A stretch of 64,000 bases of DNA from NCBI GenBank assembly GCA_001643675.2, contig LSRY02000006.1, forward strand, positions 1,984,001 to 2,048,000, in the 5' to 3' direction. The notes beneath the pieces were generated by a model that was not told the DNA's origin, searched no databases, and worked only from the letters and a program-made list of their open reading frames with translations. This stretch comes from Monocercomonoides exilis PA203 (Eukaryota; Protista; Preaxostyla). This document shows, one piece after another, positions 1 to 64,000 of the stretch (positions are counted from its first letter, which is position 1; each line of letters opens with the position of its first letter). The position numbers and the translations under genes were made by a program.

Positions 1-1051
1 AAGTGAATGAATTTGCTCCATTTTCTGTTTCGTTTTGTCTTTCTGGTGTCAACTTATTCTCTTCAGTTCCGATGCATTCAGCGTTTCTTGTTCTGCAACA
101 TCCAACAAACGAGGTGTTTGAGGCTGTCAAGGAAGCCAAGTGGTTGTTGAGGGAGGGAACAATTCCGCCATCATACGCATTGCAAACTGATGAGAATGAA
201 CAGTCATTCATCAGAGTGCAGCACCCACATCCCAAATCAAAACGAATCCCTTTGTGTGTAGGAACCGTTGAAATGTTGGAGAAAATCAAATCTGTGAGTA
301 AAACGCTCCCAACAAAGGAAGATGACAGAAATGGAGGTGAAGAAGTCTGGAATGAAGAGAAGCCCGATGAGAAAATTGAGACATAACTGGAAGACTGGCT
401 TTTTGATCCACTCATTTGCGTGGAGAAAAGAGGAGGCATTTGAGTTTGTTGTGCATTCCAAAATCGAAGTGTCAAGTTTGACAGAGATATTCGACTCCCA
501 CACAAATCAAATGGACTTATCTCACTTCTGACCTCAAAACGGCATCCAGAAATCATCACAATACTTTCAGTCCTTAAGGTTATTGAACTTGTATTTCCAT
601 TTGCCTTTATCCCCATATTCATGCACAACAGAGATGAACTATCCAGAATAATGTGGCTTCTCATCTTGCTTTCTTCAATTCCTTTATAAGCCTTCTTTTC
701 GTTGTGGATGCTAATATATGATGCTTCCCCATCAGTTGTGATGATATTCCTGTTAGCGTTTGTGTTTGAAGATTCAATGGTGTTGTTTTGTTTCATTTTC
801 CATTTTCCACTCCATCCCTCAAGTCCATCGTATTCAGAATTATTCTCGTTGAATTGTACTTGAATGTGAGTTTTCTTTGCATTGGAACTATTTTCAGTCT
901 CCATTGAAGTCATCCAACCACTTGCAGGAATAATTTTCAAAATATTCGAATTAGGAATTATTCCAATTTTGTCGTTTGTGGAATCCTCGCACAAGCAATA
1001 CCCATGAATGATTTTCCACAAAATTGCAACAATAACTTTCAATAGATTCAT
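1..1051 (-). CDS. Secreted/surface protein of an oxymonad-type expanded family, 5' part (3' end outside the window)
   Basis: Hand-translated uninterrupted frame from ATG at 1051 to the window edge (MNLLKVIVAILWKIIHGYCLC...CSFSSVCNAYDGGIVPSLNN...SFVGCCRTRNAECIGT...NGANSFT). Hydrophobic N-terminus and beta-helix-like S/N/C-rich text. Missing from the ORF track because it has no stop in the window. Confidence 0.7.
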   Translation of the reverse strand, partial: MNLLKVIVAILWKIIHGYCLCEDSTNDKIGIIPNSNILKIIPASGWMTSMETENSSNAKKTHIQVQFNENNSEYDGLEGWSGKWKMKQNNTIESSNTNANRNIITTDGEASYISIHNEKKAYKGIEESKMRSHIILDSSSLLCMNMGIKANGNTSSITLRTESIVMISGCRFEVRSEISPFDLCGSRISLSNLTLRFWNAQQTQMPPLFSTQMSGSKSQSSSYVSIFSSGFSSFQTSSPPFLSSSFVGSVLLTDLIFSNISTVPTHKGIRFDLGCGCCTLMNDCSFSSVCNAYDGGIVPSLNNHLASLTASNTSFVGCCRTRNAECIGTEENKLTPERQNETENGANSFT

Positions 1052-1693
1052 TTTGATGAGAAAAATTGACTTTCTTTTTAGATTTTTGATTTATTATTAT
1101 TAAGGGTTACATTTGATCCAAAAATGAATGATTCAAAAACATAATACATTAAATTCATGTCAAGCATTTCATAAGAAAAAAGTGAAATTAAATTATATGG
1201 CTATTTCAACAATTGTTCACATTTCTCTCGAAATTTCTAAGATTATTGGATGACTTGTGATTTTCTAATTGTAATCCTTTGTCTTTGTCCAATAAATCGA
1301 CTTGGACGTTTATTTTTTGAAAGACAATGATTTGATAACCATTTTCGTTTTCATCAAAAATAAAATTGAAATAAAATTGAATTTCGAAATGGATTCAAAA
1401 ATGATTGGTGGAACAAATTCCATAAAGAAAATATTTTCGTCCCTTATTGAAGCAAGCATGTTTTTCAATTTGAAATAACATAGCTACAAATTAATGAATT
1501 AATTGAAAGAAATTTTCACATGCAATTTAACTTAACAACAATTAAAATGGACTCAAAAATGATATACAAATCAAAAAATAAAGTAATGAAGTTTAGACCT
1601 TTTTATAAAATAAACAACAATCACCAACAACAAAGTTATAAACATGTAAATGTGAAACAACAAATGCAATTTTCATGTTTTATTTTCACAAAA

Positions 1694-4600
1694 TCACTTA
1701 GATTCATCTTTTATCTCTTCATTTGCTTTTTCAGTCACAGGAGTCTTTTCTTCCACATTTTCGTTTTCTTTCTTTTCATCTGTTGTTTGTTGAGTTTCAG
1801 ATTCAACTTCTGTTTTTTGTTCTTCTTCTTTCAAACTGTCATTCTTTTGGGATGCTTCAAATGCCTTGTCAGCCTCTTCCATCTGACTCAGAAGACTAAC
1901 CTTCTTTTTCGGTTCTTCGTTGCTTTCTCCTTCTCCTTCCTTATTCTCTTCTCCGCTCGGCTTCGATGCCAAAAACTCTTCCAGCAGCTTGTTTCTCCTT
2001 CTTCCTCCGCCTCTCTTTCCGAACAGAAGAGCCCCGCTGTCATTCTGAGAGGAACCTTCTACTGACAGCACAGAAGCATCCAATGAATTGCTTTCATTCT
2101 GTTTGCTTTCACTTGTCATAAATCTCGAAAACAATGAAGAAGCAGCAGAAGCAGCAGCAGAAGAAGAAGAAGAAGATGATGAAGCATTTTCGTTGTCTGC
2201 CTTCAAATTGACAGGCACCCATGTCAGCTTCATCACACAGAGGCCGATGTTGTCTCTGTGTGTTGGGGCAGTCGCGTCAGGCACAAGAGGAACAGCTCCT
2301 TTTGCTTCATACACGTCGCCTGCTGCCTTCACCAGCAGCGACGCCATGTTCTGTGCAGACAGAGAGGAGATGGCAGCATCGCTGTAGAAGACTGAGTGTG
2401 AAGAAGGAGATGATTCATCTGGAGATTGAGAAGAAGAAGAAGAAGAAGAAGCAGACGACTGTTGACTTGCTTCGTCTTTTAATCTCTTTGCCTCGTTCTG
2501 AATGAGCCGAGGAATAAGATTGGCACATGCATATGGCTTGATCACATCCCAGAAGCCGTCACTTGCTGCCACACACCACAGCGGCAGAGGAGCATCCACA
2601 CTCACAGAGCTTTCACCTTCTTTCCTTTCATTTTCTCTTTCTGCTTCTTCATCCACACAGAACCGCACATGCTTTTCAGCAGGCTCCAACTTCACCAGTT
2701 TCGTAGCAGCCAATGCGATTGTCTGGGGCGACTGGAAATCTCCTATTGATCGTGTGACCATCATGCCATTCACACGAACAGTGGTGCCAGCATCGCCTCC
2801 TTCTTCCCCTTCTCCTTCGCCTTCGCCGCCCTTTTTGCGGTTCGGCATCTCCACCACGTCTGCCCCTTCTTTGCGGCAGCGCTCCACTTCAGCAGGATTT
2901 GTGGAGACGTGCCGCTCTGTCATCTCAACAGGGAAAGAAAGAGAAGAAGAAGAAGAGGAGGAAGAAGAATAAGAAGAAGAATTCTCCTTTGTTGATGGAG
3001 GATATGAAGAAAAGAGCCAACACTCTGAATCTCCCACATTCCCACTCACAAGTTCATATGACCCACCAACTGTGTATGAATCAAAACGACACAGTTCTGC
3101 CTCTTCTGCTTTCTCTCCTTCTTCGCTCTCTGTTTTTTCCTCATTCTGATTATCCTCAGAAGATGTTTCATTCATCCATTTCTTCATGTCCTTCTCTGTC
3201 ACTTTTCGCAGCTTCCCTTCCAACTGCCTTGCCATCGTTTTTTCGCTCAGCGGTGCCACAATCGACTTCCCATTCCCATCAAAGTGCTCATTCCCTGTGT
3301 TCAGCACCACACCCGTGGCAGTTGCCCCTGCCATTGTATAATACTCCTTCCCGTTCACCTCTTCTCCTCCCATCCCGTTTGTCCCAATTCCTCCTTTTCC
3401 TTCTCCCATCTCTGCATCAATCGCCTTGATTGTGTTGCGCAGCACCTCCTCCAACGACGGGCTGCCGAGCATCGCTGCTGCTGCCAGCTTCTCATACTCC
3501 TCCAGAAAAATTGGGCAGAAGCGCATTTTGGCGAAGTGTGCTGCTTCTCTCCCCCGCTTGCCGTCGAACGAGTGCCCGTCAAACACACAAATGCCGCTCC
3601 GCACAGGAAACGTGCCTGTGAAAGAGAAGCCATTCACATCGTCCTCCATCGACTTCTTGTTCCTGTCCACTGCACTCCCAATGGAAGACTGCAGAGTCAC
3701 CACTCCACTCCAGTTGCGCGGAAGAGCCTTCTGCTTTTGAGCTAACCTCGAAGATTGAACTGTCTTTTGTTTATTATTATCATCAGCAGCAACAGCAACT
3801 GCAACAGCAATCTCTGCTGGCACAGACAATTGTTCACTGTCTTGCTGTGTGGAGGAAATAGCCAAAGACGATGATTGCTGCTTTGCTGCTTCGGAGGGTG
3901 CTTCTGCTGGATATGCCAATTGACTGTCAGAAGAAGCAGAAGCAGCAGTAGGAACAACGTGAATGTCGCTTTGTCCGTCTTTTCCGATGAAGATGTCAGT
4001 CAGAAGATCTGACTGCTCCAGCTGAGTCACCTGCATCAGTCCTGTTGTGTCAAGAGATGTTGACAGCAGAGACGAGGAAGACGAGGAAGAAGAAGAAGAA
4101 GATGATGATGATGAAGCTGAAGCAGGAGAACTTGAAGATTCATCTGCAGTGACTGCCTTTTCGTTATCAGATGTCGTCTCCTTTTGTTCTGCAGCTGCTT
4201 CGTCTGTTTTTGTTTGCTCTGGCTGTTTTGGAGGAAGAGTGAGCTGTGCAATGACTTTCCACATTCTGTCCATCTGCTCCTCGTATTCGTGTGACGTGAC
4301 AGCTGCCTGAGACAGTGAGTGTGGTCCTCTCAATGAGCTCGATGAGGCACGCGATGAAGAAGGCGTTGAAGAAGAAGAAGAAGAAGAAGCAGTCGATGGA
4401 CGGTTCATAACAGAATGTCGCGGAAGAGAAGATGTACTTGTGGGTTTTGGAGGTAATTCTGTGAAAAAGCAAAATTAATTTTGAATTTGAATTGAAAAGT
4501 TAAAAAGATAAAAAAATAGCGCTGACACAAATAATAACAGACCAGATCCAGGTGCATGTTGGTCCTTATGTTCGTCGTTCTTTGTTGATTGAACTTTTGC

Positions 4601-5603
4601 AAGTTGAGAAAGAACAGACGCAGTGACAACAGCTTTTTCTTCTTCACTCAAAAATCCTAAATGTTTGGTGACTTCTTGGCGAACAGTATTTTCCGTCCAT
4701 AAAACAGATTTTACTGTTCTTGTTGTACCGCCAAGAGAACGAAGTGATGATGAAGACGATGAAATTGCGCTGGTTCTAGGCTCCTTTTGCTGCGACGCGC
4801 TTGCAGGTCGATTTCCCGTTCCAAATCGTGACGGACGCGGAAGAGAGCTTGAAGAGCTGGATGGGGTGTGTGTTTTTGTCGTTGGTGTTGATTTTGTATC
4901 ACGTATCGGATGTCCCGAAGAAATTGGACGAGTCACTGTTGATGCTGTTTTGGCACTGGCTTTGATTGTTGGAATCCCCGTTGTGTGAGTTCCGTTTGTA
5001 GGTCGTGTGCTGGAAGAACCAAAACCTCTCCTAGTTGTAGTGGTTGATGCAACCGCTTTAGATGCAGTTGGAGGTCTTACTGAAGATGATGAGCTTCGAA
5101 CTCCCATCCTTTGAGTCGAAGAAGAATTCGCTCTTTGCGTTGAAGAGGAAAATCCAAATCGGCTACTAGAACCGAATGTGGACCTAGCTTTTGATGCTGT
5201 TTGCGGTCTAATTGAATGAGTTGAAATCAAACATGTAGATTTAGCGCTTGAAGTCGGACGGGCGGAAACAGAGCCAGAAATTGGACGCCTGATTGTTTGG
5301 CGAGATTGTAATGTGGTTGATGGATGTGAATTTAGTTCTTTTGCTTGATTCGCAGGTTGAGCTGAACGCTCATGAGAATGGCCTTCTGGAGGAAGAGGAG
5401 TTGCTGTTGGGTCATGAGTATGAGGTGAAACTTGAAAGGCATGTTGATTCGAATCCACAGGTGGTGGAGACAACGGCTTTTCTGTAGCCGCAGAAGCATC
5501 AGAAGAAACTTTGTGAGGTGAAGTCTGTTGAATGATCTGTGAAAAAAAACAATCAACTCAAAGAAAAAGAAAACAAAACTGTTTCCTGCTTAACTTCTGG
5601 CAT
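1694..5603 (-). CDS. PP2C/PPM-family Ser/Thr phosphatase with long disordered N-terminus (3 exons)
   Basis: Motifs SMEDD, VFDGH, GNVGDS, TRSIGD, ASDGFWD and DNI occur in order in ORF 1694..4408. Upstream exons join in frame: MPEVKQET (5603-5580), intron 5579-5537, exon 5536-~4545, intron ending at ttttcacag ~4459. Confidence 0.88.
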
Positions 5604-5949
5604 GGTTTCATTTTGTCTATTTAAAGTGATTTCATTGCTTTCAATGGTTGTCATGCCGAATTACCAGAGAATTTGGCAGATTTCGATGAATAAAAACACT
5701 TGATCGACAATATCCATAATCAAGTAATTTTTCTTTTCAAAAAAAACAAATGATTTTTCCGAATAGCGAAATTTGTCGTCTCTTGAATAATTTTTAACGT
5801 ATAATAAATAATCAAAGTTATCATATGTAATTTCAATTATGCACATTTTACAGCATTTGAATGCGGTTTAATAACTTTACTAATAACGGAATAACAATTT
5901 TAAAAACGAAAAAGTTCTCAAAAAAATTATCCTACATAAAAATTTATAA

Positions 5950-8534
5950 TTATTTCTTTTTAATTTTTTCTTTGTTATGACTTCCTTCTTTCACTGCTTC
6001 CTTTTTCTCAAGTTTCTTTTTCGGTTCTTTCCCAACTTTCGCTTTTGTCTTTTCCGAAGCCTGACTCATTTTCTGTTGTTGTACTCTTTGCACTGGGAAT
6101 GTATTATATCTCTTTAGTATTTCTTCTTTGCACCCGAGGAAAAGCTCTTTCCATTCTTCAGCATTCAACTTCTCATCGACATTCTCAAGCTCTTCCTTTG
6201 TAAAAGTATGTCTATTTGTGTGATGTTTGGCTTTACTACTTTGATTGCTTGTATCTTCATCATCCTCTTCCTTCTTTTGTTCAGCTTCTGAAATCTGTTT
6301 CATCAGAAGCATCTTCCTCCTCTCGTCTTTTGCTTTTCTTTCTTTGCGATGGCGCTCAATTTCTCCGCCTGTTGGCTCATTCATCCAATGAAATCGAGGG
6401 CGGTTTGGGAAAGTGTGTGGAATAATAGAAGAAAATGTGGTGGTTGGGGCAAATGTGGATAGCTGCTCTTGTTGGAGTGAAGAAGAAGAAGAAGAAGGTG
6501 GAGTTTGAGTTGGAGCTGATGATGAATCTGTTGTGAGCGGATTGATGTTGCATTGTCGTGTGTGTGGTGGGATAATCACTTCCATCAGATTGCTTATCAG
6601 CCCTGCATTGGAAATAAAACATTGTAAATAGAAAGGCAATAAAAATAATTTTGTAAAAAAAAGGACAGAAAATTCATAAATACAATCTCCAAATTATTAA
6701 TTTCAAAGCTCTTAACCATTCCCACTCATTTATTTAGTCTGATACCTTTGCTGTATCTGTTCACATGCTTTTCTTTGAGATCGTCCTTCAGATCATCCAC
6801 ATAAGTTGGCGGAAGATCGCGAATAAAGGACTTTCCTTGCACAATCTGCATCGCATCTTTCCTGTTCTGCTTCAGTCGCTTCCACTAAAATGCAAATGAG
6901 ATGGTTGAATTAAATGTTAAATAATTTAATATGTTGCAAGAGAAGGTGGGAAAATATAGAATTATTGGATAACATGATCAGTTGTGAATAAGAATGTATT
7001 TGAAGCAAAAACACAAATGCAACTCACTTAGATTACATGAAACTTTAAAGAAGGCTAAAATATTAAGTCTCATTTCACATATAAGCAAATCACTTGCATT
7101 TAGCACACCTTTAAAGTTTCAAGTGTCGAAGTGTTTGTGAGGAAAAGATAAACATGATAGAAAAAGAAGCTCAGCAATGCAATGCACAAGCAGACAGAGA
7201 ACATCACAGCTATCGAAGTCCACATGCGATGGTTCAGTATCACCTGTAGAAGCATTCATTGAAAAAAAAAAGGAATGTTAAAGAATTCATTAAATGCTTT
7301 ATTATCACTTGAACATCACACAGTCAGAGCAATTTTCCATCCAATTGTAATGACTTGCCCGTTACGCAATCTGACTTGCTTTCCAAACATGCCATCAGCA
7401 TTCACAAAATAATACAGAAGCTTGATTGCCACGTATGCTACATAAGCAGAAGCAATAGGTTAAGAAAGTGGAAATGAAACAAGAGAAAAAAACAGACCAA
7501 TGTACCCGCACGTCACTCCGTTCGTCAGCAAAAATAGCAAAAAATAACGATAATTTCCAGCACCAACACTAATTTTTTAATTTTTTTCAGCACAGTTATT
7601 GGTTAAATGTGAAGTATATTTTCAAATAACATATTGGCGATTCATGTAATATTTGTTATGTCAAATGTTGCAAAAGAGCGCAAACCAGTTATTAATCCTA
7701 TTTGTAAATAATATTTCGAAAAAGCTCATTAAAGATAGCATTTAAATGAACAACTTTAACACACCATGGGCAATGATGATCGTTTCTAGCTATGCAACAT
7801 CCACAAGTTGAGCAATGACGAGTTCGAGGTGGTCTAATAGTAATCATAGAACCAAATGAATGCATAAATAATTAACGAAAGATATTTCTAACAAATTATT
7901 TCACAAGCTTTATAATCCCGCAATGTTTGCAGAAGCGAACTTCTGAATGCAGATACCCATCGTATGGATATGCCTTTTCAAAAATTGGATAATTCAATTT
8001 TGTAACAACACCAGGATCTGCTTTGCATGCAACAATAAACGATACAATTGACAGCGTTATTCCAGCAAAAATAAAAATGCTTGGAACGTGGTTAAATAAA
8101 AAGGATTTTGTTTTAAAAAAATGACTTTATTCAAATAAAAGCAAACTTGTGAAGAGAGGACATATGCTTGCCATCAAGATACAAAAAAATTCCGAAGAAC
8201 CATGCAATATACATCCCAATAGCAAGACTCATGTAAAAAATCTCATGAAAAGAATATGATGCAATATTATTGAGGTGAAACAAAAGAAGATAGAACACAC
8301 TTGCATGCAAGGATTCTTCTCAAACATTATTTTATTGAAGCAAGCCTCAAAACAGTTTGGTGGGCGATAAGAGCGTCCATCTGATGTTTGTTCTTGTTTC
8401 TTTTGAGGATGGCAGAGAGCATAGAGCTTGTTAACAAAAGTTCCTCTGAACACTGGAAGCCCCCCAAAGATGAGCACGATCAACAGAAAAAACAAAAAGA
8501 CAATAAGCAAAGCCGAAATTATTTCTATCGACAT
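5950..8534 (-). CDS. DHHC palmitoyltransferase, Swf1/ZDHHC4-like (8 exons)
   Basis: Spliced translation gives [71 protein letters not shown] (TTxE-like) and [14 protein letters not shown] (PaCCT-like). Confidence 0.92.
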
Positions 8535-9063
8535 AAAACATAAATATCAAAAAGAAAATATTAAGGTTAGATAATCTTAAAACTTTTAATTCTCTATATC
8601 AAAATAGTGTTAATTTGATAAAAATTAAAATGCTTTAAAACAATTAAAGTGAGAATTGTCGGCATAAAGGACGATGACAATTTATGTATTTTAAGAGATT
8701 TCTCAAAACTTTCATCATAAAACAAAGTGTAATTATTCAGTATTCAATGTGTTGTTTTCATTGTTTTGCCACTCAATAAAATATTATTCATAAAATTTTG
8801 AAAAGAAATATCGAAATTAACTGTAAATAATTTTCAGATGATCAGAATTGCCATAAACTAATCCTTAAAAGAATAAATCATTATTTTAATCTTTTTTAGC
8901 TTTCAAAAAATACTTTCATATTAATTTTGGCATGGAAGTTAGCTTTCAAGTGTGTATTGTGTGTTATTCTTTTATTTAATTTTTTTTTATTCTGTGATTG
9001 TTTTTGTGTATATGACAATTTGCCATTTTAATCTTCATGCAAAAATATTGTAATATTCAGAAG

Positions 9064-10479
9064 ATGACAATTACAGAAAAGTTTTCAGGTATGCATGTTT
9101 TATTTTATTCGAATTTATGATGATTACGATTTTTCCATTTCTTTTTTGAAGAATTGTTTTCTGAGCTCGAAAGCTGCACCGAAATTGAAAGAAAACAAAA
9201 AATTGAAGAAATGAATGAAATAATTGACAAAATGTATGATGAAGAATTTAGATCAATTTTAGCAAAAGAACTGTTCGATACAATCGAAAAAATGATTGAA
9301 GAAGAGAAAATTTCGCTGGAAAATGCAATTTTTTTACTGAAACACTTTGGATATTGGATAGAGAATAAAAATATATGGATTGATATCTTTGAAGAATCTT
9401 TATTGAATAAAAGATTTGAGAAGATGATTATTGAAGAAAATATGAAAAACGAAGAAAAAAACGAAAAGTTTCTTGTTGATCTTTGTGAATGTTATGTTTT
9501 TCTTAGACATCATTTCTCATCTGAATTTCTTTCGATTTGAACTCGCTGTCTTGTAAAATATGCTTTGAGAAAAGAGGAAAAAGAGGAAGCGCAAAAAGAT
9601 GTAGAGATGGTATTGCTTGCTTTGAGCAATATTGCACAATTTGAGGCTTGATTCATTTTCTTAATTTGCATTAGTTTTTATGTTTTTTGATGATTTACGA
9701 ACTTAAAATTTATAGATTCTTGAAGAAAATCTAAGTTTGTATGATATTCAAGAAATCATCGAATATCATCAAAAGCACCACAATCTTACTCCATTGGCAT
9801 ATCAATCAGCTTGGGAGTTATTGATTACCAGATTTGATGACGAAGGAAGATTAAAACGAACGATTATTAGCAAGCTGCATTTTGTTGACGAAGTTACAAG
9901 AGAAATGGAACTTGCGTCAAAGAATGTGAATTCTAAGGAAAATGAAGAAAAAAAGAAGAAAAGCGAAGTAACAAAAGAAGAAACAATTTTAATTAGATGG
10001 CTCGAAACGCTTGATTCTTTCTTTTACTCGTTTAAGCAGATGAGAGAGGATTCTTCTTTCCTTGTTTGTTTCATTGCTCAGTTATTTCGAAAAGCAAAGG
10101 GTTGCCACGGAGAGATAACTGACCAAATCATAAGATCATTTCACAGTGCAATGGAAAATAAAGCAGTTAAAATTGGTTGTTTGTTGAAAAGTGGAGCAGT
10201 TGATGTTGTATTGAAGGATATAGTTCGGATGGATTTGATAAATCCATATATTTTGAGATATTTGTTTTTTTTTTTTTTGAAGATCTTTATGAAAGATTGA
10301 AGAAAAAGACGGAAAATGAAAGCAAGGATGCAAAGCGAAAAGAGATGAAAAGAAAGTTATGTGACAAGTTTGAGGATGAAGGATATAAAGACTTTTTAGT
10401 CGGATTACTTCATTGCAAAGTCAAAGAAGTATCTGGAAATTTTTTTGTGATAAATTATTTGCCTGAATATTTTGTTTAA
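9064..10479 (+). pseudogene. Disrupted copy of an expanded acidic helical protein family (FSELE..KIEEMNEIIDxM type)
   Basis: Exons 9064-9088, 9152-9645 and 9716-10479. In-frame TGA at 9538-9540, with coding-like sequence continuing (...CLVKYALRKEEKEEAQKDVEMVLLALSNI). Frame change near 10265-10290 between the 187-aa and 60-aa ORFs. Confidence 0.7.
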
Positions 10480-10599
10480 TGCTGAACAACTTTCTTTTTT
10501 ATTCTCTTCATTTGCCAAAAGACATCTTACGCATTCGATAGAGCAATAAGGATATTTTGTATTTATTTTAAGCGGATGAAGAAATTATTTGAATTGTCG

Positions 10600-11330
10600 A
10601 GCTCATTTTTTGACTTATTCATCATCCGCAGATTCATGTTCGTTTGTCTCAATAATTTTTAGCAATTAGGCATGGTAGTCAAAATGTAAAGATTCCACCA
10701 ACGTTCAAAATTCAGAAGCGAAAAAAATTTATCAGAAAAAGAAAAAAGTTTCTTTTTCTCATTGCATATCGTTTTCTCTTCAATTATCTGCTATATATCT
10801 TCAAATATTCTCTTCATCTGTTCAAAAAATTCAAATTTCTGTGAATCTTTCAACGGAAAACTCAAAATGGATTTCGGTTTTGTGCGTAAAACATGTTTGA
10901 ATGAATAATTGGAAATGAATTCATTCGTTACGAATGAAGAATAACGAAAAACACTATTTTTCAAAAATTAAAACATTATTCTTTATATTTTCCTTTCAAT
11001 ATTCTTCATGCACTGCTTGTAAATTGCATTTTCTTTCTCTCTTTCCGATTTCATTGTGAACACAATAAAATAACATTTTCTCCGATCTTCTTCCAAAATG
11101 GTTCATTTGAGGCAAAATCATAAAATCCTCCATCATATGCTCCCTCATTGTTCTTCACAATCTGTTTCATATAAAATTATGTTTCATCCAATCTTCACTT
11201 CTCGCTCCGAAGTGGAAAGCGAGAGAATTAAAAAGTCGCCCAAATTTTTATCTTTGAGAAATTTGGAGCAACGCTCATTCACCTCTTTGTCATTCTTCTC
11301 CGTTAATTGAAAATAACTAATTTTTTTCCC
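10600..11330 (-). pseudogene. Decayed coding-like relic, unknown product
   Basis: Protein-like translation (LTEKNDKEVNERCSKFLKDKNLGDFLILSL...FASNEPFWKKIGENVIYCVHNEIGK) interrupted by several in-frame stops. Confidence 0.4.
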
Positions 11331-11803
11331 TTAAGATCTCGTAAATTTTACAAAGACTTTTGGTGAAAATACTTAAAAATTGATCAAAATACATTATTTA
11401 ATATTCTTTGGAGCTAGTTCTTTATTCAAATTTTGGAGATTCCCTACGATTTCATCAAACAAATAATCGCATAAATTGTTCAATTGATATCTCATGGTTT
11501 CAGTTACCGACTCAACAATATGTTGTGAAATGCTTTGGTAAAAATTGTAATTCAACATTTTGATTACTTTTTAGCTAAATTTTTAGATTAGTTTCAATTT
11601 ATCTTCAATTATTATTATTGAATTAACTTTTTTTTTTATATTTGTTAATTTATTTCTTATTCTCTGTTAAATTTTTGAGATTACAAAATATTATAAAGTT
11701 CTTGAAATTTCTTAGTTATTTTATCATTTGTGTTCAATAACACAAATAAATAAAATGAAATGGAAAAACGGAAAATTTTTTCATTAAAAATCATTGATAC
11801 AAT

Positions 11804-12214
11804 TTACGCGCGTTCAGCTCTGATTCTTCTTGCAAGTTGCATATCTTTTGGCATGATTGTAACACGTTTTGCATGAATTGCGCACAAGTTGGTATCTTCA
11901 AACAATCCAACGAGGTAAGCTTCGCATGCTTCCTGAAGAGCTGCAACTGCTGAGCTTTGGAATCTCAAATCAGTTTTGTATTCTTGTGCAATTTCACGAA
12001 CAAGACGTTGGAATGGAAGCTTTCTAATCAAAAGTTCAGTGCTCTTCTGATACTTTCTGATTTCACGAAGTGCCACGGTACCTGGACGGAAACGATGGGG
12101 CTTCTTCACACCACCAGCTGCAGCTGCTGTTTTTCTTGCTGCTTTTGAAGCGAGTTGTTTGCGTGGAGCTTTAACACCAATTTGTTTACGAGAAACTTGC
12201 TTTGTTCTAACCAT
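11804..12214 (-). CDS. H3: Histone H3 with divergent N-terminal tail, intronless
   Basis: 136-aa ORF with canonical fold ([37 protein letters not shown]...[20 protein letters not shown]). Confidence 0.98.
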
Positions 12215-12533
12215 TTTGAATTATTATTAGTTTGATAAAGATATATCAAATAAATTGAATGTTGATTAAATCATTTGGATTATATATATAACGGTGAGTA
12301 TGAAAAGATCACTTTGTGCACAAAACATTTTGATCAACACATTAACTTACTTATAAAGGTTTGGGATCTGCATAATTTTTCAAATCTTATTGGACAAGAA
12401 AATGAGGATGAATGAAAAAAAAATAGTCATGAACATATAATATCTCACTTTGGAATATTGTTTTTTGAATTGAATTAAAAAATGAAAAATGATCCACCCA
12501 CATTAAATGAGCACAGATTATTTATATCGTCAA

Positions 12534-14235
12534 TCAACAATTGGACGCTCGCTTATTGAATCTTTGAGCGAGATGATTGAACAAGGATTTTACAGTCCTG
12601 AAGAGGATGATATAATATTGGAAAAATATGTATGATTTAATCATTTTTTTGAAATTTGTGTTTTTAATTGATGCTTTTATTTCATCAATTGCTGCTTCTA
12701 TCCCTATGCTTGTCTCAGCTATTAACTTCCTTTTCTCTTTTTGTATTTTCTCCGAACAATTAATGCGCTTCATCCCGAAGATGTGTTCCTGTCTACGATT
12801 CAGCTGTTGTATCACAACAGACTCGAAGAAGTACATGACAAAGCATCCCGTACAGTGAATCGTATATTGGAAGCATGTCTAAGAAAAACTATGTCATATC
12901 TTTACAGTCAAACTACTTCCTCAGAACGTTCAACCTCATTTCAAATAGCGTTGTGTGGTTCTTGTTCTTTCGAGAATACGCTTGTGGATGGTATAGTGTC
13001 TGTCTCACCCAGTTACCCACATCAGAGCACAGACCGTAGTTAAGCATTCTTTGCAAACCGACTTCCAAAGAACGTTACAATCTTCTGGATCTTCTTTGTG
13101 CCTGTCCATGCTATCTATCCTTGCTGATCTGTCTCTGCGTTCCAAAACTTCATAACAAAACATTCGTCAAAGACTTCTTCGTTCATTGCAACTTGCAGGT
13201 GAAGTGTTTGTGCAATATGATGGAAAGGGGGGTTGTTCGACCTTTCTTGTGCGCAGCATTCAATGAGTTCAGCAACACTTTTATCTCCATTCCTTCGTCC
13301 ACAGCAAACGTGGTTATGTTTCTTGTGCATTCGTTTGCATTGATAGATAACGTGAGACGAAGATGAAGTTGTTTGTGGAATTTCCATTTCTTTTGTTCTA
13401 CTTCTTCAACATTTTTGACTTCTGTGACCATCTTGAAATCACCAAGTCCGGTAGTTTTTATGTGTTAAGATTTTTTGATCTCCTTCGCTTCCTCCTTCTC
13501 TCTCTCTTCTTCTTCTTCATTTGCTTCTGTTTCTTCATCTTTTTGTTGCATTAATCGTATTTGTCTATCTCATTTACGGATTCTGTTTCATCATTACCAA
13601 GAATCTGTTGCTTTATTTGCTCGTGTTTTGCATGTTAAGAAGTAATTTCTGTTCAAGTGAAATGTATCTGTCTTTGTGTAGTTGCATTTTCTGCGTGAAT
13701 TAATATCTATTAATAAATCTCAATTATTGATTCCATCAAAAAAATAATTTCAAAATGTTGAAAGAAGTCGAATTCTGAATGTATATTCGGTCTACAGTTT
13801 GCAAAAGATTGTAATCATCAAAAACTAGAACCCAGTATTCACAATATTTAATTCTTTGTATCTCTTCTTTGAACAATAATTCTCTGAAATTATCAAATTT
13901 TTAATTTCCAGAAGTTATCTCAAGTTTAGTGAGAAGAATCCAAGTTCTTTCATAAAATCCGTTCCTATTTTGATGAAGGTATCAATTGGATTTGGATAAG
14001 GAGTGGAATTACTTCAAATTCAAGAAATGGAGAAGCATCAAGTTGGTTCACAAGATGAGTCATAAACTTGGTCATTGTACAGCATGCAGATTTATCGTAT
14101 CACTCCAATGCTTCTTTGAATCTCCCAACAAGACGAATAAGAAATAATTACCCACAGCGGGAATTCTTGTGCGAATTCTGTTTAGACAACTGCAAAAACT
14201 ATTGTGAATGAAGTTTTGGCTCCTTGTATTTATTT
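12534..14235 (-). pseudogene. Heavily decayed gene, possibly with an N-terminal TPR-like repeat
   Basis: Fragmentary coding-like frames with many stops, including a TPR-like string (LVGRFKEALE*YDKSA, ~14090-14135) and a charged low-complexity block (~13400-13600). Confidence 0.35.
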
Positions 14236-14829
14236 ATTTTTTTGCTAAATATCCTTTATTACCTAAAAATTTACACAAATTCAAAAAAATAAAATTGAAA
14301 CTCTTCCTCAAAAAAGCAAAAATCAGACAATGATCTTGTTATCTTCCTTAAATTGGAAATGAAAGCATTCAATTAATAAAATGTATTTGAAAAAGATTTA
14401 TAAAAAAATATTTTCGCCTTTTTCATATTTCTGTTTAATCTTTTTTTTGTTATCTCCGCTCGAAGAACAGCACAATTGAATCTCGGAATCTGTTTTCCTT
14501 TTAGTGGCCAATAATCCTAAATGCACATTTTTAACTTATCGTAGGTGATCGAAAATCCAAAAATATAAGTTTGAAAAATATATTCCTTTACAAGAATTTG
14601 TAAATCGAATCCTTATATTAAATGGGAACTGAATTCAACAGCGCCTTCTTTCTAAGCAAATAAATAATATTAAATTAAAAAATCACAAAAAAAATGACAG
14701 ATAATAATATTTTTTTTCAAATTTTTATATTGAAATGTTCAAAAATACTATAATGAAAATATCACGAAATAAATTAATTACTAAACAAATAATATTTTTA
14801 TGACGAAGATCAAACATTAACCATAAGCA

Positions 14830-17800
14830 ATGGATAAAGTCAACATAATTGATCGTCTGGTTGTTCTGAACGAGCATTCAAGCGCTTTGCTGCTCAGACT
14901 ATCTGACTTTAAAGCGTATTGTGATTGCCCGCAGTACCAGCCTCCGGTTATCCAACAATTACAACAAGCAAAATGTTGGCCTTTGACATCATTCAACGAA
15001 GTTGATCCTGATCAAAGTAAGGTTTGCTGATAGATTATTTGACATGTCAATTGTTATATGCTTTAAAATTTGCAATTTAAAAAACCTTATTTGTTTTATT
15101 TAGATGGATAATTGTGAAAAAGCAAACATCAAAAAAGAACAGATTCTTAATGAGTTGGAGCCATTTGCTCATCTTGCTTCAAATTTTGTCGAAATAAGAA
15201 ATGCTTCTTTTGAGATTTTGACGGAAATTGGATCAAGTTACAATCAATTTAAAGTTTGGATTAAATGAATTTTTTGTTTTTGATAATGAATCTTTTTTGT
15301 GAATAACAGAATTATGAATTACGAAACCAATTTATCATTTCATTTAACCGTCACATCAAGATGCACATGCTTTTGTCATCGTTTAAATCTTTTAAGTCAA
15401 TTGTGGGCTCATATTTGTTTATTCATCAATCTGTGAAGCACACAAACTACACTGATCATCAAATGTATGTTGAATTTAAAAGGATTGCGTTTTTATTGAA
15501 AATAAATGTTATTTTGCTTCTAGAATTACTTCTTTTCTCAAAGCATTCAACTTCAACGAACCAATAACATTTTTACATCAGGAATTGGAAGGACTGACAC
15601 GGATAGTTGAAGCAACTGTTCCTACAACAAGCGACATTGTACGTTGGTCTAAGGACCCTCAAACTCTTGGATGGCTTGGTCCACTTGGAGTGTATGAAGG
15701 TGATAAACTTATTTCATATCTTCAACCTTCAGAAGATGAAGAAGAGGAAGAGGAGTCAGAAAAGAAAGAAGAAGAAAACGGAAATGATCTAGAGCCAATT
15801 TACGAGCAGCAGCAGATTTCCATGCAAATCACTGGAGAAGCCCACTTTTTCAACATATTTGCATTTCTCATGTGTCCTGAGATTATCCGTCAGACGCAGC
15901 AGCTCGAAGAGATCGAAGGAATTCTGTCAGACTGTCTGTCTGTGCCACTCTACGGAGACGAGGTGTTCTACCCGCACGCTGCTTATGAGGCGCTGTTCAA
16001 CAACTTTAAGAGCAAGACACTGAAGATCGACAAGTCAATGCCATCAAAGGCGCTTGAAACTGCGTGGCAGTCAGCTCCGTACAAGGCATCGGTGAGAAGG
16101 ACGCTGCTGTTGACAACGGGGCAGCGTTTGTTGCAGTTCATGTTGGAAGATCCGCAGCTGCACGCGACTGTCTGCTGCGAGAACGGGATGACTGTGGTGG
16201 CGTTGTGTGCAGCAGAGATCAGCTCGTACTTTGCACATGTGAAGCACCCGCTGCCGCAGACGAAGAAGAAGCTGGGTGTGAAGGACACCGACTTCGAAGA
16301 CTGGATTGGGATAGCGCGTCTGTTTGACCTGATGGTGCGGATGAGGGATGCGCTGTCGATGATGGCAGCAGACGTGTCTGTGCTGTGCCGCAATGTGCTC
16401 ATGCGAAAGTCAACAAAGGCGCTGAAGTTTGCACTTGATGACATCGGAAAGGGGTTTGACTCGTCTGCGACGTCTGTGCTGCGGAAGGTGCTGGAGGTGC
16501 TGAAGACGGCGGGGCAGAGCGAGAAGTCGATTGTGCCGCTGGAGAAGGAGCATCTCGGGTGGACAGCGCTGCAGCTGTGCCGGCTGGAGTGCCTGCGGAT
16601 GATGTGTGACATGACCACCAACACGTCGCGGCAGTCGTCGGCGCACCAGACGCTGTGGCCGATCCTGCAGAAGATCGGGCGGATGATCACGCTGGCTGAC
16701 CCGCAGCTGTTTGCAGAGACGGTCGACTCACTCGGCGCCACCCACGTCCTCGTCGGGAACATGACGCGCCTGGTGCACGTGCTCAACGGCTACTTGGACT
16801 CTGGCTCCGCCAAGTGCAACATCACCTCCACACTCATCCGCGCGCCGTATCTGCTGAAGCAGCTCTCGAACCCGCTGTTCCCAGCCACCTCGCGCTATCT
16901 GAAGGAAGAGGCAGCGTTTCTGTGGACGAAGACGTTTGTGTATCTCGTCGTGCGGAAGATTGAAGAGTGTCTGACGAGCATCATCGTGACGAATGTGCGG
17001 ATGCAGCAGAACGCATCGTCCATCACAAAACTGGCTGATGCCATCATCGGAACACCAGAAACAGCCTCCTCCAGCGCCTCGTATCAGAGCGCTGAGGTTG
17101 CCGGTAAAGAATCCCATTTTTCGACGAGGGACAACCTTGCGCGCATTTCAGCTGCACAGACAAAGCTCGTCTGTATGCTGACTGCACTATATTCGATGAC
17201 TGGGAAACCTTCGACTTCTGGTTTGTCCTCCTCCTCCTCTGCTGCTGCTACTGCTCCTTCCTCCTCGTCTACACCTTCTCAGCCCTCATCAGCTGCCCCT
17301 GTAGCCTCGACCTTCCCTCCTCTGTTCACATATGCCCTGACTGGACTGGAAGAGTCTGATGGGATCATCCATCTCAACTCTGACCACATCTGCCTCGGAG
17401 GAATCCTCTCTGTGATGCTCAGCCGCCTCCTCGGCAGCATGTTCGCCCACGTCTGCTCGCTGCCCATCACCCAATTTTCAGTCAGCGCCACCACACAGCT
17501 CATCGCAGACTTCGTGTCTGACCCACCTGTGTTCCCGTTTGTGCCTGCTGGTGCTGAGTATGACTTCCGCCTCGCTTTGGCAGTCGGCAACAGACTCCGC
17601 GTAGGTCTGTCTAACATCGCCAGGCCAGCAGCTGTGGTGTCATCAGGTAAGGAAGGCACCGGAAGCTCTTTGGCCAGCTCATCCTCGTCAACCTCGCTGA
17701 TCTCAGCGGGCGTAGCAGCCACGGCACATCTGCGGGACAAGTCTATTCTGTCCTTCCTCGACTACGAGGCAGATCCTCCGTCTGTCTGGTGGAATCCTCC

Positions 17801-19457
17801 AGCAGCTCTCTCTTTGGACACCCTCCGCCCAGCCATCACAGCAAATGCTGCACTCAAAGGAGACTGCCCTGCTCCTGTTGCGTTGAAGGAGAATGAGTGG
17901 CCTGTTGCACCGTCTGTTGCCATCGCTGCCATCAAGAGCATCGTGTCTGCTGCGAAAGTCGCTCTTCACCTGCCCTTCCCTTCGCTGCAGGTGGATGAGA
18001 TAGCACAGAGAGTGATGCTGAACATGTGTGTGGTGCCTTCGATGACCACGTCTGGAATGTGCCTCGACCGCACCATGCCTGTCGGTGCCTGGTTCTATCG
18101 GCTGTTTGGCCGCGAAAAGACTGGCTGGATGTGTGATGGCACAGAAGCTGATCCGCTCAGCTCAACTGCAACTGCATCCTCAACACTAAACATCACAATG
18201 GAGAATGATGGTCCGACAACAGGATACATTGCGATGCTCTATGGGCGATGGTACGCCGACATGTTCTGCTCGATACTGGCGAGCCAAGAACCAGTGCAGA
18301 CTGTGTTTTCCTTCCAGGAGAACGGATTCATTCGTCCTCCCTCATCAACAGCTTCGTCGTCGTCCAGCAGCGATGCATCAGCTGCAAGCACCATCACCAC
18401 ATTCCACGATCAGATTATGCAGCGTGTGTCGGGATTTGAGCTTAGATGCCTGGCAGAGCTGGTGGGTCCACTGGGAGTGGAGGCAATTTGTGAGATGATT
18501 GAAGGCTATGCCCTTCCGCGCCATCTGCTGCAGATCACAATCTACCTGCGCAGCAACCAGCAGACGTTGGAGCTGCTGAAGCGAATGAACGTGGACTCAT
18601 TTGGTGATAACACAGAGCAGATAACGAAGCAGATCAGAGGGAAAGAAATGAGCGAATTCCTGTTCCCGCTGATTGGCATTGGAAACTCGTGCCATCTGAT
18701 CCAGGTGCTGAAGGAGGCAGTCCACACCATCTTCACAACGCGCCTGCCGTTGACTGCAGAAACGCTGCGAACCATCGCCAATGCCATGCAGCTGTACGAC
18801 CCTCGATGCACCCTGAGCGAAGTGTGTCGCATTTACTCGCTCACCCGCCCCAGCAGCGATGGCGAGGCACCTGCACTGTCTGCTCTCCCTTCAGCCGGAA
18901 CAGGCGGGGCAGAGACGTGGGAGAGTGCGTTCTTTGCGTATGTGCACAATCCACAGGGGAAAGGGTTCCACCAGTCGAATGTCGGGCCACTGTTTCCGTA
19001 TGCATGTCTGTCGAGTCTGTCGAGTGGGGCGGTGTGGCAGATGAGCATCTATCTGCCTCAGGTTGGAGGATTCGACAACAACATGCACTGCGCAGCACGG
19101 GGAATGGTGTATGCAGCACACGCCCTGAGCGAGGCGAAGCATGTGCCAGCGTCAGTGAGACAGGCAGGGCTGAAAGAAGGGACATTACATGAGAGCATTG
19201 TGAAGCAGCTGACCAACATCCCTGGGTCTGCCCAGGCGCTGCTGTGGGAGACGATGGATGTGTGCACACGGGTGGTGCTGCAGAGCGACTGGGACGACGA
19301 TGCGAAGTGGCCGACGCTCGAAAAGAGGTTGATCTTCCTGGAGAAGCTGTATGAGGATATGAAGTGGATGGGCACAGCGAACTTTGAGGGTTTGGTTCCG
19401 AGGTTCTTGTTGAAGTCGGCAAAGGCAGCGAATTGGAGAGTGGAGAGAAGAGAGTAA
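14830..19457 (+). CDS. NCKAP1: Nck-associated protein 1 (Nap1/HEM), SCAR/WAVE complex subunit (4 exons)
   Basis: Family-like blocks IDRLVVLNEHSSALLLRL, IFAFLMCP, LYGDEVFYPH, GKES, ELRCLAELVGPLG and GFDNNMHCAARG. Three short GT-AG introns join ORF 14830 to ORF 15585 in frame. Confidence 0.85.
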
Positions 19458-19786
19458 TTAAAAATAAAATAAAATTAAAATTAAAATTAAAATTATTATG
19501 TTTTATGAATGTTGGATTTGGACAGATGAATAATGAAATTCCGTTGCAAGATAATGCTTTCTCTGAAGATTATTATCATTTACTAATTATTTTGCATTGG
19601 AAAAAACTTTTTTTATAATTTTAATTTCTTTTTCTTTTTTTATTATTTCCATCACATTTTCTTCATTGATAAGTTTTACCCCCAAATCCTCTTCGTCGAC
19701 ATGTTAAAATATTAATTATTTTTCATTATGTTTTCTTTTAAATAATCTTTTTCTAATTATTGTTATTATTTATTTAACTCCTTCAT

Positions 19787-19908
19787 GCTGCTTTTATTTG
19801 TTGATCATAAAGACGTTCATTTCTTCTTCGTGTCTTTTTGATGCATAAATGTTGTATCTGTGCTGGCTGAGCAGGCACATCTTTATCTGCTCGCCAGCCA
19901 AAAGCAGC
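19787..19908. ncRNA. Candidate structured RNA element (three-way junction)
   Basis: Closing stem GCTGCTTTT/AAAAGCAGC encloses a long hairpin (19796-19850) and a GC-rich hairpin GCTGGC-T-GAGCAG/CTGCTCGCCAGC (19862-19898). Confidence 0.35.
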
Positions 19909-20266
19909 CATCTTTATTGGTCATTTCTGTATCTGTATCTATTTTTCTTTCTTTTTGTTTTTTTTTTTTTTTTTTTTTTGGTCGCGTTCAGCAGCTGTAC
20001 AATTTTTCTTACACATTTTAGAACAAATGCTTATCAATATTTTAGTTTTCTGATCACTTTTAAAAAATTTTCTCAAAATAGGAGATTCTTTCGTTATTAT
20101 TTATCGACATGGCAAGAATGGAATGATATATTTCAGCAACGATGCATAATCCGAATTTATGTCATGAATGTTATCAATGAAAAATTCCATTGCAATGTCC
20201 AAGATGAAGTTTGAATAATTATTTATCACCGATCAATCACAAACCTTTATTTGTGATTCGAAATAA

Positions 20267-21957
20267 ATGATCGCTTCTGTGGTTGCAATTCTGTTTGCAG
20301 TGGGACAGACATTTTCCATTGTGAATGAGAATGTTGTTCGTGATTTTGATGTGAAGGGCAATATATTTTTTGCTCGATATACTGTCTCTTTCTTTGTCGA
20401 ATCGTCGGACAAAAACAACAACGAATATCGCTTCCCATTTGAGTTTGAAATGAGAAAATTGTCGACTATTTCCTTTGCAATCAACTCAAAAGAAGCTGAA
20501 TTTGAATATAGCAAAGAGTATGATTTATTTTTTCTCATATTCAAATTTTATGAGTTTTAATTGATAATCTGCTATTTTCACAATCAGAAACCATGAATGG
20601 ATTATTTCGTTACCAAAGTCAATTGAACCAGGCGATAAAGCAACTCTTACAGCAAAAATTTTGTTGTTCCAGATTGCTGATCCCTTGCCACGTGAAATAA
20701 CACAAGATGAGATTCAATGCTCTCGATTGAATGGCAATCTTCATTTCCCTTCACAGTATCAGACAAACTCTGAAGACTTTTACATCCGTGTTCATACTGA
20801 TAGATATATTGCAGCCACTCAAGCTTTGACTTTTGATCAAGAAGCTGAACTGTTTTCGGCTCATTTCAACAGTGCGCCAAGCGATAAAGAGGAACAGTTC
20901 TTTGTGCATTATACATGCCCAACATCCTATCTCACAGCTATTGGATACACAAGACAAATAATTGTGAACCAACTTGCACCTTCTCGTATTCAGGAACATT
21001 ATGATGTGAAGAATACTGGAGCTAGCTTCAAAGGAGAATTGAATGCATTCAAAAACATGGTTTGAACAATTATTTCATTCAGCACTTATTCATGTATTAT
21101 TATTAAAAATCATTAATATTTCTATTTTTCTTTCATTTGATGCATTTTCTATGATTTTTTTAAATAAGGTTCGGAAAAACGACCAAGCAGGAACCGTCAA
21201 CCATCTTATTTTAGATGTTCCACCGACAGCACAAGAGTTCTCATATCGTGATGATATTGGAAACATTTCGTCATCCTCTGTTTATACATCTCCAGTTGTT
21301 ACTCGCTTGGACCTGCAGCCACGTTTCCCGATTTATGGTGGATGGCACACCACTTTCTATGTCGAGTATTATCTTCCATGGTCAACACTCAGCGACGAGA
21401 ATGCTGTGCTTGGAGTGAAGAAAGGTGAACTGCCAGCTTCACAGAAGGAAAGTCGTGCACACAAGGGAGGATTCTTCTACTCTGACGATTCTGATGAAAT
21501 GAAAGAAGGACAAATGCTTACAAAAAGAGAGCACTCGTTTGCTGTTCCACTAGCCCCGTCGTTGGAAAATGGAGCCAGCGAAGATGTTGTGTTAAAGATT
21601 GCATTGCCAGAAGGTGCGAAGTCTGTTGTTGTCAGAGCAGACGCGTGCAAGCTGGAGATGCGACCTGATGAGGTTACATACCACAATCTTGACTATCTCG
21701 GAAGACGTACACTCGTTCTTCATCGTCGCAATGTTTTGAATTCACCTGCTTTTGGCAACGTTGTTGTTGAATTCAATCTTCCATTTATCTATTCCATTCA
21801 CAAGCCAATTATCTTCATCCTTATTGTTATGTCAGTTGTGCTTGCTCTCACACTCATTCGTGGCTTCATAAATTGGTTCAAGAAAGGAAACATCCAACGT
21901 CCTCTTCCTGATGACTCTAAAATAAAGGCAAGAGATATTAAGAAGAAGGATGAGTAA
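20267..21957 (+). CDS. RPN1: Ribophorin I, oligosaccharyltransferase subunit (3 exons)
   Basis: Signal peptide, PLPREITQ, YRDDIGNISSS, PRFPIYGGWHTTF, LDYLGR, and a C-terminal TM helix. Confidence 0.93.
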
Positions 21958-22361
21958 ATTTGACTTCACTATTAACAATAATGCACAGCTCGGTTCTTGA
22001 AACAAAAAATTTGTCAAAGTTAAGGCAATCTTCAATATTTTTATACTTTCTTTTTTCGCTACACCTCGCTTTTAGTCACTTCTTCAGGATCTTGCGTGGA
22101 CGGTAATAAAATATATGTTTAACTCAGTCAATTAGAATGTTTTCAAATGGAAAAAGAAAAATTAATGTTGATATTTTAAAACTTTGTTTTATACACTTTC
22201 ATTACAGTTCATAAAAATTTCTTTTTCTTTAATGTATTGATACTGAAATCAAGTTGACCTTCGTATGTCAAGGCTTTTCCAAAGAAAAGCGCATTTAACC
22301 TTTATTCAACTGGAATTTTTTCTTTGACATCAAATTCATGATATGGTTTGATCAATTCGCG

Positions 22362-24187
22362 ATGTTATATTTTATCTCAATTCTTGTAATCGCATTAACA
22401 TCATCTTTATCGTACAGAAAAGGTGAAACCTTTAGCTATTCTTATAATTCCAACATTCAGACTATTGCTTCTCGCAATTCAAATGGTGAAAACAACATCT
22501 TCTTTGATACATCTTGCAATGTTCAGTTCAAGGTTCTTTTGGTTACTTCAAAAGGAGCTTATATGCAAATGAACATTAAAAATGTGAAAACCGTTACTGG
22601 ATCCGATGATTCCTCGAGCGAAGCCGCAACAGGAAATGAAGCAGATGAAGTTTGTTATCTCAATTTTATTTTGGATTCTGGTAATTTCATGTGGATAAAT
22701 GTTGTTAAATTTTGTTTTTGAATTATTATTTTTAGTATTTCTCTTATCCTGTCTATTTTACCCATTGTGTCGATGGTTCAATTACAGATGTTACAACAAA
22801 TGAGGATGATCCGGAAGAATCATCAAAAATGAAAGTTGGTATTTTGTTTGGACTTCGTACAAGCATCAACAGTCAATCAAACGGAGATTATGTGATGAAC
22901 ACTGTTATCGACACAGTTGGGCAACATGCAGAATACACAAAAACTGAATTTAATGGAGGTCGCACAATTGTTTCGTCATATTACTCAGAAGACGATTTTC
23001 TTCACTTTGCTGATGAAAATATGCAAAGCCGAGAAATCGTTGTTGATGGATCAAATGTTCGTGAGCTGGATGGAACACATTTAAGCAAATCGACAAGCGT
23101 TATGAAAATTGTTTTCAACCCAATGAAAAAGAATGATAATGGTGAAGGAGCAGGATATACTATTATTTCAGCCAATGGAGAGCAAACACTTTCGGGATTC
23201 CAACAAGGAAATGATGAAAACGTTGATTTTCCATTTGAAACTGTTGAAGCGTTTTTGGCAGCCAATCCATCATTGAAGCCAATGACCATTGTATCTCCAG
23301 AAGAGTATGCTTCACGTGAAATTAAAAGGGATTACGCTGGAAGAACTCAAAGAAACGTTAAGCGCCCGGATGATTCAGAAGATTGCCCAACTGATACAAC
23401 TTGCTGCAAGACATTCAATGTTAAATGGGTTGTTGGAGACGAGGATTGCGGTTTTGTTGTTGACTATGGTGTTTTCATTGCAGTGTTGAAAGGATGCTCT
23501 GTTCTTCAACGTAAATATCCATTTGGAACATCAATGGGAATTGAAGTGAATGTTATGTCAGAAGGTGAAAAGACTTATGCAAGCGAAATGTACTTTGAAT
23601 ATGGACAGCATAGAAAAGGACCATACAAGCAAACTTTGGAAATTAGCCTCTTCGGAGAAATGTTGTACAATGGATTGATGCCAGAGAACTGCGGGACTAC
23701 GGATGTTGTTACTCTTAAAGAGTATACAAAAGGAATTGGCTTCTATCGCTGGATTTGGATCTTTGTTCTCCAGCTGAAATATCAAAAAGTTTACACAGTC
23801 AAGACTTCTGCAACCGTGGAGTATGATTTGTGCTTGGCAAATGTTAAAACCAAGTTCGCATATTATCCCAAATTCACATATACTGCAAAAGCAGCACATG
23901 AAGCCTCAGTTGGTCTGGCTCGTGCAGGTATTGAGTTGAAAGGAACTATTGTTGACAATTGGAAGCCACAGTTTGATTCAGATATTCAGACTTGCACATT
24001 CAATGCACGTCTTGTCCATGAACAAGAACCATATCAATCTTCCCTTGTTGGATGGTATCAGACGAGAGTAATCAAGGGATGGTCACTTAAGTGGGGAACA
24101 AAGCACACCCACACATTCTGGTCTCACTCAAAACCAGGAAAAACTGAGGTTCTCCATGAAGCATCGTATAATCCTCGTAATATGTAA
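22362..24187 (+). CDS. Secreted protein with vitellogenin/MTP-like N-terminal beta-barrel (2 exons)
   Basis: Signal peptide then YRKGETFSYSY. Intron 22650-22735 joins in frame to FSYPVYFTHCVDGSITDV...DDPEESSKMKVGILFGLRT...VIDTVG. Beta-rich C-terminal half. Confidence 0.6.
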
Positions 24188-25142
24188 ATGCAAAAGGCTG
24201 TGTGCTGGGAAATGAATCTCACTGACTCATGTGCCATTCAAACTCTATGTTTTATTTAACTTTTCTTTTGTTTTTTTTTTTTTTTTAATTTTCATTTTGT
24301 TATTAATTTTGAATATTTTGGAGATCTCTGTATTATCAATTTTCTTTAAAGGGATGAGAAGTTGTTGTTGGAATGAGATGATCATGCAGGTTCAATCGCT
24401 GATGACCTCAAAGGCATACTGTTAATTACTTCAATCAAGCGGTTGCTCTTGTGATTCATGAAATCCGCGTTCTGCATGATGTCATGAGCGCTGAGCATAT
24501 TATTTCAATGTTTTTAACAGTATTGCTGTGCCAATATTCAACGATGTTTTGCTTTTCTTGATGAAAATTCATCAGCACTGTTTAATTCTGTCTAGATTGT
24601 TCTTGTTCATTTTTTTATTCTCCTTTTCACAATGCTTCTTATTCTTATTAATTTGTGCATTTTTGTTTTGCGACTAATCCCGAGATAAATAATGTCCTAG
24701 GGATCCCAATCAAATTTTTATTTTTTACAACAGGAGTTATGTTGAATCCTGTTTTCAAATTTGAAGTTATAAGCCATCACATCTTTTTCATCGTTAAATT
24801 GATTCTATGAATGAATTCCAGTAAAGAAATATTTGTCAATCTTCAAATATTTTGTGTGAATTTTCAAATTTTCTTCAAATGAGAGTAAATGCAATCTCAA
24901 CTGTTCATCATAAGAATGTTAAAGTCTTTCTCAACAAATATAAGCCAAATTATCGATCTTGAGTTGAAATGAAATTGCGATGAAAAATGGCAGTTTCGAA
25001 GGGGAAATAAAGCAAAACATGGATAAAGATGAGTGAATTACTTGAACAAATAAAAAAAAAAAAAAAAAATACTTTTACAACGCAATTAATTGGAACGAAA
25101 ATCGAAAAAAATTGTGAAATGAAAGGTTAGCTCTTAGGTATT

Positions 25143-26194
25143 TCACCCAATAACGTTTTCTTGTTCGTGTGGTAAGATATTCAAATTTGGCGTTTGTTCA
25201 ATATTCTCGTCCGCATTTATAATTCGTTTCAGATCAGATGAGATGTCTTCTGTAATGTTTTGTTCTTTATCTTTGAAGCCAAAACCCCTCATAATGCCAT
25301 TGTAGCAAAATTGGATAAGATATGAAATGACATGAAAAATTGAACGAACAGGGATGCGACGAATCCATATGAATCCGACAACAACAAAAAACAAAATCAA
25401 TGAACCATAGTACCATTGATCCTCTCGACTCAATGACTTCCACCATCCTGACATTGCTTCACGAGCTTTTCCAACGAATTCGGAGAATTGAGAAGATTTT
25501 TTCATTGATGTTTTTATTGTATCTGAAGATTCTTTCAAAACAGTTTGAGCTTGACGAGTTGTTTCTAATGACATTCCCATTGTCTAAACGGATAAAGAAT
25601 AATAAAAATTTGATTTGAATTTATATCATCAAACATTTTTGATAACGCGAAGAGTTTCTGTTGTCTCTTTTTGAACATCTCTTTGGCGAAGCCTGTGCAT
25701 TTTCAAATATATATATAATTGAAAAAAAAATTTTTTTTCCATTCAACACTTTGATTTCACACTGGTTTCTTCTTCTTTTAATCGCTTCTTCGTCTCCTCC
25801 AAATAGAAGTTCTCTCTCTTCAATAGCTTTTTGATCAATAAATTTGATTTGCAATGCTTTCGCCTTTTCGTTATTTAATCTTAGCCTGTAAATAAAACAA
25901 ATTTGAAGTTTAAATAAATTCACAATATTTTTTTCCAAACTCTTGAATTAACTTATTAAGATTCTGTGACTTCTGCTTCCAAATCTCTGTTTCTTTTGCA
26001 GAAACAATTTCTAACGCTTTTATTTCGATCTGTTCAGCGGCATTCGACAATAAATCCATTCGGCGTATATTTGCATTGTCGATCTGAATAACTTGTTGGA
26101 TGGTTGTGCATTCGCAATCGCTCATTTTTTTAATAAAATATTTCACTTCATTTGCAAGAGATTCTGCGTCTGCATAGAGTATTTCAATCTCCAT
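25143..26194 (-). CDS. SEC20: Sec20/BNIP1 Qb-SNARE (4 exons)
   Basis: ERELLFGG motif, SNARE coil (ETTETLR...LKESSDTI), then DQWYYGSLILFFVVVGFIWIRRI TM segment. GT-AG introns restore the frame. Confidence 0.82.
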
Positions 26195-26337
26195 AAATTA
26201 TTATCCTAATTTATTTTAATAAAGGTTTATACCCAACACAAATGATTTTCAGAATTGCGAATTGAACTCAATGAAAATTTAGTTTCCTGCGAAAAGTTTC
26301 GTAAACCCACGCAGTGAAACAATTTAGGTTTCAAAAA

Positions 26338-28136
26338 ATGAATAGGATTGGTCACTCATCACATGTATTCTTCATTTTTTAAAAGTGTTTATTTCATACT
26401 TGTTTTCTTTTATGTTTCAAGATTCGTTGTCCACTGTGCCATGAAGTTTTTCAAGCAAAAGATCTTATAAATCATTGTGTTAATTTTTGTCTTTTTCAAT
26501 TAAAGTCCAGTAATTCGTCGGTGGAACCATTCGTATGTCCTTTATGCGATGATCTTGGTTTTTCAAGGCTTCTGGAGCAAGATGAAGCTGTGCGCCATCT
26601 CAAATATCATCAAAGCATATCTCTTTCCCTAAAGAGAAAAGCATTTGAAACAAATGTTCGACGCTTTGATTCTTCGAAAGACAAAGCTCTTCAAGATTGG
26701 CTGTTGAAGAAGAAATCTCATCCAGCAATATTACCACCTGGATGCATGCCTGGAGGACATAGAACAGGACCTATTTCTGGAAAGGATTTGGTTTGATCGT
26801 AATGACAATTTTAAACTTTTCAAATCATAATTATTTTGCTTATTTGATAATTATATAATTTTAGAAACAGCCAAAGCAACTTTCAAAGAAAAGAATGCAA
26901 AAAGATGAAATGAAGCAACAATTAAATATTGCACAAAACGATCAAACGAGTGAGAAGTTATTGGTGTCATCAACTTCACAATTCTCTGAATCAGGATCTG
27001 AGCATTTATCGAAAGAAGCAAATAATGAGAAAAGAAATTTGGCTTCATTTAACTCAGGGTGGTCATTTTCATCTATTCCACCACCTTATATGATGGGAGA
27101 TATTCGACGTTCCAAGAAGCAAAATGAAGAATCAGAAATTTCAACTTCTTCTGCTTCTGCTTCTTCGTCTTCCGCAGATGAATCAAATGAAAGTTTGGGT
27201 GCAGATTCTTCTGCCTCTTCTTCTGCTATCTGTCCCACTTCAAATACAATTCAAGCTTCTCTTTCACACACTGTCCATTGCCCGAATTGCGGATATCATC
27301 TACACAACGATCAATTGCAGAATGACTCGCAAAGTGAAAACGAGACACATGACAAAGAACCAGATACAAAAGAAGAAGAAGAGAAAGGTTATGTATTTCT
27401 CTCTATCGAAGATTTGTTTAATGAGAGAACATTCGAAACAAAAGCAAAGATAAAGGAAACAAAAGAAGACAAGAAAGCTTTGCAACTTCAAAAGAAGATT
27501 GAAAAGTTGAAAGAGAAAGAGAAGAAGCAGGCCGAAAAAGCAAAGAAACTTGAAGAACGCAAACAAAAGAAAGATGAAGAAAAACGACAGAGAGAAGAGG
27601 AAAAAAGAAAAAACAAGGAATTAAAAGAATTGAATGAGAAAAAATCTGATACATCAGCAGATGAACAAACAAATAGCTCGAAAGACGCCAAATCAACTTC
27701 AATCGCAGAGAAATCAGTCGAAGAAATGAGAATTCTGACACAACCAGCTGTGAAGCAGACAAGCGATCAGCAAAAGCCTTCCTCGTCGCCAAAATCTGGA
27801 CTCTTTTCGTTTTGGTCAAAGCTGTTCAATTGGAGAAGAGCAGAGAAAACTTCCTCGACTGATGAAAGCAGAAGTCCAGACGAGCCTTCAGATGTTTCGA
27901 TGGATGATGATAATGATGAAGATGAAGATGCTCTTCCTTCTTCGATCAGAATTGGCAGCCCAATTAATTTGGCGCAAGCTTCTTCTTCTTCTTTGGCTTC
28001 ATCATATTTCGATAGAAAAGACAGAATAGACAACATTTCAGATCTTTCAGCAGAATTTGCAAAGCAAATAGACAAACTCTTTTCGACAACTGCTGCTTCA
28101 GGAAGTGGAATATCGTCCCTGTCGTCGGACATTTGA
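26338..28136 (+). CDS. Hypothetical protein with CxxC pairs and a charged coiled coil (4 exons)
   Basis: Spliced start MNRIGHSSH/IRCPLCHE/SSNSSVEPFVCPLC. Later HCPNC and a K/E-rich coil in ORF 26895..28136. Confidence 0.65.
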
Positions 28137-28817
28137 GCTTCTGATAAGAATTTATCTGATAGCGAAATGACGTGAAGAGAGGTGATTGAAGAAATTGATG
28201 TGTGAAGGAGGGTATTTGAGAAGTGTGTTGTTTTGAGATAATTAATGATATAGGACTTATTGTGGAAACAAGAAGGCGGATGAATAAAAGATAATTCATA
28301 ATCGAAACATGTTTTGCGAGATACAATTGATTGACAGATGAAACTGATGCTGTGTGAAAATGTGTTGTGTTTTGTGTTTGTTGAAAGTGCAGTAATGAAC
28401 TGAATAAAATGATAAGAGGGAATTGTTCATTTGGAGTATCTTTTCAGTTTTTTATAATTGTCCCTTTTTAGTTGAGTGTTTTTCTGTTTGTATATCTTCT
28501 TTTCTTTGTTTTTTTCTTTATTTCTCGGTCTTTTTGGATCCATTGTGATATGTATGAAACTTGTTTTATTTATTCTGATCTATTGATTTTTACATTCAAG
28601 TCTTTTCGTGTGTAGCAAGAATGCTATCACCATGAAAAGTTGTTGGGTTTATGAAAGTATTTAATTGAGAAGAATGTTTGCTCAAAAATAATTTTGTAAT
28701 TCATACTGTTGTCATTTACAAATTGCTGTTTAAAAAAAGGTTGGTTCACATGACCTTATCAAATTGAAAAGAAATATTCAATGAAAAGCAGATTTATTAA
28801 TAAAACAATATTTCGGC

Positions 28818-29831
28818 TCAAGCAATCTCTTCAGAAGCTTTCAGAAGTTGTTGCATTTGCATTGCTGCGCAGTATCCTTCTACAAAAGAATAAACTTTTC
28901 CTTCGACTTTGCAATTTTGAGTTTCAGCAATTTTGTTGAGATCTTGAATGGCGCAACTATCCAATGGCAGCAAAATCACTTCGGTTGATTCTCCTTCTTC
29001 AACCATGCAATGAGTCTTTGGATGCGCATTTTCTGTTGAATCTCCTGGTTATTCAAAATAAGAATCATAAAGGTAAAATGGGGAATTTCTCAATGAATCA
29101 GTGAAGATTTTCAAGGATTATCATCAAACCATCAATGAATAACTTCACATCCATGATTAGTGTTGGAGCAACAGCTGGATTAGCAGCAATTGCAGGAGAT
29201 AATGAACACAACTTCAAAAATGGTGCTTCATGAGTGTCAGATGATGGAGTTGATGAAGACGATAATTGGTGTGTTTCATCTTTGCAAGATGTCTGTTGCA
29301 AAGAATGTTCTTTGTCTGTTTCATTTTTCTTTGGAAAATAGGCAACATATCCTGTCTCTTCCTATTTTAATGAATTGAATAAAAATGAAAAATGAGTTCA
29401 AAAGGAAGAAAATATTCAAAAATCTTTCAAGAAAAAACTTACCCACAACTCTCTAATTGCACATTCTTCTGGTTCTTCATTCTTGCCAACCAATCCTGAA
29501 GGGAAATGAACAAAACGAAAAGAAGAAGAAGAAACCTGCTGGAAATTCAATTGTCATGCAATTGCCTTTGACAAGAAAAAAATTTTATTCACATAGACGA
29601 AAGTTAAAAATTCAAACAAGGCGCTCGATATTGTTTGACAAGAATTAATGAAGGTTTTTGGTCTTTTTTCATCAACATTGGAATAACATCCACACATTGC
29701 ACTGAGTCATTGCATCCAATTCTTCTTATCATCTCCCATCCGTATTCATGACCACTTTTATCAACATAATGAGCTCGGAGAAATTCAAGCCATTTTCCAG
29801 AAGCTATTGGTTCTAAAGTTTGTGAGTACAT
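28818..29831 (-). CDS. NUDT5: Nudix hydrolase, ADP-ribose pyrophosphatase NUDT5-like (5 exons)
   Basis: LILVKQYRAP, IEFPAGLVGKNEEPEECAIRELWEETGY (Nudix box split by introns), DGDSTENAHPK, EGESTEVILLP and KVYSF. Confidence 0.85.
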
Positions 29832-30193
29832 CCTTTTATTTCACAATTGCAAGTATAAAGACAAAAAATTCAAACGATTAAAATTTGTTGAACGCTCGGA
29901 AATAAGAAATGTTAATTTTTCCTTCTCTTGATCAATTAGATCTCAAATCGTTCTGATGGATCAAAACAAAAGAATGATTTTGTTCGTCAATAAATAAAAA
30001 ATGAAAGATCTGCTTATAAAGTTCTTAATTTTGAATTTTTTTTCTTTTTGAATAATTAAAATAATCATGTTAGAAATTCTATTTTTGAACTTCCTTTTTG
30101 GTACAAACAAAAAATATAATGAAAAGGATTGACAAAAATAGATGGGAATAAAAATCAATATAAAACTAGCTCTACATTATTCCGCTAAATTTT

Positions 30194-32864
30194 TCATCTG
30201 TTCTGTTGTGTACCTGCGTTTGCCGCCAGGGCAAGTGGTCCGTTGAGACACGATTCGTTAATTAGAATCATTGGCATATCAGTTGTCAGAAGAGAATCAA
30301 TTGTTGGACGCCTTAAGAAAAATTAAATAAATGTTAATTTTTCATTAAAATTCCCACAAATCAAAAAAGAAAAAGAATTTATTTGAAAAAAATACTTGAT
30401 AAGAAAAAAATGAAAGTGATAATACTTTGAAGGGTCTTTGTTGAGGCACTTTTTTAACACTCTTCGAAAATATTCTAATTCTGGTGGCATTTTTGGTATT
30501 TTAAAGCGAATCTCACTTTGCAACGCTCTGAAAAATACATAAATAAAGAATCATTCAAAGAAATAAACTGTACATTACAGAAAGGTTTATTGTACATACA
30601 GATTTTTCTCTTCAGGGTTCATTCGATTGAGATAAGTTGAGCCGAACAGCAACTCAAACAGAATCATTCCAAGAGACCAAATATCTGAAGCAAGAGTCAA
30701 AGAAACATGACCTGTTCATTACATCAAAAAAGAAGGGAAACAAATTTTCATTTATGAAAATAAATAAAAATAACAAATCAATAAATTAACAAATATCACC
30801 TCTGTGATGTCCTTTCGCTCCGAGTGCTTCGGGAGAGATGTAATTTGGTGTGCCAATACCAGTTCCGTGGCTCACAGTCCCATCTTCGCGGTTGATTGAC
30901 TGAGGACATTCAGGGAAAAAATGAGTGTTAAAATATTGTACAAAATAATAATGATTTCAAAGTGTGAATTATTGGAATTAAAAGTTAATGTTGTTCAATG
31001 AAAAATATACATTTTCTTTTTTCAATCTCAAAATTAAAAAAAAAAAAAAAAAAAAAGAGGAATCATTCGATTGTGAACTCTCATTCTACCTACACACCTG
31101 AGCAATCCCGAAGTCGATGAGCTTGAGCTGCCCTTCGACAAACACAAAGTTCGCAGGCTTCAGATCAGAATGAACGATGCCCCGTTCGAAGGAGTGTATG
31201 CTCTTGACGGCTGTCAGCATGCCTATCCACATCTTCTTCACAAGGCGGATGGGCAGCGCCGGCAGCAGCGCTGAAAGCTCTGGCGAGCAGCCTTCGATCC
31301 AGGAGTCAGGCACAGACAGCCCTTTCGACTTCACCTTCGCCAGGAAGTTCAGCTTGTACGAGCGCAGCTCTCTCGCCAGGTCGTGCGAGCCGCGCTCAAA
31401 GACAAGCGTGACTGGCTTGTTGACTGTGAATGGGAGCGTGGGCGTATTGAACAGCTGGATGATTCCTTGCCGGTTGCGCAGGCGAAGGAGAAGAGACACT
31501 TCTTCTTCAGCCATTCGGACAAGTGACTGGAATTGTGTGATATGATCATATGTTAGAAATAAAAAGAGATTAATGTTAAATGACAGTGCAAGTATAAAAA
31601 TATAAAAATAAAAAAATTTATATAAATGAATGAGGATTCCAATGTCTCTTCAAATAAATTGTCATTCTTTACACAAACCTCTTTTTCTAAATGAAGCTCT
31701 TTAAGCGCAACAATTTTCCCTGTTTTGATGTGTGTGGCGCTTTTAACTGTGCCTGATCCGCCTTTTCCGATTTCTTCGATGATTTGAAAGTCTTCTGGGA
31801 CGAATGTTTCGAACAAAGTGAACAAGTCAGCGTTTGAAATATTGGAGGAGGTGTGGTGTGAAGATGAAGATGAGGAAGAGGATGTTGATGGAGATGATGA
31901 TGACGAAGAGGAAGACGAAGATGAAGATGGAGGTAAAGGCAAAGACGGTGTGGAAGACGATTGCGAGTAAGAAGAAGAGGAGGAGGAGGAGGAGGATGAG
32001 GGAGGCAAAGGATTCAGAGGTATCCCAGAAAGATGAGCAGCTTGCGGTTTTTGCTGGTGCTGTGCTGATTGAGGCTGCAAGATAGAACCAGAATCTCCGT
32101 GCAATGAATGTGAAGGACGAGGCGTAGGAGTTGGAGGCAAAGCATTTGAACGAACAGGTACTGGGAGATTATGTGGGAGCTGCTGGTGAAAGAAAGACGG
32201 TTGTGCTGATTGAGATTCATCGTGCGAATGGACAAGCTTCGGAATTGGCTGAATGGACGGCTTTGCGATTTTTGAGTATGAAGGAGTGGAATATGGTGAT
32301 ATGGAATGTGAGGGCGCAGGAATAGAAGAAGCAAATGCAGACGAAGGTGAAGATGAAGAAGAATATGATGATGATGATGGAGGTGAAGGAGAAGAGCCAA
32401 GAATTCTGTTTTCTTTGCTTTGTGCCTCTGGTTGTTTCTGTGCAACCTGCCGTTGAAGCATCATCGAGATTGGGGGAAAGAAAGGAGCTGACGATGAAGA
32501 TGAAGCAGACGGCGGCAAAGGAGCAAATGATGAGCGGGAAGAGGATGACGGGGGAAATGGCGGAATATCTGAAGTGGGGTGCTGAAATGATGAAATGTTT
32601 GGTTGTCCTGTGGATGGAGAGGAGTTGGAAGGAGCATTGCGAGATGAAATGTTTGACATAGAAGAGAGCTTTTGATAGCCGGAATGAAAATCTAATGAAG
32701 AGGAAGAAGAAGAAGACAGCGATGGAGACAAGGACGAGGATGATGATGCAGAGGACGAAGAAGAAGAAGAAGAAGAAGAAGAAGAAGAAGAAGAAGAAGA
32801 AGAAGAAGAAGAAGAAGAAGAAGAAGAAGAAGAAGAAGAAGAAGAAGAAGAAGAAGAAGAAGAA

Positions 32865-32900
<36 letters not shown>

Positions 32901-34149
32901 GGTGCGTGAGAAAGAGAAGGATAAGAGGAGCGAGAAGGTAAAGATGATGAAGAAGAATCATGTGAAATGCTTCGAGCAGGAAATGGAATAGAAGAGGCTG
33001 CATCTGCTTTTGAAGTGGAAGAAGCAGGCTGTGTTTGTTTGAGTGAAATGCGAGATGGTTCAGGGAGTGTGCTTTGAAGTGGTTGAAATGGCAGGTCACG
33101 CTTTGCATGAAATTGAGATTCCATGTTTGCGCTTGTTTTCAATTGATGTGCCGGATAAGAGGAAGAAATATGAGGCGAAGGTAGAGCAGACGCTAATTGA
33201 GGGTTAGAAAAAGAAGGAATGGAAGACGTTGAGAGACTGTTTGCAGTTGAATTTAGACTTTGCAAAGATAACATTGCATCAGAACGTTTTGAAGCATCTT
33301 GTGCAGGATCACTTGTAGAATAAGGTTGTTGTTGTCCTTCAGAAGAAGATTTCAAAAAAGAAAGTGGTTTGGCAGATGGTTGTATTGCCTTTGGTAGTTT
33401 TTGAGACAAGTATGGAAAATTAACTCCTTCTGAAATTTTTGATGAAACAGATGATTGCTGAACTTTCGATAACTGTTGAGAAGTTGAGTTTAATGAGTAA
33501 TTCCTTGCTTGAACATTTTGCTTCAATTCCGATGATGAATCGAAAGATGGTGTTGGAGTCAAACTTAAAGGGTTATTCAATTGTTGGATCGAATTCTTTG
33601 GAGAAGCATAAATTGAAGAGTTAACAAGTTTATTCGACTTTTCAATTGAAAATGAACTTAAAAATTGAAGGGATTCTTTCTTTAAAATTGAAGGTTTGCT
33701 TAAATTTTGTTCTTTCTTTTCAAAGTGGCCATCTTGGTTAATTAGTGCTAATCCAAGACGAGGTATTTCAGGAGTTTTAAATTCTTCAAACAATGGTAGT
33801 TCGTGAGCTAATGAAGATTGAAATCTATCTTTTTTGTTGGCATGCGCTTCAGCAACCCCATCATGATTATCTTTATTTGAATTAACTTCGGAAAGTCCAA
33901 AAGTCGATTTGTTAGATTGATTTTGTGGAACAGACAATTTTAACCCAAAATCAAAAGACTTTTCCGATTGCAAAAGAGATTGGAGCTCGTTTGAACTTGG
34001 ATTAGAAGTATCTTCAACTCTATCTTGTTCAAATTCAGACAAATCTTTCAAAATTCGCTTTTTTGCCCAGTTTTGAAGAGGCCTAAATAAAATTTAAAAA
34101 CATTATCATTAATCTTTAATAAAATTTTATTAAACTTGTTGCGTTTCAT
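30194..34149 (-). CDS. MPS1: Mps1/TTK-like protein kinase with long Ser-rich N-terminus (7 exons)
   Basis: [60 protein letters not shown] and [14 protein letters not shown] at 34149, TGA at 30194-30196. Confidence 0.8.
32757..32897. repeat. Compound (GAA)n(GAT)n microsatellite encoding poly-Ser in the kinase
   Basis: About 36 GAA units followed by about 11 GAT units. Read as TCA/TCT Ser codons on the minus strand. Confidence 0.95.
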
Positions 34150-34889
34150 ATATTTCGCTTTATTACCATTTAATTCTTTTAAATTACAAAAATAAATATA
34201 AATCGAATTAATTATCCCATTACATTAAATAAAAAATTCTTCAAAATATAATTATCTCTTCCGATGTAAATTTGCATATTTTGCATGAAAAAAAAAGCAA
34301 GCAAGCAATTATCAAATAAATTTGTTGGAGCCTTTCCAAAAAAGAATGTTAAAAAGGAAGATAGATTGTTTGGAGAAAAAAGATGTGATAAATATGTTCT
34401 GTTTCGATGATTGTATACGATTGTTCACATTTTTAGTCAGAAAATTTTATAATACGGCATTCAATTTGCTTTTTATATATTTTTTCTTTTTATTGATATT
34501 ATTTTACTGTTATTGAATTCAAGTTCATATATTTAATTTTTCCAACAATGATTTTATGAGTTTTTCACATAAGAAAGAGTTTCATTTTATGAAAAAAAAA
34601 CATAAATTTTGATCACAATAATTATCTTCCAATCGATCATATGTGATTTCACTATTGTTCTTTTGAATCAAAAAATTTATAATGAGTATTTATGTTTATC
34701 TCAACAAAGAATTTCAATTTTAATGAAAAAATAAATTTAAAATTCACAAATATTTTTCAGTTGAAATGTTTCATTTTTCTTCTTTTTCAAACACTTTTTG
34801 ATGCCTTTTATATTATTCGACAATATCAAAAATTTTTGGAAAAATGCAATTTCTATTTTTCACAATAAAAATGGGGTGAAATATTTCAC

Positions 34890-35709
34890 TTCATGAATTT
34901 TCATTGAAAAATATGCACTTTTCATTGACTTTCAAAGATCAAAAAACGCAATGAAAATGGGTCGATTTTGTGAAATTCGTGAAATGTTGAAAAACTTTAT
35001 GTTTTGATTTGAACGATGCCTGTTTCAGGATATGAAAATCAAATTTATTTTGAAATCTGAGAAAGTGAAACCAATTTATAAGTGAAGCAATTTTTTGTGC
35101 TTTGTGCAAAAAAAGCTTGAAAGATCGTATTTTCCCTCAAATGATGTTTCTCATGAGAACCCTTGTCAAAAAAAATATGGCAAAAATTTTTTTGTAAACT
35201 TCCTTTTGTTTAATTTTCTAATAAACAAAAAATTTCTTATTTTCATCAAATTTCTGTTCACACTTACGAAACTTTTCTGAATTGAAAATCATAACATCCT
35301 TAAGGTTCTAGTTCTATTTTTATGAAGTTTAATTAGTGTGAACAGAAATTTGATGAAAATAAGAAATTTTTTGTTTATTAGAAAATTAAACAAAAGGAAG
35401 TTTACAAAAAAATTTTTGCCATATTTTTTTTGACAAGGGTTCTCATGAGAAACATCATTTGAGGGAAAATACGATCTTTCAAGCTTTTTTTGCACAAAGC
35501 ACAAAAAATTGCTTCACTTATAAATTGGTTTCACTTTCTCAGATTTCAAAATAAATTTGATTTTCATATCCTGAAACAGGCATCGTTCAAATCAAAACAT
35601 AAAGTTTTTCAACATTTCACGAATTTCACAAAATCGACCCATTTTCATTGCGTTTTTTGATCTTTGAAAGTCAATGAAAAGTGCATATTTTTCAATGAAA
35701 ATTCATGAA
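34890..35709. repeat. Large palindrome A: 375-bp inverted arms, 70-bp degenerate centre
   Basis: 34890-35264 is the reverse complement of 35335-35709. The coordinate sum (70599) is the same at both ends, and the ORF track shows identical peptides on opposite strands. Confidence 0.97.
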
Positions 35710-36240
35710 CCAAAATGTTGGTGATAATTTTTGAAAATATATTTATACAATCAAAATTTTCGAACCAAAAATTTCCCTTGAATATCAACTAAGGAACATT
35801 GAAAAGTGGAATGGTCTTTTAGTAACCTCTTCATCTTCATTTGTGCAAAAATATTCGTTTTTGAAGAAGTTGTGATAATTCTATAATTTGAACACAAAAT
35901 CTCTTCCAAATGACAAACAACATTTGAAAAATGAACACCACGAAAAAAGTTATGAATTCAAATAATATCACCCATGTTTTTCGACATTTAGTATGATTTG
36001 CAGTGGAATTAAAAGAGAGATATCATCAACGAAAAAAGGAAATAAAAATCACATTAAAGATTTTTTTTTTAATGAGGAAAACAAGCACCATTGGCAATAT
36101 ATTGGTTCTAAAAGTATTTGTATTTTATTGTTAATAAACTTTTAAACTTTAATGTTGTCCTTTTCTATTATCACAAAATTAATATGTTTTGAAGCAGTTG
36201 CGAAAAATGATTTATTCAAAAATATGAAAATTTTGTCATA

Positions 36241-36276
36241 TGTGTAGGTTTTTTCCCTTGTGTGGGTTTTTTCCCT
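36241..36276. repeat. 18-bp tandem duplication
   Basis: TGTGTAGGTTTTTTCCCT followed by TGTGTGGGTTTTTTCCCT. Confidence 0.8.
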
Positions 36277-36989
36277 CACCATCAGATAAAATTCCAGAAA
36301 CACAGAATTGGAACAATGAATGAAAATCGTTTGATAATCAAGTATTTTCATCGTATGTTGCCAAAGTGAATGGTTGATTATTTTTGAAATCAAATTTTTA
36401 AAAACAAAATGATATGTTGGTCATTATTTCTAAAATCATATCTTTTTTCGGGGAATTGATTTTTCAAAGATTGTTTTCCTTTGGGAAGAAAATTTTCATT
36501 CAAGTGCAAAAACAATCAGAACTATTTCAAAAGCATGTGCATGATCTGAAATAAAAATCAAGAGGTTTTAAATATGTTTATTCACTTCTCATTGTTTTTT
36601 GTTCATATTCCATAAGAATTTTCGAACCGAAATTTTTGAAAGAACAAACATGATTTCAAAAATAATCACACATGTATGAAATTTTGATTTAAGTGTTTGT
36701 GTCTGAACTGTGAATAGTTTTGACGTCATGAATGGATAACTTTTCACCTATTCGTCTCATATTAATTTTTTTGTCACAAATGTGTAATGATTTTTTCATT
36801 TAAACAAAAAAATTTCCGTGAATGATGGAAAACTATTAGATTATTAACTCTCTGAGATTTTATTTGATTTTTAAAATAATCACCCAATTAATTATAAAAA
36901 TTCGAAAAAAATTCAAAAAATTTTGAAAAAAAAACAATAAAATTTTTAATTTGATAAAAACTTGATGATTATAAAGAAAATTTCTAATA

Positions 36990-39540
36990 CAGTCGGTGCC
37001 AAAGCCGATCCTTGGTGCGAAACCCGAACCAAATGAGAGAGAGAGAGAATGCGTTCATTATCTTTTCGAAGTTGTTTAATATTTCTTCAATGAAAAACTG
37101 AATATATTCAACTATTCGTTGAAACCAGGTATTTGGCAACATATTTAGTAATTAACCAATGAAATAATAAACAAAGAAAATGTATTTTGTTTGTTTTATT
37201 ATTGATAATATAAAAAATAATTGATATGAAGCAATTTTTCTAAAAGAAAATTTGAAATATATTCGTCAAAATGGTCTGAAGACTGAAGTTAAATTCTGCA
37301 GTTGTATTTAGAGTAGTATGTTTCTCTAATGCGTTTCTCTTTCTAATTAAATAAAGGAGAAATTTCTCTGGGAGGGTGATCGAAATCTCTGTTTTCATTT
37401 TTTGAAGTTGATTTCACTTCTTTTTCATCGTCTTTAAGTATTTCGATTACTCTCTTTACTTTTTTTCTCGATAACTTTTTTTCCTTTGCTGGTTCTTTAT
37501 TCATCAAATCAATTAGTTCTTGTCGACTGTGTTTCTTCTTTCGTTTCTTTTCAGAAGAAGATGATGTTGGTTTTCTAATTTCCATCAGCTATTTTTGAAA
37601 AAAATGTAAATGCTCTTTTGTTGATTCAATTTGTTTCAATAGCTCAGATTTATCCATCTCATTTGCTTCTTTTGATGTTTTTTCTTCAGTAGAATTTTCG
37701 TCGGTTGAAAATCTTCTGTGATTAACGATCAACTTTGTAGGTTCTTTTGATATTTCAGAATCTTTTAGAGATGAATATTTTGAAGGTTGTGAAGAAGGTA
37801 ATTGATTGTCGCTTTGAGGAGAATAATTCCAAAACAACTCTTCTCTTCAATCTCGCGATGAAACAGAAGTTTTAGAATTGCATTTATGATTTTGGATGGG
37901 GGATCCAGATATGCGATCCAAAACTGGGGCAGATGCAACAGGCCATACGCCTGTTTTTATGAACGCAGCTTTTATAGTCGAAGGCATTGTCGCAGCAGCA
38001 ATTGCTTCAGGGAATTTGTCGGCAAGGGAAGATCTGTATGAATGCATCGAAAACGGAAGAGGAACGTGAAATTTATTGTGTAGAGTTGTTTCAAACGAGA
38101 AAAGATGCACAAGTCGTACAGTTGCAAGAGATGGGTCAACTTTAGTGGAAAACACTTCATAATAATATTGTGTTCCTCTGCTGCGTTTGCAACAGAATCG
38201 TCTGAATAAGTAACATGATTATCCATAAGGAACAGGGCTTTATGTGTCGTCGTTGGCTTTTCTTTAGAAACAATCGCAGGTATCCAGAAATTGATCATGA
38301 CACTTCTAAAAATCTCTCAAGTCATCCATCCCGATGAGGAAGGAAGAACTTCAATATCGAAAGATGAAAGTGAAGAAAATTCTTGTGGTAAACTTTTCAT
38401 GGGCCAAAGGAGAAATCGCTGAAGTGAAGAACCATCTGCACAGACACACAGACACAAAGTTGAATTAGGTACTTTTGGATGAGCTGTTGAAGCAGGTGGA
38501 ATTTGTTTTTTTTTTTTGGACAAACAACCAGTTTGTTTGTTCTTTCACTTTAACAAAACGAAGGTTTATAAATATTAAATATTATCATTGAATTTATGTT
38601 ATTCCTGCTGCTAACCTCAGACAATTCTCCAAACCATTGTCTCACATTCTCTGGCGATTGAGCTGCTTTTTTGATAACTCAATAGGTCTCAAGACTGCTT
38701 CATTTATAATTTCGCTTCTTTTTAATAGCTTGTATGCGTTCTTTTCGTTGAGTTTTTTTGGTTCTTTATTTTCTCCACACACTTTTTCAAGAATATCCGC
38801 ACACAAAGAAAATAATTTTTTAAAAGAAAAAAAAAACCAAAAATAAATCAAACCATGTTCTGGACATCGTGCACTTTAATTGTTTCTTTTTCTGATAATT
38901 TTACAAGGACTTGATTTTCAATTATTTCGAGCTGGCGCGCGTTAATTATTAGAGGATCCCCATCCACTCCAACATCTCTTCCTTCCTTCTCCGCTTTTAC
39001 ACCTCTGAACCAAGCACCTTTGGAAATAATATTTTCTCCAACAACGGTTTGCCATTTCAGTGAATAATCACGGCGTATATCAAATATCTTTTTTGTTGTT
39101 GAAGGAATGGAACGTTATTTGTTGGATGCGAGTTCGCGATGAAGTTGAAGAGGAGAAAGATATGTAGAGTTACTCATGACATATGGTGTATGATCAGATG
39201 AATAATCAATTAAACTTTTGATTAGAGATGTATTTGTTAATTGTAATATGTAAATAATATATTTTAATTTTAAAATAAAACATATTAAAATATTTGGATT
39301 TATTTCTTTTTGTTGCGAGCACTAAAAATAAAAGATGTATTGGTTTCAAAAAACATCAACGAAAATAATGAATTGTGTACTTGTTGTTTCTTTTTATTAA
39401 TTTATGATTATTCCACATGCAACTGCCTTGGAAATATTTTACAAAAAATTCAATATAGAGATAATTTTACTGAAATGAACAAGATCAATGTGAATGCAAG
39501 GATCGGGTTTCGCACTAAGGATCGGCTTTGGCACCGACTG
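36990..39540 (-). mobile_element. Full-length, inactive pogo-type (Tc1/mariner superfamily) DNA transposon
   Basis: 41-bp TIRs CAGTCGGTGCCAAAGCCGATCCTT(G/A)GTGCGAAACCCGA(A/T)CC with 2 mismatches. TA target duplication at 36988-36989 and 39541-39542. Internal DDE_1 transposase remnants. Confidence 0.95.
37343..39177 (-). pseudogene. Pogo/DDE_1 transposase pseudogene
   Basis: TLCLCVCADG, SSSGWMT*, LFLMDNH-...-THLLQLYD (35 residues between the two Asp). First catalytic position reads IFNIYKP instead of the usual NxDET. Several stops and frameshifts. Confidence 0.88.
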
Positions 39541-39806
39541 TATTTGTGTTTAAGAAAAAATTTTAACTTTATCGCTTTTTCTTGAAAATATCTCCATTTT
39601 TCAAAACAAGTTGTGCTTTATAAGAAAAGATAAAACAAATTATTCCATCGTCTTCCAACAGTTTTTTTGAATATTTTTCGAACAACTATATTTGGCAAAA
39701 ATATAATTTATTAATTCAAAAGAAACAAGCATACAAAACATTTTACAAAACAAAAAGGGGAAAATGAAATGACAATCTTATTAAAAATAGATGAAATGAT
39801 TGAGTT

Positions 39807-42800
39807 TTATTTTTTTGAAGTGAGTGTTCCAAACAAAGAAGAGCGACCTGTTGGGGTTGTTGCCCTTTTTTGCCCTGTTGATTGTTTTTGCTGGGTAACT
39901 ATCGACGCAAAAACTCCTGGTCTAGTTGTGATAGTTGATGTTAATGAAGATGAAGACGAAGGTGTTGTTGAACGTGAACAAGGATATCCCCCTGTTTGCT
40001 GTGAATCTAATGTTGATGGAGAAGACAACGTATGAGTCCCAGCTTTGCTCTGCAGTCGATTGACTGACAAAGCTGGAGAAGGTTGATATGATGATGCAGC
40101 GACTTTTGTATTCATGGACTTTGTATCCAATTTTCCATCATCATTAGAAGAAGAAGATTCTGCCTGTGCGACTTGCTTTTGTTCCTGCTCAGTCATCTCA
40201 CGCAAATGTAGAGGTAATCTAGAATTTCCACTTTCCTTAAATAACCCACCAACAATCACAGTTGGTGTTACACGTTTTGGAGGTGAACTAGATGCTCCAC
40301 CAGAAACTGTTCCACTTTGCAAAGTAGATGCTGCACCACTTCCATCTCCAATTGCAGATAAATATTCCAACCCTGACTTTGTTGCACTTGGCTGCTGAGT
40401 CAATCTTGCTTCCATTTCGCTTAATTTTTTCCGCAAGTCATCATTTTCCCTCCGTGCTGCCTGTAGTCTATCAGCCAAGCCATCATGCCTTCTCTTCCAT
40501 ATAACCAAATCATCCATCTGACTCTCTCGACTCATACTTCCACTGCTTGCCAGACGCATTGATAGCGACGAAGAAGGTCTATCTTTTGCATCAGTTACTC
40601 CTCCAGTGCCTCTTGTCCTGTACACGCTCATTGAAGTCGCAGATCGTGTTGTATGTGGAGTAGAAGCTCGAGTGCGTGCTGGTGAACTTGATTGCGAGGA
40701 GGAACCCAAAAGCATTGAACTTCCCTTTTGCTCATCATTTGAAGTTGCTGAACGATCAGGAAGATCTGAGAGTGTATCGAGGAAAGGAGAAGAAAGCTCA
40801 TCTAACACTCCTCCACCCCTTCCAGTTCCAATGCTTACCTCAGCTCTTTCATCACCTCCAGCTCCTCCACCAATCCCACTAAGTCCTGTTGACTCAAGCC
40901 AACCCCGAATCTCGTCCAGCTTGTTCATTGCATCTTCTTTCACTCTTTTTTCTTGCGTGATAATTTTCCGAAGGCGTTGTATTTCTTTCCCGAAATGCTC
41001 TTCAATTTGTGAAGCTGTCTTTTGCGCTTTCACTTCTGATCCTTCTGCAATTTTCAGTTCGTTTTCTTTTCGTTCCAACTCCAAATACAGCTTGTCAATA
41101 TCCACATTGCTCCATCGACGATACTTTGCAAGCTGTTCTTCAAGCTGTTTCAGCACACGAGACTTTGTTGCTTTCCATTCCATCAACTGTGTTTTGTTTC
41201 GACTCTGCACATCCAAATCATACTGCACCGTTTCCAGCTTTGAAACAGCATCATTCAGTTTAGTATTGCTCTGTTCCAACTGCAGCTCAAGCATCCGAAT
41301 CTTTGCATCTCGTTCTTGTATCGATTCAAAGTTCTGTTCTCTTTCGAACTCTATTGCCTTTTCCAATTCTTCTGTTTTCTGCGACATTTGCTTCTTCAGC
41401 TCAAACTGCGAAACACGCGATTCGTTCTCCAATGTGGCAACTTGTTTTTCGAGTTCTGCATTACTTTGCCTAAGTTGTACCAACTCACGTGTAACGTCAC
41501 GATTCCCAAACACGCTCGAAGTTCCACTAAGAGCACCGGTGCCAGAATTTACATATCGCTGCTGACCGTGGCCAGATGCATTCGCAGATGTTATAGAAGG
41601 TGCAGCTCCTGGAGCAGGCGATGTTGTTCTCAATCCTTTTGCAACGTCTCTGAATCCGCTGCCAGGAGCATAAGGAACAGTACCTGCAGCACTAGAAGAT
41701 CCAGCCATACTTCCGCCAACTCCACTTCCTGCTGCTCCAGTTCCAGTAGATGCGACACTTATCTTATTCAGAGAGTCCATTGTGAGTTGATGCAGAGTCA
41801 AAATGGCACTGTTTTGCATTTCTCCTTTGTACTTTCTGAAGTTACCTTCAGCAGCGAGCAGCTCTGCCTGCAACTTAGAGATAAGATCATCATATTCCAT
41901 TTTCACCTCTTTCCGTATTGCCTCATCTTGTAAGCTCAATGTTTTCTCAAGTTTAGTTACCATATTTCTCAGTCTTTCTATTTCAAACACAAAATTCACT
42001 GCTCTCTCAGCTATCTCGCTTTGCACTCTCCTTCTCATCATTTGCTCCCTTACAGCTTCCTCTTTCTTCATCACCGTCAGTTCGCGTTCAGCATCGCTTA
42101 GACGCTGCAAGAACGCCTCGCCTAACAGCTGGGTTGACATTTGCCCTTGCTTCTGCCGTTCGTCACCCCAAACGCATAGTCCCTGAAGTATATCTTCCAT
42201 TGATGACATAAACAAAGAGCGAGTGAATAGTATTGCACTGTCATCGTTATCTGTAGTTACAGATATTCCTCTTCTCAGAAGCAAAGACACGGCTTCACTC
42301 ACAATGCCCACTTTCTCTTCCCATGCTGCATCCTCTGCTGCGGAAGGTAGCATAACAGCTGTTCCCGAAGGAAAGAACGGAACAATCGTTGAGTTTCCAC
42401 TCGCTGAAGATGATGGCGAATGAACTGCAAGGGGAAGATATGATGCAACTAATGATGATGCTCCTCGTTTGCGACGAGGAATAAGCGAAGCGATATTTGA
42501 AAGAGTGTTTCTCTCACCATCGATGCCTGATCCACCAGAAGCAGATGCTATTGAAGATGAAGCGCCAGATGGTAATGTCGCTGTTGGAACTATAGCTGCT
42601 GCAGCTACTGTAAGCTCCGATCCAAGCTCAACATCCTTCCTGGCTTGCTCTTCCACAATCTGAGCAAAGAGAATCTCACAATTCATCTCCACAAGAACCA
42701 TTGCATCAAAAATTAGCATTTTGTCCAGTTCTCTTTTAACCGCATCCAACTGTAGTAAAGTCCATTCTCTTTCTGTAACACCTTCTGGCCTTAAATCTTC

Positions 42801-45800
42801 AGATGATGAAATTTTCAAAAGTTTCCCATTCATTCCACGAAGAGGACTATCAGAGGAAGTTTCAGCAATTTCTCCTGCAAAATTCGTTTTCATCGATGCA
42901 GCATTTGTCACAGACTTTGATGCTGTTTCCCCTCTTGATGAAGTCGATTCTGTTTGCGTTTGGCTCATCGGAGCGTCTTTTTGATTGCTTTCTTCTTCCT
43001 TTCGTTCTCTATGCTCATCGAGCCATTTCAATGCGAGTGGAGTAAGTATTGTTTCAATATAAATCTTTGAAGCACGCGCATAATCCTCATTCGTTGCAAT
43101 CTCTCTTACTCCAAGAACACGCGTCAGATAAGTCTTTTTCATTTGCTGGAGTGCAATTGAATCAACTAGGGACTGAATAATCACATGAAGTTGCTCCAAT
43201 CCAGCAGCACTGCCATGTCGATGAACTGCAGCTTGATCCAGACAGCTATTCACAGCCATGTCAACAATCATCATCTCTTGCAACACTGCACTACGCTCAT
43301 TCGCTGGAATGTGTGTGAACAGTGAGCGTAAAGCCTCAATACGTGAAGGATTGTGTGTTGATGCTCCGAGGAATGAAGGGATTGCAGAAGATGGAGGAAG
43401 AGAAGGCGACGGTAAAAGAGTCGAAGGAGTGGAGACGTTCCAGAATGGGTTTGAAGGCAGCGATGAATTCAACAGTTGAGATGGAAGCATTACAGAATTT
43501 GATGAAGAGAGTGACTGAGGATTTGAAGAGGCATCGTAAGAAGAACGCGAAGAAGAAGCAGAAGTTGGGGAGATATCAATCAGCGCTTCGCTCATCATCG
43601 GATGGAATTGCATCTCTGTCATCTGTGCAACAGAGCGCATCTGACCTGGATGTGCAACTGGAGAAGCATGCACAAGCTCTCCTTGAATGATCTCTTCCTC
43701 TTCTGTCCACAGAAGCCCATCAAGAAATGCTGTTTCGTCGTCATCGTCGATTTCTTGGCTTGCTTTTCCTTTACCCTTTGTGCTGTTCTGCTTCCCTTTC
43801 TCTCCTTTTCCTTCTGCCGCTTTCCGTTTCACCAACATCAGTAATCGGTAGTATGCTGGTCCCAATGCTCCTCCTGCTGCTATCTGCTGTTTGATCATTT
43901 CTGCCTTTGCAGCAGCTTGCTCTTCAGGCGACTTCTCATCTTCATCTTTATCTTCTTCTGTTTTATCAGCTCCATCTTTGCTTCCAAAGTTTGATATTTG
44001 CTTCGTTTTATCTGCAGAACTGCCCTCGCCACTTTTTTTCGCTGTCTTTCCGATTTCATAATCCATTTTCCCTTGTCCTTCTGCATCTCTTTTAATTGCA
44101 CTTATCCTCTGTCTTACCTTCTCAAGAAATCGGTTGTCTTCAAACATTCGTGCTGCAGGAGCCTCCAAAACATCTGGAACGCTGATTGCGTTGCGCTTGG
44201 GCAAAGACGATGCTGATACAAATGAAGGAAGCAAAGTAAGTGTAGGTGGAAATGTGTAATCTGGAGATAATTTTGGATGAATTGGAGAATAAAGTGGGGA
44301 AGTCAGGCAATGAGGAGATGAAATGCAAATAGGACTGTTAACATTTGTGAGTAGTGTGGATGTGAGAAGAGAAAACGGCCCACCATTGTATCGTCCGTAT
44401 GGCCCATACCATATAAGTGTTTCAACGTCATTGATAAGCGAGCTATATGCTGCTGAAGGTGGGTTATAATACGAAAGCGAAGCTTGGGCGACACCACTTC
44501 CTGAAGCAGATGAAGATCGAGTTAATTTCAAATTCTTTGATTTTTGTGCGACTGGCTGAACTGTGAACTTGACTCCAGCATGTTCCCATTCCCCTCCTCC
44601 ATTCTCAGCTGCTGTCCGAATTGCCGACAAAACAGCAAACGAATTAGTTCCAGTGGCAATGCAGACAGAGCCTTCATCATCAATAAACACACCGCCTCCT
44701 CCTTCTCCCACCATCTCAGCAACAGACGGATTCCATCCCCACACAGACAAACCTGCATGCCCAACACCTTTCCCTCCAAGCAACCCTTTCCCAACTGACA
44801 CTGGCCCATCATTTCCTGGCCAAGGAGGGTTCATCTCTGCTCCGCTGCTCCCACTGCATCTGCTTCCTCCTTCAGTACCTGTCAGTGTGTTTCCACCACC
44901 GTAAGTTCCATGACCCTCTCCGCTTGTCCCACTTCCGCTACTGTGGCTGATCCATCCGCCTTCTGCACACAGTGCTCCCCAGCCAGGGCATTGCATCGAA
45001 TGTGCTGCAGATTCATAGCTGAGCGAAGGCGGACACATCGCAGCTGGAAGGTATTTTCGCATGAGATATAAGTTCTGAATAATAGCTTGATGCTCTAAAT
45101 AAAAAAGAAAGAGAAAGACAATTATTAATAAGAACGAAAAATATAGAAATTCAATGAAAATTAAGAGGGAAATTCTGATTATTTTCTTCTTTGTCTCTTG
45201 CACACCATTGTTGCTTGCTGCAGATGCACTTCCAGTGGAACTTCCGACAGCAGAAATTGCCAGCGAGGCATTTGGATTGGATGCAGCACCTGAGCGTAGA
45301 AGATGCTGGATTTGCTTCTGCTGCGAAGCAATCAGGTCTTTCAATGTCATTCCGAGTGCTGAAGAATCTGCTTCTGGATCTGCCATGTCTGTTGAAGATG
45401 TTTGGATGAAAAATGTTTTCGCATACGAGATTCAATGGTGCGGAAATAGAATAACAAAATATTGAATTTAAGATGTATGCAATTCACAACAACAATGAAA
45501 AATGGATGAATTAAGTGAAAGAAACATACCAATAGAGGATGTGGAGGATGCATTGCTTCCCATTCCGCCATATGGAAGTGAAGAAGCAGCTGTATATAAA
45601 AAGAAAAACCAAACAACGAAAAGAACAACGATATCGAATCACAAATAATCAATTCACAGAAAAACAAATGACAAGCAAACATATTCCAGAAGAAGATTGA
45701 GCAGAACTCATCGAAGTGAACGACACGCCAGCCGCTCTTCGAGCTGCTCTGATGCGCAATAGGGAATCCTGATATGGCGAAGGGGCAAACGGAGCATCCC

Positions 45801-48800
45801 CCAAAACAGCTAAATCTGTTGGCTGGTTGATCTCCCTTCTCCGCAATATCTGTGCCAGTTGTGCTGATGCTGCCTCAGCGTTGCTGCGCCCCATTCGCTG
45901 TGCGGCAAGACGGGTCGAAGCAAAACCTGATGGTGTTGATGGAGTGGATGCCATCTGACTGGAAGAGGAGCCCGTTGGAGTCAGAAGCGAAAGGTGTGCA
46001 AATGATCTGTTTGTGCGCATTCCTAATGGAGAAGGTATTGCAGTTAGTTCTGATTTTCAAACAATTTATTTCAATTCAAAGATTGCAAAAACAGAAATAT
46101 TGAAAAATCAGTAATTATCAATCGAGTTGAAACAGAATTCAAAGTGATCATTCGAAGCAAACAAAAATTTGCTTTTTGATGCAAAAACAGTAACATCATC
46201 AAACATTTCAATACTAAAATAAAAACATAAAGGTTAAATTCAACTCTCTTCAAACCTGTTGCAGATGACATTCCTTGCTGCCCTTCTGATACAAAAGAAG
46301 CTGCTGGAAACAACTCAGGATGCCTCACCATGAGCTCTCTGCCAAATGGCCCTGAAAGAATGTCCATTCCAGATATTTCAGTTCCGGCAAACGGAAACGG
46401 AGGCACATCAAACGGAGATTGCATTGCTGAAGCCGAACGATATGCATCCGCACCCATCTTCCCTCTTTCGCTTTCAATCACCGCTTGGGCTGCCGACAGA
46501 AAGTGTTCTGTACCTTCCATCGAAGAGAAGTTTGTGTTGTTGGTTGACTGAAAAACTGATGGAGGAGAGAAAATCTGATGGATGCGCATCTTTTCCTGGC
46601 GAAGAAAAGACGCCAATGAATTATTTTGTCTTGACAAAAAGGCCTCCTCTAGTTGACTAAAGAAGAGTCCGAATAACAGGTCATATCTTGTCCTCTCATC
46701 CAACAGAAAAGCGCAAACAAGAAATGGATCGCTGGCAAACGGAAGCTGATCTAGTTGAATTTTCAGGGAGTCTAATTCTGTAGGCAGCTTGCTTGATGAT
46801 AGGACATTTCCATTCATTCCTGTTGCTGTTGTGGATGTGGATGATGAAGATATTGATGATGATGAACTTGAAAGCGAAGATGAAGAAGAAAAGTTATTCA
46901 TATTTCGAGTATTAGCAAGTGAAAGTGCTCCCAACGAAAGACTGCTTTTCGAAGTTTGTATTCCGTTTGCTGCTTTGAGGGGGTTTAGCTTCGCAGCAGC
47001 TGCCTGCTTGTCCAAATCATCCAAATTCATTTTATCAATTACACTTGGATTCGCAACAAGATACAGCGCTGTTGAGTAGATATGCAGCTCTCTTAACGCA
47101 AACAGGAGAAAGACTGCAGCGCGCATATTGTGCAGCGTCATCGCATCTTCTCCAATCCGGAAAATTTCGCGCTCATGTGGAACGTACCATACATTGGTGA
47201 GGTTGTCTCCAACAAGCAAGTTCTCAAATGGCGTTGAAACATTTGCTCGATGATTATCTACAGTCCTTCCAATCAGATCGTCAGCTGTCATTGAGCCGCA
47301 CACAAATGGAGAGATGTTCGGAGATTGAGCTAACTCCATTCGGAACTCCCGCAGCATCTGTGAATGCTGTACGCGAAGGGCAAACATTGCCATATCCTTC
47401 CACATGTCTGAACAATATCCTTGAATCATGTCAAACTTCAGCTGTCTCAGCCTTTTTGAAAGTTCACCTCTTCGTTCCCTTCTCATAATCGATGCGACTC
47501 GTTCACTGTATCCTTTCAGTCTCAATTCTCGTACGGACAATTTTCGCGAATTCAACGGAACGAAAAAGGATGATGCTTCTCGCAGAGCTAATCGTTCCCA
47601 ACGATTTAGCTTTTTCATTTGTTCGGCTGTTGACAGCTGCACAGCAGATGCAGACGAAGCTAAGAACATTTCTGACCCATCTTCAATTCCATTGGCAATA
47701 TTATCTTCCACACCTGATTGTGTTGCTGCAACAGAAGTCAAGAATGTCTCATCTTTTGGTATCAACCCAACTTCCTCTTCTTTCTCTTTCAGAAACACGA
47801 AAAATTGATCCAACGGAATCTGATTGTATTGAACAACAATCTCCAACATGCATCGCTGAAGCACTTGCACTTGAACTGCATGGCGAAGATCGGTCAGTCC
47901 TTGCTCTCCAAACACCTTTGCACATCCAACAAACGAGGAGAAATCGAAATCAGCCAAATCTGGATCGAACTCTGAAATAGCAAAGTTCACATGCACAGTT
48001 GATGTGAATCCCTGAACCAGAGAAGCGACAGGACTTTTTGTTGAAAGTGACTGTGGTGATGGACTACTTTGAGGAGAGTATGCATCTGTTCCCAGTGGCT
48101 GTGGTGCATTTGAAGATAAAAGTTGAGGTGATTCGCCAGGAGATATTGGAGGAGATGTGCCAAAACCTTCAATCTTCTCAATACCATCATCAACTGATGC
48201 TAGACTTACAATAACCTTTGCAGGATCTCCATGCTCTCGATGCATAAATGCTGCAGCACTGTTTTCTCTGGACAAATTAGATCTTGATTGAGATGGCGTC
48301 ATTGCCTGAGTGTTAACTGAAGCAGCGATGGATGCATTGCATTCTTCAAAGTTGATTGGATCCAATTCGAATCGTCGAACACGCAACCCGACGCACTCTG
48401 CCTGCTGTTTGTACACTCCAAAGAGCAGCTCTGTCACTTTGTGTGCATACAACAATTCGTGTCTCAATCTCACTGCTTCCAAAGCATGTGTCAGTGCAAC
48501 AACAGAAATCATGCTGATTTGTGTTAGCGATGCAAGCGATGCATTCGCCGTGGACTGCCCTGATGCTGTATCAAAGAATGAAGAAAGCTTAAGCTTCAGA
48601 ATCTTCAATGTGTATTGCATTCGGTTTGCATCGTAACTGCTTGTGCTACTAAATGAATGAAGGGCAGCAGATGGTGAGTCAGCATTCTGAACAAGAGATA
48701 ACGATGATGGAGTTTGCACAAAACCAGAGGCAATCCGTTCGGCGTTTGCAGCTGCATCTCCTCCAGCTTCTGTTTCATCAACTCTTTCCTCTTTTAATTT

Positions 48801-51800
48801 GTGCGTTGAATCCGATTGCGCAATGCCATTATCCTGTGTCGCAGAGTTAGCTTCTATTTTTAATCCACTCACACTTCCTCCTTCTCCTACAGACATAATT
48901 CTGTCCCGAGCAGTATTTGCCTTTGATCCAAAAGGAGTGAACTCAGAATCCAATGAAGCAACAAAAGTATCAACTGCAGCACATATTCCAACAGGATTTT
49001 CAATCACATCTTCGTTTGAAGCAGCTTGAACAGAAGGGTGAACGAAAGCAGAACGGTCCAGCTCAACATATTCAGTAACTCCTCCGTTTGGCTCCATTCC
49101 TTCCGGAGTCAGTGAAGGTGTAGTAGCAGGAGATACACCGCTTCCAGCTGCTTGTGAAATGCTGGGCCTTCTTGTCATCTCTGCAGTCGCAAGAGTCGTT
49201 GATGGAGATGCCTCAGTAACAGCACTTTCATCCTTTTCAAACCGCACCCAGCTGACAATCGCCTGCTGTAAAAGTGCTGCATGGAGTGACAGTGTTGCTA
49301 ACATTGTTGCTGGATGATGCAATTGCACGAGTTGGTTAAATGCTTCTTCCAACACTGCCGGAATGTGTCTCACCTGTGCGATGGACTGTGGAAACTCGAA
49401 GGGAGCAAACGGATGGCCACGAGGAATAAGTGTAATATCTGTGAGTTTATATACATCCAGCGGTGGAAGTGGAAGGCCAATTGTGGCATCTGTTGAAAGC
49501 TGTGAGAATGTCGAAGACACTTCGCGAGAAAAGCGCCGCTCGTCGTTGATCATACGTGACATCACTGCATGAAGCAAGTTGAACTGCATCTCCAGACAGA
49601 TGATCTCTGTCGCATATGAATCCACAAACGATTGTGCTGACAAGTCAATTCGTGGGCGGAGTGCAAGCAGATCAATTATCAGTCGAGCCAGTGCCTTCCT
49701 CTCGTTCGGATCGCAGCAGCACTCGTACGCTTCGACATACAAATCAACAACCTTCCGCTTGGAACGCTGGAAGAGCGCCTCACATTCGAGAATATCAGAC
49801 AGCATAGCCTGTCGATCGAACAGCGATGACGTCTCTCCAAACAGCTGCTCCTTCAAACGTTGAGGAAGAACTGGCCCACTTTTTGTGGTTGTCATGTGAA
49901 GTGAGTCAAACAGATCATTCATTTCTTTTGAGATCTTCGCTGATAAGAAATGTGACACAATGCGAAGAAGTTCTGATTCCAAATGTGTCATCATTGTTAT
50001 TGCTTCCTCATACAGAATAGTCACTCCATGGCAATCTCTCACTATCATCCGCTCTTTCTCACCCAGCTCGCATATGTCGTCTCTGTGGATCAACCCTTTC
50101 AATCCTCTCATCTGCAGAGTAGTCAACTGTGGACACGTCTCAAATGTTGCTGGGAGAACTGTCTGAATTGTTGTTCCTTCAGATGCAGAAGATCTGCTGC
50201 TGTTGCTTCGACGTGTTCCACTTCTTGTTCTCATACCGCTACCACATCCTGTGCTTTTTGCTTCATTGAATCCAAATGTTGTCGTTTCTGGTGTTGTAAA
50301 TAAGGTGAATGCGGAAGAAATAGGAAGAGCTTTTGTGTTCTCGCGTGCCATAAGCTGTGGTGTTTGAATCATTGGATTGAGGTTTGGATCTTCAACAATA
50401 TTGACATCAAGCGGCGCATGCAGCAGAAAATCAACACTATCATTGGAGATTTTTTTGGATGATGACGAGCCACTAGCGTTTCCTCCTCTTCCACCGATAA
50501 ATCGACTGTTATTATTCTCATCCAACAACTCATCTTCATCTCCACTATCCCCTGAGCCATCGCCTCCTTTTCTTTGTCCATGGGTGCTTGGATCAAACTC
50601 ACCTGGCAGCTTTGTTTCACATTCCCACGGAAATCCTAGTGCATCCAGTGTGATCTTTCTTTGGATAGATGAGAAGTAGTTCATCAAACTCAGCAGACGT
50701 TCTCTCATCTCCACACACCGCGCATGGCGCAGAAGATACATTGCAATCAACTTCCTCTTTTTGAGCCTCTTCACTGAACCGGTCGCTGTTTCAGTTGCAC
50801 CTGCTCTGAAAGCTCCTCCGCTTAGACGAGAACCACCTACTGAGCTTATGGCGCTGGATCTCCCACTCCTCCTTCCTCCACCTCCATCAACACCAAATTG
50901 GATGATAACGTCTTCTTCATCTTCTCCTTCTTCATCCTCTCCGGAAGCAGATTCAGCACCTTTGATGCCAGAGTCTCCTCCAATCACTGAATGAGAAATT
51001 GCCTGTGATGCAGTGTCAGTGAACAGTCGTTGCTTCTCTGCAATTGCTAAATTCTCTTCCAAATTTCTCCCCACAAACGAGATGGACGATCCAGCCATGG
51101 ACGAACCAGGTGTTGTTGCTCCGCTTCCTGCCATTCGAGCGCTTCTACCTCGAGTGCTTGCTGTTGTCGACCCAGGTGCTGATACCAGTGGAGAGTTGGA
51201 AACTGAAGTAGACAGTGAAGGTGATGAAAGTGGAGAGGGTGACAGAGAAGCCTGAAATGAAGCTAGTGCGGTCTGTCGCGCCATGATGGCAGTGGTGATG
51301 CGTTGACCATGTGTGTTTGCAAGAGACTTGGCTCGTGAAAGCAGCACATCCAAATCATTGATCTTCAACGACTCCATTTCCACACGCAGAAGTCCATCAA
51401 TAGAGACTCGTGCCAAAATACCCTGTTGATAGTCCTGCCTCTGCGAGATATGAGGCAGCGGGGCATATGGCACCCATGGCGAAGTCTTAATGAAAGTGTG
51501 CTGCAATCCATAGCACTGCACATGCTGCTCACTTGGCGGAATCATTGACGAAGTTGGAGCTCTGCCTTTTCGCGTCATAAACGAGTCTGAACGCACATGA
51601 ACATTCGAGCTATTTCCCTTCGATCCATCTCCTCTAACTTTTCCATCTCCATCTACTTCTCCTTCATCTTCACCGTTCTCATCTCCGTCTTCTCTGCCTC
51701 GTCCTTTGCCTGTTCTCTTCCCCTTTCTCTTGCCTCCATTCCAGCCACTTCCATAGCTGCCATCTGCGTCAGCTGTAGCGCTTTCAACACTCTGTGACAA

Positions 51801-53324
51801 TGGCACAAACAACTCACATTGAGAATACAATGGATAAGTTGAAGACCTCTTCTGCTCAGTAACAAGATCAGCAAATAATCTGGCTGCTCGAAATGAAAAT
51901 CCTTCGCTCAAAACATCGCGTGGGGTGTCTGCGATGCCAAATGCACGGCCCAGTTGATACAACACAGCATCGAGTGAAAGTGTGTCGCTGATGAGAACTG
52001 GGATGGGAGTCTCAGTTTCTTCTTTCATCTTCTCACTTGCTCTCTTTTGGGCGTTGTAGAAGTCGGATTCTGAACGATACGGACGGATAACACTATCTGA
52101 AAACATTCAAATAAAAAGATCAGAAAAAAGAAATTAACACTACAATAGACAAATAATCAAGCATGCCACTTTGGCTTCTTTGTTCTGTCGTCTCGTTTTG
52201 ACTTGTCTGACGTGTTCCTTTTGGCTGATTGAAAATCTGTTGAGCCCTTGAAACCACCTCATATCTGTGCGTATACGGTAGCCAATGCAAAACAGCCAGA
52301 AATGCATTTAAACGCTTCGATGTTCGCGCAGAAAAAACAGTTTCTCGAAGCATGATTCGAAGATCATCTGGATGAATGTATTGAAGAAGGTTATCATCCA
52401 AGTTACCGAATGAAGTGGTATTTCCGCTGGATGACCCTGACGAGGATCCAGAAGAGCCTGATGATTGAGATCCTCCACCACCTCCAATCTGACGACCCAT
52501 TCGACGAGACGATGTTTTGAGAGTTAGTTTTGGTGTTGATCCTTTTGGGTTGCTTGTATCACTTGAGGCAGATCCCTCAGCCAAAGATATTGGTCTATAA
52601 AATCTTGCTGAAAGGGATCCTTCTAATCTCCGCAATCTCATCAATGCATCTTCATATTCCATATCAAATCTTTCCAATCGTGCAACAAATGCAGGGAATG
52701 AACGCTGATGCATTGAGTTTGCCGTGCAAAATCGTGTCCATCGCGCCAAATAATTGCATTTCTGTTGAATAATTTCAAACTTTCTGCTTTGGTAATACTG
52801 CAGCAAAATTTCAAAGATCGTATTCAGAGATATTTGTGGCTTAATCGCTGATTCAATCTAAGAAAAATACATATTTTTCCATTTCAAGAGAAATATCATA
52901 GAATGAAACAAATAAATTATAAAATTGTAGGACATACTTCTTCTGCGTATAAATCTGATTCGATTATAGGAGGTTCTGGAAATTTGACTTGAGAAAGAGC
53001 TCTTAAACAATATTCACGGTCACTACGAAAACGCTTCAACTCTGGAAGTACTATTGGAGGTCTGGCGGATGCGTTTTTCAATTTTCCACGTTGATCATCT
53101 CGATCTTTAAGCAACGTCTTGCAATTGTTTGCCAAAGTTTCCAGTTTAAATTCGAGCTCTCGCTGGCTCAGAGACAATGCCTTATTGTTCCAATCTGTAT
53201 AAGCAAGAGAGCTAGGATATTTTTCATGTAACAGTCTTATTTGCTCCTCCTCTCTATCCGCCCTCATGCAACAAAAATGTTTTTTAATTTTTGAATGATT
53301 GATCCTGCCCATCGTTACGTGCAT
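39807..53324 (-). CDS. Giant (~4,300 aa) CCDC162-like coiled-coil protein (about 7 exons)
   Basis: ORFs 52917, 52120, 46071, 45649 and 39807 are collinear and separated by short introns (several junctions checked in frame). Blocks recalled from the CCDC162 family: KCNYLARWTRFC, LLSLMNYFSSIQRKIT, VRDCHGVTILYE, YVEAYECCCDPNERKALARLIIDLLALRPRID. C-terminal coiled coils. Exact start uncertain. Confidence 0.7.
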
Positions 53325-53558
53325 TCATTCATGAAATTTTTTGCAACAGGTTTGTAGTTTAATTCTGAAAGGTTGTAATTTTATATATAAAAATATTCCA
53401 ACAACATTCAAATCCTTAATTTTCTTCATTCTGTTAAATTGTTTAAGGGTTTTTTTCCATAACTTTAGAATTCATAAACTGAATTTATAATATTTTGAAA
53501 AGTTTGTTTCCGTTGAGAGTTATTTTTTATTTACACATTTTCATTTTTTAAAATTTAG

Positions 53559-54253
53559 ATGGCTACACGACAACCAACAATACCACCATCAAAAGTTCTT
53601 CATATTCGAAATGGCTCACCAGAGCCCAATGAAGTTGATCTGACAGTTATCCTTCCGTTTCTTTCTAATTTTGGAACGGTGATTTATGTTGTTACCATGC
53701 CGAAACTTCAACAAGCGCTCGTTGAAATGGATACACTGGAATCAGCACAGAAGGCTGTTTCATATGCCACATCTTCTCAAATCGAAGTTCAAGGACAACT
53801 TTATTTCTTGCACTTTTCTAAAAGTCAAAGTATAAACAGAGAGCCTTCATACAGGAGAAGTTTGCTATTTTTAAAGTTTTTTTATTGAATATCAAAATTT
53901 GAAAAAATATTTCATCAGCACTTGTTGAACACCATGGAGAAAAGATCCTTCTTGCAACAGTGCATAATCCTCTTTACCCGATTACAATGGATATTGTGAC
54001 AGCTATTTTGAAGCCATTTAATGTTCTTCGAATTGTTATTTTCCACACTCACGGAATTCAATTTCTTGCGGAATTTGCCACACCAGAAGAAGCACGCACA
54101 GCAAAAGATGCACTTGATGGAAGAGAAATTTACTCGAATTGTTGCCTATTAAAGGTTGTTTACTCAACTCAAAGTACAACCTTAAATGTGCGCTACAACA
54201 CAGACATGACATATGATTTCACACGTCCTGACCTTCCTTCGAAGTCTGCGTAA
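53559..54253 (+). CDS. hnRNP L/PTB-family RNA-binding protein with two RRMs (2 exons)
   Basis: PSKVLHIRN, QALVEM, NPLYPIT, LRIVIF, LDGREIYSNCCLLKVVYS and LNVRYN..YDFTRPDLPS. Intron ~53860-53918 restores the frame. Confidence 0.9.
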
Positions 54254-54919
54254 AAAATCTCACTCTTCCGGAAATATAAGCACAAGAGTATTTTTTACTG
54301 ACAAGATTGGAAAAGATTCTGCTCTTACGTAAAAAATATTCTTTGCTTGTGGGATCATCATTCATACACCCACACCATCAATCACGAACTCATTCATATC
54401 AATGTCACTACATCATTTGACCCATTCCACCAAAGCTGCACATCATCCATTCACATTTCTAAATAATTGTTTCAATAATCAATCCTCCTTTCTATTCCTT
54501 ATTATCGACTTTGAACGTAATAATTAAAATTTTTTTGATGCTTTTCTGGTATCTTTTTTGAAGTGATTCATTATATGTAAGAATGCGGCTGCTATTTGTT
54601 GTTAACGCTTGCAATTTTTAATCTATCGATATAATAATTTTCAGATAATTGAAAACGTTGAGTTTTAAAAATCATCTCCATCAATACAAATAATCTATCC
54701 CTGAAAATAGATATATTCGAGTAGATTAAACAATGGCGTTCAAGTTAATATTTATTGACATTTTTTGTGGAAAATACAAAAACTTAAAGAAATAATACAC
54801 AAATAAAAATTAAATTTGTAGCATAAGAATTAATAACTTATGAGCTACAAATGATACAAATTTTGTGTCACCTAAGATGGTGAAAACGTAAAAGGAATGA
54901 TATGAATTATTGATAACAG

Positions 54920-55209
54920 TTATTTATCTTCTTTGATTTGTCTATGAAGTAAAATAATAGCAAAAATATAAACATCAACATTTTCTAAAATTTTTCAAAT
55001 GCATACGTGCACGTGAAAAGCAAAGCACTTGCAGCGAGGAATATTGAGCTCGCAACAAAGCTGAGATTTCTTGGAAAAGCCGCGAACATTCCCACAAAAG
55101 TTGCTGTTTGCGAAGCTGGCCAATACTCTTGATAAATGGAAAACGCTAATGAAGCTAGAAATAACAGGAATAATATTCCTGAAGACACATAAGAGCAAGT
55201 TGCACGCAT
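54920..55209 (-). CDS. Small two-TM membrane protein (~75 aa, 2 exons)
   Basis: ATG at 55209, two hydrophobic stretches, and a GT..catag intron giving a TQIKEDK* end. Confidence 0.5.
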
Positions 55210-55372
55210 AACTCTGATCTGAATAACCAAAATAAAAGATTTGACAATAAAAATGGTTTCATAAATGTAGTTCTTACTATCGCAAGAAATCAAATTTGAT
55301 ATACATTATATTCTAGCATTCCTTTTGTTGTTTTATCACTTCGTCAAAGTACGAATAGAGCTTTATTTTGTT

Positions 55373-56417
55373 TTTTAATTATCTAGGGCGGTTTTTTTAT
55401 CCGGACAAAAATTTAAAATTAAAATATCTCAATAAATATTCAATATTAAATTTCAGAAATTTGCATAGTTGTATATTAGTATATATGACATCTATTCATA
55501 TCCAAATTTTTATTTGTTGTGCTGTATTTATGAAGAAATAAATTAATTTTATTTCAGAAAATCTGCCTTTTGATGAATTTTTCTATTTCAATAACACGAT
55601 TCAATTCATCTTTTAAACACACAACTTATTTTTTCATGATATAAACAATTTTGGCTATTTTTTATTTTCGGCAATTTGCTCGTTTGGACTGAATAAAAAT
55701 TTGTCATTTCAAAAAAGCATTGTCAATGGGACAACTTAAAAAATATTTTTCATAAAATGCAGGAGCATCTAACTGAAATCAACACTTGCATTAATTAATA
55801 TATTAGTTATATAAAATTTCTTTATTGATGAAATTTAAAATGATTCAGTGAAGATTTTGTAAATGCAATTTGTTTTTTTAATTGATGATTTTCGAATACA
55901 TTTTATTAAAATTAGAATAATATTGATTTTATGAAATCTTCACTGAACCATTATTATTATTACATTGTGGTAAGTTTATATAACTAATATATTAATTAAT
56001 GCAAGTGTTGATTTCAGTTAGATGCTCCTGCATTTTATGAAAAATATTTTTTAAGTTGTCCCATTGACAATGCTTTTTTGAAATGACAAATTTTTATTCA
56101 GTCCAAACGAGCAAATTGCCGAAAATAAAAAATAGCCAAAATTGTTTATATCATGAAAAAATAAGTTGTGTGTTTAAAAGATGAATTGAATCGTGTTATT
56201 GAAATAGAAAAATTCATCAAAAGGCAGATTTTCTGAAATAAAATTAATTTATTTCTTCATAAATACAGCACAACAAATAAAAATTTGGATATGAATAGAT
56301 GTCATATATACTAATATACAACTATGCAAATTTCTGAAATTTAATATTGAATATTTATTGAGATATTTTAATTTTAAATTTTTGTCCGGATAAAAAAACC
56401 GCCCTAGATAATTAAAA
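55373..56417. repeat. Large palindrome B: 443-bp inverted arms, 159-bp degenerate centre
   Basis: 55373-55815 is the reverse complement of 55975-56417, with the same coordinate sum (111790) at both ends. Confidence 0.97.
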
Positions 56418-56973
56418 CTTTGATTAAAAATGTACCATTTTAAAAAAGAAAAAAACAGAAGTGAATTTAAATTTATTCTGTTGTGGCTTAAAGAAAATTA
56501 AAGTCAAAAATTTCTAACACCACGCAAATTGATTTGTCGCCATTCTCAACAATTTGTTGTTAAAGCAGAATGAACAGCGTAAATATTAAAAATCTAATAA
56601 TGAAAGGATATACAAAAAACCTCTAAATTTAAATAAAAGCAAAAACATGACGGAAGGGTATCACTAACCCCTCCACGCCATAATGTCATGACTTCAATTC
56701 ATCAACAGCAATTAATCATCATCACAGAAGACTTTTGCATCATGCTTTCATCAATGAAAGCTGGATTGAATATTTGGTGAAAAAGAGTGATTAATCAATC
56801 CATCTTTTCATTCTCTTTTGATGGCATGATTCATTCGTTATTTCATTCACATTAACATCATTTATTTTATTTCGTTCATCTACACTCTATAGTGCATCAT
56901 GAACTCAATAAATGTTCGTACTGTATACATTTTTTGTGAAAGAAATAAAGAAAGAAATTTCCTGCTTTGCTTG

Positions 56974-59900
56974 TTATATATCATCGGATTCTGCAGGATT
57001 CTTCTCTTCAGAGATGCTTCCATTCAGCTCGGTGAAGTGATCATCAATGTCGCCAAATGAAACATCAACACTTTCGCTGTTTCCATCAATTCCATCATTT
57101 CCATTGCTTTCATCGCTTTTATCGCTTTTATCGAGTCCAGTATTTCCAGTTGTCTCATTCCTTCCAGCATTTCCAATTTTACCATCATTCCCAGTACTCT
57201 CAATATTATCAGTATTCTCAGTACTCTCAGTTTCACAACTGCTTTCGTCAACAACGATGCCAATTTCATTATTCAACAATTTTTGAGCCTCTCCCTCTTC
57301 CTTCTGGAGTGGGGCATCACTTCCTTTGTCCTTCGTCTCATCAGACAGCAATGAATGCGGTAAGTTATCAGCCTTTTCGCAAAGGTATGAAGGATGGTCA
57401 GTCGCATCACAATGCTCACAGACAACAAAAACATCAGGAAGAGAAAACTGCTCAGACACCTCGTGCGAATCCTGCTGTTTCAAAGAAGATTCATTTGCTT
57501 CAGAGTTAATGCTATTTTCAGTAAAGCACAAATCATTAGATGCAAGTTGGGTGTGTGAAAGACTTGTAAATGGCACAGCAGCCAAAGAAGAAGATAGCCC
57601 CTCTGTTGAAGAACCCAGCAGCGCTTCATCTTCTGTAAATGGAAAAGAATTAAGAATTTTGCCCAATCCAGAAATTTCCCCGTTTTCAATATCATCAAAT
57701 AGGAAACTCGAATAAGACCCAAAGCCAACACTGTTCTCCTCGCTGCTGCAGCTCAACGCATTCTCTCTGTCAAGTATCGACCTCAGAAAGTCGTCTGATG
57801 GATAGTGCGGAGATGCCTGCTGCATCTGAAATGAACCTGAATTTGCTATTCTATCTGCCGCCATCGTCTGCTGCTGGTGAAGTGTGGACTTATTCTGTGG
57901 AGTGTTGTCAAATAGAGATGAGGTTTCATGCTCAGACGGATCAGACGAGGCAGAAGAAAACAGCGACGGAGACTCAGTTGTTGGCGAAAGACCAGATGTG
58001 TCAAAAGAATTAGGCATTAATGAAGGAGATAGTTCATTCGTTGTTGTTGTTGTTGTTGACGCAGATGCTTTTGGCGATGTCACTTTAGGCAAGCTTAATG
58101 AAAACAATGAGACATTCGTTGAATGTTCTTTTTCTTCAATAGCGTTTTGATCCAAAACGGAATTTTTGGTGAAAATAGAAGATGATAAACTTGAAGGGTT
58201 AATATGTGGAGGTGATTGGAACAAAGATTTCTCAGATGAGGAATGAGGTAAAGAAGCCTTTGTATTTGTGAAAGAAAATGCTGATTGCACTCCTTTCTGG
58301 TCAACTGGAGAGAGCGGAGACGAAGAAAACGAACTGTCGTTTGAATCCTTATTTGGCTGAGTTGTTGGGTTGGAAGATGAAATATCTTCATTATCAAAAT
58401 ATCGCCCAGTGTCAGCTAATTCATCCAATCTGGGCGCATTGGAAAGGTTGATAGCTTTCCCTGCGCCATCGTTCTGTGGCAAAGCATTGCTTATCAGCGG
58501 AAGTTTATAGCGAGGAACAAACACACTCGCATTAGACGATAAATTCATTGATCCAATTGAAACCTTTGATGGTGATGTTTTCGTCTCTTTATCGCTATCC
58601 TCTTCAGACAAAATCGACAGAGACTTCTGAAATCCACGTGGTAATCCATTTATGCTAAACTTATTAGAATCAGGCGCCTGAAACGAGAAAAGAGGAGGCG
58701 ATGACATCCCAAACTTTCCATACCGATCTGGTAAATCATCAGAATCAGCATCAAACACAGGGAAAAAAGTGGAAGTCTCGTTTTCCTTTCCAAATGGAAA
58801 ATGCCCAGTCAATTGCCCTCTTCGTGACATGCTGTCTGTATCAGCTTCAAACAGATCCTGCCGATACATCAGCATCCCCTTGGCCCCCTTGAATTCATTT
58901 TTGATTCTGCTGTTACTTCCCGTGCTTGATTTACTATTATACTCTCCTCTCCTGCTCTTTCTACCAGCGCCACTTCTGGTTTCCTCACGAAGCTTTTGAC
59001 TGACAGAAACAGGTGAAAACTGAGGCTTCCTTTGTGTGTCCAGAATGATCTCAGCAACTTTGCTAGTGATCTGCTTTAACATCTTTTCTTGCATCTTCTC
59101 CTGCATCTTCTTCTGCAGTTCTTGTTGAACATTCTTCTGAGTCACACTAAGCTCATCAGACTTAACTTCCATGAAAGCAGAAGTGTTAGATGGATGTATT
59201 GTGTCAGGAGATGCACTTGCATAAGGCGTAGAATGGATGCTACTCCTACCATTTTTTTCATCGTTGGCTTTTTCGCTCGTCATTAATTCACTCACCTTCC
59301 GCAATTTCTCCGACAGCATCCTCGCCTTGGCAGCACTTCCTTTATTCTTCTTTGATGAACTATCTTTATTGGTCGTGTTGACACTTCGTTTGTTGCTGTC
59401 ATTTGTGGTACTTTCTGAAATATGTCTAGAATCTTCTCGTGATCCATCCATGTTTCCAGAACTCGTTGCAACAGTCGATTCTGCCGTGCTGGCTTTTTGT
59501 AATTGCCTTGTTTCATCAGCCAAAGAACTTTGACTGCTGTCGCTTTCTGTGTCTGAGTCATTTGAAGGCAGCATCGAAACTTTCAATGCTGGACGTTGAG
59601 CAAGCAACGGTGCATTTGCATCGGAAGATACAACAAGCTTGCCTTTAGAACTACTTTGCTTTGAAACCAACGGTTGAAAAACTCTTTCATTATCTGCTTT
59701 TTGACCGGCTAATTGTTTCATTGACGAAGGTTGCTGGGTGAGTGCATATTCGTTTATTCCGCTGTTGGATACTGTCTGAAGTTGCGGCTGAGCCAACCGA
59801 CCAGGAACAAACATTGGAGCTGGGTTAGAAGGGAAATACGTCTGAAATGAATTCACTCCAGCAACTTGAAAGTATGGCACCTGACTTGGTGGATACATAA

Positions 59901-61779
59901 AGGGATATTTGTATGTCCCAGGCATTTGTGCCCCATCCAGTGTTGATTGAGGCTGAATAGAAAATGATTTTGGATTAACAGTTTTAGGCGTTGCGTTTTC
60001 ACTATCCTCCATTGCTTTTCCATCAGCAGAGTCCGAATAATCAGCCACTCTTGTATTTCTTCCTTTTTTTGCGGACAAGTCTGATTGATCGTCTTGTGCC
60101 GTTTCTTTTTCATACGACGATGAGCCAGTCATATAAAATGAAGGAGAAATCGGTGGAGGGTTTGTCAACGATCCATTTTTCTCATTTTTCGCCTGTTGGG
60201 ATATCTGCAAAAATTCGCCAATTTGATTTGAAGCCTCTGCCTGTCCAGTTGGTGGTAAAGGCAGCGGAGGAAGGCGAAGATTTGATAAATTTGAAGGTGA
60301 AGATTTATCTCCTGCTGTGTTTTCATTCGATAGCTTCCTCTCCACTGAAGTTCGCTTTGACTCCTTTGAATTTTGCTTGTGAACAATATTTTCCTTTAAA
60401 TTTTGATCTTCTTTCTCCGCATCTTCTGATTTGTCTTCTTTTTCAGATTTTTTATGACTTTTTTCTTTTCCTTTATCCTTCTTCTTTTCTTTTTCTTTTT
60501 CCTTTTCATTGTCACTTTCTTGTTCTGCTCCTTTTAATTTCGAAGCAGGTTTTTGTTGAACCTCGCAAGTGTTTTGAAATTCCCCTTCTTTAGTTCCAGT
60601 TTCATTAGAATTAGTTATCTTCTTTTTCTTTTTCTTTTTCTTCTTCTTCTTTTCAATTACATCTGTATCGCCTAAATCCATTGCTAATTCTGCAAGCATT
60701 TTCATTTTTAATTCTTTACGCTGTCGCCTTTTATTTTCTTTTTCTTTCATTTCAGTTCTTTCTTTCAACAAGGATAAAACAAGATTAACCAATGTATCTA
60801 TTTCTTGTTCATATTCTGAAATAAGTTTGGATGAAGGTGTCGTTTCAGTTCCGCTATTCTTTCCTGCTCCTTTCTTCTTTCTCTTCTTCTTTTTGTCATT
60901 CTCCATCTTCAAAAATTCATTCACAAGTTCATCAAGTGACGATGAATTACTAAGTGCTGGGGAAGTAGATGTCAATGAAGAAAATGATGACAACGAAAAA
61001 AGACTATCCTGATCGCTGCTGCGTCGATGAATATTATCTCTGTCTTTTAAAGAGTTTTGCTGAGCGGTTTGTGATGCTGACTGTAAATTTTTTTGCATTT
61101 GAGAATTTTCCATTGAAGCGAACTGAGATTCTTTCATATTAGCAGCATTCAAAGAAGGATTAGTTTGAATTTGCTGGAGTGCGGAATCAAAAACTTCTTC
61201 ATGAGTTTTGCGTGACTTATTTGAAAGTCCTCGTGAAGAATTTCGTTTTATTATTTTTATTTTTGTAGGTTTTTCATTTTTTGGTTTTTCATTACTTTTA
61301 TCCGGTAAATCTGGGAGTGGTCCAAAATATTCATCTGGAAAGGAAAGAGGATCATGTATGCGCTTCCCCTGAATTTTATTTATTGATTCTTGATTGGTGC
61401 TAGAAGCAAATGGATCGGCAGTTTTCAGCATTCTATTAGAATTAGTATCCAATTGATTAGCTCTCGTCTCTTCGGAGAGTGATATGTGTTGCTTTATTTT
61501 TACACTTCCAACTTCACTTGATAATTTCGTTGAGGTGGTTTCAGAAAATATATCATTATCATTTTTTGGGGAAGTTGAATTCTCGGATAATTTCAACGGA
61601 AAAATACGTGCATTAGTCGAATCAATTTCAGGAGTTAAATTTTCTCTAGAAGTTAATGTATTAGTAAATGACCCTGTTTGTAACGGCTGTGACATAGAGT
61701 TTATAGAAGCTAAAGAAAATCGTTGGGGAGATTCTTTCCTAATGTGGTCATATGAATTTTTTATATCTCCGGCACTCAT
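56974..61779 (-). CDS. Large disordered protein with PAM2-like motif and CCHC zinc knuckle
   Basis: About 1,600-codon uninterrupted ORF (first in-frame ATG at 61779). NLSSNASVFVP, CEHCDATDHPSYLC and poly-Lys NLS-like tracts. Confidence 0.8.
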   Translation of the reverse strand: MSAGDIKNSYDHIRKESPQRFSLASINSMSQPLQTGSFTNTLTSRENLTPEIDSTNARIFPLKLSENSTSPKNDNDIFSETTSTKLSSEVGSVKIKQHISLSEETRANQLDTNSNRMLKTADPFASSTNQESINKIQGKRIHDPLSFPDEYFGPLPDLPDKSNEKPKNEKPTKIKIIKRNSSRGLSNKSRKTHEEVFDSALQQIQTNPSLNAANMKESQFASMENSQMQKNLQSASQTAQQNSLKDRDNIHRRSSDQDSLFSLSSFSSLTSTSPALSNSSSLDELVNEFLKMENDKKKKRKKKGAGKNSGTETTPSSKLISEYEQEIDTLVNLVLSLLKERTEMKEKENKRRQRKELKMKMLAELAMDLGDTDVIEKKKKKKKKKKKITNSNETGTKEGEFQNTCEVQQKPASKLKGAEQESDNEKEKEKEKKKDKGKEKSHKKSEKEDKSEDAEKEDQNLKENIVHKQNSKESKRTSVERKLSNENTAGDKSSPSNLSNLRLPPLPLPPTGQAEASNQIGEFLQISQQAKNEKNGSLTNPPPISPSFYMTGSSSYEKETAQDDQSDLSAKKGRNTRVADYSDSADGKAMEDSENATPKTVNPKSFSIQPQSTLDGAQMPGTYKYPFMYPPSQVPYFQVAGVNSFQTYFPSNPAPMFVPGRLAQPQLQTVSNSGINEYALTQQPSSMKQLAGQKADNERVFQPLVSKQSSSKGKLVVSSDANAPLLAQRPALKVSMLPSNDSDTESDSSQSSLADETRQLQKASTAESTVATSSGNMDGSREDSRHISESTTNDSNKRSVNTTNKDSSSKKNKGSAAKARMLSEKLRKVSELMTSEKANDEKNGRSSIHSTPYASASPDTIHPSNTSAFMEVKSDELSVTQKNVQQELQKKMQEKMQEKMLKQITSKVAEIILDTQRKPQFSPVSVSQKLREETRSGAGRKSRRGEYNSKSSTGSNSRIKNEFKGAKGMLMYRQDLFEADTDSMSRRGQLTGHFPFGKENETSTFFPVFDADSDDLPDRYGKFGMSSPPLFSFQAPDSNKFSINGLPRGFQKSLSILSEEDSDKETKTSPSKVSIGSMNLSSNASVFVPRYKLPLISNALPQNDGAGKAINLSNAPRLDELADTGRYFDNEDISSSNPTTQPNKDSNDSSFSSSPLSPVDQKGVQSAFSFTNTKASLPHSSSEKSLFQSPPHINPSSLSSSIFTKNSVLDQNAIEEKEHSTNVSLFSLSLPKVTSPKASASTTTTTTNELSPSLMPNSFDTSGLSPTTESPSLFSSASSDPSEHETSSLFDNTPQNKSTLHQQQTMAADRIANSGSFQMQQASPHYPSDDFLRSILDRENALSCSSEENSVGFGSYSSFLFDDIENGEISGLGKILNSFPFTEDEALLGSSTEGLSSSLAAVPFTSLSHTQLASNDLCFTENSINSEANESSLKQQDSHEVSEQFSLPDVFVVCEHCDATDHPSYLCEKADNLPHSLLSDETKDKGSDAPLQKEEGEAQKLLNNEIGIVVDESSCETESTENTDNIESTGNDGKIGNAGRNETTGNTGLDKSDKSDESNGNDGIDGNSESVDVSFGDIDDHFTELNGSISEEKNPAESDDI

Positions 61780-62094
61780 ATGTGTATAATTGCGTGCCTG
61801 GAAGTGGTACAAATATGTCTAATATATAATTATGAATATCGTATCTTTGTTGTTGGGGCATTTATTTGATCGAATTGTTCGTTTTTTATTATGGATCCTC
61901 GCTCACAACACATCAAAAGCACATATTTTTTCTTTTTCAATAATATTTAATAATTCAAAATAAATTAGTCCAAATACTTCAATTGAAATGAATTTTGAAA
62001 ATATGATTAATTCCTTCACTTATTGATTTTTAAGTCTCTAAACCGAAATTTGAGAATATTTATTTTAAAATGTGTTTTTCCTTTTTAAATAATA

Positions 62095-62609
62095 CACCAA
62101 AAATTATTTAAAATGAGAATTTTTGTATTCAAAAAAATAAAAATTGCATTCAAAATAATAATATTGCAAACAAAATGAGAACTTTTGAGTTCAAAATGGA
62201 AATTTTGTAAACGAATTAATAATATTTACAAACGAAATAATTATTTTTGCATTCGAATTAATTATTGTTGTAAACCTAACTAAAATTAATTCGCACTCTC
62301 ACCAAATTTTGTGAAAATCAGTTTGCCACTTTTGAATCATAAATAATTTTGTGTTGTCATTATTATTTCGCACGAAAGAAAATTTTTTTGAAATTTTTTA
62401 TTTTAAAAAGAAAATTTTTAGAATTTGAAATTAGTTTAATTCCTATGAAAACAGAAAATATTTTCTTTTCGAATGCAAAATTATTTATTTCGTTCGAAAT
62501 TTTTTCATTTCGAACGCAAAAATTATTAATTTGAATAAAAAATTATTATTATGAATGAAATTTTTATTAATTCGATTGCTAAAATTCTCATTTAGAATAA
62601 TTTTTGGTG
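62095..62609. mobile_element. Non-autonomous TIR element (CACTA/CMC- or foldback-like MITE) with ~21-bp subterminal repeats
   Basis: Ends CACCAAAAATTATT(TA/CT)AAATGAGAATTTT in inverted orientation. Each arm is built of degenerate 20-21-bp units such as AAAATGAGAATTTTTGTATTC and GAAATAATTATTTTTGCATTC. Confidence 0.7.
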
Positions 62610-62610
62610 C

Positions 62611-62676
62611 AATAATAATAATAATGAATAATGAATAATAATAATGAATAATAATAATAGTAATAATAGTAATAAC
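62611..62676. repeat. Imperfect (AAT)n microsatellite
   Basis: AATAATAAT interrupted by G, directly abutting the right TIR of the MITE. Confidence 0.85.
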
Positions 62677-63518
62677 TAGTTGCAACAAAAAACATTTGTC
62701 AGAAATAAAAAAAAACTCCCACAACCAAAATCAAATTCAGTGTCAACAAATAACAGTAACATGCACATTTAATCTTTAGAAAATGAATTAAATTTCCAAA
62801 AGAAAAGGGGAAAAAATTGAAATGAAGAAAATCAGAAACAAATTTTCTTGTCAAGAAAATAAGGTGAAAATTCTCGAACTTCAGATTTTTTTTTTTTGAA
62901 AAATAATGTACTTATGATTTATTATTTATGATCAAAAAAGCAAATGAATGTGTTTATTTTTTGCACTTGTGGGATATTAAAGTTTTTTTATAATTATATA
63001 TAATATGCCTGCAATCGTACATGAAAATATTGGTTTTTTTCTTTTTTTTAAAAGTCACAATTGTTTATTTTTTGAATAAATCAAAAATTTCATATTTTAC
63101 TCAAATTTCTGTTTCAACTCACGAATCTTTTCAAAAATGTTTGAAATAGCATTGTCAAGAGATATATTCCATATGAGTGAAGTTTGGTATATGTCAACAA
63201 AAATTTGAACAAAATAAGAAAATTAAACATTACTTGAAAATTAAACATTTGCAACTTTTCCAAAATAATTACACAAATATGAAAAATATTAGCAACTGAA
63301 TAAATACATTTTAATGTTCAACCTGTTTCAAATGGGGGAGAAAATGGGAGGAAAAAAGGTTCCCTTTGAAATTCAATCAGCCACGTGTTGGTTCTTAGGA
63401 ATAAAATACAAAATAAAAAACTTTTAATGAAAAAAAATTTAAATTTCGATGAAAATTGAAATATATAATAATAAATTAAATAAATTAGCTTAATGATTAT
63501 TATTTAAAAAAATTAAAA

Positions 63519-64000
63519 ATGAAAAACGAAGTTGCAAAGAAATCTTCTGCAGGTCAGCTGAAGCTGCGAGAGGCGATGTTATCATTCAAATACAGACAAT
63601 TTCGGAATCCGCTGGAGCGAATGGCGTACATAGAAAACGATGGAGCTGTGCGTATGGTGGATGCAAACAACTGACAAATAATTTTTATTTTTCGAATCAA
63701 GCGTGTGGTGAAGGCTGTTTGGCAAGGCAGATTTGTTTCTTAAATTGGAAGACCTGCTGTGGTCATTGGCGAAAAAGAGCATAATGGGCTGAACGAAATA
63801 AAAATAGAATCGCCAACTGTTACAAGCTTAGCCATCAAGAAAATTCGTGAAATGGTTTGTATTTATATTCTTTGAAATGAATTAATTAATATTAATTAGA
63901 TTGAAAATGTTGTTAATGATTTGAAACCAGAAAACACGCCAGACGTTAAAGTCTCTACGTCAGTTGCCTACGATTTCATCAAACGACATGCAGAGCTGAA
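63519..64000 (+). pseudogene. Second pogo-like transposase relic, N-terminal HTH region (runs off the window)
   Basis: RVVKAVWQGRFVS*IGRPAVV aligns with RGVKAEKEGRDVGVDGDPLII of the first element. AYDFIKRHAEL resembles a CENP-B-type HTH end. Stops and a frameshift are present, with an intron at 63855-63899. Confidence 0.6.

Follow-up and report, generated by a model that had tools for sequence, protein, structure and literature searches.

Two palindromes of Monocercomonoides exilis as probable debris of fold-back DNA transposons, with proposed arm-to-arm copying

Introduction

Within a 64,000-nt stretch of the Monocercomonoides exilis PA203 genome (contig LSRY02000006.1, positions 1,984,001 to 2,048,000 of the forward strand; here, the window), two large intergenic palindromes, P1 and P2, have arms that are identical or almost so and centers that are asymmetric. 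This raises the question of what such structures are and how their arms came to be, or continue to be, alike. An initial annotation, made from the sequence alone, interpreted them as arms that are being homogenized around eroded centers, and suggested either a genome-wide class of foldback elements or functional hairpin loci with a dedicated maintenance system. A search of the literature on Monocercomonoides together with palindromes or transposable elements found nothing relevant. Here, we assess the structure of both palindromes, their relatives elsewhere in the genome, and the support for P1 in raw sequencing runs.

Results

Architecture of the two palindromes

Repeat searches and base-by-base comparison confirmed P1 and P2 (Table 1), both of which lie in AT-rich DNA between long ORFs. 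The arms of P1 are 375 nt long with 0 mismatches. Their mirror symmetry ends on the inside with mismatches at 35265, 35267 and 35268, and on the outside with mismatches at 34882 and 34887–34889; just beyond this outer boundary, about 6 of 11 bases match, which is not above chance in AT-rich DNA. In P2, the arms differ at a single base pair (55816/55974). The two palindromes with mismatch-free arms of about 400 bp that had been annotated are thus both real, and the description is exact for P1 and off by one mismatch in 446 nt for P2. Perfect inverted repeats as long as these arms cannot have arisen by chance. As annotated, repeat searches detected no similarity between P1 and P2.

The spacers had both been described as a diverged continuation of the symmetry. 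This holds for P2 (self-complement z = 5.9 versus shuffles), but the symmetry of the P1 center taken alone is not significant (z = 1.4 versus shuffles); the P1 center sits within a repeat family, 'C', that is itself palindromic. A short perfect palindrome does lie close to each axis, CCTTAAGG at 2 nt from it in P1 and TTCGAA (55891–55896) at about 1.5 nt from it in P2. Both structures also lie upstream of a minus-strand gene start, approximately and as judged from ORFs: P1 is about 840 nt upstream of the start of a minus-strand ORF at 34051, and for P2 the corresponding distance, to a small minus-strand ORF, is about 2 kb; P2 also lies about 560 nt past the stop of the ORF at 56974–61812. A Pfam search of the neighboring long ORFs returned no informative domain.

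Table 1. Positions of the palindromes and their component repeats in the window
Feature	Position	Strand	Remarks
AAAT, outer copy of MITE 'B' 4-nt target-site duplication	34869..34872	+	outside the perfect palindrome
MITE 'B', complete copy	34873..35138	+	266 nt here; own-genome search, alignment of copies
P1 left arm	34890..35264	.	perfect mirror of 35335-35709; base-by-base comparison
AAAT, inner copy of MITE 'B' target-site duplication	35139..35142	+	
Palindromic repeat 'C' on P1 axis	35168..35431	.	~250-260 nt; genome search
P1 asymmetric center (turn-around region)	35265..35334	.	70 nt; CCTTAAGG at 35298-35305
P1 right arm	35335..35709	.	mirror of left arm
MITE 'B', partial mirror copy in P1 right arm	35461-35709		without outer 17 nt and target duplication
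P2 left arm	55373..55818	.	446 nt; mismatch at 55816
P2 flank in palindrome	55373..55383	.	11 nt mirrored at 56407-56417; palindrome overruns transposon end
P2 as one FB-A copy	55384..56406	.	1023 nt including TA at each end; termini TA|GGGCGG TTTTTTTATCCGGAC
P2 loop	55819..55971	.	153 nt, weakly palindromic, asymmetric, homologous across family copies
P2 right arm	55972..56417	.	446 nt; mismatch at 55974

P2 is a member of a dispersed foldback MITE family

P2 is one member of a dispersed, non-autonomous foldback MITE family of about 1 kb, here named FB-A. The copy-number check proposed in the initial annotation showed that P2 is not a unique locus: a search of the genome with a P2 arm gave 194 candidates, of which 40 were scored; at 81–88% identity, these matches mostly form inverted pairs that span about 1.05 kb. 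The 23-mer at the FB-A terminus occurs 100 times in the genome, versus 0 for the reversed control. Most FB-A copies have TA before GGG at both ends, although a palindromic TA is inseparable from the repeat itself. The loop sequence is also common to the family copies, so that the 'eroded center' of P2 does not represent erosion at this locus and was instead inherited by the whole family.

All ORFs within 55373–56417 are shorter than 120 aa. A candidate source of transposase is found in a group of 2.04-kb elements that have termini in common with FB-A (51 nt on the left, 34 nt on the right) and likewise have TA flanks. These elements are pogo-like, and the 403-aa protein that they encode has a Pfam match to DDE_1 (E = 1.3e-15). 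Several pogo-like transposase genes are intact and 90–100% identical. FB-A is, on the strength of these matching ends, presumably mobilized by the 2.04-kb transposon. A 3.6-kb copy on contig C17 was also considered as an autonomous form of FB-A and was rejected, as it represents a nested insertion: the FB-A loop contains a distinct pogo-like element of 2.59 kb that has inverted repeats of about 50 nt and a TA duplication of its own, and five other intact copies of this element are all without FB-A arms.

Tandem Repeats Finder detected no array and no tandem sub-repeats in the arms, and no 8- to 9-nt direct repeat was found in the FB-A flanks; hence, P2 is not an FB-type Foldback of Drosophila in the strict sense. 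An empty site (the P2 flanks joined over one TA, forming an uninterrupted palindrome) was sought genome-wide with ≤2 mismatches and had no match, indicating that P2 is not nested in the center of another repeat family. The palindrome overruns the transposon end by 11 nt in P2 and by 8 nt in another element (L005). Alternatively, the element at P2 could have inserted at a short, unique palindromic site, which would account for the P2 overrun.

Two MITE families make up the inverted duplication P1

P1 as a whole is not a transposon but a local inverted duplication, to which two MITE families contributed. The first family, MITE 'B', is about 266–275 nt long with ends GGGG...CCCC and has at least 1,846 candidate matches in the genome. 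Its termini and target duplication were defined by aligning 27 copies with their flanks, 19 of which, including the left copy in P1, have matching 4-nt flanks. The left arm of P1 starts 17 nt inside this MITE and not at a transposon end. Since the 'B' sequence in the right arm is without these outer 17 nt and without the target duplication, it is a duplicate and not an independent insertion.

For the second family, repeat 'C', the genome search gave at least 847 candidate matches. A further copy lies in the window at 63042–63270, and the arms of other copies are just ~79–86% alike. The P1 axis thus lies inside a pre-existing short inverted repeat, as expected of a fold-back duplication. The same logic applies to a palindrome on contig C44 (L051), whose 391-nt perfect arms consist of 115 nt of flank plus MITE 'B'. 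Taken together with FB-A, these kinds of elements are present hundreds of times, in agreement with the annotated expectation that the architecture recurs across the genome.

Recurrence of this kind, together with the intergenic, AT-rich placement of both palindromes near ORF starts, could also be expected of functional hairpin loci that selection or a dedicated system preserves, for example as a source of dsRNA or small RNA, a replication origin or a chromatin landmark, and long perfect hairpins could yield dsRNA if transcribed. However, the copies belong to ordinary dispersed transposon families with transposon termini and have no visible conservation of position relative to genes; no Rfam family matched within 34000–57000, and the neighboring ORFs are uninformative as to domains. 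Moreover, the boundaries of P1 fall within a MITE, as would be expected of an accident of repair more than of an element built by design. We therefore consider the functional and maintenance-system reading of the initial annotation very improbable, P2 being an ordinary foldback MITE and P1 a MITE-built inverted duplication.

Read support for P1 and the case against an artifact

The PA203 assembly was produced with Canu 1.8 and Nanopolish, followed by 10 rounds of Pilon, and its Nanopore reads have an N50 of 8.9 kb (PMC8767320). Near-identical arms could in principle be blurred by Canu read correction. An artifact account would have chimeric fold-back Nanopore reads, Canu correction or the ten Pilon rounds produce the palindromes or their flawless arms, and correction that uses reverse-complement overlaps could average arms that are almost identical. 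We compared P1 with contigs from four raw runs, including two that date from 2016. These independent contigs cover the left flank-to-arm junction, the center with both arm junctions, and the junction of the arm with the right flank, all with 0 differences. The center is represented by a 119-nt contig (35246–35364) with 0 differences in two runs, and each of the four runs has a contig with the right arm-to-flank junction; none of these contigs listed alternative letters over the P1 junctions. Dozens of other loci, with different sequences, have the complete P2 structure, and P1 and P2 are both internal to a contig of >2 Mb, with unique sequence to either side. Elements with 1–5% arm difference were preserved, including some whose arms differ by 2.5–5%, and their mismatches are structured by position. 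An assembly or polishing artifact is accordingly the least probable of the explanations that we considered, marginally behind functional loci.

Arm similarity and mismatch gradient in FB-A

To what extent are FB-A arms more alike than their family history would predict? Among 15 elements, the median identity of an arm to its partner is 99.3%, versus an average of 86% between elements, and seven of the 15 have arms that are 100% identical. The nearest relative of each arm is its own partner in 30 of 30 cases. Derived bases occur in both arms far more often than in one (508 versus 79 across FB-A; 48 versus 2 in P2), and the most closely related element pairs also differ mostly symmetrically (9:2, 17:0 and 22:5). 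In these comparisons of paralogous copies, the arms within FB-A elements evolve in concert, most plausibly by conversion of one arm from the other.

Similarity is not uniform along the arms. In the 50-nt bin next to the axis, 42% of positions are mismatched, and the following two bins have 25% and 16%. Farther out the fraction is about 0–3%, with a slight rise at the extreme tips. This bears out the annotated loss of symmetry toward the axis. Inverted pairs with short or already diverged arms are not homogenized (~79% for 'C', 75–80% for 'B' pairs, and 77% for an inverted pair at 62095–62609 in the window), indicating that the arm-copying process is not universal. At the other end of the size range, contig C10 carries a 12.7-kb palindrome (959865–972616) with arms of about 6.3 kb and an FB-A loop on its axis.

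A simpler account is that the arms are alike owing to youth, each palindrome having been newly inserted or newly duplicated in inverted form, with no ongoing arm-to-arm copying. One recent event could suffice for P1, whose structure is found at this locus only and whose right arm is a partial duplicate, and transposition may also be recent, given the near-identity of the intact pogo-like transposase genes. For FB-A, however, arms are not rebuilt when an element transposes by cut-and-paste, and those of a lineage therefore diverge with or without movement. The nearest relative of P2 is ≤88% identical, whereas the P2 arms have 48 derived bases in common and a single difference in 446 positions. 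Furthermore, all 15 elements show the co-evolution pattern, as do comparisons of close relatives. Some step of copying arm from arm is thus needed in every lineage, and we regard youth as an improbable sole explanation, albeit the strongest of the alternatives. The annotated homogenization of arms is consequently well founded for the FB-A family, including P2, while for P1 a single recent duplication, not followed by homogenization, could account for the arms.

Discussion

We consider it likely that P1 and P2 are both debris of fold-back DNA transposons, with arms that are identical through arm-to-arm copying. For both, the arm-to-arm gene conversion that we propose would amount to fold-back copying, in which one arm is copied, or recopied, from the other by homology-directed repair or by replication template switching near the center of the hairpin. 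In P1, the turn-around would have taken place in the small palindromic MITE 'C', and the side carrying MITE 'B' would have been copied mirror-wise onto the other side, either once and recently or repeatedly. The center would stay asymmetric because the turn-around itself is never copied, and the axis-proximal and outermost bases would diverge because copy tracts need homology on both sides. An occasional tract running past the end of an arm could then yield a longer palindrome.

The repair complement of M. exilis may be relevant to this model. A domain search of the genome detected no Ku, with the positive control detected, and of the hairpin-processing genes Mre11_DNA_bind is present; a search for the SAE2 family, run without a positive control, gave no match. 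Metamonads are reported to have neither Ku nor DNA-PKcs and to depend of necessity on homologous recombination (PMC8516963). It is conceivable, although we put this forward tentatively and as somewhat less probable than its converse, that M. exilis, being without Ku-dependent end joining, has unusually active hairpin-seeded arm copying, which would produce perfect foldback arms, extension into flanks and occasional multi-kilobase, gene-carrying palindromes. P2 and P1 would then represent the smallest stages of a continuum that reaches to the 12.7-kb palindrome on C10.

The genome paper assigns 35% of the assembly to 'unclassified repeats', and the FB-A family is absent from its descriptions (PMC8767320). 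The present results add three previously undescribed transposon families of an amitochondriate organism to what is known of that fraction. They also provide clean natural evidence, with a measurable gradient from axis to tip, that hairpin-forming transposon arms evolve in concert. As hairpin elements lie at the axes of larger palindromes, they are likely seeds of the palindrome-rich architecture of this genome. They also offer natural material for the study of fold-back repair where a eukaryote has no classical end joining.

Among known systems, Tc7 of Caenorhabditis elegans consists of two long inverted repeats with a short unique center and is moved by the Tc1 transposase. FB-A resembles such Tc7-type foldback MITEs of the Tc1/mariner-pogo group in being non-coding, in consisting almost entirely of inverted arms with TA ends, in its many dispersed copies, and in having only its extreme termini in common with a transposase-encoding element. 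It differs from Tc7 in its arms of ~430–450 nt, its DDE_1 (pogo-type) partner and its oxymonad host, and its mobilization and TA duplication are putative.

The palindromes of the human Y chromosome and the inverted repeats of plastids ('ebb and flow') have arms that are kept alike by gene conversion. As in these systems, the arms of one FB-A element are far more alike than related copies are, the spacer is not homogenized, and the boundaries shift by overruns. In contrast, the structures here measure 0.4 kb rather than 10 kb to Mb and consist of transposon arms and not genes, and conversion is read from paralogous copies only.

Galileo of Drosophila likewise has structurally dynamic long inverted repeats, which expand by recruiting adjacent sequence in inverted orientation and which its authors suggested attract recombination and conversion (PMC3573991). 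However, Galileo belongs to the P superfamily, produces 7-bp duplications and carries tandem sub-repeats in its arms, whereas FB-A has TA flanks, a DDE_1 partner and no sub-repeats. Finally, P1, L051 and the 12.7-kb palindrome on C10 fit the hairpin-seeded fold-back inversions of yeast and human cells, with a turn-around at a short inverted repeat, an asymmetric center and perfect arms (PMC7467729, PMC10766186). The yeast and human events are usually dicentric or terminal, while those in M. exilis are of small size and interstitial, have a boundary on either side, and seem to be fixed in the genome.

Two palindromes of different construction

A repeat search and base-by-base comparison recovered both palindromes, P1 and P2, where the initial annotation had placed them. 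Arms without mismatch had been reported for both; this held for P1, a perfect 375-nt mirror in which mismatches resume at once on both sides (outside at 34882 and 34887-34889; inside at 35265, 35267, and 35268), and not for P2, whose 446-nt arms carry a single mismatch at 55816. Likewise, the description of the spacer as a diverged continuation of the symmetry applied to the 153-nt P2 spacer (z = 5.9 versus shuffles) and not to the 70-nt P1 centre, where symmetry was not significant (z = 1.4 versus shuffles). A short palindrome does lie almost on each axis (TTCGAA, ~1.5 nt off in P2; CCTTAAGG, 2 nt off in P1). Both structures occupy AT-rich surroundings (25-28% G+C) between long ORFs. One long ORF in the window (31553-34051, minus strand) contains extensive GAA/GAT (acidic) codon repeats and resembles a protein kinase only weakly and in part, with a score under the Pfam cut-off.

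The M. exilis PA203 Nanopore assembly was produced with Canu 1.8, Nanopolish, and ten Pilon rounds (PMC8767320). We compared contigs from four DNA runs of one sample with 34300-36300, and found 0 differences from the left flank into the P1 arm (34300-34908), across the P1 centre and both arm junctions (35246-35364, two runs), and from the arm into the right flank (35680-36275, with the two runs from 2016 among those covering it). The P1 contigs of the four runs carried no listed alternative letters in this region. Because the raw-run contigs cover its junctions, P1 as an invention of the assembly is ruled out. For P2, support for the structure comes from the many homologues of the element.

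Coordinates of the palindromes and associated elements (window positions unless a contig or locus is named)
Feature	Coordinates	Remarks
P1 mirror	34890-35264 / 35335-35709	Arms
MITE 'B', left, complete	34873-35138	Outer part of P1 arm
Repeat 'C'	about 35168-35431	Inner part of P1; palindromic, 250-260 nt
Repeat 'C', second window copy	63042-63270	Arms diverged
P2 mirror	55373-55818 / 55972-56417	Arms
P2 element, FB-A copy	55384-56406	Both TAs included
2.59-kb transposon copies	L060 753-3344 (C17)	Also L061-L065 (C16, C24, C80 twice, C40)

P2 belongs to a foldback MITE family

Searches of the whole assembly (82,301,135 bases, 101 contigs; window at C58:1984001-2048000) returned 40 scored matches to the P2 arm elsewhere (194 candidates; 81-88% identity), mostly as inverted pairs in which the entire ~1.05-kb structure is repeated. 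Aligned ends and flanks of this family, FB-A, showed a common terminus, TA then GGGTGG TTTTTTTATCCGGAC, with a 17-nt terminal duplication in many copies; the terminal 23-mer occurs 100 times genome-wide at ≤1 mismatch (reversed control, 0). FB-A-type termini also recur as pairs ~2.04 kb apart, which bound a different element with short inverted repeats only. The termini of this element agree with those of FB-A copies over 51 nt on the left and 34 nt on the right, and its 403-aa ORF matches Pfam DDE_1 (pogo/Tigger type, E 1.3e-15). Within P2, no ORF of ≥120 aa was found; nor were tandem sub-repeats, so P2 is not a Drosophila FB-type element. We read P2 as a putative non-autonomous foldback MITE borrowing the ends of a pogo-like transposon.

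A 3.6-kb copy on contig C17 was considered as the autonomous form of FB-A and rejected, as it comprises an unrelated 2.59-kb pogo-like element nested within the loop of an FB-A element. The 2.59-kb transposon encodes DDE_1 in an intact reading frame of 510 aa; its inverted repeats are ~50 nt long, and it is flanked by a TA duplication. It may be active, given that its six copies are 90-100% identical. Genome-wide, DDE_1 gave at least 1089 candidate matches. One 2.04-kb element (C16:399485-401914) has flanks mutually inverted over at least 200-236 nt (98.3%), and would either have inserted into the middle of a different hairpin element or occupy the axis of some larger palindrome; together with the C17 case, this suggests that nesting into hairpin centres occurs. 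A 4.8-kb structure (C91:1061465-1066701) has FB-A termini at both bounds and 1.69-kb arms (99.7% alike), each with the same ~207-258-aa ORF; a similar terminus pair lies at C91:1518821-1523656. On C35, an unrelated second palindrome of ~1 kb (L004 457-1458; 93% over its full length) directly adjoins an FB-A copy.

Arms co-evolve within FB-A elements

Among 15 FB-A elements, arms within one element were 95-100% alike (median 99.3%; 100% in seven), versus 86% on average between elements, and for all 30 arms the nearest relative was the arm's own partner. Of the departures from the family consensus, 508 were common to both arms and 79 were confined to a single arm (48 and 2, respectively, in P2), and differences between the closest element pairs were mostly present in both arms (9:2, 17:0, and 22:5). 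As cut-and-paste transposition does not rebuild arms, this concordance argues for arm-from-arm copying in every lineage, many times. The core proposal of the initial annotation, that arms are homogenised, thus stands for FB-A, as judged from these comparisons. Its eroded centre does not: the FB-A loop is homologous among copies, asymmetries included, and is therefore inherited family sequence.

Across 17 elements, arm mismatch fell with distance from the axis, from 42% (<50 nt) through 25% (50-99 nt) and 16% (100-149 nt) to about 0-3% beyond 149 nt, with a slight rise in the outermost ~25 nt. A gradient of this shape is expected if copying depends on homology and is subject to edge effects.

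P1 is a local inverted duplication

The P1 arms contain MITE 'B', which has at least 1846 candidate matches genome-wide, mostly solo. Alignment of 27 copies placed its ends at GGGG...CCCC, with a 4-nt duplication (AAAT, ATAT, or ATTT) that is the same on both sides in 19. The left 'B' of P1 has an AAAT duplication (34869-34872 and 35139-35142). The right arm mirrors only 34890-35138; its outer 'B' terminus is not recognisable and the duplication is absent, indicating that the right 'B' arose by duplication, not insertion. On the axis lies 'C', a small palindromic repeat (at least 847 candidate matches) whose arms in other copies are about 79-86% alike. By this layout, P1 is a mirror duplication that turns round within 'C', extends outwards through the adjacent 'B', and ends 17 nt before the 'B' end.

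Two loci encountered by chance follow the same logic. At C44:455640-457570, the arms are perfect over 391 nt and combine 'B' with 115 nt of its flank, and no matching duplication accompanies the second 'B'; at C9:1413397-1414982, a head-to-head 'B' pair is perfect over ~250 nt, with 25 nt beside the axis diverged. Diverged 'B' pairs (75-80%) exist too. The recurrent architecture initially suggested was thus found both in FB-A inverted pairs at many genomic places and in further palindromes built on 'B'.

Overruns and arm-to-arm copying

The P2 mirror extends 11 nt past the TA into the flank (55373-55383 / 56407-56417), and that of another FB-A copy overruns by 8 nt. The P2 overrun could possibly reflect a target site that was itself a short palindrome of unique sequence; nesting of P2 in another repeat is rejected, as a search allowing up to 2 mismatches found no other occurrence of the joined P2 flanks in the genome. 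Far larger is a 12.7-kb palindrome (C10:959865-972616; arms ~6.3 kb, 99.85-100% identity), whose axis coincides with an FB-A loop and whose flanks are unique on both sides.

Arm-to-arm copying is the best reading of P1 and P2. One arm would be copied from the other, by gene conversion or replication template switching, with copying turning round at the hairpin centre; the turn-around region and extreme tips would be covered least often. This would account for the perfect arms, untouched centre, mismatch gradient, escaped tips, overruns, and partial 'B' copy, as well as for short or already diverged pairs remaining so. Two further hairpin-type repeats in the window, a diverged inverted pair at 62095-62609 (77%) and the second copy of 'C' ('C' copies, about 79%), show that identity is not maintained between short arms. 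Going from arm co-evolution to any named pathway is a step that we infer. A Ku domain was not found in this genome (control positive), Mre11 is present, and an uncontrolled Sae2 search gave no hit; metamonads have neither Ku nor DNA-PKcs and are probably reliant on homologous recombination (PMC8516963). The Ku result and this reliance are a context fitting arm-to-arm copying.

Relation to known systems

The M. exilis genome paper reports 46% repeats, with 35% of the assembly 'unclassified', and is silent on palindromes, inverted repeats, and MITEs (PMC8767320). Our literature search found no paper linking Monocercomonoides with palindromes. Overall, homogenisation and a recurrent architecture were upheld from the initial interpretation, and a dedicated maintenance system or functional locus was not. 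The value of these elements lies mainly in clean evidence of concerted evolution and in their tie to the palindrome-rich architecture of this genome.

Foldback-like MITEs exist among Tc1/mariner-pogo elements, and those of the Tc7 type are close to P2 and FB-A. Y chromosome palindromes and plastid inverted repeats, whose arms are kept alike via arm-to-arm conversion, are close in that respect. Also close are Galileo, a long-inverted-repeat transposon whose inverted repeats expand by inverted recruitment and are proposed to attract recombination and conversion (PMC3573991), and the known system of hairpin-seeded fold-back inversions (PMC7467729, PMC10766186).
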